In this document: positions 1-64,000 of the stretch, piece by piece | Numbering within the stretch: position 1 is the stretch's first letter | How the letters are laid out: every line of letters starts with the position of its first letter | NCBI GenBank assembly: GCA_963725045.1 | Contig: CAVRWY010000014.1 | Location: 305 to 64,304, forward strand | Reading direction: 5' to 3' | Length of the DNA: 64,000 bases | Source of the DNA: an uncultured Gemmatimonadales bacterium | GTDB lineage: Bacteria; ARS69 | The notes under the pieces: model-generated | Database searches by the model: none | What the model was told of the DNA's origin: nothing | What the model saw: only the letters and a program-made list of their open reading frames with translations | Made by a program: the position numbers and the translations under genes

Positions 1-315
1 GAATACGAGGTCGGCGCTGCGCTGCGGGATCCTTACGAGGCTCCGGAGCTGTTCGCCGAGCCTTCGGTCATCCTGAACCGAGCCGAGTGCTTCGTTCGCG
101 AGCTGGGTGTAGACGCTTCCCGCGTGCTCGGATGGGCCTTCGCCCAGGCGGTGCTGGCGGCCATCTGGGCAGTCGAGGATGGTCTGCCGGTTTCCTCGAC
201 GCCGGCACGCATGGCTCTGCCGTCCTGCACCGTGCTCCGGCCCGACGCCGAGGAAAATCCGCTGACGCCTGGGATGACGCAGCTTGTGTGCCGCTCGGTT
301 CTGGAACCTGGATGA
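1..315 (+). CDS. 3' end of a gene that begins upstream of the window; hypothetical protein
   Basis: Frame 1 is open from base 1 and reads as a plausible C-terminus (…DPYEAPELFAEPSVILNRAECFVRELGVDASRVLGWAFAQAVLAAIWAVEDG…) ending at TGA 313-315. No family recognised. Confidence 0.3.
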   Translation, partial: EYEVGAALRDPYEAPELFAEPSVILNRAECFVRELGVDASRVLGWAFAQAVLAAIWAVEDGLPVSSTPARMALPSCTVLRPDAEENPLTPGMTQLVCRSVLEPG

Positions 316-747
316 CGACCGTGGTCGGGAGCCAGGACGGTGCCAGCCCCGGGCACGGGCGAGGTCGGGCCAGCGGGTGCGACCGGGAAGCATGAGCCCA
401 GCGCCAAGGTCCCGGTCTCGTTGAGCTAATACACGCGGGAGGAAGCTGGTGTCGACTGCGATCGCTGCCCTGCAGGGACGCTTTGCTGCGACCATTCGTT
501 ATTGTGGCTATACTCAGACCGATAGCTTGGGAGTCCGAGACAGTGAGCTTTCAGAACCGAACCGAGGAACTGGTCTTCGAGCTTTGCCGTCGCTCATTCC
601 TCTGCTGTGGAGCTATGCAAACCCGCGTCGCGACGGCTCCACGAAGGAGCTGTGTGACGTGTTGGTTGTCTGTGACCCTCACGTCATCATCTTCAGCATC
701 AAGCACTCGCAGTTCCAGCAGGGCTGTTTCTGATTTCGGCTGCGGCG

Positions 748-1149
748 ATGCTGGCCGGGGGGCTGCGCAAGCGCATCGGCTGGCTTGCCATCGCTGCGGC
801 CCTGGTCGGCGCGGTGGCCGACATCATGGAAACCTACACCCAGCTTGCAATGACGAGCGACTGGTCGAGCGCGGAAGACTTGCTCGTCTATGTGGCGCCC
901 TCGAGCTGGACCAAATTCTTCGCGCTCGCCCTTCATGGCGCCGGGTGTGGATTGGTCTGCTTCTTCGGCGCCAAGAAACGCTTCCTCGTGGGCTTGCTTG
1001 GCGTGGCGCCGGTCATCGGCGTCGGCGGCGACTATTTCGGCCTCATCCATGTGCCCCAGCTGATGAGCATGGTGTTTGGGGCGTTCTGGGTGGCGCTCCT
1101 GGTGGTCGCGATCAGGGAGACGGTTCGGGCGCGAGGTGCGTCGGCGTGA
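748..1149 (+). CDS. small integral membrane protein (~4 TM), hypothetical
   Basis: 133-aa ORF with four hydrophobic segments (LAIAAALVGAVADIM…, FFALALHGAGCGLVCFF, LVGLLGVAPVIGVGG, MVFGAFWVALLVVAI); ATG start. Confidence 0.4.
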   Translation: MLAGGLRKRIGWLAIAAALVGAVADIMETYTQLAMTSDWSSAEDLLVYVAPSSWTKFFALALHGAGCGLVCFFGAKKRFLVGLLGVAPVIGVGGDYFGLIHVPQLMSMVFGAFWVALLVVAIRETVRARGASA

Positions 1150-1571
1150 TGCCGAAATCCGCTTCCAGATGCCTGGCCACGATCGCGCGGTGGCAGTCGC
1201 GCCAGTCGTGCTCCAGGCACATCAGGCACGTGCGCCCTTTGCCGCGCGAGCTCCGCGACCTCGGCCAGCGCCAGCTGACTTTCCGGCTCGGCGAGCTTGG
1301 CCTCGAAGATGCGCTGCATCGTCTTGGCGTCGCCCTTGCGCGCGGCTTCGCGCCCGGCCTTCGGCGTGCCGAGCGGCTTCATGTGCATGTAGGCGATGCC
1401 GGCTTCGTCGAGGCTCGCGGCCAGCGATTTCTTGGAGAAGCCCGCGCGGCGCGAATTGGCGACTTCGCGCACGTCGACCAGCGTCTTGATCTTCGCCGCC
1501 TTCAGCGCCGCGACGAAATCGGGCACGCCGACCTTCTCGTAGCCGATGGTCCAGAGCTCCGTCACAGCCAT
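1108..1571 (-). CDS. DUF488 family protein, apparent -1/+1 frameshift near 1250
   Basis: N-terminal part (MAVTELWTIGYEKVG…LVDVR…GFSK…GIAYMHMKPLG) is in one frame. The C-terminal DUF488 motif (GRTCLMCLEHDWRDCHRAIVARHLEADFGITP) is in a second frame that ends near 1108. Confidence 0.55.
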
Positions 1572-1599
1572 CCCATCGTACAGCGCGCCGAGCAGCACG

Positions 1600-2384
1600 G
1601 CGCCGAGCGACGATGCGATACCACGCAAACGGGCCAAAGCCCACGCGCGTGACGAATTCGAGGAACGGCTTCACCACCACCAGGCCGCCGAGATGAAGGC
1701 GAACACGAAAGCCGACGCGCGATCTCGGCGATGCGGTCGGTGCGTGATGTGGTCCTTGATCTTCATGAAATCGTAGCACGAACGCCGCCGATCATCGTCG
1801 GCATGGCGAGGAAGAAGGAGAACTCCGCCGCTGCGCGCCGGTCGAGCCCGAGGAGCAAGCCGCCGAAGATGGTCGCGCCCGAGCGCGACACGCCGGGATC
1901 AGCGCCAGGGTCTGGAACACGCCGACGCCGATGGCCCGCCAGATCGGCGTGTTGGCGGCCTCCTCGCACGGCTTGGCGTCGGCGCGAAGCGCTCGATCAG
2001 CAGCATGGCGACGCCGCCCAGAATGAGCGCCCAGCGCGATCACAGTGAAGCTTTCGTACAGCACGCGCTTCACGAAATCGTCGGCGAAGAGCCCGACGAG
2101 CGACGGCCGGCAGGAACGCGAGAAACAGCATCAGCGCAAAGCGCCGCGCCTCGGGCTTGGTCGGCGAGGCCGGCGATCACGTCGATGATGCGCTGGCGGT
2201 AGAGCCACATCACCGCGAGGATCGAGCCGAGCTGGATCATCACCGTGAAGACGCCGCCCGGATCGTCGAAGCCGAGCAGGCGCTCGCCGATCAGCAGGTG
2301 CGCGGTGGAGGAGACCGGCAGGAACTCGGTCAGGCCCTGCAGGATGCCCAGCAGCGCCGCGGTGAGAAGATGGATGATGTCCAA
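1600..2384 (-). CDS. uppP: undecaprenyl-diphosphatase UppP/BacA, split over 3 reading frames (>=2 frameshifts)
   Basis: TTG start then [31 protein letters not shown] (UppP signature). Later segments [13 protein letters not shown]…, [33 protein letters not shown] and [20 protein letters not shown] lie in other frames. The 3' end is uncertain. Confidence 0.6.
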
Positions 2385-2642
2385 AAAGGCGCCCCCGGCG
2401 GTCAAGGGGCGCCCCGCCGTCTCCGGGCGTCCGTTTCTGGCCGAAACCGCCGGTGCGCGCCAGTCCCCGGATCTGCACGATTTGCGCTCGCCCGCGTAAT
2501 TTTCGCCGCCGGGGCGGACTGCGTGCGCCTCGCGTGAGGCGAACGGCGTCGACGCGGCGCGCGGCGCACGCCATATAACGGAGGTGACGACAGCCGCTTC
2601 GACGCCCCCGCCCTTTCGTCGGCCGAGCATGAACGGCTGACC

Positions 2643-3480
2643 ATGCGCGCACGGCGCAGCTCTCGGTGGCGGTCGCCGTGGTGCTGGTCGCGCTCAAGAC
2701 TGGGCGTGGTTTGCCTCGTCGTCGGTGGCGATGCTGGCCTCGCTCGCCGACTCTACGCTCGATTTGCTGGCCTCGCTGGTGACGTTTTCGCGGTGCGCTA
2801 CGCTGCGGCGCCGCCGGATCGCGAGCACCGTTTCGGGCACGGCAAGGCGGAGCGTTCGCCGCTCCGTGCAGGGCGGGCCTGGTGGCGGTGTCGGCGCGCT
2901 GGTGGCGCTGGAGGCGTTTCTCGTCTGTTTCGGCCCGCTCGTTCATCACGGCTTGCGAAAGCCTCGCGGTGATGGTGATCTCGATTCGTTCTGACCGCCG
3001 CTCTCGTCTCCGTGCAGACCCACGCGGTGCGCCGCACGGGCTCGGTGGCGACGCCGGCGCGGATCGCGTGCACTACGTCGGCGATCTGGCGTCGAATCCT
3101 GTGGTGATGGCGGGTCTCGGCCTGTGGCGTTTTATTTGGTCTTGTGCTGGGCGGACGCGGCGGCGGCGCTGCTGGTCGTCGCCTGGCTGGTATGGAGTTC
3201 TTTTCATGTGACCCGCGAGGCGGCCGATCATCTGCTTGACCGCGAACTCCCCGAGAAGCGCGCGCGCAGTATTCGCGCCCTTGCCGAGAACGATCCTCGC
3301 ATGGTGCCGTGTGCATGAACTCCGCACCCGCACCAGCGGATCTTACGTGCATATTCAGTTTCACGCCGAGTCGATCCGGCGCTCTCTCTTGAAGAGGCGC
3401 ACGGATCGTCGTCGCCGCCGAGGAGCGCATCCGCGCTGCTTTCCGACCGCCGATATCATCATCCACCCCGATCCCCGAAG
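2643..3480 (+). pseudogene. cation diffusion facilitator (CDF) family metal efflux transporter, >=5 frameshifts, no in-frame stop
   Basis: CDF motifs are scattered across all three + frames: [17 protein letters not shown] / AWFASSSVAMLASLADSTLDLLASLVTF / FAVRYAAAPPDREHRFGHGKAE / HYVGDLASNPVVMAGLGL / ADHLLDRELPEKRARSIRALAENDPRM / VHELRTRTSGSYVHIQFH…DIIIHPDP. Confidence 0.55.
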
Positions 3481-3530
3481 GGCCGCGCCGAACCCCACGG
3501 TCACGAGGATTTCGAACGTGCGCGTCGCGG

Positions 3531-3701
3531 TTGAGCATGACGCCCGAGCACCTCAAGCGCCGCGCCCGAGCGTTGGGCTTCGATGCGGTCGGCGTCGCGT
3601 CGGCCGAAGCGCCCTGGCCGGCGAAAGCGCACTTGCAGGAATTTCTGGGCGAAGGCCGCCACGGCGACATGGACTGGATGACGCGCGCGGTTCCCGGCTC
3701 G
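3531..3701 (+). pseudogene. queG: 5' remnant of epoxyqueuosine reductase QueG (first ~57 codons only)
   Basis: MSMTPEHLKRRARALGFDAVGVASAEAPWPAKAHLQEFLGEGRHGDMDWMTRA matches the QueG N-terminus. After this point none of the three frames continues QueG-like sequence, and the next gene starts ~3828. Confidence 0.45.
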
Positions 3702-3827
3702 AGCTTCTATCGGGAGGGGAGCGCGGGACGCGAGCGCCTCCGATTCAACTTCTGCAAGCGAGAGTCCACGCTGGATGCGGCCGCGGAGCGGCTCGCGGGA
3801 CTTCCGGAAGCGCTGGCCCGGTCGCGA

Positions 3828-5572
3828 CGTTGATTCGGGCGCTCGCGTCGCGCTGGATTCCGTTCGCGGCGGCGGGTCTCGCGATCGCGGTGCACGCGGG
3901 GACACTCGGCGCCGGATTCGTGTACGACGACTTTCCGTACATCGTCGAGAACCCCGATCTTCGCGGCGATTGGTCGCGCGCGCCGCAACTCTTCGCCTCG
4001 AGCTTCCCGAGTGCGGCGCCGGAGCGCGCGTTGTACCGGCCGCTGACCGCATGGACGCTCTTCGTCGATGCGCATCCCGCGCCGCTCGATCCCTTTCGAT
4101 TCCACGCGACGAACCTCGTGCTCGCCGCCGCCGCCGTGCTGGCGGTGCATGCGCTCTTGAAGCGCATGCTCCCCGCGGCCGCGGCGGGGGCGGGCGCCCT
4201 GCTCTTCGCGGTGCACCCGGTGCACGTCGAAGCGATCGCCTGGGTCACGGGGCGATCCGAGGTTCTTGCGGGCATTCTCGTGTGCGTCGCGCTCGCGCTC
4301 GCGCTCGACGCGGCGCGGGGCGGCTCCGCCGCGCGCGCCGCGGCGGCGGGGGGAGCGCTCGCCCTGGGAGTGCTGGCGAAGGAGAGCGCGGCGGCGGGAG
4401 TGCCGCTCGCCGTGCTTCTCCTCGCGGCGGATGCGCGCTCTCGGCGGTCACGCGCCGCGCCATCGGACGCGCCGCGCGCGACGGCGGGATGGTCGAGGAT
4501 CGTCGCCGGAGCGCTCTTCATCTCGGTCCTCGGCATGCTTCTCGTTCGCCAGGCGGTGCTCGGGCGATTTGCGCCGGCTGCCGGGGATCGGATCGTGGAA
4601 GGAGGCCTCCTCGATCGATTCCCGTTGGCGCTCGCGGCCGGCGGTGAGCACATGCGACTTCTGATCGCGCCTTGGCCGCTCTCCATCGAGCGCATGCCCG
4701 ACCCGCCGGGGTCGTGGAGCGATCCTCGTGTGGTTGCGGGGGTCGCTCTTCTGCTCGCCCTCGCTGCGCTGGTGATCGTGTTCGCACGCCGCGGACGAAT
4801 CGATCGCGCGGTCCTCGCGGCCTGGCCGGCGGTGGCGCTGCTTCCGGTCTCGCATCTGGTGCCCATCGGGGAGAGCGTGGCGGAGAGGTTTCTCTTTCTG
4901 CCTTCGGTGGGAGTCGCCGGGCTCGTGGGCTCGCTGTTGGCCGATGTGGAACCTCGCGCACGTCTCGCGCGTTTCGCGCCGGCACTACTCGCGGCTCTCC
5001 TCCTTGCCGGCGCCGCCGCATCGTGGACGCGTTCCATGGTGTGGAAGGACGAGCGCACGCTCTGGGAAGACGCACTTCGCCACGACGAAAGATCTCCGGC
5101 GCCGTGGGCCGCGCTCGGCGACGTCGAGCTTCGCGCAGGGAATGTGCGCCCTGCGATCGCGCGCTACGAAGGGGCGCTCGCCCGCGATCCCGCGCTCACG
5201 GTGGCGCGCTTGAATCTGGCGCGCGCGCTCGACGCGGCGGGGGATCCGGCGGGCGCGCTCGCGCAGTCTCGTGAAGCGGTGCGTCTCGATCCGGCTCACC
5301 CGGTCGCGTGGAATCATCTGGGCGCACGTCTCGCGCGCGCCGGAACCCACGACGAGGCGCGTGCCGCGTTCGATCGCGCGGTGGAGATCGCTCCGCGTTA
5401 TGCCCCGGCGCTCGTGAACGCAGCGCGGGCGGCTCTCGAGGCGGGGGACGCGGCACGAGCACGAGACCTCGTGCGGCGCGCGCGCCTCGCGGATCCCACG
5501 CTGCCGGGACTCGACGAGATCGAGCGCGGCGCGGGGAGCGGATCTCGAGACTCGAGCTCGGCCTCGAAGTGA
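3828..5572 (+). CDS. membrane protein with DUF1736/TMTC-like N-terminal polytopic domain and C-terminal TPR repeats
   Basis: GFVYDDFPYIVENPDLR…LYRPLTAWTLFVDAH…FHATNLVLAAAAVLAVHALL with multiple TM segments, then TPR-like repeats (AWNHLGARLARAGTHDEARAAFDRAVEIAPRYAPALVNAARAALEAGD). Likely TTG/GTG start near 3828-3837; the ORF is open from 3236. Confidence 0.6.
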
Positions 5573-5883
5573 AAGGAACGCGACGGACTCGCCCCCGCAG
5601 ACTTGCGCTCATGCGGTACCGCGAACTGTGCTCGCGAGCACGCGCGTGATTCCCTGCCGGCAAGCCGGCTCCGGATTCCCCTCGGCCGCCGTTGCTGCTC
5701 GGCGCCCAGAAGAGATTGAAGGCGCCTGCGCTGCGCTGACGCGTCTCGAGGGGAACCCGGAGCCGGACCGGCAGGGACACCACGTCGGAATTCGCTCGCT
5801 TGGTGATTGCCGGACGCCGGCGAGACCGCCAGGCGACCCGATCGCATTCACTCGAGCGGCGTCAGTGCAACGCAGGCGCGCGC

Positions 5884-6117
5884 TTCGATGCGCCTCGGAT
5901 TCCCAGTGTCTCGAGGCGAACTGGCGTACCGGAGGCGCACCGGCGGTCGCCGCCCAGAGTCCCGGTACCTTTCGGCGAGCCTGCGTACCACAGACGTAGA
6001 TCTTGTTCTCCACGAAGCGAAAAGCGCGAGCCGAAAGGCTCCGGGAGGCTGGGCAAGAGGCGAGCCGCGGGCGCGCCGAGGAACGTATGTGAGACGACGA
6101 GATACTGGGAATCCGAG
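5884..6117. repeat. MITE-like ~230-bp repeat, copy 1, bounded by ~25-bp terminal inverted repeats (GCCTCGGATTCCCAGTGTCTCGAGGC)
   Basis: 5891-5917 gcctcggattcccagtgtctcgaggcg and its inverted partner at 6100-6118 (actgggaatccgaggctc). The interior is near-identical to 30760-30985 in the opposite orientation. Intergenic, between the TPR gene and xdhC. Confidence 0.7.
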
Positions 6118-6184
6118 GCTCATGGAGTCGCCCTTCCCCAGACCCGGCGTCCGCCCGATAATGGCGAGAGAGAAGGAGCGTCCC

Positions 6185-7057
6185 ATGCTGGCGTTTCAGG
6201 ACAAGCTCGCCGAGCACCTCCGGCAGGGACGGACCGTGGCGGTCGCGACCATCGTCGCGAGCCGCGGATCCACGCCGCGAAAGGTCGGCGCGAAGATGAT
6301 CGTCCAGGAATCGGGAGCGATCGACTTCACGCTGGGAGGCGGCGCGTTCGAAGCGCTCGTGATCGAAGACGCGAAGGAAGTGCTCCGTTCGGGGGAGGCC
6401 GCGATCAAGTGCTATCGCTTCCTTCCCGTGGGGGAGAACGCGACGGGAATGACGTGCGGAGGGGAGGTCGAAGTGTTTCTGGAACCGGCCAAGCGCGCTC
6501 CCCGGCTCGTGATCTTCGGCGGGGGGCACGTGGCGATGCCGCTCGCGCGCGCCGCGCGCGATCTCGGATTTCGAATCGCGGTGATCGACGACCGTCCGGC
6601 GTTCGCGGCTCGCGATCGTTTTCCCGATGCCGACGAGATCGTGCTCGCGGAAGGCGGATTCGCGCGCGTGGACTTTCCGCTGGAGCCCGAAGACTTCGTG
6701 GTGATCGTGACCCGCTGTCACCAGACCGACGAAGCGTCGCTCCGTCTCGTGCTCGCGGAAGATCGCGAGCCGGCGTACGTCGGAGTGGTGGCGTCGCGCC
6801 GCAAGGCGAAGGTGCTGCTCGCCCGTCTCGCGCAAGAGGGAGTGCCGCGCGAGCGTCTGGAGGAGATCCGCACGCCGATCGGGCTCGACATCGGCGCGGA
6901 AACTCCGGAGGAGATCGCCGTTTCCATCTTGGGAGAAGTTCTGGCCGTACGTCGCGGAAGAGCCGCGGGATTCCTCTCCGAAGAGACCTGCGTTCCCGAG
7001 AACGTCACCGTGCGCCGCACGGCGCGTCCGCCGCGAGGTCAGGCCGCAGGCGGTTGA
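6185..7057 (+). CDS. XdhC/CoxI family molybdoenzyme maturation (xanthine/CO dehydrogenase accessory) protein
   Basis: MLAFQDKLAEHLRQGRTVAVATIVASRGSTPRKVGAKMIV…VIFGGGHVAMPLARAARDLGFRIAVIDDRP…VGVVASRRKA…IGLDIGAETPEEIAVSILGEVLAV. AAGGAG lies 7 nt upstream of ATG 6185. Confidence 0.7.
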   Translation: MLAFQDKLAEHLRQGRTVAVATIVASRGSTPRKVGAKMIVQESGAIDFTLGGGAFEALVIEDAKEVLRSGEAAIKCYRFLPVGENATGMTCGGEVEVFLEPAKRAPRLVIFGGGHVAMPLARAARDLGFRIAVIDDRPAFAARDRFPDADEIVLAEGGFARVDFPLEPEDFVVIVTRCHQTDEASLRLVLAEDREPAYVGVVASRRKAKVLLARLAQEGVPRERLEEIRTPIGLDIGAETPEEIAVSILGEVLAVRRGRAAGFLSEETCVPENVTVRRTARPPRGQAAGG

Positions 7058-7079
7058 CGCAGGACTTCTTCGGCTCTCG

Positions 7080-7640
7080 TCAGGGCGTGGAGTCCGCGGG
7101 CGCTCCGCTCGGGCCGTGGTCGTGGTGTTCCTCGTCGTCCGGCGGAAATCCTTGGAACACGTACTCGACGCCGTCCACCGTGTGGGACTCGGGTGCAGCC
7201 GTGTTGACCGCCGCGGGAAACGCGAGAAGCCCGTTCGTGGTGGAATAGTCGCAGTTCATCACCAACGCGTGCTGCTGGTACACCGAGGGAATGACGTCGG
7301 CGACGATCTTCTCGCCGGGCTTCGTGACCCGCACGAGCAGCTTCCCCAATCGGCACGGCGACGCATAGCACTCCATCCCCGCCTGGCAGATCGTTCCCGG
7401 ATAAGGATCCGGAATGAGCAGCGGCTGCCAGGTGCGATCGTCGAAATTGGGGACGAATCCGATGAATTCCCCTCCGTCGATCTTCACGCCGAAATCGACG
7501 CCTCGAATGCGAGGACCTTCGGCGAAGAGATGGAACTCGACGAGGTCCCCTTTCGCCGCCTTGGCGCTGCGGAGGTCCATGTCGTCGCGCGAGACGCTGA
7601 TCTTTGATGCGCGGTCGAGAGGAATCGTCGGCCTTCGACC
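7080..7640 (-). CDS. secreted hypothetical protein; signal peptide and mature domain in different frames (frameshift ~7585-7600)
   Basis: MLRFVAAFLLLASVASAEEAPGTPG signal peptide with GGAG upstream is in one frame. The 166-aa body (…GVDFGVKIDGGEFIGFVPNFDDRTWQPLLIPDPYPGTICQAGMECYASPCRLG…) is in the adjacent frame. Confidence 0.4.
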   Translation of the reverse strand, partial: GRRPTIPLDRASKISVSRDDMDLRSAKAAKGDLVEFHLFAEGPRIRGVDFGVKIDGGEFIGFVPNFDDRTWQPLLIPDPYPGTICQAGMECYASPCRLGKLLVRVTKPGEKIVADVIPSVYQQHALVMNCDYSTTNGLLAFPAAVNTAAPESHTVDGVEYVFQGFPPDDEEHHDHGPSGAPADSTP

Positions 7641-7989
7641 CGGGGGTTCCGGGGGCCTCCTCGGCTGAGGCGACCGAGGCGAGCAAGAGAAAGGCAGCCA
7701 CGAAGCGAAGCATTCGAAGAATTCTCCGGGGGTGGACCGAGACCACGGACGACGGGGGCGAGATCGACTGGTGAATTGTAGGGGATCCGCGCCGATCTCG
7801 CGAGCCCGCGCACGTTGGGTTTTCCCCGCCGCGCCAAGGTTGCCCAGCGCCGCATGCGCCGCGCGAACGGATGTCAGGAGTGCTCAGGCGCCCGGTCCGG
7901 CGCCTCAAGGGCGGACGGCCCTTCCGTCGAAAGAAGAGTCAGAGCGAGAGCTCTCCCGACTTCGAGCCCGAGCATCCCTGGAGCTTCTC

Positions 7990-8787
7990 GTGCCTCGTGC
8001 CACTCCATCGATTTCCGAACCCACCGCGCCCGTTTCCGGGCTCGTCCCCATCCCGCTCGACGAGGGGGCCCGCGTGGTGTGGAGCGTCGCTTCCGGCGCG
8101 GTGGCCGCTCCCCCCGGGGAAACGGCCCGGCGCCTGCGCGGCGCGCTTCGTGATCCGCGCGAGATCGCCGGCGTCGTGCTCGAGCTCAGCGGGATCGACG
8201 CGCCCACTTCTGGCGCGACGCGTTCGCTTCTCGATCTCGCCGGAGAGCTGGAGCGTCGCGGCGTCGGGGTCGTCGCGAGCGGAGGCAGCGCGGATCTCCT
8301 CACCGCGCTCTCGCTGGAGGACGATCTCTCCCGTCTTCCGCGCGTCGGCGATCTCTCCGCGGCGATCGCGCTGCTCCGCGAATTCGACGACGCGGCGCGC
8401 CGTCTCGCGAGCCGCCCCGCGGGCCCCGCGCGCGTCGTTCGATTTCCCGCGCGGCGGGAGAGCGTGGCTCCGATCTGCCGGCTGCTCCGGCTGCGGCTCG
8501 GCGAAGACGGGCTCGCGAGCCGCGCACGCGACCGCATGGTGCGCCGCGCGTGGGACGTCATCCACAGCGAGATCCTGGCCGCGTGTGATCCTTCCCTCGA
8601 TCATCTGGGCGTGTGTGCGCGCGTGCATGATGCGCGCGTGACGATCACGCTTCTCGACGAAGGCTCGGGATCGCGACCGGACGAGCGTGCGACCGAGGGC
8701 CGTGGCGGGATGCGCGTCCACCGCTTCCGGATTCTCGGAAGACATCACGCGACCGTTCTCGAAGCTCCCGCGCGTCAGTCCACGTAG
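7990..8787 (+). CDS. fused STAS (anti-sigma-factor antagonist-like) + RsbW-like HATPase domain protein
   Basis: STAS-like EIAGVVLELSGIDAPTSGATRSLLDLAGELERRGVGVVASGGSADLLTAL, followed by ILAACDPSLDHLGVCARVHDARVTITLLDEGSG (anti-sigma kinase HATPase pattern). The start is uncertain (GTG ~7990 with GGAG upstream). Confidence 0.4.
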   Translation: MPRATPSISEPTAPVSGLVPIPLDEGARVVWSVASGAVAAPPGETARRLRGALRDPREIAGVVLELSGIDAPTSGATRSLLDLAGELERRGVGVVASGGSADLLTALSLEDDLSRLPRVGDLSAAIALLREFDDAARRLASRPAGPARVVRFPARRESVAPICRLLRLRLGEDGLASRARDRMVRRAWDVIHSEILAACDPSLDHLGVCARVHDARVTITLLDEGSGSRPDERATEGRGGMRVHRFRILGRHHATVLEAPARQST

Positions 8788-10625
8788 CCGAGCGCGCGAA
8801 GCTTCTCGACGGTCTCGCTGGAGAGCTCCTCCGGCCGGATCGCGCGGGGCGCATTCGTGTAGAGCGGCGTCGCATGGCGCGAGAGCCACTCTTGAAGCCG
8901 ATCGTGCGCTCTCTGCGCTTCCTCGGGCGAGAGGGGAAGCGGTGCCGATTCCCCAGGATCGGCGAGAAGATCGAAGCGGGACGCGGGACCATTTTCCGGC
9001 AGCACGATTTTCTCCTGCGGCGTGCGGATCGCGAAGTCGCGCTGCAGCTGCGCGAACGAAGCGGTGCGCGCGGCGACGCTTCCCTGCGGGCGCTCTCCCG
9101 GATCGCGTCCTTCCCAGACGTCGCGCGGCGTCTCCCCGGTGATTCGCGCCAGCGCGGGGAGCACGTCGACGTTCTCGATGGGGCCGGCGACGAGCACCCC
9201 GGGACGCACTCCCGCCCCGCGAATTCCGAGCAGAATTCGCAGCGTGGAGTCGTAGAGCGTTCGCCCGTGCGAGAAACGAGGCTCGTGGTCCAGCAGATTC
9301 TCGCCGTGATCGGAGGAGAGCACGAGGATCGCGCGATCGAGAAGCCCGCGCTCTTGCAGTGCGCGCCGAAGCCGGCCGACCTTTTCGTCGGCGAATCGGA
9401 TCTCCGCGACATAGGCCTCTTCCGACGGCCGCCACCCGAAGCGATTGCGCTTGCGGGCACGCGGGGCCGCCGCGACGTCGTCGGGGGCGCCTTCGGGGCG
9501 CGCGCCGAAGCGGGGTCCGAACGGATGCGGAGGAGCGTAGGGAGAATGCACGTCCATCACGTGAACGAAGAGGAACAACGGCTCCGCGCCTTCGTCGAGA
9601 AATCGCAGCATCGTCTCGAAGCTGGGGTCGTATCCCGGGCGCAGGCGTCCGAGAACGCGGTCGATCACCTGGACCAATGCAAGGCTTCGTGTGAGCACGG
9701 CGGGGCTCGCCGATCGCGCGCGCTCGACGCGTCCCGACTCCACGTACAGCTCGAATCCTTGGTCGAATCCGAACCTCTTTCCGAGAAACGTGTTGGTGAC
9801 GAAGCCGGCGGTGCGATACCCGCGCTCCGAAAGAACTTCCGCGAGCGTTTCCACTTCCTCGCTCAGCACGGTGAAGTTCGTGAACACGCCGTGCGAGACC
9901 GGATAGCGCGAGGTGAGCAAGGACGCGTGGGACGGAGCCGAGCCGGGGGAGGGAGTCGTCGCGTCGACGAAGAACGAGCCCTCGCGCAACAGGCGATCGA
10001 CTTCGGGAGACGTGGGCAGCGGGCTCCCACCTCCCGAGAGACGATCGGGACGGAGCGTGTCGATGGAAAGAATGACGATCGGAGGCGCGTCCGAGCGGGG
10101 CGGGCGCTTCGTGACGAGAAAGCGCGGCGAGAGTGCCCCGGCTCCGAGGACGAGCGCCATCGTGATCGCCGAGGCCGGACGCAGGATCGCGGGAATCGCG
10201 CGATCGCGAAACGCCCGCGCGATCGCGCGTCCGACCGCGGCACCGGCGACTGCAGCGACGAGGAGCGCGACGAAATCCAAGAGGAGGCTGCGCACATCCA
10301 GAAAGCTCGCTCCGCGCAGCACGATTCGATTCGCCAGCATGCCGAGTGCGATCGCCAGCGGCACCGCGGTGAGCAGCCCCGCGAGAATGCCGAGCGTCGC
10401 GGCCGCGGGCCGTGTCGCCCCTCCCGCGATGCGGACCACGCCCGCAAGCCCGAGCCCGGCGACGAAACCCAAAAGGCCGTCGGCCCCCACCGCGAAGGGA
10501 AGTCGCGCGAACACGGCGCCGGGGAAGAGCGCCCATTCCACGATGCCGCAGAGCGCACCGAGCATTGCCCCGAGAGCGGCGCCCGCGGCGAGGGTCGAGA
10601 ACTTGCGAGCTCCGGGATTCATCAT
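8775..10625 (-). CDS. membrane-anchored sulfatase-family hydrolase/transferase (5-6 N-terminal TM + sulfatase domain)
   Basis: MMNPGARKF… with several TM helices, then ILSIDTLRPDRLS…TTPSPGSAPSHASLLTSRYPVSHGV (sulfatase active-site region)…VLSSDHGENLLDH. A continuous 616-codon ORF; ATG at 10625. Confidence 0.75.
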   Translation of the reverse strand: MMNPGARKFSTLAAGAALGAMLGALCGIVEWALFPGAVFARLPFAVGADGLLGFVAGLGLAGVVRIAGGATRPAAATLGILAGLLTAVPLAIALGMLANRIVLRGASFLDVRSLLLDFVALLVAAVAGAAVGRAIARAFRDRAIPAILRPASAITMALVLGAGALSPRFLVTKRPPRSDAPPIVILSIDTLRPDRLSGGGSPLPTSPEVDRLLREGSFFVDATTPSPGSAPSHASLLTSRYPVSHGVFTNFTVLSEEVETLAEVLSERGYRTAGFVTNTFLGKRFGFDQGFELYVESGRVERARSASPAVLTRSLALVQVIDRVLGRLRPGYDPSFETMLRFLDEGAEPLFLFVHVMDVHSPYAPPHPFGPRFGARPEGAPDDVAAAPRARKRNRFGWRPSEEAYVAEIRFADEKVGRLRRALQERGLLDRAILVLSSDHGENLLDHEPRFSHGRTLYDSTLRILLGIRGAGVRPGVLVAGPIENVDVLPALARITGETPRDVWEGRDPGERPQGSVAARTASFAQLQRDFAIRTPQEKIVLPENGPASRFDLLADPGESAPLPLSPEEAQRAHDRLQEWLSRHATPLYTNAPRAIRPEELSSETVEKLRALGYVD

Positions 10626-10690
10626 CAGGGCCTTTACAGCTTCCGCGCCGCTCGTGACAATGTGGAATTCCACCCCGAAGTGAGAATGAC

Positions 10691-12412
10691 ATGAAGCGGA
10701 CCGTCCGTTGCGATTTCCGTGATGCGTCCGTCGCGCTCGCGCTCGGACTCGCGTTCTTCGCGGCCGGTCTCCTCGGAACCGGCGGGCCGGCGTACGCGCA
10801 AGGGGAAGGAACGCTTCTTCCCGAGGCGGCGGTTCCCGCCCCGGAAGCGATCCGCGCCGCGCTCGCCAGCGGCGATGCGGTTCGGGCCCTCGATCTCGTG
10901 CGACGCGAGATCGCGGCCCATCCCGGGTCTCCCGATCTCGCGGTTTTGCGACTCCTGGAAGGGCGCATCCTGGCCGGGCAGGGAGATCGCGACGGCGCTC
11001 GCGCCGCGCTGGCCCAAGCGCTCGCCGACTCCACATGGGGAGCGGCGGCGCTGGAGCAGCTTCACGTGATCGCGCTGGCCCGAGGAGAGTTCACGCGTGC
11101 CGAGAGCCTGCGGACCGGCGCCGACGCCAAGGCGCATCCGGCGCTCGCCGCGCGTCTCGCCGCGACCGCCGCCTGGACCCGCGGAGAAATCGGAAAGGCC
11201 GAGCAGGCACTCGGTTCGGCCGATCCACTGGACCGCTTCTCCCAGCTCCTCTCGGCGAATGTGCACATCGCTCGCGGGAGATTGGACGAGGCCGACGTGC
11301 TCTTCGATCGCGTGATCGCGGACTCGACGGACGACGTTCGCTTGGCGGCGCTCGCGCACTTCGGCAAGGGGCAGAGTTCGCGCAGCAGGAATGCCCATGC
11401 GGTGCGCGTGCTCGAGGACGATGCGGCGTTGGCCCGTGCCGAGCTTCCCTGGGCGAATCTCGACGCAGGGTGGGCCCTGGTCACGCTCGGGCGCGACGAC
11501 GAAGCTCGAACGCGTCTCATGAAAGCGGGGCGCGACGTGAAGTCCGTTCAACTTCCGGCGAAGCTTTCGCTGGCTCGTGTGCAAGAGCGCGCCGGCGAGC
11601 GCGAGCTCGCCAAGGAGACGCTGGCGGAAGGGATTCGCGGCGGGCTCGGCGACCCGTTGGCGATGGCGCAATTGGGAGAGCTGCTGGCCCGCGACGGACG
11701 CGCGGAGGATGGACGGGAGCTGCTTCGCGCGGCGTACGAAGCGCTGTCCGAGCTTTCGATCATCCGGTGGAGGCTGGCGAGTGCGGGAGGCGCATCTCCG
11801 GGCCAGACGGACGCGTTGAACGATCCTGCGGTGCGCGCCGTGGAGGCCAGATTGGGCGAGGGCGAGCTGACGATCCTGCCGCTTTTCGTGGAGCCCGACT
11901 CTTGCTCGGTGTCGGATCCTCGCCGGTTCTTGCGCGCGTACGAGCACGGTCTCGGAGAAGACTGGCCCGCGGCGATCGCGTGGTCGGAAGGAGCCAGTCC
12001 AGAAACTCCGGGACTCCTTCTGGTTCGTGCGGTCGCACTCGAAAATGTGGATCGCACCAGCGAAGCGCTCGCCGCCCTGGAGACGCTCGACGAGGCCGGG
12101 CGCTCCAATTGGCTCGCGGATGAGCATCGCGCGAGGCTTTTGGCCCGCGCCGATTCCGCGGCATCGTCGGAGGTGACGAGGCGGCTCCTGGAATCGCATC
12201 CGCGCGATCCGAGACTTCGAGCGCGCATCGCCAAGATGCGCGAGCGATCCGGCGACTTGGAGGGCGCGATCGAAGCGCTGCGCGGAGCGCGGAATGCCGG
12301 ATGGCTGACGGAAACGGAACGCCGCCGACTGCGATCGACGATCGAAGATCTGGAGGACTTGCAGGAGTCGAGTCCGAAAGAGTCGTCGTCGAGCGCGCCG
12401 AGCGGTCCCTGA
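10691..12412 (+). CDS. secreted repeat (TPR-like/all-alpha) protein, hypothetical
   Basis: Signal peptide MKRTVRCDFRDASVALALGLAFFAAGLLGTGGPAYAQ, then an Ala/Leu/Arg-rich helical repeat sequence. Divergent from the sulfatase gene with a 65-bp gap. Confidence 0.5.
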   Translation: MKRTVRCDFRDASVALALGLAFFAAGLLGTGGPAYAQGEGTLLPEAAVPAPEAIRAALASGDAVRALDLVRREIAAHPGSPDLAVLRLLEGRILAGQGDRDGARAALAQALADSTWGAAALEQLHVIALARGEFTRAESLRTGADAKAHPALAARLAATAAWTRGEIGKAEQALGSADPLDRFSQLLSANVHIARGRLDEADVLFDRVIADSTDDVRLAALAHFGKGQSSRSRNAHAVRVLEDDAALARAELPWANLDAGWALVTLGRDDEARTRLMKAGRDVKSVQLPAKLSLARVQERAGERELAKETLAEGIRGGLGDPLAMAQLGELLARDGRAEDGRELLRAAYEALSELSIIRWRLASAGGASPGQTDALNDPAVRAVEARLGEGELTILPLFVEPDSCSVSDPRRFLRAYEHGLGEDWPAAIAWSEGASPETPGLLLVRAVALENVDRTSEALAALETLDEAGRSNWLADEHRARLLARADSAASSEVTRRLLESHPRDPRLRARIAKMRERSGDLEGAIEALRGARNAGWLTETERRRLRSTIEDLEDLQESSPKESSSSAPSGP

Positions 12413-12472
12413 GGAGTGCGCTATATCAACCGCGAGCCTCGGATCCGCGCCGCGCGCGCCGGACGAGGAGGG

Positions 12473-12548
12473 TGGTGGAGCTGAGGGGGATCGAACCCCT
12501 GACCCCTTGACTGCCAGTCAAGTGCTCTCCCATCTGAGCTACAGCCCC
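12473..12548 (-). tRNA. tRNA-Ala (anticodon GGC), CCA encoded
   Basis: Reverse complement GGGGCTGTAGCTCAGATGGGAGAGCACTTGACTGGCAGTCAAGGGGTCAGGGGTTCGATCCCCCTCAGCTCCACCA. Cloverleaf folds, G3:U70 Ala identity pair is present, and the anticodon loop is CTGGCAG. Confidence 0.85.
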
Positions 12549-12668
12549 GTTCTTCCGCGAAAAAGCCTGCGCAGAGTATCCGCGCGCTCGGGGCCGGTCA
12601 AGCGGCGCAGAAGTGCGCACCCGCGTGCTTGACTTCGCTCGGGGCCTCGGATTGACTCCCCCGCGCGT

Positions 12669-12752
12669 GCCGGAGTGGTGAAACTGGTAGACGCAGCGGA
12701 CTCAAAATCCGCCGAACTTCGGTTCGTGCCGGTTCGATTCCGGCCTCCGGCA
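12669..12752 (+). tRNA. tRNA-Leu (anticodon CAA), long variable arm, CCA not encoded
   Basis: GCCGGAGTGGTGAAACTGGTAGACGCAGCGGACTCAAAATCCGCCGAACTTCGGTTCGTGCCGGTTCGATTCCGGCCTCCGGCA. Acceptor stem GCCGGAG/CTCCGGC; anticodon loop CTCAAAA. Confidence 0.8.
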
Positions 12753-12792
12753 CACCTCTTCGAGCCCGCGCGAATCGCGTCGCGGGCTCCAC

Positions 12793-14082
12793 TCACGCGA
12801 TGGCGCGTTCGGCCTCGAGCTCGGCGTCCACATCGATCGATCGCGCCGCCGCGGCCGCAGTCTCCGGTTCGAGCCCCGGTCCCACGATGTCCGCGACGCG
12901 GCCGTCTCGGCCGAGTCGATAGGTGAGGTCGCTCCAGGTGAGCTTGCGCCGCCGCAGTGTGGCGTCGGCACACGCCAGAAGGCTCGCGGCGTTCACGAGA
13001 AGTGCGGCGCCGATCCAGGCACGCACCGGCGGCCGCTCCGGAAGCAGGAAGCGCGAGAAGTAGAACGAAGCGAGGACTCCGGCCGCGGCCATCCCGGCGA
13101 CGATCGCCCCGCTGATCCCGCCCGGCCACGTTCCGGTCACGAGGCGGATCACCACGTGCGCGGCGGCGATTCCCAACGCGGCGCCGTTCACGAACATGTT
13201 CGCCCACAGCATGCCGTACCATACCGGCGAGTAGATCTTCACGAAGAAGAACTGCCGTCCGAGCCAGCGCACGAAGTCGGGATAGCTCTTGATCTCCGAT
13301 CGCGAGGTCACGAGGAATTGCGGAATCGGAGCGACTCGAACGCGGAGCGCCTTCATCACCCGCGACATCGTGAGATCGTCGACGACGGTCTCGCGCCATA
13401 CGTCGGCGAGCCCGGCCTTGCGGAACGAATCGCGGTGGATCGCCATCGATCCGCCCCACGTCGCACCCTTGCACACCAGCGCCGCCAGCGACTGCCAGGT
13501 CTCGGCCATTCCATGCAACGCACCCAGGAGCGCGCGATCGCGCGCCTCCACGAAGTGGAAGCTGGTCGACGCTTCGGAGCGACCGGTGGCGATGGGATGC
13601 ACCATCTCCGCGAGCCAAGACGTGGACACCACGAGATCGCCGTCGCAGAACGCGTAGACGTCGGGGGCGCCGCCGTTCTCCTCGGCGTGGTCGATCCCGC
13701 GAAGCAGATTGTGATTCTTCTGCGCGCAGCGCCATCCGGAGTCGGTGACGCGTCCGACCGTCTTCACGTCCATGTGCTTCGAGCCGGCGACGAGGCGCTC
13801 GATGGGAGCGTGTGCCAGGTCGCCGTTCTCCACGATGAAGGTGACGCGATAGGGTCCGGCGTAGTCCTGCGAATCGAGCGCGCGCACCGTCTCGGCGAGG
13901 TGGGGCAGCGACCCCTTCAAGCACACGAAGATGTGCGACGCGGGCCAACACGCCGGCGCAAGCGAGTCTCGGCGATCCCGTTTCCACGAACGAAGTCGGC
14001 CGATCGCACGCCACCAGGTGACCGCGTTCGCGGAGAGGGCACCCGCAGAGATCAGGATCGACGCGACGATGAATGCTTCCAT
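12793..14082 (-). CDS. family 2 glycosyltransferase (ceramide-glucosyltransferase/HpnI-like fold) with N- and C-terminal TM segments
   Basis: MEAFIVASILISAGAL… TM, GT2 core (…FIVENGDLAHAPIERL…AFCDGDLVVSTSWL…), then a C-terminal hydrophobic region. GGAGGG lies 9 nt upstream of ATG 14082. Confidence 0.65.
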   Translation of the reverse strand: MEAFIVASILISAGALSANAVTWWRAIGRLRSWKRDRRDSLAPACWPASHIFVCLKGSLPHLAETVRALDSQDYAGPYRVTFIVENGDLAHAPIERLVAGSKHMDVKTVGRVTDSGWRCAQKNHNLLRGIDHAEENGGAPDVYAFCDGDLVVSTSWLAEMVHPIATGRSEASTSFHFVEARDRALLGALHGMAETWQSLAALVCKGATWGGSMAIHRDSFRKAGLADVWRETVVDDLTMSRVMKALRVRVAPIPQFLVTSRSEIKSYPDFVRWLGRQFFFVKIYSPVWYGMLWANMFVNGAALGIAAAHVVIRLVTGTWPGGISGAIVAGMAAAGVLASFYFSRFLLPERPPVRAWIGAALLVNAASLLACADATLRRRKLTWSDLTYRLGRDGRVADIVGPGLEPETAAAAARSIDVDAELEAERAIA

Positions 14083-14110
14083 CGCGACGCTTCCCTCCGT
14101 TGTGGTTCCG

Positions 14111-15289
14111 TCACCAGCCCATGAGCCCGCAGCAGCGGGCACAAATCGGAAGCAATCCGTCGCCCTTCAGGCTCTGCCGGAAGCGGCGGTACTTGTCGTT
14201 GTTCCAGATCTCGAGCAACGGATTCTTCTGGATGTTTCCGCACACGTAATCGGGATAGTCGCGGCAGGTGGCCACGTCCCCGTTCGGCATGATCTCGGTG
14301 ACGACCCACGGTTGAATGCAGTTGCCGTAGCCGAACAGCTTCTCCGGGTGCGCGTAGTACTCGGGAATGCTCTCCACCGCCAGATCGGGAATGAACATCA
14401 GCGGGAAGGGCCACTTGCGCGAGCGAATCGAGCGAACCTCTTGCTGGAGGAGCGCATTGTCGAGCCCCTTGAAGAAGAGATAGCCCTCCCACGACTTGGG
14501 AGTGACGTCGAATCGGCGCTGCATCTCTTCGACGTGGCGATGCCCGTTCTCTTCGTTGGTGAACCACGAGTAGTAATACGTGAGGAGATCGACGCCGCGC
14601 TCCGCGGCCCACTCGGCCACGTCTTCCAGGTGCCCGACGTTGTCGCGGGAGATCGTGTTCAAGACGTTGATATAGGGGCGCGGCGAGTTCTGCTTGCGCT
14701 TCTCTTCGATCACCGCGTCGAGACCTTCCATCATCATTTCCCAGGCGCGCTTTTCCTGGCGAATCTCGTTGTGCACGGGGCCGACGCCGTCCACGGACAG
14801 CATCAGCATGTCCACGCCGGCACGCACCAGCCGGTCGGCGGTCTTCGCCATCATGGTGCCGTTCGTCACGATGCCGACCGCGCCGTTGCGGCGCTTCATG
14901 TGCTCCATGAGCGGCATGATGTCGGGATACAGATACGGCTCGCCGCCCCAGATGTAATAGAAGGGGTGGAGATGGGCGATGTCGTCCACCATCGCGCGGT
15001 ACGTCTCGTACGGGACGATCTCGCGAATCTCTTCGTCGGACTTCTCCAGGTTGTAGCCCGTTTCGCCCCACTGCCCGCAGGTCTTGCATCGCAAGTTGCA
15101 GGAATTGACGATCTTCAGGCTGACCTGGCGGAGCTGATGGCTGACCCCGTCGAGAGCATGGCGCTCGTAGGGCGCGAAGATATGTTTCGTGACTTCGCGC
15201 CCGGACCAGCCGCCAAAAGACGTCCGGCGTGCGCAGTAAGACCTTGGAAAGGTGACCGGCCGGGAGCCGGCTGTTGCGGCGCCCTTCAT
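14111..15289 (-). CDS. radical SAM protein with C-terminal SPASM/twitch domain
   Basis: CNLRCKTCGQWG (CxxxCxxC) near the N-terminus. C-terminal Cys cluster CIQPW…ATCRDYPDYVCGNI…LLPICARCCGLMGW. AAGGAG lies 7 nt upstream of ATG 15289; alternative in-frame ATGs at 15319 and 15355. Confidence 0.8.
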   Translation of the reverse strand: MKGAATAGSRPVTFPRSYCARRTSFGGWSGREVTKHIFAPYERHALDGVSHQLRQVSLKIVNSCNLRCKTCGQWGETGYNLEKSDEEIREIVPYETYRAMVDDIAHLHPFYYIWGGEPYLYPDIMPLMEHMKRRNGAVGIVTNGTMMAKTADRLVRAGVDMLMLSVDGVGPVHNEIRQEKRAWEMMMEGLDAVIEEKRKQNSPRPYINVLNTISRDNVGHLEDVAEWAAERGVDLLTYYYSWFTNEENGHRHVEEMQRRFDVTPKSWEGYLFFKGLDNALLQQEVRSIRSRKWPFPLMFIPDLAVESIPEYYAHPEKLFGYGNCIQPWVVTEIMPNGDVATCRDYPDYVCGNIQKNPLLEIWNNDKYRRFRQSLKGDGLLPICARCCGLMGW

Positions 15290-15379
15290 CGGGGGACTCC
15301 TTCGGAGCGACCCGGACATCGATCGTGGACACACCCATCCTCCTCGTTCCGACATCGCCGGAGCCTGGTCGTAGAAACC

Positions 15380-15415
15380 GGCCGGATTGGAACCCGTGCC
15401 CCTTCCCCTGTCAAG
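15380..15415 (-). promoter_or_regulatory. candidate sigma70-type promoter for the radical SAM-GT2 operon
   Basis: On the minus strand: TTGACA (complement of 15409-15414), a 17-nt spacer, then TCCAAT. Lies ~80 nt upstream of the radical SAM start. By eye only. Confidence 0.2.
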
Positions 15416-15630
15416 AAAGCTCGGTGCCGGCCCGCCGCCTGGATCCGGCTCCGTGGGCGGCCGGCCCTCTCGCCGGCCGGCGCGGCGCCTCCCGGGGTGG
15501 CCATTCGCCCTCGTCCGGCCGTCCCTGCGCCACCAGCGACCAAGCGCGCTCCCGGGCTCAATCTACCCTCCCCTTCGGCCGATACCCGGGAGAAGTGGAG
15601 TCGTTCGAAATCCGTCCAAGGGAGTCTGCG

Positions 15631-16413
15631 ATGCGGATCCGCCGTTCGAGCTGGTTCCTTCTTCCCTTCGTCGTGCTGGCCATTGGCGCGTGCGATCCCA
15701 AGCTCACTGGAACTGAAGGGGGCGGAGGCGGAGACGATGACGACGACGAGACCCCGCAGGTGAGCGACCAGGCGCGCGCCGTCGGACAGGTGATCGGGCT
15801 GCACTTCGATCTCATCGCCGTCGCCTTGCAGAACGCCGCCGAGTACGACTCGGCGTCCGTCCCCGCCCCCCGCTCGATCTTCCCGACCAGCTGCATCACG
15901 GTCGCGACGGTCGATGAAGAGGGGCCGGTCATGCAGATGTCGCTCGATACCTGCGTCGATGCGCACGGCACGGACTACGGCGGCCTCGTGGGAATGGAAC
16001 CGCCGCTCGACGGAACGGACGGCTACGTGATGTATCCCAACTCGGGAGAGACGGGGCTGGCCGCACACAACGAAACGCAGCCGCTGTACAGCCACTACTT
16101 TACGCAGGGAACTCTGGAGTTCTCGTTCTCGCGCAGCAGTGGGGCGGTGAACGCGGTGGATATTTCGAATTTCCTGCGACACAACATTCTCACCACGGTC
16201 TGCTCGCTCAGCTACCTGGACATTCACTACACGGGGCAGATCGGGAGTCTTTCGCCGTGGCCCGGTCCCGACGGAACGATTCAGGTGAGCTGGGACGGCG
16301 TCGGCGTGTTCACGGTCGATTTGAGCGGATCGTCCAGCGCGACGTTCACTCTCCTCGGCACGGAATACTTGCTCGATCTCTCTTCCGGAGAGGTCACGAT
16401 CGCTCCGAACTGA
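15631..16413 (+). CDS. lipoprotein, hypothetical (Asp-rich linker after lipobox)
   Basis: MRIRRSSWFLLPFVVLAIGAC lipobox, then GGGGGDDDDDETPQ. GGGAG lies 8 nt upstream of ATG 15631. Confidence 0.55.
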   Translation: MRIRRSSWFLLPFVVLAIGACDPKLTGTEGGGGGDDDDDETPQVSDQARAVGQVIGLHFDLIAVALQNAAEYDSASVPAPRSIFPTSCITVATVDEEGPVMQMSLDTCVDAHGTDYGGLVGMEPPLDGTDGYVMYPNSGETGLAAHNETQPLYSHYFTQGTLEFSFSRSSGAVNAVDISNFLRHNILTTVCSLSYLDIHYTGQIGSLSPWPGPDGTIQVSWDGVGVFTVDLSGSSSATFTLLGTEYLLDLSSGEVTIAPN

Positions 16414-16440
16414 TCGAGCGCTCGTCTCCGAGAATGCGTC

Positions 16441-17178
16441 CTACGGGAATCCCTGCGGAAACGGATAGAGCTGGGGATTCGTCGGCACGACCGGCGCACC
16501 GAGGTGCTGGCCGGTCTGCGGGTGGATGTAGAAACGCGCCACCGACCCGTAGCTGATTCCCCCCGCCGACTGAAACTCCTGCTCGATCAGGAAATCCACC
16601 CGCCATGCGATGGAGTCCGCTTCGTCTCCGACGAAGGCCGGCTCCGGGAACGTGGGAATGGAGAGGAGCCGCGCCGCATAGTCGGTCGCGGCCGGAATGC
16701 TGTCCGGGAACTGGGTGTTGATCAATTGCGCTCGCTCGATCGCGCTGGGAACGACCACGTCGGAATCGAGCAGCCGGTCGAAGGGAACGAAATGGACGAG
16801 GATCGGCGGCGGCGGAACCGCGTCCGAGATCTCCTGCGTCCAAGGAATTCCCTCGAGGAGATGCACGACCAGATTGGCACCGGCCCTTCGACTGTGGAAC
16901 TGAAAGCTGTGGTTTCGGCCACGGCCCGAGGCATCCAATACGGCGAAGCCACCTCCCGCGCTCTGCACGAAGTCGTAGCCGCCGCCGCCCGGAACGCGGA
17001 AGAAGACGTCGTCCATCCAGTCGTACGCGACCGCGAGCGCCACCGGGTACGCCTCCTGCACGCTCGCCGGGAGAAGGAGCGCACTCTCGCTGGTCGAGAA
17101 GTCGTCGCCGCATCCCACGGCCACGACGGTCATGGCCACCGCGCCGAGGAGCGCGCGCCTGCGCTTCGTCAGATCCAT
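16441..17178 (-). CDS. lipoprotein, hypothetical
   Basis: MDLTKRRRALLGAVAMTVVAVGCGDDF lipobox. 246 codons; overlaps the downstream gene start by 10 nt. Confidence 0.5.
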   Translation of the reverse strand: MDLTKRRRALLGAVAMTVVAVGCGDDFSTSESALLLPASVQEAYPVALAVAYDWMDDVFFRVPGGGGYDFVQSAGGGFAVLDASGRGRNHSFQFHSRRAGANLVVHLLEGIPWTQEISDAVPPPPILVHFVPFDRLLDSDVVVPSAIERAQLINTQFPDSIPAATDYAARLLSIPTFPEPAFVGDEADSIAWRVDFLIEQEFQSAGGISYGSVARFYIHPQTGQHLGAPVVPTNPQLYPFPQGFP

Positions 17179-17939
17179 CGCAAACCGAGCCGAAGGATGA
17201 CCCCGGAGAAATCCACCTGACGCTCGCCGGGAATGTTGACACTTTCCCACTCGGGATCGTCGAGGTGAACCGTGGACGCGCCCAGCCGGCCGACGACTTC
17301 GGCAAACAGCGTCATGCGTGCATCCGTGTAGTAGTCGAACGAAACTGCGGACTCGAATCCCAGCCCCCATCCGTCGGCGCGTTGGGTCAGCTTGGAGGAC
17401 GTGTCGAGAATGATCTCGTAGGTTTCTTCAAGCTCCACCGGGGCGATGACCATCCCCAGCGTGACGCCCATGCGGAAGGCGTGCACGTCCCACGCTCGGC
17501 CGCCGCCGATCGTGAAGAGCATGGGCCGCGCTTCCACGCGGGTCTCGTAGGTGATGCTGATCGGCTGGCGCCCTCCCAGATACTGCACCGTGGACCGGTC
17601 GCGCACGTCGTCGGAAAACTTCGATCGATCCGCGGTCGTGCGCACGTACCAGCGATCGTCGAGCCGCACCTGGATCTCGAAGCCGTACGCGAAGGCCCCC
17701 CCGAAGCTCGCACCGTGCAGGTCGAAGCCTTCGTCGTCGTAGGTCGTGGCGCGCTCCTCGAGGAACGTCTCGAGTGAGGAGAGCGACCAGAATCCGGTCC
17801 CGGCGCTGAGCGCGAACGAGACCCGGCGGAAGCGGCGCGAATCTTCGAAGTTGGTCGGGAGCTGCTCTTGTGCGATCGCGGCCGACGGAACGAGGATCGT
17901 CGCCACGAGCAACGCGATGTGGAGCGGCGATCGGCGCAC
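17169..17939 (-). CDS. secreted/outer-membrane beta-barrel-like protein, hypothetical
   Basis: GTG start; signal peptide VRRSPLHIALLVATILVPSAAIAQEQ. Alternating hydrophobic pattern and a terminal …VILRLGLRWI, typical of an OM barrel C-terminus. Confidence 0.4.
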   Translation of the reverse strand: MRRSPLHIALLVATILVPSAAIAQEQLPTNFEDSRRFRRVSFALSAGTGFWSLSSLETFLEERATTYDDEGFDLHGASFGGAFAYGFEIQVRLDDRWYVRTTADRSKFSDDVRDRSTVQYLGGRQPISITYETRVEARPMLFTIGGGRAWDVHAFRMGVTLGMVIAPVELEETYEIILDTSSKLTQRADGWGLGFESAVSFDYYTDARMTLFAEVVGRLGASTVHLDDPEWESVNIPGERQVDFSGVILRLGLRWI

Positions 17940-18166
17940 TCGCGAACTATGCGGCAAGGGTGGAAGGGCCGCAACCGGGCGGGCACGACATTCTTGCGGT
18001 TGCGACACGGTGCTCGGACCGCCTTGTCGCCGGGTCGTGCGGGACCATGGGGCGACGTCGTCTCCGACTTCCGGGCCCGCCGCCGGACGCGTCCCGTGCT
18101 TGACGAAGGGCGCGCGATCGCTTAGGGACAGGGGCGGCGCGAGAGAGCTGGCGGACGAGGGGGGGA

Positions 18167-18349
18167 ATGGAGCCGCAGACCGACGGGGTGGAATGGGTTC
18201 TCGGGGTTCTCTTCGGTCTCGGTCTCTTGGCCGTGCTGGCCGCGGCGTTTCGCGAATGGTCGGGCACGCGCCGGTCGCGCAACGATGATGTAGAATCAAC
18301 GCAGCAACCGGGCGACGCGTCGCCTCCCGACGATGGCCCCACAACCTGA
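18167..18349 (+). CDS. small single-TM protein, hypothetical
   Basis: MEPQTDGVEWVLGVLFGLGLLAVLAAAF…; GAGGGGGGG lies immediately upstream of the ATG. Confidence 0.3.
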   Translation: MEPQTDGVEWVLGVLFGLGLLAVLAAAFREWSGTRRSRNDDVESTQQPGDASPPDDGPTT

Positions 18350-18419
18350 CTCCCACCAGCCGACTTCCCGGGAACGCGGCGACCCGGGGCGCCCTCATCC
18401 CCCGGAGCGCTCGTCTTCC

Positions 18420-18860
18420 ATGTCCGATCCCACTTCTCCCGCCGATTCCGCGCGCGTCGCGACTCCTCCCTCGACCCTCCTGCGCCACATCGTGTTCTCC
18501 GGCGTCCTGTGGGTGACCTACGTCATCTATTGGCGCATCGTGTTCGGCCGCGGGATCGGTGCCGAAGCGCGCCTTTCCGTCGTGATCTTGGGGCTTTTCG
18601 TCATCCTTCAGCTTCTCTTGACGCTCGCCTGGATCGCGCACAATCGGAACCTCTCGCGAGTGCACGTCGGACGCCGCCGTGAGCGGCCCGCCGCCGCGTA
18701 CACGGTGACCGAGGATTTCCTCGGGCGTGCCTTGGCGCCGTATCCGCCGTCCGTGGACCTCACCCGGGCCGCCGTGGTGACCGTGCGCGTCGATGGGGAC
18801 GTGAAGCGCTTCGAAGCCGGCCTCCCGCTCGGCGAAGCCCGCGCCGCGTCCGGGAACTGA
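18420..18860 (+). CDS. PgaD-like small two-TM protein (putative PNAG synthase accessory subunit)
   Basis: Two TM helices (LLRHIVFSGVLWVTYVIYWRIVFG / LSVVILGLFVILQLLLTLAWIAHNRN) then a ~60-aa cytoplasmic tail. Ends 1 nt before the pgaC-like start. Architecture, not sequence identity, supports the call. Confidence 0.4.
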   Translation: MSDPTSPADSARVATPPSTLLRHIVFSGVLWVTYVIYWRIVFGRGIGAEARLSVVILGLFVILQLLLTLAWIAHNRNLSRVHVGRRRERPAAAYTVTEDFLGRALAPYPPSVDLTRAAVVTVRVDGDVKRFEAGLPLGEARAASGN

Positions 18861-18861
18861 A

Positions 18862-20118
18862 GTGGACGTCGTTTCATTCCTGGATTGGTTTCAGCATCTT
18901 CCGTTTTACAAGGGTTGGCTCGCGTTCTTCGCGTGGTATCCCATGCTCACAGGACTCATGTGGATCCTGACGTCGCTGCTGTACTCCTGGCGTCGCGAGC
19001 CGAAGATTCCCCTGGATGTCACCCTGCAAGAGAATCCGCCGTTCGTGACCGTGCTGGTGCCCGCTTACTGCGAAGCACTCCATATCGGCGCGACGATCGA
19101 GTCACTTCTCACCATCGACTATCCCGCGTTCGAGATTCTCGTCGTGGACGACGCCTCCACCGACGACACGCTGCACCAGCTGCATCCGTACGTCGCGGCG
19201 GGGAAGATTCGTCTGGTTCGCAAGACCGCGAACGAAGGCAAGGCGATGGCGGTGAACGACGCGTTGCTCTGCGCGCGGGGTGAGATCGTGCTGATCATGG
19301 ATGCGGATGCGCGTCCCGATCGCGAAATTCTGCGCCATCTGGTGCCGCATTTCAGCTCGCCGCGCGTCGGCGGCGTGACCGGGAATCCGCGCGTGCTGAA
19401 TCGCGGCAAGTTGCTCGGCCGGCTGCAGGCGATCGAGTTCACGTCGATCGTCTCGCTGCAGAAGCGCGCGCAGCGCGTGTGGGGGAGGATTCTCACGGTG
19501 TCGGGGGTGGTCGGTGCGTTCCACAAGGATGCGCTCATGGACGTCGGGATGTTCAGCCCCGACATGGCCACGGAAGACATCGACGTGAGCTGGAAGCTGC
19601 AGCTGCGGCATTGGGACATCCGCTACGAGCCGCGCGCGGTGGTGTGGATGCGCGTTCCCGAGCGGATGCGCGATCTGTGGAAGCAGCGCCGTCGCTGGTC
19701 GTTGGGGCTCGCGCAGGTGCTCCGCCGGCACGGGAAGGAAGCCCTCAAGTGGAAGAGCCGCCGCTTCTGGCCGGTCGTGGCGGAGTCGGTGACGTCGATC
19801 TTCTGGGGATACAGCTTCGTGATTCTCACCACGATCTGGATCGTGTCCTACGCGGTCGGATATCCGCCGGTCGGCGCCAGTCCCATTCCGAACTGGTGGG
19901 GCATGATGATGGCGACGGTCTGCCTCGGCCAGCTCCTGACCGGAGTGCTGCTCGATCGCCGCTACGACCAGGAGCTCGGGCGCTCGTATCCGATCGCGAT
20001 CTTCTATCCGCTCATCTACTGGATGTTGCTCGCGCTGGTGACGTTCCGGTCGACGCCCGCGGGCTTCCTGCGCAGCCCCGAACGAAAGGGAACGCGGTGG
20101 AAATCGCGGCGCGACTGA
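18862..20118 (+). CDS. pgaC: GT2 poly-beta-1,6-N-acetylglucosamine synthase-like (PgaC/IcaA family)
   Basis: VTVLVPAYCE…ILVVDDASTDDT…IMDADA…GNPRV…TEDIDVSWKLQLRHW…QRRRWSLG (QxxRW) flanked by TM helices. Confidence 0.8.
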   Translation: MDVVSFLDWFQHLPFYKGWLAFFAWYPMLTGLMWILTSLLYSWRREPKIPLDVTLQENPPFVTVLVPAYCEALHIGATIESLLTIDYPAFEILVVDDASTDDTLHQLHPYVAAGKIRLVRKTANEGKAMAVNDALLCARGEIVLIMDADARPDREILRHLVPHFSSPRVGGVTGNPRVLNRGKLLGRLQAIEFTSIVSLQKRAQRVWGRILTVSGVVGAFHKDALMDVGMFSPDMATEDIDVSWKLQLRHWDIRYEPRAVVWMRVPERMRDLWKQRRRWSLGLAQVLRRHGKEALKWKSRRFWPVVAESVTSIFWGYSFVILTTIWIVSYAVGYPPVGASPIPNWWGMMMATVCLGQLLTGVLLDRRYDQELGRSYPIAIFYPLIYWMLLALVTFRSTPAGFLRSPERKGTRWKSRRD

Positions 20119-20189
20119 TCGCGGGCATGCTCGCGGCGATGCGTGCTGGGGCTTGGCGTGCGGCGGGCGCGCGCCCGTGCCCCGTGCGT

Positions 20190-21824
20190 ATGCTGGTGCC
20201 TGTCGCCGGCGTCGTCGTGCTCGGCCTCGCGCTGGCTGCGCCGGTTCTCGCGGTGACCGAGCTGGAGCAGGCCAAGGCGCTCGAGCTGCTCGCGGAAGCG
20301 CGCGTGATGGCCGGCGAAGATCGGCACGGACGCGCCATCGCCTGCGCGCTGGCCGCGCTGGAAATCGATCCTTCGCTGGAAAACGAGGCCGCGCTCTTGC
20401 TGGCGAATCAATACACCTGGAGCGATCGCGCGCGCGAAGCGATCCCCTGGTACGAAAAACATCTGGCCCTTCATCCCGAGGATCTCGAGGCGCGCCGCGG
20501 GCTCGCCCGCGCGTACTCCTGGGACGATCGGCTGGAGGACGCGGGGCGCGAGTACGCGGTGCTGGCCCAGGAGAATCCGCAAGACGTGGAAGCGCTGACC
20601 GGCCTGGCGCGTTTGGAGGCGTGGCGCGGGAACGACGCCGAGGCTGCGTCGCGTGCGCAGGAGATTCTGGCGATCGATCCCGAGAACGCAGAAGCGCGCC
20701 GCATCTTGGCCGGCGCGCAGAACCGGCGCGGGCGTCACCGCGAAGCCGAGGAGCTGTACGAGGAGATCCTCACCGCCGATCCGACCGACGTCGATGCGCG
20801 CCTGGGCCGCGCACGGGCGCGGTACTGGATGGGAGAGGGAAACCAGGCGCTGGAGGACATCGAAGGGATCGACACGCGCGAAGCGCGCGAGCTGCGGGCC
20901 GCGATCGAAGAGCCGATGCCCGGTTCGGGGACGTTCGGCATGTCGTGGTTCACCGACGTCGACGAGCAGGATCAGGACACGGTGTGGGGTCGCCTCGATC
21001 TCGTTCCCGACCCACAATGGAGCGTATCCGGGGAATTGCGCCGAGACGAGACCCGCGAGCCGGGAAGCGGAGATGTCACCTTGCTTCGCTTCACCGGCGG
21101 AGGCTCGCACCGCTTCAATCGATCGTGGGATGTCCATGCGTTCGCGACGGCCGGGGAGATCGACTCCGACCAGGACGTGCCCGCCGGAGAGGGGCTGACC
21201 ATTGCGGAGGACGACGTGGAGGACACGCTTTTCATGTGGGACGCATGGACGACGTGGACTCCGGCGGACTGGACGCGTTTCGATCTCGGATTCGCACGCG
21301 TGCCGATCGAGACGCCGAAAGCGCTCGCCCGCGGGATCACGATCGACATCGCCAGCCTCGGCGCACGGCGCCGCCTGAACGATCGCTTCGTGCTCGCGGC
21401 GTCCGGTGCGTTCGGCGATTACTCGGACGATAACGAGCGCATCACCGGATCGCTCCTGCTGGAGACGAAGCCGGTGCTGCACTGGCCGGTTCTCCTCACC
21501 GTGGGTGGGCAGATGTTCTCGTTCGACCGCTCGGTCGACCACGGCTACTACAATCCCGAGGACTACGACGTGATCTACGCGCAGATCGACGTGGACACCG
21601 ACGTGACTTCATGGCTGTACGTCGACGCGTTCGGCCGGATCTCGTCGGAGCGTGAAAACCACGGCGATCGCTTCGACGTGGGAGCCGCCGGCGCGGACCT
21701 CACGTTTCGCGTGCATGACCACATCGACCTGGTCGTCTTCGGAAGGACGTCCACGTCGCGCTTCGAGACGAGTGGTGGGTACGAGCGCGAGGGTTGGGGG
21801 TTCTTCGTCCGCGTTTCGCCGTGA
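20190..21824 (+). CDS. PgaA-like exopolysaccharide export protein: signal peptide + TPR repeats + C-terminal beta-barrel porin domain
   Basis: MLVPVAGVVVLGLALAAPVLA signal peptide, then TPR-like repeats (…EAIPWYEKHLALHPEDLEARRGLARAYSWDDRLEDAGREYAVLAQENPQDVEALTGLARLEAW…). The C-terminal half is rich in aromatic/alternating residues and ends …GWGFFVRVSP. Alternative upstream GTG at 20097. Confidence 0.55.
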   Translation: MLVPVAGVVVLGLALAAPVLAVTELEQAKALELLAEARVMAGEDRHGRAIACALAALEIDPSLENEAALLLANQYTWSDRAREAIPWYEKHLALHPEDLEARRGLARAYSWDDRLEDAGREYAVLAQENPQDVEALTGLARLEAWRGNDAEAASRAQEILAIDPENAEARRILAGAQNRRGRHREAEELYEEILTADPTDVDARLGRARARYWMGEGNQALEDIEGIDTREARELRAAIEEPMPGSGTFGMSWFTDVDEQDQDTVWGRLDLVPDPQWSVSGELRRDETREPGSGDVTLLRFTGGGSHRFNRSWDVHAFATAGEIDSDQDVPAGEGLTIAEDDVEDTLFMWDAWTTWTPADWTRFDLGFARVPIETPKALARGITIDIASLGARRRLNDRFVLAASGAFGDYSDDNERITGSLLLETKPVLHWPVLLTVGGQMFSFDRSVDHGYYNPEDYDVIYAQIDVDTDVTSWLYVDAFGRISSERENHGDRFDVGAAGADLTFRVHDHIDLVVFGRTSTSRFETSGGYEREGWGFFVRVSP

Positions 21825-22825
21825 GCCGAGGCCGGCCGCGGTTCCCTCGCATCGCCGCGGGGGTCGCGATCGCGCTCGCCGCTCTCGCCCTGTTCGTGTG
21901 GATCCGCTGGGAGAGACGCGGCGGCCCCTCGTCCGAGAGCGATCTGGATCTTCCTGCGCTCTTCTCCACGTCGCGGGATCGCGCGTTGAGCGAAGCGGCG
22001 CTCCAGCCCGGCGTTCCGGTGCTCTGCTATCACTACTTTCGTCCGGGGTTCAACGCCGAGCGTCTGGCCCGCGTGCTCGGCGCGGTTCTCTTGAGCCTTC
22101 CCACGATTCCCGACAAAGACTTTTGGTCGGTCACCGCTCCCGAGTTCGAGCGACAGATGCGCTACCTGCGCGACGAAGGGTATCGCACCGCGACGCTGGA
22201 AGAACTCGCGCTACACATGGAGGGGCGCGCGACACTTCCCCCGCGCAGCGTGGTGATCACCATCGACGACGGGGACGAGTCGATCGCGGAGATCGCCGCC
22301 CCCATCTTGAGAGAGTACGGACACCGAGCCACGCTCTTCATGCTCACCGGACATGCCGGGGAACGGAACTGGAACGACATCGACTTTCTGGACTGGAGCA
22401 CGCTGCGCGCGTTGGAAACCTCGGGAGCGCTGCGCGTCGAGAGCCACTCCCATCGCATGCACACCAAGGTGCGCCGGCACGGCGTGACGACGCCCCGCTT
22501 TCTGGTGGAATGCCGCGACAACCGGGGACGCGTTTCCGCAGATTCCCCGCTGGGACGGGACTTGGGCTCGAGCCGCGCGGCCATCCGTCGCGAGCTGCAA
22601 CACGATGCTGAGTACCTCTCCTGGCCGTTCGGCTTCGGAGATCAAGACACGGACTCGCTGGCCGCGTCGCTGGGATTTCGCGGCATCTTCACGCTTCGCC
22701 CGGTGCGCAGCATCGCTCCGGGAGATTCCGTGGAGTGGGATCCACGCCGCACGCTCGGTCGATTTCCCATCACGGCGCGCACCACGTTTCGCGAGTTTCG
22801 CCGTCTCGTCGCTGCGCGGACCTAG
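21821..22825 (+). CDS. polysaccharide deacetylase (CE4/NodB domain) with N-terminal TM anchor (PgaB/IcaB-like)
   Basis: GTG start overlaps the pgaA-like stop (GTGA). TM segment IAAGVAIALAALALFVWI; CE4 motifs VVITIDDGDES…HSHSHRMH. Only ~334 aa, so it lacks the PgaB C-terminal domain. Confidence 0.7.
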   Translation: MSRGRPRFPRIAAGVAIALAALALFVWIRWERRGGPSSESDLDLPALFSTSRDRALSEAALQPGVPVLCYHYFRPGFNAERLARVLGAVLLSLPTIPDKDFWSVTAPEFERQMRYLRDEGYRTATLEELALHMEGRATLPPRSVVITIDDGDESIAEIAAPILREYGHRATLFMLTGHAGERNWNDIDFLDWSTLRALETSGALRVESHSHRMHTKVRRHGVTTPRFLVECRDNRGRVSADSPLGRDLGSSRAAIRRELQHDAEYLSWPFGFGDQDTDSLAASLGFRGIFTLRPVRSIAPGDSVEWDPRRTLGRFPITARTTFREFRRLVAART

Positions 22826-22872
22826 GCGCCGCCGGCCTGGTCGATTGCGGAGATCGCCGCATCGTGGGCGGC

Positions 22873-23268
22873 GTGCACACGCTCCATGCTCTTGCGCTGT
22901 TCTCGCTCGCTCTCGCCGGGTGCGCGGCCTCATCCGGCACGCCTCCATCCTGGTCCGGAGCGGGTGCGCCGAGCGCCGAGGAGACCGCTCGTCTCTCCGT
23001 CCGCTTCATCGACGGGGCCGCCGGAGCTCCGTTCCCGTGCCGCTGGATCTTGCATGGCGCCGAGGCGGCATCGGGAGAGCCGGATCCACGATTCGACGGA
23101 ATCGGAGCCTCCTTGGAGTTCCGAGTCGGCGCCGGGGAATGGTTCTTGGAAATCGATCCGCTCGATGCGGGCGCCGTGCCGCGGCGAATCGCGTTCGAGC
23201 TCGAAGCGGGGGAGGAGCGCTATGAGGAGATCGAGATCGATCGCGAGGACGGCGCGGCGGGACCGTGA
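22873..23268 (+). CDS. small lipoprotein, hypothetical
   Basis: GTG start; VHTLHALALFSLALAGCAASSG lipobox; 131 codons with an acidic C-terminus. Confidence 0.35.
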   Translation: MHTLHALALFSLALAGCAASSGTPPSWSGAGAPSAEETARLSVRFIDGAAGAPFPCRWILHGAEAASGEPDPRFDGIGASLEFRVGAGEWFLEIDPLDAGAVPRRIAFELEAGEERYEEIEIDREDGAAGP

Positions 23269-23365
23269 GGGGAAAGCGCGGGGCGGCGCCACGCCCCGAA
23301 ATATCGAGGGCGCGCCGGCGTCCCGGCGCGCCCTCGTGATTCGCTCCTGATTCGAACGCTGCGAA

Positions 23366-23986
23366 TCAGCTCTTCGCGGCCGGCTCCGGAGCGGGCACGT
23401 TCGCTTCGATGTTGATGAGAATGTCGACGTCGTCGCCGAGCACGAACCCACCGTTGTCGAGCGCCTTGTTCCAATTGATGCCGAAGTCCTTGCGATTGAT
23501 CTTGCCGGTCATCTCCAGGCCGGCCGAAGGCATCTTGGTGAAGGGATTCGCCGCGATCGCGAGGATCTCCGTGTCCAGCGTCACTTCCTTGGTGACGCCA
23601 CGCATGGTGAGATCACCGGTCACCGCGTACTTGTCGCCCTTCTTCTCGACCTTCTTCGACGTGAAACGGATGTCGGGGTACTTCTCCGCATCGAAGAAGT
23701 CCGCGCTCTTGAGGTGATTGTCGCGCTTCTCGACGCCGGTGTTGATGGAGGCCGACTTGATGGTGCCGTCCACCTTGAGCGTGGACTCGATCGACGCCGG
23801 ATCCATGACCAGCGTTCCGTCGAACTCGCCGAAGTTTCCGGGGACCTTGGCCACCAGGTGGCGGGTGAAGAAGACGACGCTGGAGTGACCGCCGTCGACT
23901 TCGAATGTGGAGACCTCGGCGAAGGCGAGGGATGCCGCGATCAGCGAAAGGCCGAAGGCGAACATTGCCGGGAAACGTGCTTTCAT
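23366..23986 (-). CDS. YceI family periplasmic polyisoprenoid-binding protein
   Basis: Signal peptide MKARFPAMFAFGLSLIAASLAFA; YceI fold motifs (…FTRHLVAKVPGNFGEFDGTL…VTGDLTMRGVTKEVTL…). AGGAG lies 9 nt upstream of ATG 23986. Confidence 0.8.
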   Translation of the reverse strand: MKARFPAMFAFGLSLIAASLAFAEVSTFEVDGGHSSVVFFTRHLVAKVPGNFGEFDGTLVMDPASIESTLKVDGTIKSASINTGVEKRDNHLKSADFFDAEKYPDIRFTSKKVEKKGDKYAVTGDLTMRGVTKEVTLDTEILAIAANPFTKMPSAGLEMTGKINRKDFGINWNKALDNGGFVLGDDVDILINIEANVPAPEPAAKS

Positions 23987-24143
23987 GCGCTCGTGCTCCT
24001 GAGAATGGGGTGGATTCGGAGGGTCGAAGAATGTGTTGGCAAAGTAGGGGGACCGAAGGGGCAGGTCAAGAGCCGGGCATTGCCCGAGTTCCATGCAGGT
24101 GCGAGGATCGGCACCGGCCAAGCGGCCGAAGGAGGAGGACGAC

Positions 24144-25802
24144 GTGAGCCGATCGGCCGTCTTGGAAACGGGAAGTGCGTGGCGCAGCGCACTGCGCGGC
24201 AATGATGCGACCACCGATCGCGCCGTACTGGCCTTGGGGAAATTGGTCGCGGACCGGATCGCGGCGCGCATCGAAGCGCGCGACTCCACGGTTTGGCGCG
24301 ACGACGCGCGCGAGATCACCGATCGTCTGGGATGGCTGGACCTCCCGCACACGATGCCGGCACGGACCGGCGAGATTCGCACGTTCGTCGATCGTCTTCG
24401 GCAGGACGGGGTGAGCGATGTGGTGCTCCTGGGGATGGGGGGATCGTCGCTCGCTCCCGAGGTGTTCCGGCGAACGTTCGGCAGCGCGCCCGGATTCCCG
24501 CGACTCCATGTATTGGATACGACGTCGCCGAGCTGGATTCGGCGGGTCACGAACGAGATCGATCCGCGCCGCATGCATGCGCTGGTCGCGAGCAAGTCCG
24601 GATCGACGATCGAGGTTCGCACGCTCTTCGCGCACTTTCTGGAGTGTGTGCGCGGCGCGGGCATCGAGCGGCCGGGCTCGCGCTTCACCGCGATCACCGA
24701 TCCCGGCACAGGCCTCGAGCAGCTCGCGCGCTCCCACGACTTCTCCACGATCTTCACGAATCCGCCCGACATCGGCGGGCGGTACAGCGCGCTCTCGTTC
24801 TTCGGCCTCGTTCCGGCGGCGGTGCTCGGCGTCGACGTCGACCGCCTTCTCGAGCGCGCGAAGTCCATGGCAGAGCGTTGCCGCGCCGAGACCCCCGCGC
24901 CCGATCATGCCGGCCTCGTGCTCGGCGCGATCTTGGGTTCCGCGGCACGCGCCGGCCGCGACAAGCTCACGCTGGTCGCGTCGGCAGAGATCGATTCGTT
25001 CGGCCTGTGGATCGAGCAGTTGATCGCGGAGAGCACGGGGAAGGAAGACACCGGCATCGTTCCCGTGATCGGAGAGCCGGCCGTCGATCCGATGCGCTAC
25101 GGAGCGGATCGACTCTTCGTCGCGATCTCCGTGGGAGACGATCCCGCCGTGATCCGCCGCGCTGCAAAGCTCGCCGCGGCCGGACATCCGGTGATGAGCT
25201 TCGTGCTCGCAGATCGACTGGATCTGGGCGCGGAGATGTTCCGGTGGGAGTACGCCACCGCGGTTGCCGGACATCTGCTGGAAATTCATCCGTTCGACCA
25301 GCCGAACGTGGAAGCAGCGAAACGGCGCGCGCGCACGATCCTGGACGACCTGACCCGAGGCGCTCCGGCGGAGTCCATTCCGGAGGAAGATCCTATGGAG
25401 CTCTTCGACATGGCTCGCTCCGGAGACACGGTGGCGTTCAAGGTGTTCGGAGAGCCGACCGCGGAATTGGAGTCCGCGTTCGACGATCTGCGGGCGGCGC
25501 TCGTGGAGCGTCGCGGTGTCGCCACCACGCTCGGCTTCGGTCCGCGCTTCCTCCACTCGACCGGACAGCTCCACAAGGGAGGGCCGCCGAACGCGGTGTT
25601 CGTTCAGCTCGTGCTGCAGGAAGCGCCGCTACCGATTCCCGGCGAGCGCTTCGGCTTCGAAACGCTGATCGCTGCGCAAGCCGCGGGGGATTGGCTCGCG
25701 CTGCGCGATTCCGGCCGCCGCGTCGCGCGCGCTCCGCAAGCGGCGAATCCGGCCGTCATGGTGCAGGACTGGGCGCGGCGCGTCCGGGAATCGCGCCGAT
25801 GA
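24144..25802 (+). CDS. pgi: glucose-6-phosphate isomerase
   Basis: …VVLLGMGGSSLAPEV…FTNPPDIGGRYSALSFFGLVPAAVLG… PGI signatures. GGAGGAGG lies 5 nt upstream of GTG 24144; the ORF is open from 24093. Confidence 0.8.
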   Translation: MSRSAVLETGSAWRSALRGNDATTDRAVLALGKLVADRIAARIEARDSTVWRDDAREITDRLGWLDLPHTMPARTGEIRTFVDRLRQDGVSDVVLLGMGGSSLAPEVFRRTFGSAPGFPRLHVLDTTSPSWIRRVTNEIDPRRMHALVASKSGSTIEVRTLFAHFLECVRGAGIERPGSRFTAITDPGTGLEQLARSHDFSTIFTNPPDIGGRYSALSFFGLVPAAVLGVDVDRLLERAKSMAERCRAETPAPDHAGLVLGAILGSAARAGRDKLTLVASAEIDSFGLWIEQLIAESTGKEDTGIVPVIGEPAVDPMRYGADRLFVAISVGDDPAVIRRAAKLAAAGHPVMSFVLADRLDLGAEMFRWEYATAVAGHLLEIHPFDQPNVEAAKRRARTILDDLTRGAPAESIPEEDPMELFDMARSGDTVAFKVFGEPTAELESAFDDLRAALVERRGVATTLGFGPRFLHSTGQLHKGGPPNAVFVQLVLQEAPLPIPGERFGFETLIAAQAAGDWLALRDSGRRVARAPQAANPAVMVQDWARRVRESRR

Positions 25803-26824
25803 GCCGCGATCGGTCGCTGGTTCTCGCGGCCGACGTCGGAGGAACCAAGATCCACGCCGCGCTCGGCCGCTTCGAGCGCGGAGTGTTCGTGCGTCTGCGC
25901 GAAGCGCGTGCCGCAACGGCCTCGATTCCCGACCTCGGCGCGTTCCTGCGTGATCTCGCCGGGGACGATCGTGCGCGCGTGGGCGCGCTCGGCGTGGGGA
26001 TCGCGGGGCCGGTTCTGGACGATCGGGTGCGCGGGGCGAATCTCCCCTGGGAGATCGACGGACGCGATCTGGTGCGCGCGCTCGACGGTGCCCCGCTCGC
26101 GCTCGTGAACGATCTGGTCGCGTCGGGGCTCGGCCTGCAGGCGCTGGCACCGCACGAGCGCGTCACGCTCCACGAAGGGTCGCCGGACCCGAAAGGAAAC
26201 CGCGCGCTCGTCTCGCCGGGGACCGGGCTCGGCGAGTGCATTCTGGTGCGCGAAGGGGGGCGCTTCGTCGCGGTCGCTTCGGAGGCGGGCCATGCCGATT
26301 TCGCGCCGCGCACCGACGAGGAGATCGACTTGCTGCGCTTTCTCCGCGCCAGGATCGGACGCGCCAGCGCCGAGAACGTGGTGTCCGGGCCGGGTCTCGT
26401 GAACGTCTACGTGTGGCTGCGGGAGTCGGGATCCCGCGACGACGCCAAGATCGAGGCGAGCCTCGACACGTCGGAAGCCGCCCCGGAGATTTCGGCGCGC
26501 GCGCTCGACGGAACGTCGGAGATCTGCACGAAGGCGCTGCGCGTCTGGGTCGGGGCGCTCGCGTCGGAGGCAGGCAACGTGGCCCTGCGAGGGCTCGCGA
26601 CCGGCGGAGTGGATCTCGGCGGAGGAATTCCCGCGAAAGTCCTGCCGTTCTTGAAGGAGCCCGGCGCGCTCGAGCCGTTTTTCGCGAAGCCTCCTCAGGA
26701 CGAGCTCTTGCGCACCGTTCCGATTCACGTGGTCACGAGCCCGGAGACGACTCTCCGGGGGGCGGCGATCGCCGCACGGGAGCGTGCAGAAGCCTCGCTT
26801 CATGAGGCGCAAGATCCACGATGA
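25799..26824 (+). CDS. glk: glucokinase (Glk family)
   Basis: LVLAADVGGTKIHAAL…GVGIAGPV…LVNDLVASGLG…; the ATG overlaps the pgi stop (ATGA). Confidence 0.8.
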   Translation: MSRDRSLVLAADVGGTKIHAALGRFERGVFVRLREARAATASIPDLGAFLRDLAGDDRARVGALGVGIAGPVLDDRVRGANLPWEIDGRDLVRALDGAPLALVNDLVASGLGLQALAPHERVTLHEGSPDPKGNRALVSPGTGLGECILVREGGRFVAVASEAGHADFAPRTDEEIDLLRFLRARIGRASAENVVSGPGLVNVYVWLRESGSRDDAKIEASLDTSEAAPEISARALDGTSEICTKALRVWVGALASEAGNVALRGLATGGVDLGGGIPAKVLPFLKEPGALEPFFAKPPQDELLRTVPIHVVTSPETTLRGAAIAARERAEASLHEAQDPR

Positions 26825-26835
26825 GAATGCCTTCG

Positions 26836-28330
26836 TCAATTTCGTGGATGGAGCGCTCGAAGGTGCGATCGGAGAGCTGATCGCGGAGCTCCCGCTCTCC
26901 GAGGTGCGCCTTCCGGGAGCGGGATCCGGGCTCGCGCACTGGCCCCGCCCAAATTCGCGACTGCGATCCACGCATGTCCCATCCAACGTCCAGAAATTGC
27001 CGAAGACGGTCTCGTGGGAGGAGTCCCCCGGCGCTGCGCCGTGAGGGAGGAGCGCTTCCCAGCGGCCCGCGTGAAACGCGGGATCGCGCAGTGCGGCGAA
27101 GAGCCGTTCGTGGAGCTCGCGGCACCAGTCGAGATCGTCTTCGTGCGGGATTCGCGCGATCTGCACCGGGGCGTGCCGCCGGCGTCCTTCGATCTGCCCT
27201 TCGTGGAAGAATCGCATTCCCGGCAGCGTGTACGCGAAGACCGCCGCCGCTGCGAGCCGTGCGCTGCCGAAGACCGCCGCCGCACGCGGCTCGTCGTGAT
27301 TCTCCAGGAAGTGAGCGCGTTGCGCGCGCGCGTCGCGCCCGAGCTCGGTGCCTCGCCGGAGCGCTCCGAGGTCTCCCGCGGCGAGCGCGTCGAGCACTCC
27401 CTTGTCGTACGCGAAATCGAAATCCAGCTCCAGGAGGCGAGGCTCGAGTCCCCAATACGCTTCCGCGAGGAACACCGTTTCGGGGCGGCGCGCTCGTGCC
27501 GCCGCGATCGCCTCGCTCCAGAATTCTCCCTCCGCGTCGCGTCCGTCCGTGCCCCAAGTTCGGCGAAAGACGTCCGCGAGCAGCAGCATGGCCACGTCGC
27601 AGCGCAGGCCGTCGCATCGTTCGGCGAGCGAGGCGACGAGATCCGCGAGCGCGCGCCGGGTGCGGCGGACTGCGGATGTCCATTTGGGCCGTGTCGGACC
27701 ATCCGGGGAAATGAGGATCGCGCCCGTGCGCGATCACGCGATCGACGCCGCCTTTTCCGACATGGCAGAACCAGTTCGCCGGCTCCCGCGCCAGATCGCG
27801 CGGCGAGCCCTGCACGAAATACTCGGGGGAGTCGTCGAGCCACGCGTGATCGCAAGCAAAGTGATTTCCGACGAAGTCGAGCATGATTCCCGACTCCGCG
27901 CCCGGCCAGCCGCTCGCGCAGCGCGGCGAGCGCGGGCTCCCCTCCCAGCGAAGGAGCCGCTTCATAGGCACCGATCGCGTACGGCGATCCGGGAACGTCG
28001 CCAAGCGCCCAATCGGGGAACATCGACTCGTAGACGCCGAGGAGACTGGGGTGCGAGAGCGCGAGTCGCCGTGCCGGCGGCGCTGGTGCGCCAGACCCCC
28101 ATGAGCCACACCCCGTGGAAACCCCGGGCCGCGATCGTGTCGAGTACCTGCGTCGGGGACGGTTCCCAGAGTCAGCGGACGCCCGGCACGCGCGGAAAGC
28201 TCGCGCAGCCAGGGCCGCACGGGGATCTCGAGGAGGAGTGGATGCGGGCTGCGTCGCAAGGGATTCGTCGGCATCGGTTCTGGGGCGCAGCTTGACATTT
28301 CTTCCCCGATTTTGTGAACTGCAATGCCGC
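26836..28330 (-). CDS. GH13 alpha-amylase-family glycoside hydrolase, split over 3 frames (>=3 frameshifts)
   Basis: Segments across the three minus-strand frames: LLLEIPVRPWLRELS…LTLGTVPD; FPDWALGDVPGSPYAIGAYEAAPSLGGEPALAALRERLAGRGV; LMLDFVGNHFACDHAWL…GRDPHFPGWSDTAQ; CDMAMLLLADVFRRTWG…HFLENHDEPR; …VANLGGASARARIPLPEG. Confidence 0.5.
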
Positions 28331-28352
28331 CTCGATCCCCTGAGGCACTACA

Positions 28353-28985
28353 ATGCCCTTCGCGTCCAACGGTGCCGTGCTGCTCTTGGAAGTTTGCTGC
28401 GATCCGCGTGCGCGCTCGATCGTGTCCGCGGACGTCGAAGCGCATTTGTCCCAGGCGAAAGTCCTGATCGAAGCCGTGGAGCCCGGACGCTCGTGGACTG
28501 CGGCGAGCGGGGCGGCGTTCGCGGGTCGCATGCTGTTCGACGACGCGGGGCAGGCGTTTCCGTTCGTGTACGCGCTGCGCACCAGCATGCGCGCCGACCC
28601 CAAGAAGCCGCCCCTCGTCGTGCTCGCGGGACTCGGACGGGGCGACGAGCTCGCCGCCGACCGTCTCGCCACGGAAGCGTTTCGCGGGCTCGGAAAGCGC
28701 CGGAATTGCTGGACCGGCGCGCTCACCTCGCAGCCGGGATCCACGCGCGTGCTCTCCGCTCTCTGTCGTACGATCGATACGATCGAGCGGGGCTGGACGG
28801 ACGCGCAATGGGAAGCCATCTTTCGGCGGGACCGCAACGTCACGCTGCAGCAGATCGGGGACGATCTCGGCATCGCCTACCAGAACGTGAGCAAGCGCCT
28901 CATCGCGGCGAAGTACGCACTTCACCGCGAGATTCTGGACGCGGCGAGCCACGTCTTCGCTACGCCGGCGCCGGAGTTCGTGTAA
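28353..28985 (+). CDS. hypothetical protein with C-terminal helix-turn-helix-like segment
   Basis: 210-codon ORF; …[33 protein letters not shown] resembles a sigma-70 region-4/HTH segment. No RBS seen. Confidence 0.35.
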
Positions 28986-29028
28986 CCGAAACCGGATCCG
29001 GCGCTCCCTCGTCGTGAAAGGAAAGTCT

Positions 29029-30096
29029 GTGTCGAAATCGAAGTACGTGGTCACGCTCCTGCCCGGAGACGGCATCGGACCGGAGGTGGTGTGCGGCGAC
29101 CGTCGCGGTGATGGAAGCGACGGGAGTGCCGCTGGAATGGGAGCCGGGCGAGATCGGCGCGGACGCGGTGGCCAAGCACGGGTCGACGCTCCCTTCGTTC
29201 GTTCTGGACTCGGTTCGCAAGAATCGTGTGGCGCTCAAGGGACCCACCACGACTCCGGTGGGCGGAGGCCACGTCTCCGTGAACGTGGGCTTGCGCCGAG
29301 CGCTGGATCTCTACGCGAATCTCCGTCCGATCCGGAACATTCCCGGCGTGAAGAGCCGCTACGACGGCGTGGATCTCTTCGTGGTGCGGGAGAACACCGA
29401 GGATCTCTACGCGGGAATCGAGCATGTGATCGTCCCCGGCGTCGTGGAATCGCTCAAGGTGATCACCGCGGACGCTTCGACGCGCATCGCCAAGTTCGCA
29501 TTCGCGTTCGCGCGCCGCCGCGGCCGCCATCGAATCAGCGCGATCCACAAGGCGAACATCATGAAGCTCTCCGACGGACTCTTCCTGGATTGTTGCCGCA
29601 AAGTCGCGCAAGGATTACCCGGAGATCCAGTACGACGAGATCATCGTCGACAACATGTGCATGCAGTTGGTCCTGGATCCCACGCGCTACGACATTCTCC
29701 TCTCGGAGAATCTCTACGGAGACATTCTCTCCGATCTGTGCGCGGGGCTCGTCGGGCGGACTCGGTTTCGCTCCGGGCGCGAATGTCGGCGACGAAGCCG
29801 CGGTGTTCGAGACGGTGCACGGCTCCGCTCCCGACATCGCCGGCAAGGGCATTGCGAATCCGGTCGCATCGATGCTGTCCGGGGTCATGCTCTTGCGCCA
29901 CCTGGGGGAGACGGATGCCGCGGATCGCCTGCGGGCCGCGATCATGAGCCACCTCGCCCGGGGAGACCTCCTCACGCCCGACATGGGAGGGAGCGCCACC
30001 ACCGCGCAGGTTCGAGATTCGGTGCGGCGCGCGCTTAGGAGCTTCCCCGTGGGGACGAGCGCCCGGCGCCCCGTTTCGGCGAATCGAGGCCGCTGA
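29029..30096 (+). CDS. NAD-dependent isocitrate dehydrogenase-family enzyme (IDH/IMDH fold), 3 apparent frameshifts
   Basis: [17 protein letters not shown] / [15 protein letters not shown]…[45 protein letters not shown]…[14 protein letters not shown] / [48 protein letters not shown] / [35 protein letters not shown]… in alternating frames. Confidence 0.6.
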
Positions 30097-30759
30097 CCGC
30101 TCGCCGCGGCGTCTCGCCTCGTGCTCGAAACGCGCGTTCCGGCCCGCCGGCACCCGGCCCGCGCCCGATCGTAGGAACGCGAAGCGACCGCGATCGGAGC
30201 CCTCTCGCGTCCCCGATTGGGGACCTTTCCCCAGCGTTCGTGCGCAAAAGGCCGCGCCGCGCGCTCATCTTGCGACCTGGTGAGACGGCTTCCCCCGAAA
30301 ACCCTTCGCTGGCTCTCGCCGATCGCTGCAAATCCTGACTGCGACCCGCTGGCATGTCCTCTGCATGATGCTCTGGTTGCGCGGGCGATGTCTTCGTCGG
30401 GAACGAAACACCGACTCGGACCTGCAACCTAGTTGATCGCTCCCTCGATGGCTCGCACGCGCATGCGGAACCTCACGGCTGCGCCGCGAGCTCCGCCCGG
30501 TCCCGATTCAGTCTCCTGCGATGTCACGTGATTCGCGGGCGCTCGGCCTGACGACCCTGGGATTCCCGTGGTGACTCGGCGCACGGCGTCAATGCGGGGG
30601 ACTTTCTTCGCGAAGGGGGCGGCAACGCCCCCTTTGCTCGTTGGAGCCGGCCGCGATCTCCGAGAGACAGGCTGCGCGAGCGAAGCTCGGACGTGATGCC
30701 CGCCGGTTCTCCGGCTCGGGTCCCCTCGGCGGCCGTTGCTGCGTTGGCGCTCGCATGAA

Positions 30760-30985
30760 GGCCTCGGATCCCGATCTCTCGCTGCGCATACGTTCCTCGG
30801 CGCGCCGGCGGCTCGCCTCGTGCCCAGATTCCCGGAGCCTTTCGGCTCGCGCTTTTCGCTTCGTGGAGAAGGAGATCTGCGTCGGCGTTACGCAGGCTCG
30901 CCGAAAGGTACCGGGACTCTGGGCGGCGACCGCCGGTGCGCCTCCGGTACGCCAGCTCGCCTCGAGACACTGGGAATCCGAGGCC
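30760..30985. repeat. MITE-like ~230-bp repeat, copy 2 (inverted relative to copy 1)
   Basis: Reverse complement of 30760-30985 aligns almost base-for-base with 5891-6117, including the terminal inverted repeat ctcgagacactgggaatccgaggc at 30960-30984. Lies in the non-coding leader upstream of the BMC locus. Confidence 0.7.
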
Positions 30986-31182
30986 ATTGAAGAGCGCCAG
31001 CGCCGCGCTCGACGGCGCTCGAGGGGAACCGCCAAGCGGGACCGACGAGGGACAGCAACGCATGAGGTCGCTCGCAGTGCCGGATGCTTCGAGGCTACGA
31101 TCGTCGGCGAGCATCCACTCGCTGTGGAACGATCGGATGATGCCCGGGCGATCTCGGCAGAGCGCCGCCCCAGCGATTGACA

Positions 31183-31216
31183 CAGGCCGCCGATCGAGCA
31201 ATTCTCCGGGCCTTCC
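31183..31216 (+). promoter_or_regulatory. candidate sigma70-type promoter of the BMC operon
   Basis: TTGACA (31183-31188), 17 nt, then AATTCT. Followed by a GAAGGGCGG Shine-Dalgarno and ATG 31237 of the first BMC-H gene. By eye only. Confidence 0.25.
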
Positions 31217-31236
31217 TTCGAGGCGAAGGGCGGGTG

Positions 31237-31510
31237 ATGGAGGGAGAGGCTCTCGGGTCTGGTCGAAACGCGCGGATTCGTCGGCTTGGCCGAGGCATCC
31301 GACGCGATGGTCAAAGCGGCGCGGGTCACCATCACCAAGTACGAGCGCATCGGATCGGCGTACGTGACGACGCTGGTGCGCGGCGAGGTGGGCGCGGTGA
31401 ACGCCGCGGTGGCCGCGGGAGCCGATGCCGCACGACGTGTCGGCGAGCTGGTGACGAGCCACGTCATTCCCAGTCCGCATCCTTCGCTGGAAGACATTTT
31501 CTTGAAGTGA
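31237..31510 (+). CDS. BMC-H hexameric shell protein (PduA/EutM family), 1-nt insertion near codon 8
   Basis: MEGEALG in one frame, then [74 protein letters not shown] in the next frame. An extra base falls in gggtctggtc (expected gggctggtc). Confidence 0.75.
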
Positions 31511-31523
31511 CGGGAGGTGGTCG

Positions 31524-31827
31524 ATGAGCGAAGCCTTGGGAATGATCGAGACGCGCGGTTTCGTGGCGCTCGTCGAGGCGTCCGACGCGATGGTCAAAGC
31601 CGCGAACGTGACGCTCGTGGGATACGAGAAGATCGGCGGGGGATACGTGACCGCGATCGTTCGCGGAGACGTGGCCGCCGTGAAGGCCGCGACCGATGCG
31701 GGATCCGCGGCGGCGAACAAGGTCGGAGAGCTCGGTCTCCGTTCACGTCATTCCGCGTCCCCACGGCAACGTGGAGAAGGTCCTCCCCGTCGGACGCGCC
31801 GAGAAGGCGGAAGCCGCCCGAACCTGA
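31524..31827 (+). CDS. BMC-H hexameric shell protein (second paralog), 1-nt insertion near 31738
   Basis: [70 protein letters not shown], then a frame change. The corrected frame gives [30 protein letters not shown] and a stop at 31825-31827. Confidence 0.75.
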
Positions 31828-31846
31828 TCCGCTCGAGGAGGGCCCG

Positions 31847-32155
31847 ATGATCCTCGGGCGCATCGCCGGAACCGTCGTCGCCACGCGCAAGGACGAACGA
31901 CTCGGCGGATTCAAGCTTCAAATCGTGGAGACCGTCGGCCTCGACCTGAAGCCGACCGGCGCCTTCACCATCGCGGTCGACGTGGTCGGCGCCGGGGACG
32001 GCGAGATCGTGCTGGTGGCGTCGGGATCGTCCGCGCGTCTCACCTCCGCGACCAAGGACAAGCCCGTCGACGCGGTGATCCTCGCGATCGTCGACACGGT
32101 GGAGGCCGAAGGCCGCATCCGCTACACGAAGGCCGCGGCCGAGGCCGCGCGTTGA
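31847..32155 (+). CDS. BMC-P pentameric vertex protein (EutN/PduN/CcmL family), paralog 1
   Basis: [65 protein letters not shown]…; GAGGAGGG lies upstream of the ATG. Confidence 0.8.
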
Positions 32156-33618
32156 TCGCGCGGAGCCCCGGCGTGACCCTCGACGAGTCCCGCGTCGAAA
32201 CGCTCGTCGAGCGCGTGCTCCGCCGGCTCGAGGGAGACGCCGCACACTCCGGAATCGCCCGCCCGGCAGTTTCCGCGAGCGCGCGCGGCACGGGCCCGGT
32301 GTTCGAGACTCCCGACGACGCCGCACGCGAAGCGCAGCGCGCGTTTCGCGACTTGGGCGAGACTTCGCTCGAAGTTCGCGATCGCATGATCGCGGCGATT
32401 CGCCGCGCGGTCGAAGAGCACGCGCCGGAGCTTGCGCGCCTCGCCGTGGAAGAGACCGGCCTCGGTCGCGTCGACGACAAGATCAAGAAGAACCTCCTCG
32501 TCGGCCGCAAGACGCCGGGCACGGAAGATCTGGCCCCCACCGCGCGCTCGGGCGATCACGGCCTCACGCTCGAAGAGCGCGCCCCGTACGGCGTGATCCT
32601 CTCGGTGACGCCGTCCACGAATCCGTCCGAGACGGTGATCAACAACGGCATCGGCATGCTCGCCGGCGGCAACGCCGTGATCTTCGCGCCGCATCCGTCC
32701 GCGGCGCGCGTGTCGCTGCGCGCGATCGAAATTCTCGAGCGCGCCGCGCGCGAGGCCGGCGGTCCCGCGAACGTGTTCACCACGATCGCGAAGCCCTCCA
32801 TCGAAGCGACGCAGGCGCTCATGCGCCACGACGCGGTGCGTCTCCTGGTGGTGACCGGCGGCGCCGGCGTGGTGAAGGAAGCGATGTCGGTCGGCAAGCG
32901 GGCGATCACCGCGGGGCCGGGGAATCCTCCGGTCGTGGTCGACGCGACCGCGGATCTTGGACCGCGCCGCGCGCGGCATCGTGGCCGGCGCTTCGCTCGA
33001 CAACAACATCGTGTGCACCGACGAGAAGGAAGTGATCGCGGTGGCCAGCATCGTGGGCGAGCTCATGACGCGCCTGGAGCGCGCCGGAGCGTTTCGCCTG
33101 CGCGGCCGCGAGCTCGATTTGGTGCGCAAGGCAGTGCTCCACGAGGATCGCGGGCCGCGGCGGCGCAGCATTCCGAACAAGGAGCTGATCGGCAAGGACG
33201 CGGGCGTCATCTTGGAGGCGGCGGGAGTTTCCGGACCGAGCACGACGCGGCTTCTCGTCGCCGAGGTCGACGACGGCCATCCGTTCCTGTGGACCGAGCT
33301 CATGATGCCGGTGATCGGCGTGGCCTGCGGCCCGCGACGTCGACGCCGCGATCGACTTCGCGCAAGGACGTGGAAGGCGGCAATCGTCACACCGCCGCCA
33401 TGTACTCGCACGACGTGACCAAGCTCTCGCGCATGGCGCGCACCATCGACTGCTCCATCTTCGTGAAGAACGGGCCCACGTTCAACGGGCTCGGCGAAGG
33501 GGGAGAGGGTTTCACCAGCTACACGATCGCGAGTCCCACCGGCGAAGGCATGACCACTGCGCGCAGCTTCACGCGGTTTCGCCGCTGCACGCTCGTCGAC
33601 TCCTTCCGCATCGTTTGA
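32152..33618 (+). CDS. CoA-acylating aldehyde dehydrogenase (PduP/EutE family) with N-terminal encapsulation-peptide-like helix; >=3 frameshifts
   Basis: N-terminus LDESRVETLVERVLRRLEG (amphipathic) plus a low-complexity linker, then ALDH core (…ETGLGRVDDKIKKN…SVTPSTNPSETVINNGIGMLAGGNAVIFAPHP…). The middle (DRAARGIVAGASLDNNIVCTDEKEVIAVASIV…) and the tail (KDVEGGNRHTAAMYSHDVTKLSRMARTIDCSIFVKNGPTFNGLGEGGEGFTS) are in other frames. Confidence 0.7.
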   Translation: MIARSPGVTLDESRVETLVERVLRRLEGDAAHSGIARPAVSASARGTGPVFETPDDAAREAQRAFRDLGETSLEVRDRMIAAIRRAVEEHAPELARLAVEETGLGRVDDKIKKNLLVGRKTPGTEDLAPTARSGDHGLTLEERAPYGVILSVTPSTNPSETVINNGIGMLAGGNAVIFAPHPSAARVSLRAIEILERAAREAGGPANVFTTIAKPSIEATQALMRHDAVRLLVVTGGAGVVKEAMSVGKRAITAGPGNPPVVVDATADLGPRRARHRGRRFARQQHRVHRREGSDRGGQHRGRAHDAPGARRSVSPARPRARFGAQGSAPRGSRAAAAQHSEQGADRQGRGRHLGGGGSFRTEHDAASRRRGRRRPSVPVDRAHDAGDRRGLRPATSTPRSTSRKDVEGGNRHTAAMYSHDVTKLSRMARTIDCSIFVKNGPTFNGLGEGGEGFTSYTIASPTGEGMTTARSFTRFRRCTLVDSFRIV

Positions 33619-33630
33619 GGCGCCCGCATT

Positions 33631-34242
33631 GTGGAATGGAACGCCGATTCGCTGGGTCTTCTGGAGCTCGGCTCGATCGCCGCGGGAGTGCGCGCCGCCG
33701 ACGAAGTCGTGAAGGCCGCGCGGGTGGATCTCGTCGAAGCGATCCCGATCTCGACCGGAAAGTTCCTGGTGATTTTCGCCGGCGGCGTCGCTGAAGTGGA
33801 AGCGTCGCTCGAAGCGGGAACGCGGGTCGCGCAGGACGCGATCGTGGATACGCTGCGTCTCGCGCGGGTGCATCGCGACGTGCCGCCGGCGATCGCGCGC
33901 CCGCGCGGTGCGCGGGCGATTGCGGCGGCGCTCGGAATCGTGGAGACCACGACGGTGGCGGCGGCGATCGAGGGTGCGGACGCGGCGGCGAAGGCCGCGG
34001 AGGTCCAGCTCCTGGAGATTGCGCCGGGACGAGGAATCGGCGGGCGCGGGTTCTTCACGCTGACCGGCGACGTCGGCTCGGTGCAGGCGGCGTGCGACGC
34101 CGCGCGCGTTCTCATCGACCGGCGCGCCGCGCACATTCGGACGGAAGTTCTCTCGGGACCGCACGCGCTGGTGCGCGATCGTGTGGGGCGCATGCTGATG
34201 GGACACTTCGAGCGGCTCGCGTCGCGCGCGGAGGATGCGTGA
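33631..34242 (+). CDS. BMC-T shell protein (tandem BMC domains)
   Basis: Two PF00936-like halves: LGLLELGSIAAGVRAADEVVKAARVDLVEAIPISTGKFLVIFAGGVAEVEASLEAG… and ALGIVETTTVAAAIEGADAAAKAAEVQLLEIAPGRGIGGRGFFTLTGDVGSVQAACDAA…. Confidence 0.7.
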   Translation: MEWNADSLGLLELGSIAAGVRAADEVVKAARVDLVEAIPISTGKFLVIFAGGVAEVEASLEAGTRVAQDAIVDTLRLARVHRDVPPAIARPRGARAIAAALGIVETTTVAAAIEGADAAAKAAEVQLLEIAPGRGIGGRGFFTLTGDVGSVQAACDAARVLIDRRAAHIRTEVLSGPHALVRDRVGRMLMGHFERLASRAEDA

Positions 34243-34521
34243 ACTTCGCACGGGTCATCGGGAGCATTGTCGCAACCGCGAAGGACGAGAGCTTGAGCGG
34301 TGTGCTCCTGCGCGTCGTGCAGCCGTGCGACGAAGCGGGGCATCCTCGGGGCGAGCCCTTCGTCGCCATCGATCCGCTGCAGACCCGCGAAGGAGATCTG
34401 GTCTTCGTGGTGCGAGCCCGCGAAGCGGCAAAGGCGTTTGCCGTCGAAATTCGCGCCGGTCGACGCCGCGATCGTGGGACTCGTCGACGGCATCGACCGC
34501 GGCGACGAGTCGCAGTCGTGA
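34239..34521 (+). CDS. BMC-P vertex protein, paralog 2 (frameshift near 34440)
   Basis: GTG overlaps the BMC-T stop. VNFARVIGSIVATAKDESLSGVLLRVVQPCDEAGHPRGEPFVAIDPLQTREGDLVFVVRAREAAKAF, then the C-terminus …FAPVDAAIVGLVDGIDRGDESQS in the adjacent frame. Confidence 0.65.
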
Positions 34522-34799
34522 AGATCGCGCGCGTGATCGGCCGGGTCTGGGCGACGTCGAAGGATGCGTCGCTCGAGGGGCGGACGATTCTCCTGCTTCG
34601 CCCACTGGATCTGGAAGGCCGTGCGGTCGGTGAAGCCTACCTCGCCGTCGACGCTGCGCAGGCGGGAGCGGGGGAGCGCGTGCTCGTCGTCGACGAAGGG
34701 GGCTCGGCCGGGCAGGTCTTGGGTCTCGCCGAACCTCCCATCCGCACCGTCGTCGTCGGCGTGGTCGACGAGGTGCACCGCGCCACGGAACGCACATGA
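34518..34799 (+). CDS. BMC-P vertex protein, paralog 3
   Basis: GTG overlaps the paralog-2 stop (GTGA). VKIARVIGRVWATSKDASLEGRTILLLRPLDLEGRAVGEAYLAVDAAQAGAGERVLVVDEGGSAGQVLG…. Confidence 0.7.
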   Translation: MKIARVIGRVWATSKDASLEGRTILLLRPLDLEGRAVGEAYLAVDAAQAGAGERVLVVDEGGSAGQVLGLAEPPIRTVVVGVVDEVHRATERT

Positions 34800-35565
34800 A
34801 GCCGCTTCACGAGATCAAGCGCGACGTCGCGCGCGTGTGCCGGCGGCTCGACGAGCGCGAGTACGTCGGCGGGCGCGACGGCAACGTCTCCGTGCGTCTC
34901 ACCGCGAACACGATCCTGATCACGCCGGCGGGCATTCGCAAAGGGGACGTGGAGGAGCGCGATCTTCTCGTGGTGGACGCGAACGGCGTGAAGATCGAAG
35001 GGCGCGGCCATCCGTCGACGGAGACGGGGATGCACTGCCACGTATATCGCCGCCGCACCGACGTCCGTGCGGTGGTGCACGCGCATCCTCCGGTCGCGAC
35101 CGGGTTCGCCGCCGCGGGACGCGGGCTCACCGGATGCGTGCTTCCCGAGGTCGTGGTGGGTTTGGGCGAGGTCCCGGTGGCGCCGTACGCGCTTCCCGGG
35201 ACGGACGAAGTGGCGTCGGCGATCGATCCGTTCCTGGAGCGCCACGACGCGCTGCTCCTGGGAAACCACGGCGCGGTCGCGTTCGGCGAAGACGTGGATG
35301 CCGCGCACCAACGGATGGAGACGCTGGAGCAATCGGCGCGAATTCTCTTGGTGGCGCGGTTGCTCGGCGGTGCGCATCCGCTGGGGGAAGACGAGGTGCG
35401 CCGCTTGATCGAAGCGCGGGCGCCGCTACGGAGTGCGCGCGGACCTCGCCGGATGCATCCTGGGCGACACGTTCCCGCCGCGAGCTTCGGAGCCGGCTGC
35501 GGCGCCGGATGATGACGCCCTCGTCGAGCGCATCGCCGAGCGCGTCCGGCGGCTGCTTGGTTAGC
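34796..35565 (+). CDS. class II aldolase/adducin-family enzyme (fuculose/rhamnulose-phosphate aldolase-like) with C-terminal encapsulation-peptide-like helix; frameshift ~35440
   Basis: …GNVSVRL…LITPAG…HAHPP…GNHGAVAFGEDVDAAHQRMETLE… class II aldolase motifs. The terminal segment in the adjacent frame, …GDTFPPRASEPAAAPDDDALVERIAERVRRLLG, ends at TAG 35563-35565. Confidence 0.65.
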
Positions 35566-35822
35566 TAGGCCGCCTTCAGGCGATTCACCGCCAGCGCGAT
35601 GCGGCTCTTCTTGCGATTCGCGCGCCGGCGCGGAATGACACCCTTCTTCACCGCACGGTCGAGCTCGCTGGAGAGAGTGCGCATCGCAGCGTCGGCTTCT
35701 TCGCCGGACGCGGCGATCAAGGTCTTGTTCAGCGTCTTGATCGTGCTCTTGACCTGACGGTTGCGCGCGTTCTGCTTCTTCGCGGTGCGCATGCGCTTGA
35801 AGTTCGACTTGTGACGAGGCAT
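35565..35822 (-). CDS. rpsT: 30S ribosomal protein S20
   Basis: MPRHKSNFKRMRTAKKQNARNRQVKSTIKTLNKTLIAA…AVNRLKAA. Confidence 0.85.
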   Translation of the reverse strand: MPRHKSNFKRMRTAKKQNARNRQVKSTIKTLNKTLIAASGEEADAAMRTLSSELDRAVKKGVIPRRRANRKKSRIALAVNRLKAA

Positions 35823-36000
35823 CCAATCGCTCCTCTGAATTGGAAATCTTGGACTTCGAGGCCGAGGAGTCTAGTCGCTGGCCGACAGGGGGTCAAGCGT
35901 CAGGGATTCGAGGTGCCTTCCTCACCGCGAGACTGCCGGATTTGACGCTCTCCCGAGAGCCGTGGAATCCTGCCCCGGCGGTGCGGGGTGACCGCGGGGG

Positions 36001-37644
36001 GTGAGCTTGGACGAGGGGAACGCTCCGCGGGCAGCCGGCGACCAGGGTGAGGGGAAGGCGCGCGTCACCCGCGACGCCACCGTGTTCGGCCTGGCCACGC
36101 TGCTCTCGCGCTTCTTCGGTCTGGCCCGCGACTCCGTGTTCGCGGTCCTCTTCGGCACCGGCTTCGTGGCCGACGCGTTCAATCTCGCGTTCATGGTTCC
36201 GAGCTTCTTTCGCCGAGTCGTCGGTGAGGGGAACTTCAATCCTGCGTTCGTTCCCGTGTTCGCCAAGATCTGGGAGCAGCGCGGCCCCGACGAAGCCAAG
36301 CGGTTCTTCCGCCGCGTGACCGGAGTGTTCCTCGCGGTTCTCGCAGTGATGACGATTCTCGGGATGCTCGCGGCCGAACCGCTGGTGCGCCTCTATGCCC
36401 ACGACTGGAAGAATCACCCCGAAGATCTGCGCTTCGCGGTTCTGCTGCTCCAAATCATGTTCCCGTTCCTGTTCTTCTCCGGCGGCGCGGCGCTCGTCTC
36501 CGCCGTGCTGAACGCGCGCGGCAAGTTCCTGGTGTCCGCGCTCGCTCCCATTTTGCTGAACGTGTGCTTCCTGATCGGCGCCGCGAGCGCGTTCGTGACC
36601 GATTCGATCCACACCCGCGCGGTGCTCTTCACCATCGCCGGCTGCCTCGGCGGACTCGCCGCGTGGGTGTGCATGTTTCCCGAGATGCGCCAGCTCGGCC
36701 TTCCCCTCGGCGTGAGTTGGGCGCCGAAGGATCCCGACGTGCGGCGCGTGGGCGCGTTGATGCTCCCCGGGTTCCTGGCGCTCGGCGTGACCCAGGTGAA
36801 CTCGCTCGTCGACACCATGGTCGCGCTGCGCATGGAGCCGGGGACGCTCTCCGCGCTTCGGCTCGGGAATCGGGTGACGCTGCTCCCGGTGGGCGTGATC
36901 GGGGTGGCGGTGTCGACCGCTTCGCTCTCCATGATGTCGCGCCGCGCGGCCCAAGGGGACCGCGAGGGTCTCCTGGAGACGCTGGACCATACTCTTCGAC
37001 TTCTGGTGACGCTGCTCGTTCCGGCCACGGTGGGGCTCGTGCTTCTGGCGGAGCCGATCGTCCAGCTCTTGTTCCAGTACGGGGAGTTCAGCGCGGAGCG
37101 CTCCACCCCGATGACGACCGCGGCGCTGGTGTTCTACGCGCTGGGGCTGCCCGGGTATGGGCTGGTCCGCGGGCTCGCGCAGGCGTATTACGCGATGCAG
37201 GACACGAAGACTCCCGTGCGAATCGGGGTCGTGTCGGTGGTGTCGAACGTCGTGTTCATTCTCCTCTTGATGAAGCCGATGCGTCTGGCCGGGCTCGCGC
37301 TCGCGACCTCGCTGGCCTCGTACGTGAATGCCGGCCTCTTGTTCGCGCTCCTGCCGCGGCGCGTGGGGGCGTACGCCCCCGGGCCGCTGCTGCGCTCGAC
37401 CGCGCGCACCCTTGCGGGATCGGCGGTCCTCGGAGTTGCGGCGCTCGGCGGAGAGGCGCTCGCTCGGACGCTCTTTCCCGGGGATTCGATCACCGCACGG
37501 CTTGCGGTCGTCGGGATCGCCATCGTGTTCGGCGTCGCGGCGCTGGTGCTCACGCTTCGTGCGCTTGGTCACGAGGAGCTGCGGGAGATCCAGGACGCGC
37601 TCACCAGGCGGCGGTCGGGAGGCTCGACGAGGGGCGCGTCGTGA
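36001..37644 (+). CDS. murJ: lipid II flippase MurJ (MviN)
   Basis: …TVFGLATLLSRFFGLARDSVFAVLFG…; 14 TM helices; 547 codons. Confidence 0.8.
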   Translation: MSLDEGNAPRAAGDQGEGKARVTRDATVFGLATLLSRFFGLARDSVFAVLFGTGFVADAFNLAFMVPSFFRRVVGEGNFNPAFVPVFAKIWEQRGPDEAKRFFRRVTGVFLAVLAVMTILGMLAAEPLVRLYAHDWKNHPEDLRFAVLLLQIMFPFLFFSGGAALVSAVLNARGKFLVSALAPILLNVCFLIGAASAFVTDSIHTRAVLFTIAGCLGGLAAWVCMFPEMRQLGLPLGVSWAPKDPDVRRVGALMLPGFLALGVTQVNSLVDTMVALRMEPGTLSALRLGNRVTLLPVGVIGVAVSTASLSMMSRRAAQGDREGLLETLDHTLRLLVTLLVPATVGLVLLAEPIVQLLFQYGEFSAERSTPMTTAALVFYALGLPGYGLVRGLAQAYYAMQDTKTPVRIGVVSVVSNVVFILLLMKPMRLAGLALATSLASYVNAGLLFALLPRRVGAYAPGPLLRSTARTLAGSAVLGVAALGGEALARTLFPGDSITARLAVVGIAIVFGVAALVLTLRALGHEELREIQDALTRRRSGGSTRGAS

Positions 37645-39482
37645 GAACGGGTGCGTCGCGCGCGGAACGGCGTGCCCGCCTCCTGGAAACGGCGCGTGCG
37701 CTTCCCCGGGAGCCGGGGGCTTACCTTTTTCGCGACGCGCTCGGACGCGTGATCTACGTTGGCAAAGCGAAGCAGCTCCGCTCCCGCGTGCGCTCTTATT
37801 TCCAGGAGTCTTCGGATCTCGGGCCCAAGGTGCAGCGCACCGCGGAGCTGGTCCACGCCATCGACTACGTCGTGACCCGCACCGAGCGCGAAGCGCTGCT
37901 GCTCGAGTTCAATCTCATCAAGGAGCACCGCCCCCGCTACAACGTGGTCTACCGCGACGACAAGCGCTATCCCTACTTGAAAGTCACGCTCGCCGATCCG
38001 TTTCCGCGCATTCTGCCCACGCGCCGCATCGAGGACGACGGCGCGCGTTACTTCGGACCCTACGCCGACGTCGGTTCCATGCGCCGCACGCTGCGCATCC
38101 TCGGGTCGCTCTTCCCGCTGCCAACGTGCTCTCTGAAACTGCGCGTGGGAATGTCGGAGCGCGGATGTCTGGACGTTTCCATCGGCCGGTGCGTGGGGCC
38201 GTGCCGTGGAAACGTGGATCCGGGCGAGTACCGCGCGATCGTCGACGAGGCGATGCGCTTTCTGGAGGGGCGCAAGGACGCGGTGGTCACCGGGCTCGAG
38301 CGCGAGATGGCGCGGGCCTCGCGCGAACTGCGCTACGAGGACGCCGCACGGCTGCGCGATCGTATCGTGGCGCTGGAGCGCACCGTTGAGAAGCAAGCCG
38401 TGACCATGCAGGCCACCGGCGAACGCGACGTGCTCGGCTTCGCGCGCCTCGGTCGCCTCGCGGTGGGGGCGCTCCTGCAAGTGCGCGAGGGACGCGTGAT
38501 CGGCCGCGAGCGCATGGAGCTGGGCTGCTCCGCGGCGGACCTGGACGGCGAGATCGTTCGCGGGCTTCTGCTCGGCTTCTACGAGCCGCGCGAAGAAATT
38601 CCCCGGGAGATCCTGGTGCAATCACCGCCGTCGGAGCCCGAGCTTCTGGCGGCGTGGCTCTCCGAGAAGTCGGGACATCCGGTGAAGCTCCGCGCTCCGT
38701 CGCGCGGGGAATCGCGCCGGCTCGTGGAGCTGGCGACGCACAACGCCCAGGTGGCGCTCGGTCCCCGCGAACGGGAAGGTCCGGCCCGCGCCGCGCGTGC
38801 ACCGGAGTCGCTCGCGACTGCGATCGGGTTGGAGAAGGCGCCGCATCGCATCGAAGGCGTCGACGTCTCCACGATCCAAGGCACCGATACTTATGCGTCG
38901 CTCGTGGTGTTCCTCGAAGGGGTCTCGCATCCCGAGGAGTACCGCACCTATCGCATTCGGGAAGCGCCGAAGCGCGACGATCCCCGCTCGATCGAAGAAG
39001 TCGTGCGCCGGCGCGCGCGCCGTATCGTGGCGGGCGACGCGCCGCCCGATCTGTTCCTGATCGACGGCGGACCCACCCAGCTGGCCGCGGCGGTCCGCGC
39101 GCTCCAGGAATCCGGCGCGCCGCCGATCCCGGTGATCTCGCTCGCCAAGCGCTTGGAGGAGATCCACATCCCGGGACGCGCGGAGCCGATCCGTTTGCCG
39201 GCCGACTCCGAAGCGCGCCAGCTCCTGCAGCGGGTGCGCGACGAGGCGCATCGCTTCGCGCTGCGTGCGCATCGGCGCCGGCGGGGAGCGCGTCTGGCGA
39301 CGAGCATGCTCGACGAGATCACCGGGGTCGGCGTGCGCAAGCGCAAGCTTCTCCTCGAGCGGTTCGGCTCGGTGGAAGCGATGCGCCGCGCGGGAATCGA
39401 CGCGATCGCGACCGTGCCGGGCATCGGCCGGCGTCTCGCGCTCGCGATCTGGGCGCATCTGGGCGGCGCGGAGGAATTGTGA
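37641..39482 (+). CDS. uvrC: excinuclease ABC subunit C
   Basis: GIY-YIG PGAYLFRDALGRVIYVGKAKQLRSRVRSY…, UvrBC-interaction and RNaseH-like/HhH C-terminus. The GTG overlaps the murJ stop. Confidence 0.85.
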   Translation: MRTGASRAERRARLLETARALPREPGAYLFRDALGRVIYVGKAKQLRSRVRSYFQESSDLGPKVQRTAELVHAIDYVVTRTEREALLLEFNLIKEHRPRYNVVYRDDKRYPYLKVTLADPFPRILPTRRIEDDGARYFGPYADVGSMRRTLRILGSLFPLPTCSLKLRVGMSERGCLDVSIGRCVGPCRGNVDPGEYRAIVDEAMRFLEGRKDAVVTGLEREMARASRELRYEDAARLRDRIVALERTVEKQAVTMQATGERDVLGFARLGRLAVGALLQVREGRVIGRERMELGCSAADLDGEIVRGLLLGFYEPREEIPREILVQSPPSEPELLAAWLSEKSGHPVKLRAPSRGESRRLVELATHNAQVALGPREREGPARAARAPESLATAIGLEKAPHRIEGVDVSTIQGTDTYASLVVFLEGVSHPEEYRTYRIREAPKRDDPRSIEEVVRRRARRIVAGDAPPDLFLIDGGPTQLAAAVRALQESGAPPIPVISLAKRLEEIHIPGRAEPIRLPADSEARQLLQRVRDEAHRFALRAHRRRRGARLATSMLDEITGVGVRKRKLLLERFGSVEAMRRAGIDAIATVPGIGRRLALAIWAHLGGAEEL

Positions 39483-40051
39483 CGTTGACCCATCTTCGTG
39501 TGGAGCGCGACGGGATCGCGGTGCACGCGTGGGCGTCGCGCGAGGGCGTGATCGCTCTGCACGTGGGAGAGGTTCCGGCCGTGGCCATCACGGCGGGCGC
39601 GCATCCGGTCGCGGGGGTGGCGATCGGCCAAGGAATGGGAAACGCGGCGATGCATGAATTGGCCGGTGCGTTGGAGCGCTATCTCCAAGGAGCGACGTTC
39701 GACTGGAGCGGTGCGCTCGACGTCCGCGGCATTCCCGCGTTCTCCGCGGCGGTCTTCGAGGCGGTGCGCCGCATCCCCTACGGCCGCGTCACGACGTACG
39801 GCGCAATCGCGCGCGAGATCGGCCGCGCGCGCTCCGGGCGCGCGGTGGGGACCGCACTGCATCGCAATCCCTTTCCGATCGTGGTGCCGTGTCATCGCGT
39901 GCTCAAGGAGCACGGCGGGCTCGGCGGATTCGCCTGCGGGCTGGAGATGAAACGGCGGCTGCTCGCGCTCGAGTCGGGACAGCGGAGCATTCCGTTCGAT
40001 CGCGGCACGGCGCCGGCCGCACGCGGCATCAAACCGGACTCGCACGAATGA
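39479..40051 (+). CDS. ogt: methylated-DNA--protein-cysteine S-methyltransferase
   Basis: …[17 protein letters not shown]…[21 protein letters not shown] (PCHRV active site). The GTG overlaps the uvrC stop. Confidence 0.8.
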
Positions 40052-40974
40052 AACCGGACTCCGCGGCGCGCCGCTTTCTGGAGAGCCTCGCCGTCGAAGA
40101 CGGGGCTTCGCCGCGCACGCTCGATGCCTATCGCCGCGATCTGGTCCGCTACGCGACTGCGCTTCGGGAGCAGGGAGATCCGGAGCTCGAAGACGTTCGC
40201 GCCGAGCAGGTCACCCGCTTCCTGGAAGCGGAGCACCGTGCGGGAATGGGTCCGACGACGCTCGCTCGCCGGCTCGCCGCAGTGCGCGGGCTGCACCGCT
40301 GGGCGCAGGGCATGGGAATCGCGCGCGACGATCCCGCCCGCGACGCCAAGGGGCCGAAGCGTCCGGCGCGGCTCCCGAAGGCGATCTCGGTCGCCGAGGT
40401 GGAGGCCCTGCTCGCCGCCGTCGCCGGGGACGATCCGGTCGCGCTGCGGGATCGCGCGCTCTTGGAGCTTGGCTACGCGACGGGATTGCGCGCCTCGGAG
40501 ATCGTGGCCGTCGACATCGCCCATCTGGAGGAGGAGCCGGGGATGCTCCGCGTACGCGGAAAGGGAAGCGTGGAGCGCTGGGTTCCGGTGGGCGCGATCG
40601 CCATGGATGCGGTGCACGCGTGGATCGCTCGCGGGCGCGCGGCGATGGCTGGAGTCCGGGCCGCCGACGCGCTCTTCGTGAATCGCCGCGGGCGGCGGCT
40701 CACGCGAATCGGCTTCTGGGAAATCGTTCGCGAGCGCGCGAGGGCCGCGCATCTGGACGGCCGCGTCTCCCCGCACACGCTCCGTCACTCGTTCGCGACC
40801 CATCTCCTGGAAGGGGGGGCCGACCTTCGCGTGGTCCAGGAGCTTCTCGGGCACGCCGATCTCTCCACCACGCAGGTCTACACGCGGGTCGATGCAACCT
40901 ATCTGCGCGAGGTGCACAAGAGCTTTCATCCGCGCGAGCGTGCCGGCGCAACGCGCGGCGGGGAGCGCGCTTGA
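40048..40974 (+). CDS. xerD: tyrosine site-specific recombinase XerC/XerD family
   Basis: …[13 protein letters not shown]…[12 protein letters not shown]…[39 protein letters not shown]. The ATG overlaps the ogt stop. Confidence 0.8.
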
Positions 40975-41038
40975 CGTGGCGCGCGCGAGGCGCCTAGTCT
41001 CCGGCTCGGGGCTCTCCCATCACCGCTTCCGAGGGGAC

Positions 41039-41896
41039 ATGGACGAGCGCGGACGCAAGTCAAACTTGGATCCGGCGGCGACCGTGGTCGCCGAAGGTGT
41101 CGACGCGCCGGTCGATCCCACCGCGCTTCCCACGGAAGAGCAGGGGGAAGGGCCGGCCGGAACCGGCTACCGCGTTCAGCTCGAAAAGTTCGAAGGACCG
41201 CTCGATCTCCTGCTCTTCCTCATCAAGCGCGACGAGATCGACATCGTCGACATTCCCATCGCGCACATTTCCGAGCAGTACCTCGCGTCGATCCGCGAGG
41301 TCGACGATCTCGACCTCGATCGCGCCGGCGAGTTTCTCTTGATGGCTGCAACTCTCATGCGCATCAAGGCCAAGCTTCTGCTTCCCGCTCCAGTGGACGA
41401 AGAGACCGACGAAGAGGAGATCGATCCTCGCGCCGAGCTCGTGCGCCGGCTGCTCGAGTACCGCGAGTTCAAGCGCATCGGAGAGATTCTCGGCGCCAAA
41501 GAAGAAGAATGGCGCGGCATCTTTCGACGCGATCCGCCGCCCTTGCCGGAAGTGGATGCGCCGGACGAAGGCCTCGGAATCTCGCTGCTCGATCTCTTCC
41601 GTGCGTTTCGTCGGGTGCTGGAGAACATGCCCGACAACGATCCGTTCGAGCTCGTCACCGAAGAGTACTCGGTGGACGAGCAGATCGAGTTCATTCGCCG
41701 CGAGTGCTTCGTCACCAAGGACGGCGTGCCGTTCACGTCGCTCTTTCCCAAGCGCCGCTCGCGCTCGCTGGTGATCACCACGTTCTTGGCGCTGCTCGAG
41801 CTCATGCGACGGGGAGAAGTTCTCGCCGTCCAACCCGACGAGTTCGGTGAGATCTGGCTGAAGCAGAAAGAGGAGCCGTCTGGGCATGCTCTCTGA
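41039..41896 (+). CDS. scpA: segregation and condensation protein A
   Basis: …YRVQLEKFEGPLDLLLFLIKRDEIDIVDIPIAHISEQYL…. Confidence 0.8.
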   Translation: MDERGRKSNLDPAATVVAEGVDAPVDPTALPTEEQGEGPAGTGYRVQLEKFEGPLDLLLFLIKRDEIDIVDIPIAHISEQYLASIREVDDLDLDRAGEFLLMAATLMRIKAKLLLPAPVDEETDEEEIDPRAELVRRLLEYREFKRIGEILGAKEEEWRGIFRRDPPPLPEVDAPDEGLGISLLDLFRAFRRVLENMPDNDPFELVTEEYSVDEQIEFIRRECFVTKDGVPFTSLFPKRRSRSLVITTFLALLELMRRGEVLAVQPDEFGEIWLKQKEEPSGHAL

Positions 41897-42629
41897 CACG
41901 ACCGCATCCGGGGAACCCTCCGGCAACGAAGCCGAGCCCGCGCCTCCTTCCGCCCAGCTCACTGGGGAAGAGCGCGTCGAGGCTCTCTTGTTCTCGTGCC
42001 AGACGCCGCTCGCCGCGCCGCGCATCGCCGAGCTCGCGGGACTCCCGCGCGGCGATGTGCTCGAAGCGATCGATCGGCTGAACGTCGCCTACGCCGAGAC
42101 CGGGCGCACGTTCCGCATCGCCGCGGTGGCGCTCGGATTCCAACTGGTCACGAATCCCGAGCTCGCTCCGATCCTGACCAAGCTGCACGCCGAGCGTTTG
42201 CCCACGCGTCTCTCGCGCGCGGCTCTGGAGACGCTGGCGATCATCGCGTTCAAGCAGCCCGTCGCCCGCGCGGAGATCGACGCGATCCGCGGCGTGTCCG
42301 CATCCGATCGCGTGCTTCGCCACCTCCTGGAGCGCAAGGCGATCCGCATCGCGGGGCGCGCCGACGCTCCCGGCCGCCCGCTCCTCTACGGGACGACGCG
42401 CGAATTTCTCGAGTATTTCGGTCTCGCGAGCCTCACCGATCTCCCGCGCACCGAAGAGTTGGAAGCCCTGCTCGCGGGGGACAGGCCGGCCCTGGAGGTC
42501 GACGCCGAGGACGAAGACGAGATGGAGGTGGCTCGCGAGGACGAGGATCGGGACTCCGGCGCGCGTTCGTCCGATGCGCACGAAGACGTCGAGGAAGAGG
42601 ACGCCGAGGAAATCGAAGAGGAAGCCTGA
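41886..42629 (+). CDS. scpB: segregation and condensation protein B
   Basis: …RVEALLFSCQTPLAAPRIAEL…FQLVTNPELAPIL…TLAIIAFKQPVARAEIDAIRGV…; acidic tail. Confidence 0.8.
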   Translation: MLSDTTASGEPSGNEAEPAPPSAQLTGEERVEALLFSCQTPLAAPRIAELAGLPRGDVLEAIDRLNVAYAETGRTFRIAAVALGFQLVTNPELAPILTKLHAERLPTRLSRAALETLAIIAFKQPVARAEIDAIRGVSASDRVLRHLLERKAIRIAGRADAPGRPLLYGTTREFLEYFGLASLTDLPRTEELEALLAGDRPALEVDAEDEDEMEVAREDEDRDSGARSSDAHEDVEEEDAEEIEEEA

Positions 42630-42683
42630 GCAATCGCCCAGGTCCCGGATCCCCGTCTCACTCCGGGGAGGAGTCGGACGGCT

Positions 42684-43442
42684 GTGTCGGAACCCATACG
42701 TCTCAACCGATTCCTGGCCGGAGCCGGCGTGGCGTCGCGGCGTCAGTGCGACGTGCTCATCCGCGAAGGAAGGATCTCGGTCAACGGTGCGTTGATCACC
42801 GAGCTGGGGACGCGGGTCACTCCGGGGCTCGACCAGGTGGAGCTCGACGGAGCGCGGGTCGATGCGGACGATGGGGAGCGGACCCTGGTGATGCACAAGC
42901 CGAAGGATGTCCTCGTCGCGGCGCGTGATCCGCGCGGGCGTCGCACGGTGATGGATCTCCTCCAAGGCTTCCCGGGACGCGTCTTCCCCGTGGGACGGCT
43001 CGACTATCGCAGCGAAGGGCTCTTGCTCTTCACCAACGACGGGGAGCTCGCGTACCGTCTCGCGCATCCGCGCTTCAAAGTCGAAAAGTTGTATCGCGTG
43101 GAAGTGGAAGGCTCGGTCGCCCCCGGAGTCCTGCGTGCGCTGCGGCGTGGAGTCGTTCTCGAAGACGGCCCCACGCAGCCCGCACAAGTGCGCATCGTCG
43201 CGCGCGAGGGCAAGCGGACGACTCTCGAATTCGGGCTGCGGGAGGGGAGGAAGAGGCAGGTGCGTCGCATGCTCGCCTTGTTCGGATTCCCGGTGGAGCG
43301 TCTGGTGCGCACCCGCTTCGGTCCGCTCGAGCTGGGAACGCTCGCCGAGGGTGCGTGGCGCGTGCTCGAGTCGCGTGAAGTCCGCGAGCTGCGGCGTGCG
43401 GCAGGCCTCGCCGTCGCGGCGGCGAACGGCGGGCCGTCGTGA
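42684..43442 (+). CDS. rluB: 23S rRNA pseudouridine synthase (RsuA/RluB family)
   Basis: S4 domain (IRLNRFLAGAGVASRRQCDVLIREGRISVNG), then …HKPKDVLVAARDPRGRRTV…GRLDYRSEGLLLFTNDGELAYRL. Confidence 0.8.
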   Translation: MSEPIRLNRFLAGAGVASRRQCDVLIREGRISVNGALITELGTRVTPGLDQVELDGARVDADDGERTLVMHKPKDVLVAARDPRGRRTVMDLLQGFPGRVFPVGRLDYRSEGLLLFTNDGELAYRLAHPRFKVEKLYRVEVEGSVAPGVLRALRRGVVLEDGPTQPAQVRIVAREGKRTTLEFGLREGRKRQVRRMLALFGFPVERLVRTRFGPLELGTLAEGAWRVLESREVRELRRAAGLAVAAANGGPS

Positions 43443-44455
43443 TCCTCATTCTGAAGAAGGACGCCACCGACGCCGACATCGATGCGCTGTTGGAGCGGCT
43501 CGCGTCGCTCGGCGCTCTGGGACGGATTTCGCGCGGTGCGGAGCATTCGGTGGTGGCCGTCGAAGGCGACACGACGCTGCTCGCCCAGGCCCAGCTCGAT
43601 GCGCTCGCCGCGGTGGAGCGCGTGGTCCCCACGGCAAAGCCGTACAAGCTCGCGAGCCGCGACTATCGCACGGCGAACTCCACGATCTCTCTGGGTGCGC
43701 GCGTCGTCGCCGGCGGGAAGAAGGTCGTGGTCATCGCCGGGCCATGCTCGGTGGAGTCGCGCGCGCAGTGCTTCACGATCGCGGAGTCCGTCGCCAAGGC
43801 CGGGGCTGCGCTCTTTCGCGGCGGCGCCTTCAAGCCGCGCACCTCTCCGTACTCGTTCCAGGGACTCGGCCGCGAAGGCTTGGAGATCCTGGCGGAAGTG
43901 CGCGATCGAACCGGGCTCGCGATCATCACCGAGGTCATGGACACGCGGGACGTGGAGCTCGTCGCGCGGTACGCCGACGTCCTGCAAGTCGGTGCCCGCA
44001 ACGTGCAGAACTTCAGCCTGCTGAACGAGGTGGGGAAATCGCGCAAGCCGGTGTTCCTCAAGCGCGGCATGATGACCACGGTGAACGAGCTCTTGATGTC
44101 GGCGGAATACGTTCTCTCCAACGGCAACGAGAACGTGGTGCTCTGCGAGCGGGGCATCCGCACGTTCGAGACCGCGCTGCGCAACACGCTGGATCTCTCC
44201 GCGGTGCCGCTTTTGCAGAGCCTCACGCACCTTCCGGTGATGGTCGATCCCAGCCACGGGGTGGGGGACTGGCGCTACGTGGTTCCCATGGCACGTGCGG
44301 CCGTCGCCGCCGGCGCCGACGGGCTCATGATCGAGGTGCATCACTCTCCCGAGACCGCGTTCTCCGACGGCGTCCAATCGATCCTTCCGCGCCGATTCAC
44401 GGACGCGATGGTGGAGATTCGCAAGGTCGCGCGCGCCGTGGGACGCGCCGTTTGA
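43439..44455 (+). CDS. 3-deoxy-7-phosphoheptulonate (DAHP) synthase, type I-beta with N-terminal regulatory domain
   Basis: …VVVIAGPCSVES…GAALFRGGAFKPRTSPYSFQGLG…; the GTG overlaps the rluB stop. Confidence 0.75.
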   Translation: MILILKKDATDADIDALLERLASLGALGRISRGAEHSVVAVEGDTTLLAQAQLDALAAVERVVPTAKPYKLASRDYRTANSTISLGARVVAGGKKVVVIAGPCSVESRAQCFTIAESVAKAGAALFRGGAFKPRTSPYSFQGLGREGLEILAEVRDRTGLAIITEVMDTRDVELVARYADVLQVGARNVQNFSLLNEVGKSRKPVFLKRGMMTTVNELLMSAEYVLSNGNENVVLCERGIRTFETALRNTLDLSAVPLLQSLTHLPVMVDPSHGVGDWRYVVPMARAAVAAGADGLMIEVHHSPETAFSDGVQSILPRRFTDAMVEIRKVARAVGRAV

Positions 44456-44462
44456 CCCAGTC

Positions 44463-45812
44463 GTGAGTGCGCGCCCGCGAATCGTGGGGCGATGGTCTCC
44501 CCCCGGAGACAAATCGCTCTCGCATCGCGCACTCCTCTTCGCCGCGATCGCCGGCGGGCGCGCGGAGCTCCGGCGGATGAACGAAGGCGACGACGTCGCC
44601 GCGACGGCCCGGGCGCTGCGCACACTCGGAGTGCGCGTGCAACGCCGCGGCGAGGCATGGGTCGTCGAGGGGAAAGGGGCCGGCTCCTTTCGAGCGCCGC
44701 AAAAGCCCATCGATTGTGCGAACTCGGGAACGACGATGCGGCTTCTGGCCGGAGTGCTGGCGGCGTGCCCGTTCGCGTCCACGCTGGTGGGAGATGCGTC
44801 GCTCTCGCGCCGGCCCATGGCGCGCGTCGCGGAACCGCTCGCGCGCATGGGCGCTCGCGTGAGCGGCGTGCGGGCGCGCGGTGCGGGCGGCGTCACCGCG
44901 CCGCTTCGCGTGCGCGGCGGGCCGCTTCGCGCCTCGCGCCATCTTCTGGCGGTGTCGAGCGCCCAGGTGAAATCAGCGATCCTGCTGGCGGCGTGGATCG
45001 GCCGAGTGCCGGCATCGGTGACCGAGCCGCAGCGCTCGCGTGACCACACCGAGCGCATGCTGCGCGCGCTCGGTGCACAGGTGCGCGCGCGGGGGCGCAC
45101 GGTCACGCTGCGCCCGCGCGGAACGCTGGCCGCGCCGCAGGGCGAGATCCCCGGCGATCCTTCGGCCGCCGCGTTTCTCGCCGCCGCCGCGGCCGCGCTT
45201 CCGGGCTCCGATCTGCGGATCGAGGATTGTCTGCTGAATCCCACGCGCCTCGGTTTTTTCCGACTGCTGGCGCGCATGGGGGCGCGCATCGACGTGGAAC
45301 GTTCGCGCACTTGGTGCGGCGAGCCGGCAGGCACGATCCGTGTGCGTCCCGGTCGATTGCGCGCGTTTCGAATCACCAAGGCGAGTGTTCCTTCTCTGGT
45401 CGACGAGATTCCGGTGCTCGCCGTCCTGGCAGCGGGGGCCTGTCGCGGCCGCAGCCGCGTTCGCGGCGCCGAGGAATTGCGCGTGAAGGAATCGGACCGC
45501 ATCGCCGCCCTCGCAGAGGGGCTGGAGCGAGTTGGGGCGCAGGTGCGCGAAACGCCCGACGGTCTCGACATCGAAGGAGGGACGCTCCGCGGCGGACGTG
45601 TGGAAGCTCGCGGGGATCATCGCATCGCAATGGCGTTCCGCATCGCCGGGCTTCTGGCGCGCGATCCGATCACGGTGCGCGGCGCCGGCACCGCGCGCGT
45701 CTCACATCCGGGCTTCGCGCGGGATCTCGAGCGATTGCTGCGCACGCGGGCGCACCCGCGCACCCCGGCGCGGCGCGCACGCACGCGGGCTGCGGCGAGG
45801 CCCCGCTCGTGA
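44463..45812 (+). CDS. aroA: 3-phosphoshikimate 1-carboxyvinyltransferase (EPSP synthase)
   Basis: …PGDKSLSHRALLFAAIAGG…NSGTTMRLLAGVLA…DHRIAMAF…; ~24-aa Arg/Ala-rich C-terminal extension before the stop. Confidence 0.8.
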   Translation: MSARPRIVGRWSPPGDKSLSHRALLFAAIAGGRAELRRMNEGDDVAATARALRTLGVRVQRRGEAWVVEGKGAGSFRAPQKPIDCANSGTTMRLLAGVLAACPFASTLVGDASLSRRPMARVAEPLARMGARVSGVRARGAGGVTAPLRVRGGPLRASRHLLAVSSAQVKSAILLAAWIGRVPASVTEPQRSRDHTERMLRALGAQVRARGRTVTLRPRGTLAAPQGEIPGDPSAAAFLAAAAAALPGSDLRIEDCLLNPTRLGFFRLLARMGARIDVERSRTWCGEPAGTIRVRPGRLRAFRITKASVPSLVDEIPVLAVLAAGACRGRSRVRGAEELRVKESDRIAALAEGLERVGAQVRETPDGLDIEGGTLRGGRVEARGDHRIAMAFRIAGLLARDPITVRGAGTARVSHPGFARDLERLLRTRAHPRTPARRARTRAAARPRS

Positions 45813-46495
45813 ACCCGGGGCTCGTGGTCGCGATCGACGGGCCGGCCGGCTCCGGGAAGAGCACGACGGCACGCCTCGTCGCCGAGCGACTGGGCTTTCT
45901 CTATTTGGACACCGGCGCGATGTATCGCGCGCTCACCTGGAAGGTGCTGGCCTCGGGCGGCGATCCGCACGACCAATCCCTCGTTGCGCGGATCGCCAGG
46001 GAGACGCGGATCGAGATGCGCCGCGACGCATCGGGTGCGCGGGTCCTCGTGGACGGAGAGGACGTGAGCGACGACATTCGGGGCGCACGCGTCTCCCGTG
46101 AGGTTTCGTGGGTCGCGCGGGTTCCCGAGGCCCGGGGCGTGCTGGTCGAGCGGCAGCGCGAGATCGCGGCGCAGGGCGGGGTCGTGGTGGAGGGGCGCGA
46201 CATCGGCACCGTGGTGTTTCCCGACGCCGCGGTCAAAATCTACCTGGACGCATCCCTTGAAGAGCGCGCCCGCCGCCGCCGCCGGGAGTTGGAAGAGCGC
46301 GGCCCGGCGCCGCCGCTGGAAGAGATCGCCGGCGATCTCGCCGCACGCGACCGGCTCGATTCGGAGCGCGATCTAAGCCCTTTGCGCCGGGCCCCGGACG
46401 CGATCCTGATCGACACGACGGAGATGTCCGTCGACGAGCAGGTCGAAGCGGTGGTGGGCCGGGTCCGGGAGGGAATGGCGGGGCCGGGTCGCTGA
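45809..46495 (+). CDS. cmk: cytidylate kinase
   Basis: VVAIDGPAGSGKSTTARLVAERLGFLYLDTGAMYRA…; the GTG overlaps the aroA stop. Confidence 0.85.
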   Translation: MNPGLVVAIDGPAGSGKSTTARLVAERLGFLYLDTGAMYRALTWKVLASGGDPHDQSLVARIARETRIEMRRDASGARVLVDGEDVSDDIRGARVSREVSWVARVPEARGVLVERQREIAAQGGVVVEGRDIGTVVFPDAAVKIYLDASLEERARRRRRELEERGPAPPLEEIAGDLAARDRLDSERDLSPLRRAPDAILIDTTEMSVDEQVEAVVGRVREGMAGPGR

Positions 46496-46624
46496 CGGCC
46501 ATCCGGCGGGCTGGTCCGGGAGCCGACACCTTGAACCGGCGGACATTTTTTGGTTCTCTCCCCGGAGTCCCTGAGATATCCTCCGCGTTTCCTCGGTGCT
46601 GGATTCCGGAGGACGGTCCCTGGC

Positions 46625-47269
46625 GTGGGGCTTTTCTATCAAGTCTGCAAACGCTCGGGGTCCGCGCTCATCCAGCTTCTGTGGGGAATGCGCGTCGAAG
46701 GACGCGAACGAGTCCCGATGGAAGGTGCGCTCTTGGTGACCGCGAATCACCGGAGCGTGCTCGACCCTCCGTTCCTGGGAGCCGCGCTTCCTCGAGAGGC
46801 CGGCTTCGCCGCGAAGAGGGAGCTCTTCGAGGTTCCCGGACTGGGGGCGCTCATCGGGGCGCTTCATGCGATCCCGGTGGATCGCTCGAGCTTGGCGCCC
46901 TCGACGATGCGCCGGTTCGAAGATTGGTTGGAGCGCGGAAACGCGCTGGTCGTGTTCCCGGAGGGGACGCGATCGAAGGACGGGCGGCTCGGCGAACCCA
47001 AGGTCGGGGTCGGGATGATGCTCGTCCGGCTCTCGGTTCCCGTGCTCCCGGTGTGGATCGAGGGAACGGAGTCGCCCATCCGGAACTTGTTCCGGCGGGG
47101 GCGCGTGCGGGTCGTATTCGGCAGCCCCTACGCGCTCCCGAGCGAAGTGATCCCGGAGTCGACGGAGCGGGAACGCTTCCGAGACGCCGCGCGGTTCGTG
47201 CTCGACGCGATTCGCCGGCTCGGAGACGAAAAGGGATCACGATCGAGGGAGACGGAGCACCCGGCGTAG
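46625..47269 (+). CDS. plsC: 1-acyl-sn-glycerol-3-phosphate acyltransferase
   Basis: …LVTANHRSVLDPPFLG (HxxxxD) …VVFPEGTRS…; GGAGG lies upstream of GTG 46625. The longer ORF from 46550 is less likely. Confidence 0.7.
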   Translation: MGLFYQVCKRSGSALIQLLWGMRVEGRERVPMEGALLVTANHRSVLDPPFLGAALPREAGFAAKRELFEVPGLGALIGALHAIPVDRSSLAPSTMRRFEDWLERGNALVVFPEGTRSKDGRLGEPKVGVGMMLVRLSVPVLPVWIEGTESPIRNLFRRGRVRVVFGSPYALPSEVIPESTERERFRDAARFVLDAIRRLGDEKGSRSRETEHPA

Positions 47270-47347
47270 GGTCGCGCCGCCGCGAAAGCGGCCTGCTGCG
47301 CCTGCCGGTCATGCTTCGAATTCAGTACGAAGGGATGGATTCATTTC

Positions 47348-49156
47348 ATGATGCAGGATAGGGATCTCAGGGACCTCGACCGAGCCTCCACGAACTTGGA
47401 GGACGACGACGATCTGGACGATCGTCCGCGGACCAAACCGCAAAATCCGCCGCGTTTCGTCAACCTCGCCGACGAGGAGGACGTCGACTTCACCTCGGGT
47501 GAAGTCGCGGAGCTCCTCGCCCTCTACGAGGAGACGATGGGAAGCCTTTCCGAAGGGGAGATCGTCCACGGGACGGTCCTTTCCGTCGGAGAGAAGGACG
47601 TGCTGGTCGACATCGGATTCAAATCCGAGGGAGTGATCAACGCGTCGGAGTTTCCCGACCTCTCGCAGGTCAAGCCCGGCGACAAGATCGACGTCTACCT
47701 CGAGCGCATGGAGAACGACGACGGCCTCGTCGTGCTCTCCAAGCAGCGCGCCGATTTCCTCCGCGTGTGGAACCGCATCAAAGATGCGTTCGACGATCAG
47801 CAGATCGTGGAAGGCAAGCTCGTGCGCAGGATCAAGGGCGGAGTCGTCGTGGATCTGTTCGGGGTGGACGCGTTCCTCCCCGGGTCCCAGGTCGCGCTGC
47901 GTCGCGTCCCGAATCTGGACGATCTCATCGGCCAGACTCTGCAGTTCAAGGTGATCAAGCTCAACAAGCGCCGCCGCAACATCGTGGTGTCGCGCCGCGT
48001 GGTCCTGGAAGAGGATCGTGCGGTCAAGCGGACCAAGCTGATCACGGAGCTGGAGAAGGGGCAGATCCGCGAAGGACAGGTCAAGAACATCACCGACTTC
48101 GGTGCGTTCGTGGACCTCGGCGGAATCGACGGTCTGCTGCACATCACCGACATGTCCTGGGGCCGCGTGAGCCATCCGTCCGAGGTGGTGCAGATCGGCC
48201 AGACGATCCAGGTCAAGGTGCTGGAGTTCGACAAGGAGCGCCAGCGCATCTCTCTCGGATTGAAGCAGCTCACTCCGTATCCATGGGAAGAGGTGACGCG
48301 CAAGTACCCGGTGAACACGCGGGTCAAGGGACGCGTCGTCTCCATCACGGACTACGGTGCGTTCGTGGAGCTGGAGAAGGGCGTGGAAGGTTTGATCCAC
48401 GTCTCCGAGATGAGCTGGACCCGCCACGTCCGCCACCCGGGGAAGATGCTCGCGGTCGGCGACATGGTCGACGCGGTCGTTCTCAAGGTGGATCCGGAAA
48501 ACGAGAAGATCTCGCTCGGGCTGAAGCAGGTGGAGCCGGATCCGTGGCTCACGCTGGACGAGCGCTACCCGGTGGGTGCCAAGTTCAGCGGCAAGGTCCG
48601 CAACCTGACGAACTTCGGCGCGTTCGTGGAGCTGGAAGAAGGGATCGACGGTTTGGTCCACATCTCGGACATGTCCTGGACCAAGCGCATTCGCCACCCG
48701 TCGGAGATCGTGAAGAAGGGCGACGACGTCGACGTCGTCGTGCTCAACATCGACAAGGAAGCGCGACGGATCTCTCTCGGACTGAAGCAGGTGCACGACG
48801 ACCCGTGGCTCCAGCTGTCGGAGAGGTTCCAGCCGGGGATCTCGACGATCGGCCGGGTCAGCCGCATCTTGGAGCGCGGCATCGTGGTCGATCTGGAGAG
48901 CGATCTCGAGGGGTTCGTGCCCATCTCGCATCTCGGCTGGGACAATCTGTCCACGCCGGGAGATCTCTTCGACGAGCAGGACGAGATTCCGCTGAAGGTG
49001 ATCAGCTTGGATCAGCAGCAGCGGCGCATCGTGCTCTCGCTGAAGGACCATCTCCAAGAGCTTGATTCGGAATCGGAGATGAATCTCCGCGCGGACGTCC
49101 AAAGACGTGCGGGGATGCGGAAGCAGGCGAAGGAGTCGGCCGCCGGAACCGCGTAG
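47348..49156 (+). CDS. rpsA: 30S ribosomal protein S1
   Basis: Six S1 domains (…GTVLSVGEKDVLVDIGFKSEGVI…, …GKLVRRIKGGVVVDLFGVDAFLPGSQV…, …). Confidence 0.85.
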   Translation: MMQDRDLRDLDRASTNLEDDDDLDDRPRTKPQNPPRFVNLADEEDVDFTSGEVAELLALYEETMGSLSEGEIVHGTVLSVGEKDVLVDIGFKSEGVINASEFPDLSQVKPGDKIDVYLERMENDDGLVVLSKQRADFLRVWNRIKDAFDDQQIVEGKLVRRIKGGVVVDLFGVDAFLPGSQVALRRVPNLDDLIGQTLQFKVIKLNKRRRNIVVSRRVVLEEDRAVKRTKLITELEKGQIREGQVKNITDFGAFVDLGGIDGLLHITDMSWGRVSHPSEVVQIGQTIQVKVLEFDKERQRISLGLKQLTPYPWEEVTRKYPVNTRVKGRVVSITDYGAFVELEKGVEGLIHVSEMSWTRHVRHPGKMLAVGDMVDAVVLKVDPENEKISLGLKQVEPDPWLTLDERYPVGAKFSGKVRNLTNFGAFVELEEGIDGLVHISDMSWTKRIRHPSEIVKKGDDVDVVVLNIDKEARRISLGLKQVHDDPWLQLSERFQPGISTIGRVSRILERGIVVDLESDLEGFVPISHLGWDNLSTPGDLFDEQDEIPLKVISLDQQQRRIVLSLKDHLQELDSESEMNLRADVQRRAGMRKQAKESAAGTA

Positions 49157-49222
49157 ATCGAGGGGAAAGCTCTTGACGGGGCGGATTTCCGCCCCGCAGA
49201 TTCCTTCGATCGTCTCGGGCGT

Positions 49223-49299
49223 GGGCGATTAGCTCAGCTGGTTAGAGTGCCTGCTTGACATGCAGGAGGTCACTGGTTCGAGTCCAGTATCGCCCACCA
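49223..49299 (+). tRNA. tRNA-Val (anticodon GAC), CCA encoded
   Basis: GGGCGATTAGCTCAGCTGGTTAGAGTGCCTGCTTGACATGCAGGAGGTCACTGGTTCGAGTCCAGTATCGCCCACCA; anticodon loop TTGACAT. Confidence 0.85.
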
Positions 49300-49372
49300 G
49301 TTTCGTGAGTGGGAGTCGTCGCCCGGCGAGACGTGCTCGCCGGGTGAACCATTTTCGAGGAGGTTTTTGCCC

Positions 49373-49963
49373 ATCGAAAAAGAATTGAGAGTGAACGAGC
49401 GCATCCGCATCTCGCCCATCCGCGTCGTGGATGAAGCGGGAGAAGTGCTCGGGATCATGAGCGCCGACGAGGGTCGGTCCCTGGCGCGCGAACGAGGCCT
49501 GGACCTCGTCGAAGTCGCCGCGAACTCGCGCCCTCCCGTGTGCCGCATCATGGACTACGGGAAATTCAAGTACGAGCAGAACAAGAAGGACCGCAAGGCC
49601 AAGGCGCGCCAGCATCAGCAGCAGCTGAAGGAACTGAAGTTCCGGCCGAAGATCGAGAAGCACGACTTCGACTTCAAGCTGAAGAACGCGCGCAAGTTCC
49701 TTCTCGAGCACAACAAGCTGAAAGTGACGATGGTCTTCCGCGGGCGCGAGATCACGCATGCGGAAATCGGCGAGGGGTTGCTCAAGAAGGTCGCGCAGGA
49801 GCTGGCCGACGTGGGAGCTGTGGAATCGGGGCCGCGTCTGGAGGGAAAGAGCATGTTCATGCTGCTGACCCCGACGACCCCCGTGCCCAAGAAGAAGGAA
49901 GTCAAAGCCAGCGAAGACGCCGAACCGACGAAGGACGCGGCGGCGGCGGGGGGAGCGGCCTGA
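49373..49963 (+). CDS. infC: translation initiation factor IF-3, probable non-AUG (AUC) start
   Basis: IEKELRVNERIRISPIRVVDEAGEVLGIMSADEG… GGAGG at 49358-49362 is 10 nt upstream of in-frame ATC 49373; the TTG at 49367 is only 4 nt from the SD. Confidence 0.75.
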   Translation: MEKELRVNERIRISPIRVVDEAGEVLGIMSADEGRSLARERGLDLVEVAANSRPPVCRIMDYGKFKYEQNKKDRKAKARQHQQQLKELKFRPKIEKHDFDFKLKNARKFLLEHNKLKVTMVFRGREITHAEIGEGLLKKVAQELADVGAVESGPRLEGKSMFMLLTPTTPVPKKKEVKASEDAEPTKDAAAAGGAA

Positions 49964-50055
49964 GCGAGGCCGCCGAACGAAACCCCGCATGAACGGGACA
50001 GGGGCCATCAAGTCTCCCGAAAGGGAGCCCCCCGACCAGCGAAGGAGATCACGGA

Positions 50056-50424
50056 ATGAGTCGCTCCGGAATTACCGTCCACTCGCGACGGCGCCACAAG
50101 AAAGTCCTGGATGCCGCGAAGGGGTACTTCGGCGGCCGGCGCAAGCTGTACACGGTGGCCAAGTCCGCCGTGGACAAGGGACGCCAGTACGCGCTCCGCG
50201 ATCGGCGCCGCAAGAAGCGGGACTTCCGCAGCCTGTGGATCATTCGGATCAACGCCGCAGCGCGCGAGCACGGTGTCTCGTACTCGCGCTTCATCGCCGG
50301 CTTGAAGACGGCGGGAGTGGAGCTCGATCGCAGCGTGCTGGCCGAGCTGGCCGTCTCGGATCCGAAGGCCTTCGGCGAGCTCGTCGCTCTCGCGAAGGGA
50401 CGCGCAGCCTCCCCAGCTTCCTGA
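50056..50424 (+). CDS. rplT: 50S ribosomal protein L20
   Basis: [73 protein letters not shown]…; GAAGGAG lies upstream. Confidence 0.85.
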
Positions 50425-50431
50425 GATTCGA

Positions 50432-51458
50432 GTGACGGAAGAAGCCCACGCACTCCGGGAGCAAGCGCTCCGGGAGATCGAGGCGTCGTCCGACCTGGAC
50501 GCGCTCGACGCCGCCCGGACGCGCTGGCTCGGACGCTCCGGTGAGATCACGCGCCGACTTCGCGCCGTGTCTTCGCTCGCGGAAGGGGAGCGCCCCGCCG
50601 CCGGCAAGCTCTGGAACGAAGTGCGCGCGCAGCTCGCACTGAGACTGCGACGCGCGCAAGAGCGCGCTGGAGTCGGCCCGGAGTGCCGCGCCCCGAGACG
50701 GCTTCGATCCCACGCTTCCCGGGCGGCGTCCGAGCTTCGGACTGCCGCATGTATTGCTCCAGACCATCGACGAGCTCGTGGACCTGTTCCGCTCCATGGG
50801 ATTCTCCGTGGCCGACGGCCCCGAAGTGGAGAGCGCACGCTACAACTTCGAAGCGCTGAACATTCCCGAAGGTCATCCGACGCGCGACGACCACGACTCG
50901 TTCTACATCGACGAGAATCTCCTGCTGCGCACGCAGACGTCCCCCGTGCAGATCCGCGTGATGGAGTGCACACCGCCGCCGGTGCGCATCATCGCGCCGG
51001 GGCGCGTCTACCGCCGCGACGCGTTCGACGCCAGCCACTCGCCGTTCTTCTTCCAGCTGGAGGGGCTTTGCGTCGGCGAGGACGTCACCCTCGGAGACCT
51101 CAAGGGAACATTGCGCGCCTTCGCCCGCGGGTTCTTCGGTGAGTCGGTGCGGCTTCGCTTTCGTGCGAGCTACTTCCCGTTCACCGAGCCGTCGCTGGAG
51201 ATGGACATCGGCTGCACGGTTTGCGGGGGCTCGGGATGCAGCGTGTGCAAGCAGTCCGGCTGGGTCGAGATCCTGGGGTCGGGAATGGTGCATCCCAATG
51301 TGCTGCGCGGCGTCGGCTACGACCCGGAGAAAGTATCGGGCTACGCATTCGGCATGGGACCGGACCGCATCACTCTCATGAAGCACCGCATTCCCGACAT
51401 TCGTTTCCTCTACGAAAACGACCTGCGCTTCCTCCGCCAGTTCCGGGGGATCGCGTGA
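50432..51458 (+). CDS. pheS: phenylalanine--tRNA ligase alpha subunit, 1-nt deletion in a GCGCGC run near 50665
   Basis: The N-terminal 78 codons are in one frame. The remainder (…ALESARSAAPRDGFDPTLPG…FNFEALNIPEGHPTRD…FPFTEPSLEMDI…GMGPDRITLM…) is in the next frame. Confidence 0.8.
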
Positions 51459-53849
51459 AGATTCCGCTCGCTTGGCTCGGCGACTTCCTTGCACTTCCCG
51501 AGGATCCGGCGGTCGTGGCGCGCCGGCTCACCGAAGTGGGGCTGGAGTGCACGCTGGAACGCGCTCCGCGGCTGCCGGAAGGAATCGTCACCGCACGGAT
51601 CGTGGAGTGTGCCCCGCATCCCAACGCGGAGCGCCTCAAGGTATGCAAAGTCGATGCGGGAGATGGAGCGATGCGCACGATCGTGTGCGGCGCGCCGAAC
51701 GCAAAGGCCGGCCAAGTCGGCGCGCTCGCGCTTCCCGGAGCGGAGCTGGCACCGGGCATGGCGATCGTCGAGCGCACCATGCGCGGAGTGCTCTCCCAGG
51801 GAATGCTCTGCTCGGCGAAGGAGCTGGGGCTCTCCGAAGATGCGAGCGGGATTCTCCTGCTGCCGGAATCCACGCCCTTGGGGCTCCCGCTGGAGCGTGC
51901 GCTGCACAAAGCTCCGGTGCTGGAGACGGAACCGGCCTCGAACCGCGGGGACTGGCTTTCCGTGGAAGGAGTGGCGCGCGAGCTTGCCGCCGCGCTGGAA
52001 GTGCCGTGGACGCCGCGCGCGCCGAAATCGACCGCGGCAGCGCCGAGCGGCCCATGGCGCGCGGAGATCGCCGCTCCCGAAGATTGCGCGCGCTACGCAG
52101 GCCGGTTGATCGAAGGCGTGCACAACGGCGCGTCGCCGGCGTGGATGGCCGAGCGGCTCGAAGCTGCGGGCCATCGCTCGCTCGGCATTCTCGTCGACGT
52201 GACCAACTGGGTGCTCCTCGAGCTGGGGCAGCCGCTGCACGCGTTCGACGTCGCGCGGCTCCGCGGAACCACGATCGGCGTGCGGCGCGCGAAAAACGGG
52301 GAGCGCTTGGTCACGCTCGACGGCAAGGAGCGCGAGCTCGGGCCGGCCGTGCTCGCGATCACCGACGACTCCGGCCCGATCGCGCTCGCCGGGATCATGG
52401 GCGGCGACCCGACCGCGGTCGGCGACGCGACGCGCACGATCCTCCTGGAGGGCGCGGCCTTCCACTCGTGCGCGCGTGCGGATCGGGGCGCGCGCGCTGC
52501 GCATGACCTCGGACGCGGCGAGCCGTTTCGAGCGCGGCGTGGATCCGAACGGCGCGTCGCGTGCCCTGGATCGCGCGGCCGAGATCCTGCTCGAAGTTTG
52601 TCCCGGCGCGCGGGTCACGCACGCGTTCGACGCCTATCCCGCTCCGGCGCCGGTTCGCCGCATCCGCCTCTCCGCGCGCAATCTGAAGCGAATCTTGGGC
52701 GTCGAGCTGCCCGGGGAACGAGTGCGCTCGATCCTGGATCGCCTCGAGCTCCGTGTGGAATCGGAGAGCGAGGGCGGTTGGAACGTGAACGTGCCCTCGT
52801 TCCGCCGCGACGTCCTCGCCGAAGAGGACCTGATCGAGGAGGTGGCCCGCGGCTGGGGCGTGGAGCGGATTCCCGAGCGGATGAGCGCGTCGAGTGCATC
52901 GCCCGCCCCGTCTGCGGCGCGCTGGGAGGCGCAGCAACGCACGCGCCGCGGCCTCTTGGGACTGGGGCTCACCGAAGTCGTGACCCCCGGCCTCGTGCAC
53001 GGGGCGCGCCATGGCGCGCTTCTGCCCGACGACGGATTCTTCGGACCCGGCGTGCCGCTGCGCAATCCGCTCTCCGCCGATCGCGACCGCCTTCGAGGCT
53101 CGCTCGTGCCCGGACTTCTCGATGTGCTTGCCGCGAATCGCGCGCGCTCGCTGACCGATGTCGCGTTGTTCGAAGTGGGACGAACGTTTCGCGCGCGTCC
53201 CGATGGTGGTGTGATCGAGCACGCGCGTGCCGCGTCGTTACTTGCGGGGGCGGGAGCCCGGCCCCCGTGGATCGGTGCGACCAAGCCGAGTGATTTCTTT
53301 GACATGAAGGGGATCTTGGAAGTATACGTCGAGCAGCTCGTGGGGGAGACGCTCCGCGTCGTGACGTCGAGCTTCGCTCCCCTCTCCGGCGATCGGTCTG
53401 CACGGGTCTTGCTCGGAACGCGCGAGATCGGCCGGCTCGGGGACGTGGAAGCGCGCGCACGGAAATCGTTCGATCTTCCGGAAGATCTCCCGGTCTTCTG
53501 GGCGGAATGGGATCTGGACGAACTGGAAGGAAGGGAGACGGCGGCTCGTCTCTACGAGCCTCTTCCACGTCACCCGGGAGCAGTGCGCGACCTTGCATTC
53601 CTCGTATCACGAACTGTCGCTCACGAGGCGCTCGAGACTTGCCTGCGGAAGGCCGCGGGGCCGCTTCTCGACTCGATCCGGCTCTTCGATGCTTACGAAG
53701 GGCCGCCTCTCGGGGAAGGGGAGAAAAGCCTCGCCTACACGCTCGTCTTCCGCGCCGCGGAGAGAAGCCTCACGAACGACGAAGTCGACGCGCTCGTCGG
53801 AGCGATCGTCGACCGGGCGAAACGAGAAGTCGATGCGCGGCTTCGATGA
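51455..53849 (+). CDS. pheT: phenylalanine--tRNA ligase beta subunit, frameshift in a GCGCGC run near 52465
   Basis: VKIPLAWLGDFL… tRNA-binding and B3/4 domains in one frame up to …LEGAAFHS. …VRIGARALRMTSDAASRFERGVDP… through the C-terminal anticodon-binding domain is in another frame. The GTG overlaps the pheS stop. Confidence 0.8.
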
Positions 53850-53906
53850 GCCGCCGATCAAGACGCAACGGCGCTCCCCCGGGGAAGCGCCGCGCTGGGA
53901 GGGAAG

Positions 53907-54183
53907 AATGGATCTCGAGCTCCTCGATCAGCTGGAGGAGAGGGTCGACGTCGCGATGTCGGCCGTGCACGAGCTGCGGCTGGAAAACGCGTTCCTCCGC
54001 GAGGAGTCGTTAGAGCTCCAGAAAAAGATTCAAGCATTGACGCAAGACCTTCGGAACGCTGTGGATGGAAGGGGCGAGTCTCAGCGGCTGAAGACTCGAT
54101 GTGACGACCTCGAACGCCGGCTCGACGGAGTGAAGGGCCGGGTCGAGAAAATGGTGGGAAAGCTGAAGGCTCTCGAAGGTTGA
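53907..54183 (+). CDS. zapB: ZapB-like coiled-coil cell-division protein
   Basis: MDLELLDQLEERVDVAMSAVHELRLENAFLREESLELQKKIQALTQDL…; GGGAGGG lies upstream. Confidence 0.55.
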
Positions 54184-54229
54184 GGACTTCCGTCATCCTC
54201 GATTCGAGCGCCAGAAACGAGGGTCTCCG

Positions 54230-54598
54230 ATGAATCATGACACGAGGACGACCTCGGTCGTCATCTTGGGTCGGGACTACAAGATTCGCACGACCGAGTC
54301 GGAAGAGTTCGTCCGCGAGGTTGCGGCCTTCGTGGACGGAATGATGAATCGCATCTCGTCGAAAATGTCGACGGGCACCACTTCGCAGATCGCCGTGCTT
54401 GCAGCGCTGAACATCGCGGAAGAGCTCTTTCGCGAGCGTCGCAACGGTCACGCCCCCGCAATGCCGGTCGCCCTCGAGGCGGACGGTGCCGGCGTGGACG
54501 TGAACGACCGGGTGATCGCGTTGATCCAACGGCTCGACGAAATCGCCGAGGGCCCGGAAACAACCCGCGAGATCGCCGCTCGATCTGCCTCGGCGTGA
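54230..54598 (+). CDS. zapA: cell division protein ZapA
   Basis: …VVILGRDYKIRTTESEEFVREVAAFVDGMMNRI…IAVLAALNIAEELFRERR…. Confidence 0.65.
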   Translation: MNHDTRTTSVVILGRDYKIRTTESEEFVREVAAFVDGMMNRISSKMSTGTTSQIAVLAALNIAEELFRERRNGHAPAMPVALEADGAGVDVNDRVIALIQRLDEIAEGPETTREIAARSASA

Positions 54599-54633
54599 TC
54601 CCCGGCGTTCGTCGCGTTTCGGGGAGGTAGCGG

Positions 54634-55452
54634 GTGCGGGAGCGCGGCGACGCGTTTCGAATCGTCTTCGTGGGGGACGTCGTGGGAAGGCCGGGCCGGC
54701 GCGTGCTGCGGCAGCTCGCCCCGGATCTTCTCGACGAGGAAGACCCCGATTTCGTGGTGATCAACGCGGAAAACTCCGCGGGCGGATTCGGGCTCACCTG
54801 GAACTCCGTGGGCGCACTCTTCGAAGCCGGCGCCGACGTGCTCACGAACGGCAACCACACCTGGGACAAGCGTGAGGCGATCGAGATCGTCGACAAGGAC
54901 CCGCGGGTCATCCGCCCCGCGAACTATCCGGAGGGGACTCCCGGCCGCGGGCACGGCGTGTTCACCTCGCGCTCGGGGACGAAGGTGGGGGTCGTGAACC
55001 TGCTCGGCCGAGTGTTCATGGATGCGCGCGACTGCCCGTTTCGCATGGGCCGCGCGCTGCTCGAGGAGATGCGCAGCGAAACGCCGATTCTGCTCGTCGA
55101 CTTCCACGCCGAAGCCACTTCGGAAAAGGGCGCGTTCGCGTGGCACGTCGACGGCCTTGCGTCGGTCGTTCTGGGCACGCACACCCACGTCCCCACCGCG
55201 GACGCGCGGGTCTTCCCGCGAGGGACCGCGTTCCAGACCGACGTCGGCATGACCGGCGCCTACGAGGGAGTGATCGGAATGCAAAGAGACGGCGCGCTCC
55301 GCCGATTCCTCACCGGCCTTCCCACGCGTTTCGAGCCGGCGACGGAAGATCTGCGTCTCGACGCGGTCGCGGTCGACATCGATCGCGAGTCGGGGCGCGC
55401 GCTGGCGATTCGGCGCGTGCAGAAGCGCCTTCCTCCCGGGAGCGTGGAATGA
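54634..55452 (+). CDS. ymdB: YmdB-family metallophosphoesterase (2',3'-cyclic-nucleotide phosphodiesterase-like)
   Basis: FRIVFVGDVVGRPGRRVL…VINAENSAGGFGLT…GNHTWDK…VDFHAEATSEK…GTHTHVPTAD…. Confidence 0.75.
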   Translation: MRERGDAFRIVFVGDVVGRPGRRVLRQLAPDLLDEEDPDFVVINAENSAGGFGLTWNSVGALFEAGADVLTNGNHTWDKREAIEIVDKDPRVIRPANYPEGTPGRGHGVFTSRSGTKVGVVNLLGRVFMDARDCPFRMGRALLEEMRSETPILLVDFHAEATSEKGAFAWHVDGLASVVLGTHTHVPTADARVFPRGTAFQTDVGMTGAYEGVIGMQRDGALRRFLTGLPTRFEPATEDLRLDAVAVDIDRESGRALAIRRVQKRLPPGSVE

Positions 55453-56357
55453 GCGCACGGCTTCTCGACGGCAAGGAAACGGCGCGCGTGATCCAAGAGG
55501 AGTTGACCGCGCGCGTCCAAGAGCTGCGTGCGCGTCGCGTGGCTCCGCGGCTCGTGGTGCTGCTGGTGGGGGACGATCCGGCCTCTCGAGTGTACGTGGG
55601 CAACAAAGGGAAACAGGCGCGCGCGATCGGCATCGACGCCGAGACGCGGGAGATCCCCAGCACGATCTCGCAAGGCGCGCTGGAATCGATGGTGGAAGAG
55701 CTCGGGCGCGATCCGTCGGTGCACGGGATTCTCCTCCAGCTTCCGCTCCCCGCGGGGCTCGACGCCGACCCCGTGGTGCGGCGGATTCCCGTGTCGAAAG
55801 ACGTCGACGGGCTCACCCCGGAGAGCGTCGGCGAGCTGGCGCGCGGAACGCCGCGCTTCGTTCCCTGCACGCCGTTCGGAGTCGTGGAGCTCCTCGATCG
55901 CTCCGGAGTGACGCTGGCCGGAAAGCACGTGGTGATTCTCGGACGCTCGAATCTCGTCGGGCGCCCGCTCGCTTCGCTCCTGCTCCTGAAGGGGAAGCGC
56001 GCCGACGCCACGGTGACCGTGGTCCACTCGCGCTCGGAGCGCGTCGCCGAGATCGTGCGCGCCGGCGACGTCGTGGTGGCGGCGATCGGACGGGCGCGTT
56101 TCGTGACCCGCGAGATGGTGAAGCCGGGCGCCGTCGTCGTGGACGTCGGCATCAATCGCGTCGACGACGCGTCGCGTCCCTCGGGATCGCGCCTCGTCGG
56201 CGACGTCGACTTCGACGCGGTCCGAGAGATCGCCTCGGCGATCACTCCCGTTCCTGGAGGCGTCGGACCGATGACGGTCGCGATGCTCCTCGCCAACACC
56301 GTCCAGGCCGCCGAGCAGCATGCCAGAACCATCGGCCACGATCTCGCACTCCGCTGA
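55449..56357 (+). CDS. folD: bifunctional methylenetetrahydrofolate dehydrogenase/methenyl-THF cyclohydrolase
   Basis: …LVVLLVGDDPASRVYVGNKGKQARAIGI…HGILLQLPLP…GRSNLVGRPLASLLL…PVPGGVGPMTVAMLLANTV. Confidence 0.85.
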   Translation: MSARLLDGKETARVIQEELTARVQELRARRVAPRLVVLLVGDDPASRVYVGNKGKQARAIGIDAETREIPSTISQGALESMVEELGRDPSVHGILLQLPLPAGLDADPVVRRIPVSKDVDGLTPESVGELARGTPRFVPCTPFGVVELLDRSGVTLAGKHVVILGRSNLVGRPLASLLLLKGKRADATVTVVHSRSERVAEIVRAGDVVVAAIGRARFVTREMVKPGAVVVDVGINRVDDASRPSGSRLVGDVDFDAVREIASAITPVPGGVGPMTVAMLLANTVQAAEQHARTIGHDLALR

Positions 56358-57597
56358 CCGAGTTCTCTCGGTCACGGAGCTGACGCGATCGATCAAGCGT
56401 CTCCTCGAGCGCGGCTTCGCCAATCTCTGGGTCGAGGGGGAGCTCTCCAACGTGAAGCTCCACGGCTCGGGGCATCTCTATTTTTCGCTGAAAGACGACG
56501 GGGCGGTGCTCCCCGGAGTGATGTTCCGTTCCGCGACGAAGATCCGCTTCGAGGCGAAGGACGGAATGAAAGTTCGCGTGCAGGGCAGGATCACCGTCTA
56601 CGAGCCGCGCGGGCAATATCAGATCGCGGTGGAGTCGATGGAGCCGGTGGGAATCGGCGCGCTCGAGCTCGCGTTCCGCCAGCTCTACGATCGGCTGGAG
56701 CGCGAGGGCCTGTTCGATCCGTCGCGCAAGCGCGCGCTGCCGCGCCATCCCCGGGTGATCGGAATCGTGACCTCTCCGTCGGGCGCGGCGATTCGCGATC
56801 TCCTCACCGTGATCGGCCGCCGCGCGCCGCACGTGGAGATCGTGGTGCGCTCCACGCGGGTCCAGGGCTTCGGCTCGGCCCAGGACGTGGCCATGGCGAT
56901 CGCCGAGTTCGACGAATGGGGCCGCGCCGACGTCATCATCGTGGGTCGAGGGGGAGGCTCGATCGAGGACCTCTGGGCCTTCAACGAGGAGATCGTCGCT
57001 CGGGCGATTTGCGCGTGCCGGGTTCCGGTCATCTCCGCGGTGGGACACGAGATCGACTTCACGATCTCGGATTTCGCCGCGGACCTGCGCGCCCCGACTC
57101 CGAGCGCCGCCGCGGAAGTCGTGACCCCGGATCGCGACACCGTCCTTCGCGAGCTGCACCGCGTCGGGTCCCGCCTGGCGATGGCCGCCGTGCACCTCTT
57201 GCGCCGCCGGTCGGATCGAGTGATTCTCCTCGCGCGCTCGGCGGCGTTTCGCCGACCTCGGGATCTCTACGACCGTCTTTCGCAACAGGTCGACGCCCAC
57301 ACCGAGCGTCTGCTCGGATCGATGGGCGTCGCGCTGGAGCGGGGAAGGCTTCGCTTGGCGCATCTCGGCGGCCAGCTGTCGGCGCTCTCTCCGCTCGCCG
57401 TGTTGCAACGCGGGTACGCGCTCGTGTTCGACGAGCGCGATCTCGTGGTGCGGCGCGCGGTCGACGTTCGCGAAGGAGAACGAATTCGTGTGCAGCTCGC
57501 CGAAGGAAGTCTCCAGGCGGTGATGGAACGCCGGCTCGGTCCCGAAGACTCTTCGCGCCTCGATCCCTGGATCCGAAAGGACGCCCCCGCCGGATGA
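56320..57597 (+). CDS. xseA: exodeoxyribonuclease VII large subunit
   Basis: …LSVTELTRSIKRLLERGFANLWVEGELSNVKLHGSGHLYFSLKD… OB fold and catalytic domain. ATG 56320 overlaps the folD 3' end by 38 nt. Confidence 0.8.
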   Translation: MPEPSATISHSADRVLSVTELTRSIKRLLERGFANLWVEGELSNVKLHGSGHLYFSLKDDGAVLPGVMFRSATKIRFEAKDGMKVRVQGRITVYEPRGQYQIAVESMEPVGIGALELAFRQLYDRLEREGLFDPSRKRALPRHPRVIGIVTSPSGAAIRDLLTVIGRRAPHVEIVVRSTRVQGFGSAQDVAMAIAEFDEWGRADVIIVGRGGGSIEDLWAFNEEIVARAICACRVPVISAVGHEIDFTISDFAADLRAPTPSAAAEVVTPDRDTVLRELHRVGSRLAMAAVHLLRRRSDRVILLARSAAFRRPRDLYDRLSQQVDAHTERLLGSMGVALERGRLRLAHLGGQLSALSPLAVLQRGYALVFDERDLVVRRAVDVREGERIRVQLAEGSLQAVMERRLGPEDSSRLDPWIRKDAPAG

Positions 57598-57851
57598 CCG
57601 CCAAGAAGAGCAGCGAAGAGAAGGCTGGGTTCGAGGAAGCGCTGGAGCGGCTCGAGCGGATCGTCGCACTGCTGGAGCGCGGCGACGCGACGCTGGAGGA
57701 TTCGCTGCGCTACTTCGAGGAAGGGGTGGCGCTCTCGCGCCGCTGCCACGAGCTCCTGGCCAGCGCGGAGAAGCGGGTGTCGCGCCTCGTTCGGGAAGAA
57801 GAAGGGGGGCTCACCCTCGAGCTCTTCCCCGCGGATCCGGACGATTCGTGA
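57594..57851 (+). CDS. xseB: exodeoxyribonuclease VII small subunit
   Basis: …FEEALERLERIVALLERGDATLEDSLRYFEEGVALSRRCHELL…. Confidence 0.8.
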   Translation: MTAKKSSEEKAGFEEALERLERIVALLERGDATLEDSLRYFEEGVALSRRCHELLASAEKRVSRLVREEEGGLTLELFPADPDDS

Positions 57852-58750
57852 GCTCCGACGTCTTGGACGCACAAGCGGTTCTCGCGCGGTTCGCTCCGTC
57901 GATCGCGCGCGCGCTGGAGAACGCGCTTCCGGAAGGGGCAGGGCCGTCGCGCCGCTTGTTCGAAGCGATGCGCTACAGCGTTCTGGCCGGCGGAAAGCGG
58001 TTGCGTCCCGCGCTGTGCCTCGCGTCGTGCGAGGCGGTGGGCGGAGATCCGGAGCACGCGGCGTCCGCGGCGATCGCGATCGAGTTGGTGCACACGTACT
58101 CGCTGGTGCACGACGACTTGCCCAGCATGGACGACGACGATCTTCGCCGCGGGCGTCCCACGAATCACAAGGTGTACGGCGAGGCGTTCGCGATTCTCGC
58201 CGGGGACGGGCTGCTCACGCTCGCGTTCGAAGTGATCGCCGAAGATTCGCCGCACGTTTCGGCGCAAGCGCGGCTGGAAATGATCCGCGTGCTCGCGAAC
58301 GCGTCGGGATGCCGCGGCATGGTCGGTGGCCAAGCGGTCGACCTGGACTCCGAGGGCGCCGCCGACGTGGATCTCCCCACGCTGCAGTTCATTCATACGC
58401 GAAAGACCGGGTCCCTGTTCGGGGCGTCGTGCCGCATCGGCGGTCTCGCCGGCGGGGCGGGTGCGAACGAGACCGCGCTCCTCGGGAAGCTCGGGGAAAA
58501 ACTGGGGCTCGCGTTCCAGATCGTGGACGATATCCTCGACGAGACCGGGAAGTCGGAGAAAATGGGCAAGGCTTCAGGGAAGGATCGCGCGCGGGGCAAG
58601 GCGACGTATCCGCGCATTCTCGGAATGGAGGAGTCGAGGCGCCGCGTGGAAGAGCTTGGCCGCAACGCGGGGGACATCGCCGGGGAGTTCGGCGATCGGG
58701 GGCGCGCGCTCGGCGCCTTGGCCCGCTTCGTCGTGGAGCGCTCGTCGTGA
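57848..58750 (+). CDS. ispA: polyprenyl diphosphate synthase (farnesyl/geranylgeranyl-PP synthase)
   Basis: …ELVHTYSLVHDDLPSMDDDDLRRGRPT… (FARM) and …FQIVDDILD… (SARM). Confidence 0.8.
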   Translation: MSSDVLDAQAVLARFAPSIARALENALPEGAGPSRRLFEAMRYSVLAGGKRLRPALCLASCEAVGGDPEHAASAAIAIELVHTYSLVHDDLPSMDDDDLRRGRPTNHKVYGEAFAILAGDGLLTLAFEVIAEDSPHVSAQARLEMIRVLANASGCRGMVGGQAVDLDSEGAADVDLPTLQFIHTRKTGSLFGASCRIGGLAGGAGANETALLGKLGEKLGLAFQIVDDILDETGKSEKMGKASGKDRARGKATYPRILGMEESRRRVEELGRNAGDIAGEFGDRGRALGALARFVVERSS

Positions 58751-58781
58751 GCGAAACCGGACTGGATCTCCCGTGGACTTG

Positions 58782-59228
58782 ATGGCATCCTTCCCGATCT
58801 CGAAACCTCTGGTCCTGGCTGCGGCCAGCTCGGGCGCAGCCCAGCTGACGAAGTTCCTGGTGTACTGGGGACGTGAAGGGCGGGTGAACTTCAAGCGTCT
58901 CGTGGAAATGGGGGGAATGCCCAGCGCGCACTCCGCCTCGGTCGCGGCTCTTTCGACCGCCGTCGCGCTCGACGAAGGGGTTCGATCCACGCTGTTCGGG
59001 ATCACCGTGTTCTTCAGTTTTCTCACCATGTACGACGCCGCCGGAATTCGCCGATCGGCGGGAAGGCAAGCCGAAGTCTTGAATCGAATCGTGGACGATC
59101 TCCAGGCGAGCGGTCGGGTTCGCGAGGAGCGTTTGCTGGAGCTCTTGGGTCACACGCCGTTCGAAGTGTTGGTGGGAGCGACGTTCGGTGTGGTGTTCGC
59201 GCTCGCCGCGAACCGGCTTTGGGTTTGA
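58782..59228 (+). CDS. divergent PAP2/acid-phosphatase-like (DUF212, YuiD family) membrane protein
   Basis: …GGMPSAHSASVAALSTAVAL…FFSFLTMYDAAGIRRSAGRQAE…. Confidence 0.55.
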   Translation: MASFPISKPLVLAAASSGAAQLTKFLVYWGREGRVNFKRLVEMGGMPSAHSASVAALSTAVALDEGVRSTLFGITVFFSFLTMYDAAGIRRSAGRQAEVLNRIVDDLQASGRVREERLLELLGHTPFEVLVGATFGVVFALAANRLWV

Positions 59229-59242
59229 GCGGAGGGGAAGAC

Positions 59243-61146
59243 GTGGAGCGAATTCTCGATAAGATCGACGACCCGGCGGCGCTGAAGCGGCTCGATCCGG
59301 AGGAGCTGCGCACGCTGTGCGGCGAGATCCGCGAAGAGATCATCGAGACGGTCTCGCGGACCGGCGGCCATCTGGGGGCATCGCTCGGCGCCGTGGAGAT
59401 CACCGTCGCGGTCCATCGCGTGTACGACTCTCCCAAAGATCGCATCGTCTGGGACGTCGGGCACCAAGCGTACGGCCACAAGCTGCTCACCGGACGCCGC
59501 AAGCGCTTCGGCACGCTGCGCCAGTACGGCGGCATCTCCGGGTTTCCCGTGCGCCATGAGTCGGAGCACGACGCGTTCGGCGTGGCCCATGCCGGGACCT
59601 CGATCTCCGCCGGGCTGGGCATGGCGACGGCGTTCGAGGCCAAGGGACAGAGCTCGCGCGTGGTGTGCATCATCGGCGACGGTGGGCTCACTTGTGGAAT
59701 GGCGTTCGAAGCGCTGAACCAAGCGGGGCACTTGAAGAAGGACCTCGTCGTCATCCTGAACGACAACAAGTGGTCCATCTCCAAGAACGTCGGCGCGCTG
59801 TCCACGTATCTCACGCGTCTCACCTCGGCGCCGCTCTACCGGCGGCTGGAAGAAGACGTCTACGAGCTCTTGGGCAAGATCCCCAAGGGGCAGAAGGCGC
59901 GCGACATCGCCCATCGCATCAAGGAGAGCCTGAAGAACCTCATCGTCCCCGGAGTGATGTTCGAGGAGCTCGGCTTCAAGTACTACGGTCCCATCGACGG
60001 CCACGATCTCGAGGAGCTCATCTCTACGCTGGAGCACTTGAGGGAGCAGCGCGGGCCGATCCTCCTCCATGCCGTCACCGAGAAGGGGAAGGGCTACCCG
60101 TTCGCGCCCACGTCGAAGACGCGCTCGCACGGGCTTCCGCCCAAGACCGATCCGCCGGCGAAGGATGCAGAAGCCGGCGAAGGCCTACACCGAGATCTTC
60201 GGGGAAGTGCTCGTGGAGCTCGGCGAGCGGGATCCGAAAGTCGTCGCGATCACCGCCGCCATGCCCGACGGAACCGGCACGACCGCGTTCGGCGAGCGCT
60301 TTCCGGAGCGCTTCTTCGACGTGGGCATCGCCGAGCAGCACGCGGTCACGTTCGCCGCGGGGCTGGCCTGCGAAGGGATCAAGCCGGTCGTGGCGATCTA
60401 TTCCACGTTCCTGCAGCGCGCCTACGATCAGGTCGTGCACGACGTCGCATTGCAGAGCCTTCCGGTTCGCTTCGTCCTGGATCGCGGGGGCCTCGTCGGC
60501 GACGACGGTCCCACGCATCACGGAGTGTTCGACCTGGCGTATCTGCGCTGCTTGCCGAACTTCGTGATCATGTCCCCGAAGGACGAGAACGAGCTGCGGC
60601 ACATGGTGTACACGCAGCTGCAGTACGACGAAGGCCCCAGCGCGCTGCGCTATCCGCGCGGATCGGCGGAAGGAGTGGCGCTGGACCGCGAGCTTCGCGC
60701 GATTCCCATCGGCGAGGCGGAAGTACTTCGCCACGGTGGAGACGTCGCGATCGTGGCCTTGGGATCGATGGTGGCGCCGTCGATGGAGGCGGCCCGGATG
60801 CTCGCCGACGAAGGAATCTCCTGCGCGGTCGTGAACGCGCGCTTCGTGAAGCCGCTGGACGAAGATCTGATCCTCGATTTCGCATCGCGCGTGGAGCACC
60901 TCGTCACCGTCGAGGAAGCGCAGCGCGCCGGCGGATTCGGCAGCGCCGTCGCCGAGCTGGTGCAGGATCGCGGCGTCGCTGGATTGCCGCATCACCTCGA
61001 TCGCGATCTCCGACGGATTCGTCGAGCACGCGAAGCCCGGCGTGCAGCGGGCTAACGCGGGGCTCAGCGCGGACGCGATCGCGCGTCGCGTGCGCGAAGC
61101 GATCGCGGAGAGCCGATCGGGCTCGCGGCGAGCCGCCAAGCCATCT
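59243..61146 (+). CDS. dxs: 1-deoxy-D-xylulose-5-phosphate synthase, >=2 frameshifts (~60165, ~60995)
   Basis: GGAGGGG lies upstream of GTG 59243. …[21 protein letters not shown]…[14 protein letters not shown]… in one frame, …[21 protein letters not shown]…[36 protein letters not shown]… in a second, and the tail …[34 protein letters not shown] in a third. Confidence 0.75.
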
Positions 61147-61171
61147 GACGCATGCCGGGGAGGCGGAGCGC

Positions 61172-62880
61172 GTGCTCGTCGAGCTCTCGATCCGCGACCT
61201 CGCTCTCATTCCCAAGCTGCGCATCTCCTTCGGCCGGGGCCTGAACGTCCTCTCGGGCGAGACCGGCGCGGGAAAGTCTCTCATCGTCGGCAGCCTGCGT
61301 CTGCTCTGCGGCGAGAAGCCGGCCGAGGATGCGATTCGCGAGGGTGCCGCCAGCGCGCGCGTGGAAGGCGTGTTCGAGCTCGACCCGCAAGGATGGATCG
61401 CGCGCGAGCTGGAAGACGGTGGGCATCCCCGTCGAAGACGGAGAGCTGGTGCTCTCGCGGGAGATCGCCAGCTCGGGGCGCGGTCGCATTCGCGCGAACG
61501 GGGTGACGCTCGCTCGCGCCGATCTCGAGCGCGTCTCCGCGCTGCTCGTCGATCTGCACGGCCAGCACGATCACCAACTTCTTCTTCGTCCCGCGGAGCA
61601 GCTCGACGCGCTCGACGAGTCCGCCGGGCTTCTGGACGCGCGCGCCGAAGTCGCGTCCTTGTTCCGCGCGTGGAAGGACGCCCGCCAAGAGCGGCGCGCG
61701 CGGGAAGAGTCGTCGCGCGAAGGCGAGGAGCGCCGTGAGCTTCGCCGCTTCCAGCTCCGCGAGCTCGACGCGGCCGATCCGAAGACCGGGGAGCTTGCCG
61801 CGCTCGAAGCCGAGCGCCGCCGCCTCGAGGGCGCGGAGTTGCTGCGCACCACAGCCGGCGCGGTGGCCGACGCGGTGCTGGAGTCCGAGGGTTCGGTCCA
61901 CGACGTCGCCGCGGGTCTCGTGGCACGCGCCGAAGATGCGGCGGCGCAGGATCCGCAGTGGGAGTCGCGTCGCCGAGGATCTGGAAGCGCTCCGCATCCA
62001 AGCGCAGGAGATCGGCCGAGCGGCGCGGGACCGCGGCCGTGCCGTCGTCGACGATCCGGAGCGGCTGGAAGAAGTCCGCGCGCGGATCCGTCTGTGGCGG
62101 GATCTTCTGCACAAGTACGGACCCGAGGAGCGAACGGTGCTCGAGCTTCGCGAAGACGCTTCGCGCAGAGGCGCAGGATCCCGAGGCGGCGACGCGTGCG
62201 CTGGAGAGCGCTCGGGAGCGGGAAACGGAGATCTCTGCTAAACTGCTCCGTTCCGGTGCGGAGCTTGCGCGCAAACGGCGAGCGAGCACGCGGACGTTCG
62301 AGAAACAGATGGTGCGCGCTCTCGCACATCTCGGAATCGACGGAGCCCGGTTCGAAGTTCAGTGGTCGGCTCGCGAGAACGGGGAGCCGGTCGGCGAAAG
62401 AGACGACGCTCCGCTCGCGGGAGCCTCCGGTTTCGACGCGGCCGAGATTCCTCTTTTCCGCGAATCCCGGAGAGAGCCCGCGGCCGTTGCGGCGCGTCGC
62501 TTCGGGAGGCGAGATTTCGCGCGTCATGCTGGCGCTCAAGTCGATTCTGGGGACGAAGCGGGGAACGGCCACGATGGTCTTCGACGAGATCGATCTGGGC
62601 GTCGGGGGAACGGTCGCCGGACGCCTCGGAGAGGCGCTGGAGAAGCTGGCCGCGGAGCGACAGGTGTTGTGCATCACGCACCTGGCGCCGATCGCGAGCC
62701 GCGCCGAGCGTTCACTTGCGGGTGCGCAAGATCGAAGAGGGAGGGCGCAGCGTGACCACCGTCGAGCGAGTCGACGGCGACGAGCGGGTGCGGGAGATCG
62801 CGCGCATGCTCGGCGGGGCCTCCCCGAAGGGGATCGCCGCCGAGCACGCCCGTGAGCTCCTGCGCGGAGGGCGCACGTGA
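61172..62880 (+). CDS. recN: DNA repair protein RecN, ~6 frameshifts
   Basis: GGGGAGG lies upstream of GTG 61172. LVELSIRDLALIPKLRISFGRGLNVLSGETGAGKSLIV… Walker A; the middle coiled-coil and C-terminal …GGEISRVMLALKSILG…MVFDEIDLGVGG…LCITHLAPIA… are spread over three frames. Confidence 0.7.
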
Positions 62881-63402
62881 ACGGACCGAACGCACTCTCG
62901 CTCTCCCGCATCGCGCTCACTCCGGTCGCCGCGGTGCTGTGTCGCGAAGGGCTCCTCGCTCGCGTTCGTGGTGATCGCGATCGCGCTCTTCACCGACTTC
63001 TTGGACGGCGCGCTCGCGCGCCGCCGTCAGGCGCTCCACCGATCTCGGACGATTCCTCGATCCGCTCGCCGACAAGGTGCTCGCCGCCGGCGTGCTCGGC
63101 GCGCTCGCGGCGTCGGGGAGAATCGCGTGGGAGATCGCGCTCGCCGCGATGGTGCGCGACGGTGCGCTGCTCGCGTACGGATGGCTCCGGCTTCGCGCGG
63201 GAGATTCCGTGCCGCCGGCGAGTCTGCCGGAAAGATCGCGTTCGCCGCGTTGGGCGTCTATCTCTTGATCTGCGTCGCCGGGAGTTTCGCTGCCGTCGTG
63301 GATCGGAGCCGTGGTCGTCGTCTCTACGTTCTCACCGGAATCCTGTACGGCGCGCGCGCGCCGTGGGTCCTTCCCGGGCGCGTCGCGAAGGAGCCTCGGT
63401 GA
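62877..63402 (+). CDS. pgsA: CDP-diacylglycerol--glycerol-3-phosphate 3-phosphatidyltransferase, >=3 frameshifts
   Basis: NALSLSRIALTPVAAVL… / VVIAIALFTDFLDGALARRRQA / DLGRFLDPLADKVLAAGVLGALAASG… segments lie in different frames. Confidence 0.6.
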
Positions 63403-64000
63403 TCCGTCCCTCGCGCGAGGAGTTCCGTGCGCTCGCGCGACCCGGACGACGCGTTCCCGTGATGCGCGAGATCTTGGCGGACACGGAGACTCCGGTCTCC
63501 GCGTTCCTGAAGATCGCCGACGGCGATCATGCGTTCCTGCTCGAGAGCGTGGAGAGCGGGGAGACGCTGGTCGCGCTACTCGATCCTGGGGACGGATCCC
63601 ACCTCGGTCTACGTCGCGCGCGGCGGCCGCGCGGAAGTCGCCGGCGCCAAGGGCCGTCGCTCGCGCACGGTGGACGATCCACTGGAAGAGCTGGCGCGCT
63701 GGCAGCGTGCGCAGGATCCGGTGGAGATCGACGGGCTGCCGCCGTTCTGGGGAGGCGCCGTCGGATTTCTCGCGTACGACGCGGTCCGTGCGTTCGAGCG
63801 GGTCGGAACGGAAGCGAAGGACGATCTCGGCGTGCCCGACGCGGTGTTCCTGTTCATGGACACGGTGGTCGTCTTCGACAATCTCTCGCTCACGCTCAAG
63901 GTCATCGCCAGCGCCACCGCCGGGAAGAACCCCGACGCCGCCTACGACGATTGCTTGCGGCGCATCGACACGCATCGTGGCCAAGCTGGAGGGACCTCTC
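63399..64000 (+). CDS. trpE: anthranilate synthase component I, 5' part (runs off window), frameshifted
   Basis: IRPSREEFRALARPGRRVPVMREILADTETPVSAFLKIADGDHAFLLESVESGE in one frame. Subsequent TrpE-like segments (…VDDPLEELARWQ…FWGGAVGFLAYDAVRAFE…VFLFMDTVVVFDNLS…) are in other frames. Confidence 0.6.
   Translation, partial: MIRPSREEFRALARPGRRVPVMREILADTETPVSAFLKIADGDHAFLLESVESGETLVALLDPGDGSHLGLRRARRPRGSRRRQGPSLAHGGRSTGRAGALAACAGSGGDRRAAAVLGRRRRISRVRRGPCVRAGRNGSEGRSRRARRGVPVHGHGGRLRQSLAHAQGHRQRHRREEPRRRLRRLLAAHRHASWPSWRDL

Follow-up and report, generated by a model that had tools for sequence, protein, structure and literature searches.

A palindromic, MITE-like repeat family nested with other hairpin repeats in an uncultured bacterial lineage

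The window analysed here, a 64-kb stretch of DNA taken as a whole, carries closely similar intergenic sequences at two loci. At the first, the open reading frame of a TPR protein gene (3236-5572) is followed by a gene encoding XdhC (6185-7057), with a GAAGGAG ribosome-binding site upstream of its start. The initial annotation had identified this neighbour correctly; its start is at 6185, not at 6186. At the second, two BMC-H genes beginning from ~31240 are followed by an aldehyde dehydrogenase (AldDH) gene and by further shell genes. The second BMC-H gene was confirmed by Pfam; the first has no Pfam match and its assignment comes from the repeat and from the annotation of a relative. The closest relative genome retrieved was GCA_975092465.1, whose XdhC and AldDH are 86 and 82% identical to those of the window, and which has a contig collinear with the window between 3.7 and 43.7 kb. 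Both copies of the repeat that we call element E are intergenic, as had been proposed: E1 (5892-6119, + strand, 228 bp) lies beyond the end of the TPR reading frame at 5572 and before xdhC, and E2 (30761-30984, − strand, 224 bp) lies upstream of the two BMC-H genes.

The two copies matched an nhmmer profile of E with E-values of 5.5e-73 for E1, a palindromic, MITE-like sequence whose ends were set from a five-copy alignment, and of 1e-70 for E2, which was delimited by alignments and has one degraded terminus. A repeat search of the 64-kb window recovered the pair as an inverted, ungapped core of 198 nt with 94% complementarity (5892-6089 / 30787-30984). No repeat of any type in the window is longer, and the next pair measures 48 nt. 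Over their full length E1 and E2 are 90% identical, which confirms the two near-identical ~230-bp copies in opposite orientation that were first reported. The terminal inverted repeats of E are 22 nt long (GCCTCGGATTCCCAGTRTCTCG). Allowing up to one mismatch we found GCCTCGGATTCCCAGTGTCTCG three times, against a chance expectation of none: at 5892-5913 on the + strand, the left terminal inverted repeat of E1, where the match is exact; at 6098-6119 on the − strand, the right terminal inverted repeat of E1, where 21 of 22 bases match; and at 30963-30984 on the − strand. The inverted-repeat arms of E1 (5880-5913 / 6098-6131) are 85% complementary. The fourth terminus in the window (30761-30782) has decayed to GCCTCGGATCCCGATCTCTCG, and because of this degradation the 26-mer with a ...CGAGGC tail given in the initial annotation is present at only one end per copy; its description of both copies as bounded by inverted copies holds fully for the first and only partly for the second. 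Each copy of E is a near-complete palindrome, or hairpin, over its whole length. Folded as RNA, E1 reaches a minimum free energy of −149.3 kcal/mol on the + strand (z = −10.4) and of −142.5 on the − strand (z = −9.5), and since both strands fold about equally we regard the palindrome as a DNA-level feature without strand bias.

A further ~45-bp segment had been noticed next to both copies. This shared flank is real but larger than stated, since 5626-5705 aligned with 30672-30750 at 77% identity and 5715-5799 with 30986-31075 at 78%. While the sharing was seen correctly, the nature of the flank was missed: it belongs to a second palindromic family, A, in which E is nested. The uninterrupted copy A1 (5626-5799, + strand; nhmmer A profile, E-value of 6.3e-49) has ~175 bp, with arms of ~40 nt and a loop of ~60 nt. 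Its stretch 5645-5784 is 70% self-complementary, in agreement with the hairpin described earlier in the flank of the first copy, and A1 is 83% identical to an A copy on a contig of the relative, L021 (9756-9935). At the BMC locus, the A copy (A3) is interrupted by E2 into a left half (30672-30753, + strand, E-value of 1.9e-17) and a right half (30985-31075, + strand, E-value of 2.9e-17). A sensitive blastn showed that the two halves, both in direct orientation, are contiguous at locus 1, in A1, and split by exactly E2 at locus 2, where 30676-31075 forms a single 400-nt imperfect palindrome made of A-left, E2 and A-right. The junctions read ...GCTCG CATGAAG, E2, CATTGAAG AGCGCC..., in which CATGAAG (30754-30760, + strand), a candidate target-site duplication identified from sequence and alignment, forms with CATTGAAG (30985-30992, + strand) a flanking direct repeat matching at 7 of 8 positions. 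At the position where E2 is inserted, ATTGA(A/G) occurs just once in A1 and once in the A copy of L021, both of which are uninterrupted. As far as sequence can tell, A3::E2 compared with these two copies is a classic filled versus empty site, with a putative 7-8-bp duplication. We also considered a sigma-54 promoter within the A loop (..GG..N8..GC) and rejected it, the spacing being wrong.

The left flank of E1 consists of the remnant of an inverted A-like copy, A2 (5800-5891, − strand). Its part 5851-5891 matches the A3 loop (30985-31023) in reverse complement, positions 97-130 of the A profile match 5880-5847 on the − strand (nhmmer, E-value of 0.007), and there is a weak palindrome at 5722-5879. 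The similarity between E1 and E2 continues past the element (5851-6132 against 31023-30746, 87% by blastn), by ~40 nt on one side and ~13 nt on the other. Because the flanks of E1 are A-loop sequence, locus 1 consists of an empty A1 beside a truncated, inverted A::E composite.

Comparison with the relative indicated how this arrangement came to lie between the TPR gene and xdhC. The 658 bp of the window between 5527 and 6184 correspond to only 72 bp in GCA_975092465.1 (L005 9929-10000), and the distance from the TPR stop to the xdhC start is 29 bp there versus 612 bp in the window. In relatives whose XdhC is 80-83% identical, xdhC overlaps its upstream gene. Since the block is missing from the TPR/xdhC junction of the relatives, the ~590 bp at 5528-6126 (given without strand), which consist of ~90 bp followed by A1, the A2 remnant and E1, are a lineage-specific insertion. 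The inserted block parts the TPR gene from xdhC and replaces the last ~13 codons of the former: the C-terminal tail ends in ...EIERRLAAPSPRAHEPR before the stop in the relative versus ...EIERGAGSGSRDSSSASK in the window. The tail of the relative is the ancestral one and that of the window is read from inserted DNA. The E copy of locus 1 came in with this ~590-bp block and was not inserted cleanly on its own.

At the BMC locus the relative also carries E in the leader (L009 8738-8972, 83% by blastn), in the opposite orientation to E2 and with different immediate flanks. The left half of A is found in the corresponding position (L009 8360-8446), where it is cut off at the profile position at which A3 also breaks. 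It is followed at ~8445-8710 by a third palindromic element, B, which the window lacks. Since A occupies the orthologous place of the leader in both sequenced relatives and is broken at the same point, the site is probably old. In more distant relatives (AldDH 76% identical; L011-L020) the same operon has neither E nor A at its BMC locus, and what these genomes share with the BMC leader of the window is only a conserved 124-nt upstream segment. E2 follows a terminator-like hairpin and precedes a TTGACA promoter-like box, at 31177, that is kept in all relatives; this position would probably leave it outside the BMC mRNA. The sequence GGATTCCC is enriched in the window (12 observed versus 3.1 expected); six of the 12 occurrences fall in E, in A or in the conserved upstream segment, and the other six are unremarkable.

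Together with two copies on L021, another contig of GCA_975092465.1, the DNA copies of E amount to five, at four loci in two genomes: window 5892-6119 and 30761-30984, L009 8738-8972, and L021 9249-9477 (− strand; L021a) and 10146-10375 (+ strand; L021b). Their length ranges from 224 to 235 bp, within the prokaryotic MITE size range (50-800 bp). Convergent genes bound the 1.3-kb spacer that contains the L021 copies; an intact A separates the two copies, fragments of B surround them, and the succession E(−)...A...E(+) at 9249-10376 makes up a 1.13-kb nested palindrome. The two copies are alike (93%) within E and nowhere beyond it, a confinement that fixes the ends of the element independently. 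The flanks of the L009 copy and of the window copies also diverge exactly at GCCTCGG...CCGAGGC. The inverted repeat in L021 measures 30 nt (97%), and a 30-nt motif, GAGGCCGCAGGCGAATCCAA.TCGCGCTCG, recurs along this contig at a spacing of ~465 bp. The L009 and L021b copies share flanks, and in both the palindrome extends past E. All four E-bearing loci carry an A element less than 300 bp away. Finally, the end of E contains the start of a short-read Logan contig (L010), which is what a multi-copy repeat predicts.

Because GC-rich repeats are often miscalled as genes, we also searched protein space for copies of E. When one reading frame of E1 (+2) was taken as the query for a full HMMER scan against 1.84 billion protein representatives, the search returned seven ORFs containing ...LGFPVSRGELAYRRRTGGRRPESR.LSASLR...KSASRK.PGIWA.GEPPARRGT... 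in unrelated N- and C-terminal contexts. Two of them correspond to the L021 copies and the remaining five represent new ones, the sources being NCBI/ENA, JGI and SRC. The five DNA copies and the five ORF-derived ones add up to at least 10 distinct copies of E. The case that was first put forward as pointing to a segmental duplication, that of only two copies with one of them inside a conserved gene, is thus not what we found, as further copies exist. A likeness of the flanks of P0241 and P0245 to the A arms was too weak and was dropped. The closest named protein matches belong to Gemmatimonadota. Other collections returned little: the exact terminal-repeat pattern CTCGGATTCCCAGTNTCTCG had three matches in 185,579 species-representative genomes and one in JGI metagenome contigs, all of them 20-26-mers matched by chance that did not extend further; a broader terminal-repeat pattern gave one chance match in viral contigs; no match was obtained by blastn of E against plasmids or of A and E against all complete E. 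coli genomes; and a word-indexed protein search with the frame +1 translation of E yielded one candidate and none that was significant. Identity between E copies is 90% and 90-92.5% within genomes and 81-88% between genomes. The copies group by genome despite the presence of an orthologous BMC-site copy in each, which indicates spread or homogenisation after the split, and the identity of 90-94% within a genome argues against very recent activity.

The direct repeats flanking E vary from copy to copy. That of E2 is good (7/8), and L021b has one matching at 5 of 6 positions, L021a has none and that of E1 is weak (TCGATG/TCATG). The L009 copy has CCGCGG on both sides, a self-complementary sequence that can be either a duplication or an extension of the inverted repeat. 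The left flanks of the five copies end in ..GATGC, ..CAATG, ..GCGGC, ..CGAGT and ..GCAGT, and no fixed motif is present in the left or right flanks. Recombination between the inverted L021 copies was considered as an explanation for L021a lacking a duplication and was rejected on account of a misfit with the swapped flanks that it predicts. From the flanks common to E1 and E2, and to L009 and L021b, it follows that some copies spread as larger composites or by segmental copying, and the presence of A less than 300 bp from E at all four loci is not explained by simple independent transposition. As already noticed from the sequence around the copies, there is no transposase nearby: none turned up among those ORFs of the window that were sampled, nor in the annotated, collinear part of the relative's genome. 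We know of no transposase with ends matching E.

The earlier judgement that the repeat encodes no credible protein was borne out. Four reading frames of E are open only through its high G+C content, and no Pfam match was obtained for the ORFs that gene calling placed on the L009 and L021 copies. Moreover, the copies differ by indels of 1, 2 and 3 nt, and thus also by lengths that are not multiples of three, and the ORF P0244 shifts frame inside E relative to the other ORF translations.

Our results led us to interpret E, with a probability of about 0.68, as a previously undescribed, non-coding, palindromic MITE-like family of ~225-235 bp that has multiplied in one uncultured lineage. E has discrete ends, occupies several unrelated loci in at least two genomes, shows presence and absence at homologous sites and has no coding capacity. 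The mobile-repeat interpretation offered at the outset is upheld by the five DNA copies with exact shared ends, by the at least five more seen as ORF translations, by the filled and empty sites and by the empty TPR/xdhC junction. As a genomic parasite, E is of an ordinary kind and represents no new type of biological system. Known bacterial MITEs include Correia/CREE in Neisseria, ERIC in enterobacteria, RUP in Streptococcus pneumoniae and Nezha in cyanobacteria. Like MITEs, E is small, non-coding and mostly intergenic, has terminal inverted repeats and forms a long hairpin; it is dispersed, differs in presence between relatives and is flanked by direct repeats in at least one copy; and it sits sometimes at gene ends, where it is likely co-transcribed. 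E differs from them in being palindromic over the whole element and not at the termini alone, in its inconsistent target duplications, in its tie to, and nesting in, two other palindromic families, and in having no similarity to the plasmid and E. coli collections. Prokaryotic MITEs are defined as elements of 50-800 bp with terminal repeats of at least 10-15 bp and target duplications of 2-10 bp (PMC3184786, PMC11602168). Except for consistent target duplications and a known parent IS, E agrees with this operational definition.

Under the MITE-like interpretation, a transposase acting in trans and recognising the GCCTCGGATTCCCAGTGTCTCG termini would move, or would have moved, E with a target duplication of ~7-8 bp. 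E may land preferentially in the hairpin repeats A and B, or travel with them, which would give rise to the nested intergenic palindromes. The site in the BMC leader would be old, and the TPR/xdhC copy would have come later, in the ~590-bp block made of an empty A and a truncated, inverted A::E. Roles as terminator, insulator, RNase target or stabiliser have been described for other bacterial MITEs, and by analogy a GC-rich hairpin of 230-400 nt in or near a transcription unit could act in any of these ways.

The co-occurrence of E and A and the 1.13-kb palindrome of L021 keep alive another explanation, which we consider unlikely but worth retaining, namely that E, A and B form a BIME/REPIN-like mosaic, spread by a RAYT-like HUH/Y1 enzyme or by replication template-switching at hairpins; in the template-switching variant the palindromes would be enlarged by inverted duplication of neighbouring DNA. 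The mosaics at the two window loci, L009 and L021 show BIME-like clustering, with A within 300 bp of E at each of the four, with alternating orientation and with both nesting orders, as the 400-nt palindrome of the window (30676-31075) and the 1.13-kb one of L021 (9249-10376) illustrate. The palindromes that run past E in L009 and L021b, the inconsistent target duplications and the 30-nt motif recurring at ~465 bp also speak for it. Just like REP, BIME and REPIN sequences, these elements form palindromic extragenic clusters with alternating orientation and recurring linkers, persist vertically in a lineage and are targets for other elements (PMC2817692, PMC3116915, PMC3184786). However, a REP unit is a palindrome of 20-40 bp with a GTAG or CGTC head (PMC3733652), while the units described here measure 175-270 bp (PMC3733652, PMC2817692 for the comparison) and are 5-10 times longer than REP units. 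Neither E, which starts with GCCTCGG, nor A, which is untagged, has a GTAG or CGTC head, and no RAYT gene was seen in the ~125 kb read from the two genomes. Furthermore, E possesses true terminal inverted repeats and provides one direct-repeat-flanked insertion against two empty sites. These terminal inverted repeats, and the lack of a fixed flanking tetra- or pentanucleotide, also set E apart from IS200/IS605-derived elements. Foldback-type elements are characterised by long inverted termini. L021 9249-10376 resembles them in that a palindromic core lies between two E copies, which form inverted termini of 230 bp, but this is the single such arrangement seen and there is no sign of movement as a unit.

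A broader version would make E, A and B a mosaic of long palindromic modules (175-270 bp) whose hairpin-directed insertion or hairpin-templated inverted duplication, in place of ordinary transposition, builds palindromes of up to 1.1 kb, and in which the copy that two species retain upstream of the BMC operon would have acquired the role of an insulator or attenuator, separating the BMC promoter from a conserved transcript that is driven by sigma-54 and ends at a terminator. We give this combination little credence.

A functional role of E in cis, in which an RNA hairpin or a DNA palindrome bound by protein would control the BMC operon and be conserved on that account, the xdhC copy being a secondary duplicate, is quite improbable. 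In keeping with such a function, E precedes the BMC-H genes in two genomes, where the flanks are 76-89% identical and E 81-86%, its hairpin is very stable and long stretches of its arms are invariant in the five copies. Against it, the two BMC-site copies are opposite in orientation and differ in their immediate flanks, another contig has two further copies, flanked by unrelated genes that converge, the same BMC operon occurs without E in more distant relatives, and E is placed upstream of the conserved TTGACA box and not in an obvious leader. Nor does E behave as an RNA family. Of the 86 hairpin pairs, compared over the five copies, just one has undergone a compensatory change and ~24 have lost their pairing in one copy or more; the covariation term, at +3.7, is unfavourable. 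The relative's copy folds less well than E1 (z = −5.9 versus −10.4), and both strands fold alike. A search of Rfam with the whole window at the gathering score, and with both loci at E ≤ 1, found nothing relevant and no family for E, the one hit at the two loci being MIR1437, a plant GC-hairpin miRNA model, with 29 bits against a gathering score of 168. In addition, E has no fixed strand or position relative to neighbouring genes, the BMC-site copies being opposite and the others lying at unrelated loci. The structured-RNA alternative raised in the initial annotation, and with it a structured or cis-regulatory RNA identity for E, is therefore not supported.

A one-off segmental duplication of the window copies, arising without any mobility when the BMC leader and the TPR/xdhC junction recombined illegitimately, draws on the flanks that E1 and E2 share beyond the element and on the composite nature of the ~590-bp insertion at locus 1, but as a full explanation it is contradicted by at least eight further copies in other contexts or genomes and by the similarity of the L021 copies stopping exactly at the ends of E, and we regard it as highly improbable, even if such a duplication could be the origin of the locus-1 copy alone.

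Recognising E as a MITE-like family has consequences for how these genomes are read. Gene callers turn E into false "hypothetical proteins", such as a 239-aa ORF in L009 and the proteins P0241-P0247, and the start of L010 inside E is consistent with assembly breaks caused by the repeat. In the organism itself, one insertion rewrote the C-terminus of the TPR protein and left 612 bp of strongly structured DNA within a gene pair that is tight in the closest relative. E2, placed ahead of the BMC promoter and after a candidate regulatory transcript, could change the expression of the BMC operon, though an effect of E on this operon or on xdhC expression is speculative. For evolutionary work, the family is a small and tractable example of palindromic repeats nested within one another, from an uncultured lineage that probably belongs to Gemmatimonadota, and its nesting with families A and B adds a modest further interest.

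Downstream of the point where the ~230-bp palindromic MITE-like element E splits a copy of the second palindromic family, A, the gene order of the BMC locus (window 31240-35500) is conserved across relatives, being collinear with the BMC locus of the related genome GCA_975092465.1 (L009) and with that of a more distant relative (L011). It comprises two BMC-H genes, BMC-P (EutN), aldehyde dehydrogenase, a tandem-domain BMC-T, two BMC-P genes and a class II aldolase, and is followed by the ribosomal protein S20 gene on the opposite strand. Approximately 60 nt upstream of the start codon of the first BMC-H gene lies a conserved segment, GATTGACAC...GAGCAAT(T), found at 31172-31200 in the window, at about 9000-9030 in L009 and at about 5010-5040 in L011. 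This segment is likely the promoter of the BMC operon. The E/A insert is located between this box and an upstream terminator-like hairpin.

We also identified a third palindromic repeat, B, in L009 (8445-8710), with outer arms GCTCGCGGCTCCCTCCCGC... and ...GCGGGAGGGAACAGCGAGC. The window contains no B, and fragments of it surround both E copies of another contig, L021. There, a 1.13-kb nested imperfect palindrome (9249-10376) runs from E(-) through inner arms (9646-9744 and 9998-10097) and a central A (9756-9935) to E(+), and a 30-nt motif, GAGGCCGCAGGCGAATCCAA.TCGCGCTCG, occurs at 9481, 9946 and 10409, with a spacing of ~465 bp. Public annotation places "hypothetical proteins" across the E, A and B repeats, in L009 at 8271-8990 (239 aa) and in L021 at 8887-9462 (191 aa) and 10001-10588 (195 aa). 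None of the three had a Pfam match, and these ORFs called through repeats are almost certainly spurious. The start of a short-read Logan contig from the relative (L010, 1-34) falls inside the right end of E, consistent with assembly breakage at a multi-copy repeat.

At the TPR/xdhC junction, comparison of window 5480-5572 with 9873-9971 of the related genome (L005) showed that, in place of the ancestral tail, the TPR protein ends in 14 new residues and a stop codon that come from the inserted block.

In the region preceding the BMC operon, positions 30349-30364 (+) hold a match to a sigma-54-type promoter, TGGCATgtcctCTGCA, in which the GG/GC spacing is exact; this match is also conserved in L009 and L011. 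Downstream of it, a conserved ~125-nt segment (30515-30636, +), whose 82% identity persists in relatives without E and A, ends in the terminator-like hairpin GAAGGGGGCGGCAACGCCCCCTTTG. At gathering score, the only Rfam matches in the whole window were three tRNA genes, at 12476-12548 (-), 12669-12752 (+) and 49223-49296 (+); no family matched the 30349-30640 region (+). We regard 30349-30640, which precedes the BMC operon, as a candidate attenuator or small RNA that would depend on sigma-54.

Follow-up and report, generated by a model that had tools for sequence, protein, structure and literature searches.

The catalogued bacterial microcompartment (BMC) types closest to the locus described here are HO and MIC7. 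The HO type (Haliangium ochraceum), functionally unsolved, is the chief model for shell structure (Sutter 2021, PMC8217296). MIC7 comprises six loci from Ca. Eisenbacteria and Ca. Latescibacteria that combine an aldehyde dehydrogenase (AldDh) bearing an N-terminal encapsulation peptide (EP) with a BMC-P triplet, two kinds of BMC-H (standard and specialised) and a BMC-Ts lacking the pore Cys; its BMC-Ts have either a pore Cys and an adjacent PduS or neither of the two (Sutter et al. 2021, PMC8217296, Supplementary Data 2). A double-stacking trimer, BMC-Tdp, encoded at a satellite locus belongs to both MIC7 and HO. Of the two types to which the locus had first been referred, PVM is limited to Planctomycetes and Verrucomicrobia, and the shell listed for it consists of two BMC-H plus three BMC-P, without BMC-T; PVM-like loci come from Firmicutes, and their AldDh, PTAC and BMC-P resemble those of GRM5 (PMC8217296). 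MUF2 shares its enzyme set with PVM, and the gene table names PvmG/PvmN (PMC8217296).

The operon studied here lies within the window, the whole stretch of 64,000 nucleotides that was analysed. Eight tightly packed plus-strand genes at 31237-35564 (the end had been placed at 35565) encode, in order, BMC-H, BMC-H, BMC-P, AldDh, BMC-T, BMC-P, BMC-P and a class II aldolase (Table 1). Hand-repaired translations, from which seven single-base insertions had been removed, served as input for the Pfam search, and all eight matched the expected families far above gathering scores. The first-pass annotation, which had read these consecutive genes as every class of BMC shell protein, including three separate BMC-P paralogues, together with an aldehyde dehydrogenase and an aldolase, is thereby borne out. 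BMC-H (PF00936) and BMC-P (PF03319) genes clustered with a PF00171 aldehyde dehydrogenase are the arrangement by which a metabolosome is recognised. The packing is looser than the 0-4 nt initially described for every junction: only three junctions are 4-nt overlaps (GTGA at T/P2 and P2/P3, ATGA at P3/aldolase), and the remaining four are gaps of 12-19 nt.

Table 1. Features of the operon and its flanks, in window coordinates
Feature	Position	Strand	Evidence or remark
Gene-free intergenic region	30097-31236 (~1.14 kb)		Between isocitrate/isopropylmalate dehydrogenase gene and operon
Palindromic repeat, ~270 nt (MITE/REP-like)	30754-31023		Inserted in intergenic region
Putative sigma-70-type promoter	31177-31205	+	TTGACA 31177-31182, 17-nt spacer, AATTCT 31200-31205
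H1 (BMC-H)	31237-31510	+	PF00936, 5.8e-27
H2 (BMC-H)	31524-31827	+	PF00936, 2.5e-31
P1 (BMC-P, vertex pentamer paralogue)	31847-32155	+	PF03319, 1.5e-27; intact
AldDh (CoA-acylating)	32173 (or TTG 32152)-33618	+	PF00171, 1.3e-35
T (BMC-T)	33631-34242	+	Two PF00936 domains, 3.9e-35; intact
P2 (BMC-P)	34239-34521	+	PF03319, 3.8e-26
P3 (BMC-P)	34518-34799	+	PF03319, 2.3e-23; intact
Class II aldolase	34796-35564	+	PF00596, 3.8e-49
rpsT	35565-35822	-	93% identity to PF01649 gene of L002
Operon insertions	T at 31258; G ~31734; ~32956, 33326, 33363; A ~34449; ~35420		H1; H2; AldDh (three); P2; aldolase

H2 is a standard (basal) hexamer with KAAN and PRPH motifs and is 100% identical to the intact 100-aa orthologue of relative L001. 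H1 is a 'specialised' hexamer, with KAAR and PSPH where the standard has KAAN and PRPH; intact 90-aa orthologues exist in L001, L002 and others. The three BMC-P proteins are mutually divergent (34-45% identity) and have positional orthologues in relatives, P3 among them; that of P2 occupies the same operon position in all relatives. P1 has its nearest solved structure in the Haliangium HO shell pentamer (5v74, 2.1e-25). The BMC-T is a single-layer, PduT-like tandem-domain trimer of 203 aa with a C-terminal extension of ~20 aa, and its best PDB matches are 3nwg (1.4e-36), PduT 3n79 (3.3e-29) and HO-T1 5dih (8.5e-23). When compared with the PduS-linked T proteins of relatives L065 and L029, its pore carries a Ser (PISTGKF) in place of the [4Fe-4S] pore cysteine. 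No further BMC-domain genes were found in the 64-kb window beyond the operon.

The dehydrogenase scores above only one NCBIfam model, the EutE-type NF011927 (625 bits against a cut-off of 403), and matches R. palustris PduP (5jfl) at 1.2e-125, so that its initial description as an acylating aldehyde dehydrogenase of EutE/PduP type stands. The catalytic Cys lies within NNIVCTDEKE. Its start was reassigned to GTG 32173 rather than TTG 32152, because L001 carries a stop in the frame of the latter. The N-terminal amphipathic helix, MTLDESRVETLVERVLRRLEG (muH 0.82), is conserved in relatives and is predicted from its sequence to be an encapsulation peptide. A second predicted encapsulation peptide is the amphipathic helix DDALVERIAERVRRLLG, which ends the aldolase after a Pro/Ala-rich linker; in homologues the helix is conserved behind a variable linker, and an AlphaFold2 model of the L002 orthologue shows a linker at 212-230 with pLDDT below 50, followed by a helix at 230-245. 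Amphipathic-helix EPs of this kind are likewise found on HO, ACI and MUF2 cargo in the catalogue (PMC8217296).

The aldolase is less readily assigned. The positions that align with the Zn ligands (H95, H97, H158) and the catalytic Glu (E76) of FucA are invariant across 30 homologues, and conserved GNxS and PSTE stretches align to the FucA phosphate-binding motifs. The protein nevertheless reaches no NCBIfam equivalog cut-off (its best score is 130 bits, where 251 are required), whether of the FucA models (115/264, 105/250 and 81/400, score/cut-off) or of the RhaD model (51 against 170). It is about equidistant (27-31% identity) from FucA, the 5-deoxyribulose-1-P aldolase DrdA and the decarboxylase-like YgbL. 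Thus, of the fuculose/rhamnulose-phosphate-type class II aldolase that had been proposed, the class holds by virtue of PF00596, whereas the fuculose/rhamnulose type is not supported. Judged on sequence, membership of the PF00596 superfamily and the FucA-aligned invariant residues are all that is demonstrated, and that the enzyme acts as an aldolase rather than in some related chemistry is presumed.

The same eight genes, all intact and in the same order, lie beside rpsT(-)-murJ-uvrC-ogt-xerD-scpAB in relatives L002/L003, L004 and L005, and with one extra PduS-like gene in L085, L086 and L087. Seven relatives share the operon beside rpsT-murJ-uvrC, and a degenerate PduS gene is kept in three of them; at the present locus there is no PduS, the gap between AldDh and T being 12 nt. 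The PduS gene has been lost in this lineage. By sequence and gene order, the nearest loci belong to genomes named 'MAG: bacterium', to Eisenbacteria and to Latescibacterota, and in the examined loci of the last two an EP-tagged pfam00596 aldolase is again the last operon gene. Ribosomal protein S1 shares 79% identity with one protein named Ca. Eiseniibacteriota and ~70% with five named Ca. Eisenbacteria, and two MAGs labelled Gemmatimonadetes also reach 80%. The host is accordingly called Eisenbacteria-related, by best-hit inference from S1 and not from a phylogeny.

When comparing the locus with MIC7, the agreement extends to the host phylum (as judged from S1 best hits), an AldDh with a predicted N-terminal EP, one standard (H2) and one specialised (H1) BMC-H, three BMC-P genes, a BMC-Ts lacking both pore Cys and PduS, and the absence of PTAC and ADH from the locus. 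The P (101 aa)-AldDh-Ts order of a catalogued Eisenbacteria locus (tags A2W00_06480, 06470) is also reproduced. However, the MIC7 definition has AldDh only besides the shell, whereas here an EP-tagged PF00596 aldolase ends the operon, and the T protein, extended at its C-terminus, is longer than that of the catalogued locus (203 as against 182 aa). The HO type provides the complementary likeness: H-P-AldDh-Ts followed by P-P-aldolase is the order obtained by joining the main locus of HO to its satellite. In HO type II the two are fused, and BMC-P triplet, BMC-Ts, N-EP AldDh and pfam00596 aldolase stand together in the main locus. Hoch_5813 and Hoch_5814 presumably have the identities that we assign to them in this gene-order comparison. 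HO likewise has no PTAC, and the closest solved structure of P1 is an HO pentamer. On the other hand, the mostly myxobacterial HO type has a single BMC-H together with two double-stacking BMC-Tdp, whereas this locus has two BMC-H genes, the 64 kb contain no Tdp, and its T is nearer the D. hafniense/PduT type (1e-36) than HO-T1 (8.5e-23). The locus is an exact fit to neither definition. Because of the Eisenbacteria-related host, the PduT-like T without pore Cys, the standard and specialised BMC-H, the EPs and the HO main-plus-satellite gene order, it is a member of the already catalogued, functionally unsolved HO/MIC7 family ('metabolosome with incomplete core').

This placement departs from the original filing as a PVM or PVM-like fucose/rhamnose organelle of the Planctomycetes-Verrucomicrobia kind. 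In favour of that filing, the locus has an acylating AldDh and a class II aldolase along with a pair of BMC-H and three BMC-P genes, the enzyme logic of aldolase, aldehyde and acylating AldDh is the same, and the catalogue itself argues from the PVM aldolase to 'carbohydrate degradation' in other aldolase-bearing types (PMC8217296). The BMC-P triplet is not the PVM hallmark it was taken for, being shared with HO, ACI, SPU, FRAG, MIC4, MIC7 and MUF2 (PMC8217296). Neither type matches in its phyla, as the host is Eisenbacteria-related and not a Firmicute, and as the nearest loci come from the genomes named above; the PduT-like BMC-T has no listed counterpart in PVM. PVM loci carry PTAC and acetate kinase, neither of which was found in 64 kb here, and PVM-like also differs by its PTAC. 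The pentamer clades are purple/grey/orange in PVM as against green/grey/orange in MIC7, and the aldolase lies under the FucA and RhaD cut-offs. We regard the PVM or PVM-like reading as largely refuted and very unlikely. What survives of the proposed aldolase-plus-dehydrogenase PVM core is a reasonable functional analogy, reinforced by fuller relatives with PTAC, Ack, FGGY kinase and DeoR; the PVM type itself does not survive.

These fuller, more distant Eisenbacteria and Latescibacterota loci, and MIC4 (KSB1, Calditrichaeota and others), share with the present locus the aldolase (43-46%), AldDh, BMC-P triplet and a PduT-type T. They differ by adding PTAC, acetate kinase and an intact PduS with a Cys-pore T, all missing here: Eisenbacteria L065 adds PTAC (PduL) and PduS, Latescibacterota relatives PTAC and acetate kinase, and KSB1 L029 PTAC, Ack, DeoR, an FGGY sugar kinase and an RpiB-type isomerase, of which the last three are missing here as well. 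ACI, restricted to Acidobacteria, also places beside BMC-H and a BMC-P triplet a pfam00596 aldolase that has its EP at the C-terminus and a catalytic domain 50-52% identical to the one here. However, its order is aldolase-H-P-P-P, its AldDh is satellite-encoded and has the EP at the C-terminus, whereas here the AldDh belongs to the operon and has an N-terminal one, and ACI has a hydroxyacid dehydrogenase, for which no PF00389/PF02826 gene exists at this locus.

The first reading had found no PduL or acetate kinase in or beside the locus, and this holds across the window: PduL, acetate kinase, Fe-ADH and DeoR were not found in 64 kb by Pfam, L002 Pfam or tblastn. For the part of the window that L002 does not cover, Pfam was run on the larger of the predicted coding segments, and this was combined with the precomputed Pfam annotation of syntenic L002; tblastn used PduL, PduS and Ack queries, and 57.8-64 kb and a broken patch at 1.1-3.8 kb were read by eye only. 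In the seven relatives, genes for PTAC, alcohol dehydrogenase and acetate kinase are likewise missing up to 10 kb from the operon. This counts against the reading given next, as it leaves the recycling of CoA and NAD+ in the lumen unaccounted for.

We are fairly confident that these genes form a functional operon specifying a small catabolic BMC of the HO/MIC7 family in an Eisenbacteria-related host, with aldolase-AldDh chemistry and with frameshifts that are assembly errors. The six shell genes would build a shell from basal and specialised hexamers, three pentamer paralogues and a PduT-like trimer that lacks an Fe-S pore, and the encapsulation peptides would target the two enzymes inside, the aldolase by its C-terminus and AldDh by its N-terminus. 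A ketose-1-phosphate (L-fuculose-1-P, L-rhamnulose-1-P or another deoxy-ketose phosphate) would enter the lumen and be cleaved by the class II aldolase to DHAP and a short aldehyde, which AldDh would at once convert to acyl-CoA with NAD+ and CoA; the toxic or volatile aldehyde would therefore be kept from the cytosol. This chemistry is likely. The kinase and isomerase that make the substrate, and the PTAC/acetate kinase steps that recycle CoA and yield ATP, are absent from the locus, being encoded elsewhere or lost, and the lineage has also shed the PduS/PduT redox module.

The same organelle might instead serve another chemistry, with a non-fucose substrate or with the aldolase condensing DHAP and an aldehyde, as suggested for the SPU5 class II aldolase (PMC11585597). 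For example, 5-deoxyribulose-1-P or 5-methylthioribulose-1-P, from salvage of S-adenosylmethionine by-products, could yield acetaldehyde or (methylthio)acetaldehyde to be trapped by the EutE-type AldDh. In structure, the modelled aldolase indeed comes closest to DrdA of B. thuringiensis (6btd, E 1.5e-16), with YgbL and FucA on a par with it, the only NCBIfam model that AldDh passes is of the EutE-type subfamily, and strictly conserved housekeeping synteny surrounds the operon with no sugar-utilisation genes nearby. However, identity to DrdA is only 27%, no DHAP-shunt kinase or isomerase lies nearby, and the fullest related locus, KSB1 L029, has DeoR and an FGGY sugar kinase alongside its aldolase, a combination suggestive of sugar catabolism. 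We consider this alternative rather unlikely.

Five of the eight genes are interrupted, by seven coding frameshifts in total (three in AldDh and one each in H1, H2, P2 and the aldolase), and the deposited protein is a truncated aldolase of 238 aa, so the frameshifts stand in the public record. Taken together with reductive evolution in the lineage (loss of PduS and of the T pore Cys, no PTAC), this could describe a decaying pseudogene cluster whose organelle is no longer made. Yet every lesion is a +1 single-base insertion, and no nonsense mutations, deletions or larger indels occur among the operon lesions. From 26.7 to 35.6 kb, homology verifies 14 shifts, every one a +1 insertion, with Iso_dh and amylase also hit. 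The stretch at 36.0-44.5 kb is clean when checked against L002, and beyond it Viterbi detects no intragenic frame change up to ~50.4 kb; by codon-usage Viterbi and reading only, further patches between clean stretches seem to break apparent uppP, pheS, pheT, dxs and recN. An independent 97%-identical contig from another run is intact and lacks both insertions within its span. Moreover, purifying selection is evident up to and beyond each shift, and dN/dS of the operon genes against L002 is 0.12 (H1), 0.03 (H2), 0.13 (AldDh), 0.20 (P2), 0.23 (P3) and 0.21 (aldolase), a range of 0.03-0.23 that is comparable to murJ (0.14) and DAHP synthase (0.09). Because the patches also strike essential genes, the seven frameshifts are probably sequencing or assembly errors and not pseudogenisation; decay of the cluster is very unlikely.

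On the flanks, the rpsT gene, noted from the outset, adjoins the aldolase on the minus strand. Upstream, the 1.1-kb stretch proved non-coding as described, with no coding signal by codon-usage Viterbi and no Rfam family at gathering score, the sole match being a chance-level miRNA. Its part at 30209-30750 is 76% identical to the closest relative L002 and is not conserved in L004 and L005, and spacer lengths vary from 320 to 2000 nt among relatives. The palindromic repeat has an inverted second copy at 5851-6124 (88% identity), is self-complementary and folds into a ~250-nt hairpin (-173 kcal/mol, z = -7.0); the L002 spacer has it too, but L004 and L005 do not. The 75 nt at 31160-31234, which contain the promoter candidate, are 95% identical to L002. 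A TTGACA box precedes H1 in all seven aligned relatives, here by only 60 nt, so the stretch is probably not the 'leader' it was called. The consensus promoter scanner made no call at the putative sigma-70-type promoter, because the -10 element is weak. No regulator had first been reported within or next to the locus, and the 64-kb window holds none that Pfam recognises, with the caveat that a conserved 210-aa protein at 28353-28982, 2.2 kb upstream, has a sub-threshold HTH signal.

The eight plus-strand genes form a genuine microcompartment operon, which is probably functional. Because the window has a G+C content of 68%, raw ORF lists were crowded with spurious frames; the gene set was defined by a three-frame reading of positions 31200-35600, followed by codon-level repair. 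On the repaired translations, all eight genes scored far above the Pfam threshold for the expected family (PF00936, PF03319, PF00171 or PF00596). This bears out the operon of shell proteins (BMC-H, BMC-T and BMC-P), CoA-acylating aldehyde dehydrogenase (AldDh) and aldolase described in the first-pass annotation, with small coordinate corrections, and rpsT flanks it as described, on the opposite strand. The junctions had been given as gaps or overlaps of 0-4 nt. This holds for three of them, which are 4-nt overlaps (GTGA, GTGA and ATGA), whereas the remaining four are gaps of 12-19 nt.

Coordinates of the operon genes and other features (positions in the window unless a relative's locus is named)
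Feature	Position	Strand	Remark
H1 (BMC-H)	31237-31510	+	PF00936 on repaired translation
H2 (BMC-H)	31524-31827	+	PF00936 on repaired translation
P1 (BMC-P)	31847-32155	+	PF03319
AldDh	32173-33618	+	PF00171 on repaired translation
T (BMC-T)	33631-34242	+	two PF00936 domains
C-terminus of T (with extension)	34150-34239
P2 (BMC-P)	34239-34521	+	PF03319 on repaired translation
P3 (BMC-P)	34518-34799	+	PF03319
Class II aldolase	34796-35564	+	PF00596 on repaired translation
rpsT	35565-35822	-	directly downstream of aldolase
TTGACA box	31177-31182
Palindromic repeat	30754-31023		before the operon
Palindromic repeat, second copy	5851-6124		inverted
hyp210	28353-28982	+	210 aa
PgaC/A/B-like gene row	18859-22813	+
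tRNA gene	12476-12548	-	Rfam
tRNA gene	12669-12752	+	Rfam
tRNA gene	49223-49296	+	Rfam
Degenerate PduS homologue	L085 7572-8813		between AldDh and T
Degenerate PduS homologue	L086 7572-8840		between AldDh and T
Degenerate PduS homologue	L087 7590-8843		between AldDh and T

Five operon genes carry seven frameshifts, each a +1 shift caused by one inserted base, located near 31258, 31734, 32956, 33326, 33363, 34449 and 35420; the count covers homology-verified shifts, Viterbi-path counting being unreliable at overlapping gene boundaries. In L001, an independently assembled 1.2-kb contig (Logan SRR19175045, 97% identical), H1 (90 aa), H2 (100 aa) and P1 are intact, and neither the T inserted at 31258 nor the G inserted at 31734 is present. 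Tblastn with proteins of L002, the closest syntenic relative, revealed that the amylase and isocitrate/isopropylmalate dehydrogenase (Iso_dh) genes are likewise +1-broken (three shifts each; 26.7-35.6 kb), and that glk, the hyp210 gene and, at 36.0-44.5 kb, all eight genes of the stretch from murJ through DAHP synthase are unbroken. Codon-usage Viterbi analysis suggests more broken patches at 1.1-3.5, 50.4-52.5 and 60.1-64 kb, where uppP-, CDF transporter-, pheS-, pheT-, dxs-, recN-, pgsA- and trpE-like genes seem broken on reading, and no intragenic shift beyond the verified-clean 36.0-44.5 kb as far as ~50.4 kb. The frame changes are clustered (1100-3550, 26700-35600, 50400-52500 and 60100-64000), the homology-verified ones (26.7-35.6 kb) all being single-base insertions, a pattern suggesting that consensus quality varies along the deposited assembly. 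Public databases list the truncated 238-aa aldolase ORF as a protein of a 227,501-bp NCBI/ENA contig, so the errors sit in the public assembly. Since the lesions are insertion-only, patchy and verifiably break at least one metabolic housekeeping gene (Iso_dh), the operon frameshifts are very probably an assembly artefact rather than gene decay, and should not be taken for biology.

Searching with the aldolase retrieved ~60 clusters of 58-78% identity with the same C-terminal tail. The exact order H-H-P-AldDh-T-P-P-aldolase recurs in L002/L003 (GCA_975092465.1, 78%), L004 (GCA_041393395.1, 61%) and L005 (isolate STL-ARS1, 61%), where every gene is intact and the operon is followed by rpsT (-), murJ, uvrC, ogt, xerD, scpA, scpB and rluB. 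With the seven extra bases removed, the operon genes are under purifying selection (dN/dS against L002 of 0.03-0.23; murJ 0.14, DAHP synthase 0.09). At least seven genomes, together with many contigs from metagenomes, share this compact arrangement of six shell genes and two enzymes tagged with encapsulation peptides (EPs), which suggests that aldolase and AldDh form the cargo core that has been conserved. The ribosomal protein S1 encoded in the window shares 79% identity with a protein named Ca. Eiseniibacteriota and ~70% with five named Ca. Eisenbacteria; on these best hits, we take the host to be Eisenbacteria-related.

The locus had been filed as PVM-like. In the catalogue of Sutter et al. 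[quoted passage not shown] The window locus fits neither type. The BMC-P triplet, previously read as a PVM hallmark, is not diagnostic, being known also in HO, ACI, SPU, FRAG, MIC4, MIC7 and MUF2 (PMC8217296). The best-fitting type is MIC7, from Eisenbacteria and Latescibacteria, which combines a standard and a specialised H, the triplet, an AldDh with N-terminal EP and, where PduS is absent, Ts without the pore Cys (PMC8217296). The window locus shares these features, and the catalogued Eisenbacteria locus has a P (101 aa) two tags from Ts, agreeing with P1-AldDh-T here. However, MIC7 is described as having no enzyme besides AldDh (PMC8217296), whereas the window locus adds the aldolase. The other close match is HO type II, in which triplet, Ts, N-EP AldDh and aldolase lie in one locus (PMC8217296). 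The window gene order equals the HO main locus plus the HO satellite, but HO carries one BMC-H together with two BMC-Tdp. Because the MIC7 features fit best and HO type II matches closely, we assign the locus to the HO/MIC7 family as a member that has the aldolase, lacks PduS and matches neither definition exactly. The family is already catalogued and the member itself is new. In practical terms, this corrects the filing as PVM. For microcompartment structure and engineering, shells of the HO type serve as the principal model, and the native function of the HO/MIC7 family is called enigmatic by the catalogue's authors (PMC8217296).

Among the shell proteins, BMC-T is PduT-like (3nwg, 1.4e-36; PduT 3n79, 3.3e-29; HO-T1, 8.5e-23), with Ser replacing the Fe-S pore Cys. 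H2 has the basal motifs KAAN and PRPH, and H1 has KAAR and PSPH. The best solved relative of P1 is the HO pentamer (5v74, 2e-25); P2 and P3 are divergent pentamer paralogues. In this family, BMC-T ends in an extension of ~20 residues (RVGRMLMGHFERLA..., muH 0.71) that is missing in the PduS-linked T of two relatives' loci, L065 and L029.

AldDh scores 625 bits for NCBIfam NF011927 (EutE-type acylating AldDh; cut-off 403), and its alignment with R. palustris PduP (5jfl, 1e-125) spans the full length, catalytic Cys included. Its start is likely GTG 32173, preferred because the frame from TTG 32152 is closed in L001; the resulting N-terminus (MTLDESRVETLVERVLRRLEG) is an amphipathic helix (muH 0.82) that recurs in relatives. 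In the aldolase, the FucA-aligned residues H95, H97, H158 and E76 do not vary among 30 homologues, and the regions that align with the phosphate-binding motifs of FucA are retained. We take the three His positions to be metal ligands and that of E76 to be the catalytic Glu, as in FucA. The C-terminal part runs from a conserved RYGVRE-GLAxC segment through a variable linker to a helix (DDALVERIAERVRRLLG), and in the AF2 model made for the L002 orthologue, residues 212-230 have pLDDT below 50 and are followed by a helix at 230-245. The initial description as a class II aldolase of fuculose/rhamnulose-phosphate type is supported for the superfamily (PF00596) and not for the subtype. The protein scores under the cut-off of every NCBIfam equivalog, and three solved structures come equally close to it, at 27-31% identity (DrdA 6btd, a 5-deoxyribulose-1-P aldolase; YgbL 6voq; FucA 4c24). 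Assignment to a single substrate was attempted with NCBIfam, PDB sequence search and Foldseek on the AF2 model, which leave FucA, DrdA and YgbL tied; what is established is the superfamily and an active site of DHAP type, no more.

In three syntenic relatives (L085, L086 and L087), AldDh and T are separated by an extra gene of 413-422 aa. Its product is homologous to PduS; the N-terminal FMN/NADH GxGxxG region is gone, and the Cys clusters, SLBB and RnfC_N are kept. The T of these loci already shows Ser where PduT has the pore cysteine. The window lineage has no PduS-like gene, and a 12-nt gap is left between AldDh and T. The three loci seem to represent a transitional state in which the PduS/PduT redox module is being lost. 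Fuller loci occur elsewhere: L065 (labelled Ca. Eisenbacteria) reads PTAC-H-H-P-AldDh-PduS(full)-T(pore Cys)-P-P-aldolase, with PTAC denoting PduL; Latescibacterota loci have PTAC upstream and acetate kinase (Ack) immediately 3' of the aldolase; and the KSB1 locus L029 holds DeoR, FGGY kinase, P-P-P, an RpiB-like gene, PduS, T, PTAC, AldDh, H, aldolase and Ack. Acidobacteria loci have the ACI order aldolase-H-P-P-P. The series from full through degenerate to absent PduS, with the pore cysteine lost earlier, shows how such loci are pared down; this visible stepwise loss and the minimal conserved aldolase-AldDh core are the useful points of the locus.

Core-completing genes are locally absent. 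The neighbour survey combined Pfam searches of the larger predicted coding segments outside the L002-covered stretch with precomputed Pfam matches of the collinear relative, 57.8-64 kb and the broken patch at 1.1-3.8 kb being surveyed by eye only. It found no PduL, acetate kinase, Fe-ADH or DeoR in the 64-kb window, in agreement with the earlier remark that no PduL, Ack or regulator lies beside the operon, and no further shell genes. Tblastn with Eisenbacteria PduL and PduS and Latescibacterota Ack gave no match in the window or in L002-L005, and a PduL remnant in the leader or elsewhere was rejected on this result. Among the best 120 PduL matches, all of at least 57% identity, none was assignable to the clade's genomes.

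In the assembled organelle, H2 would form the bulk facets, H1 and T specialised tiles and the pentamers the vertices, and aldolase and AldDh would be packaged through their EPs. A ketose phosphate would be split into DHAP and an aldehyde, which the CoA-acylating step would oxidise at once. Because the fuller relatives carry PTAC, Ack, FGGY kinase and DeoR, the ancestral role was most likely sugar catabolism with substrate-level phosphorylation. We consider it improbable that the present locus encodes a self-sufficient, constitutive two-enzyme 'housekeeping' organelle from which PduS, PTAC and kinase were stripped away. The substrate of its aldolase would be a non-fucose phospho-ketose such as 5-deoxyribulose-1-P arising in the salvage of radical-SAM by-products, an example suggested by DrdA as the closest structural neighbour of the enzyme (tied with YgbL and FucA). 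The aldehyde would be trapped as acyl-CoA and exported via the cysteine-less BMC-T pore, making lumenal CoA recycling unnecessary. If true, this would provide a function and a minimal model system for the HO/MIC7 family.

The 1.14-kb spacer 5' of H1, formerly called a 1.1-kb non-coding leader, shows no coding signal by codon-usage Viterbi and no Rfam family, searches at gathering score and at E<=1 yielding only a chance miRNA-precursor match due to a palindromic repeat; a structured RNA or riboswitch was rejected on this basis. A gene was likewise rejected: the 239-aa ORF of the L002 spacer (5669-6388) is Arg/Pro/Ser-rich, has no Pfam match, matches the window through the repeat only, on the opposite strand, and is probably a spurious gene call in public annotation. 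The ~270-nt repeat folds into a ~250-nt hairpin (z = -7), is also found in the L002 spacer and is absent from L004 and L005; it matches no Rfam entry and looks MITE/REP-like. Its second copy, 88% identical, sits in a 636-nt gap before an xdhC-like gene. Strong conservation of the spacer against L002 is limited to the last 75 nt (95%). Every upstream region compared contains a TTGACA box, which in the window is followed by AATTCT after 17 nt and by the ATG of H1 after 60 nt. A consensus promoter scanner called no promoter upstream of H1, the box being visible only by aligning relatives. Given this conserved box close to H1, the spacer is most likely plain intergenic DNA with a repeat element and a putative promoter near H1.

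The neighbours surveyed are unrelated or housekeeping genes only. Upstream lie genes for a TPR/PMT protein, XdhC, a sulfatase, glycosyltransferases, a radical-SAM/SPASM enzyme, a PgaA/C/B-like set, YceI, PGI, glucokinase, amylase, hyp210 and Iso_dh; downstream are rpsT, murJ, uvrC, ogt, xerD, scpA/B, rluB, DAHP synthase, aroA, cmk, plsC, rpsA, infC, pheST, zapB/A, ymdB, folD, xseA and others. In the window and in L002, L005, L085, L086 and L087, though not near L004, the stretch from the amylase gene to the BMC operon includes the gene for the conserved hyp210, a protein without Pfam family. This protein may be a regulator; its HTH matches are all sub-threshold (HTH_10, E 0.0023; Sigma70_r4, E 0.057; residues 158-187), and no PDB relative was found. 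Further upstream, consecutive genes for a PgaC-like GT2, a TPR and PgaA-barrel-like protein and a polysaccharide deacetylase suggest a poly-N-acetylglucosamine-type exopolysaccharide operon. The window also contains three tRNA genes.
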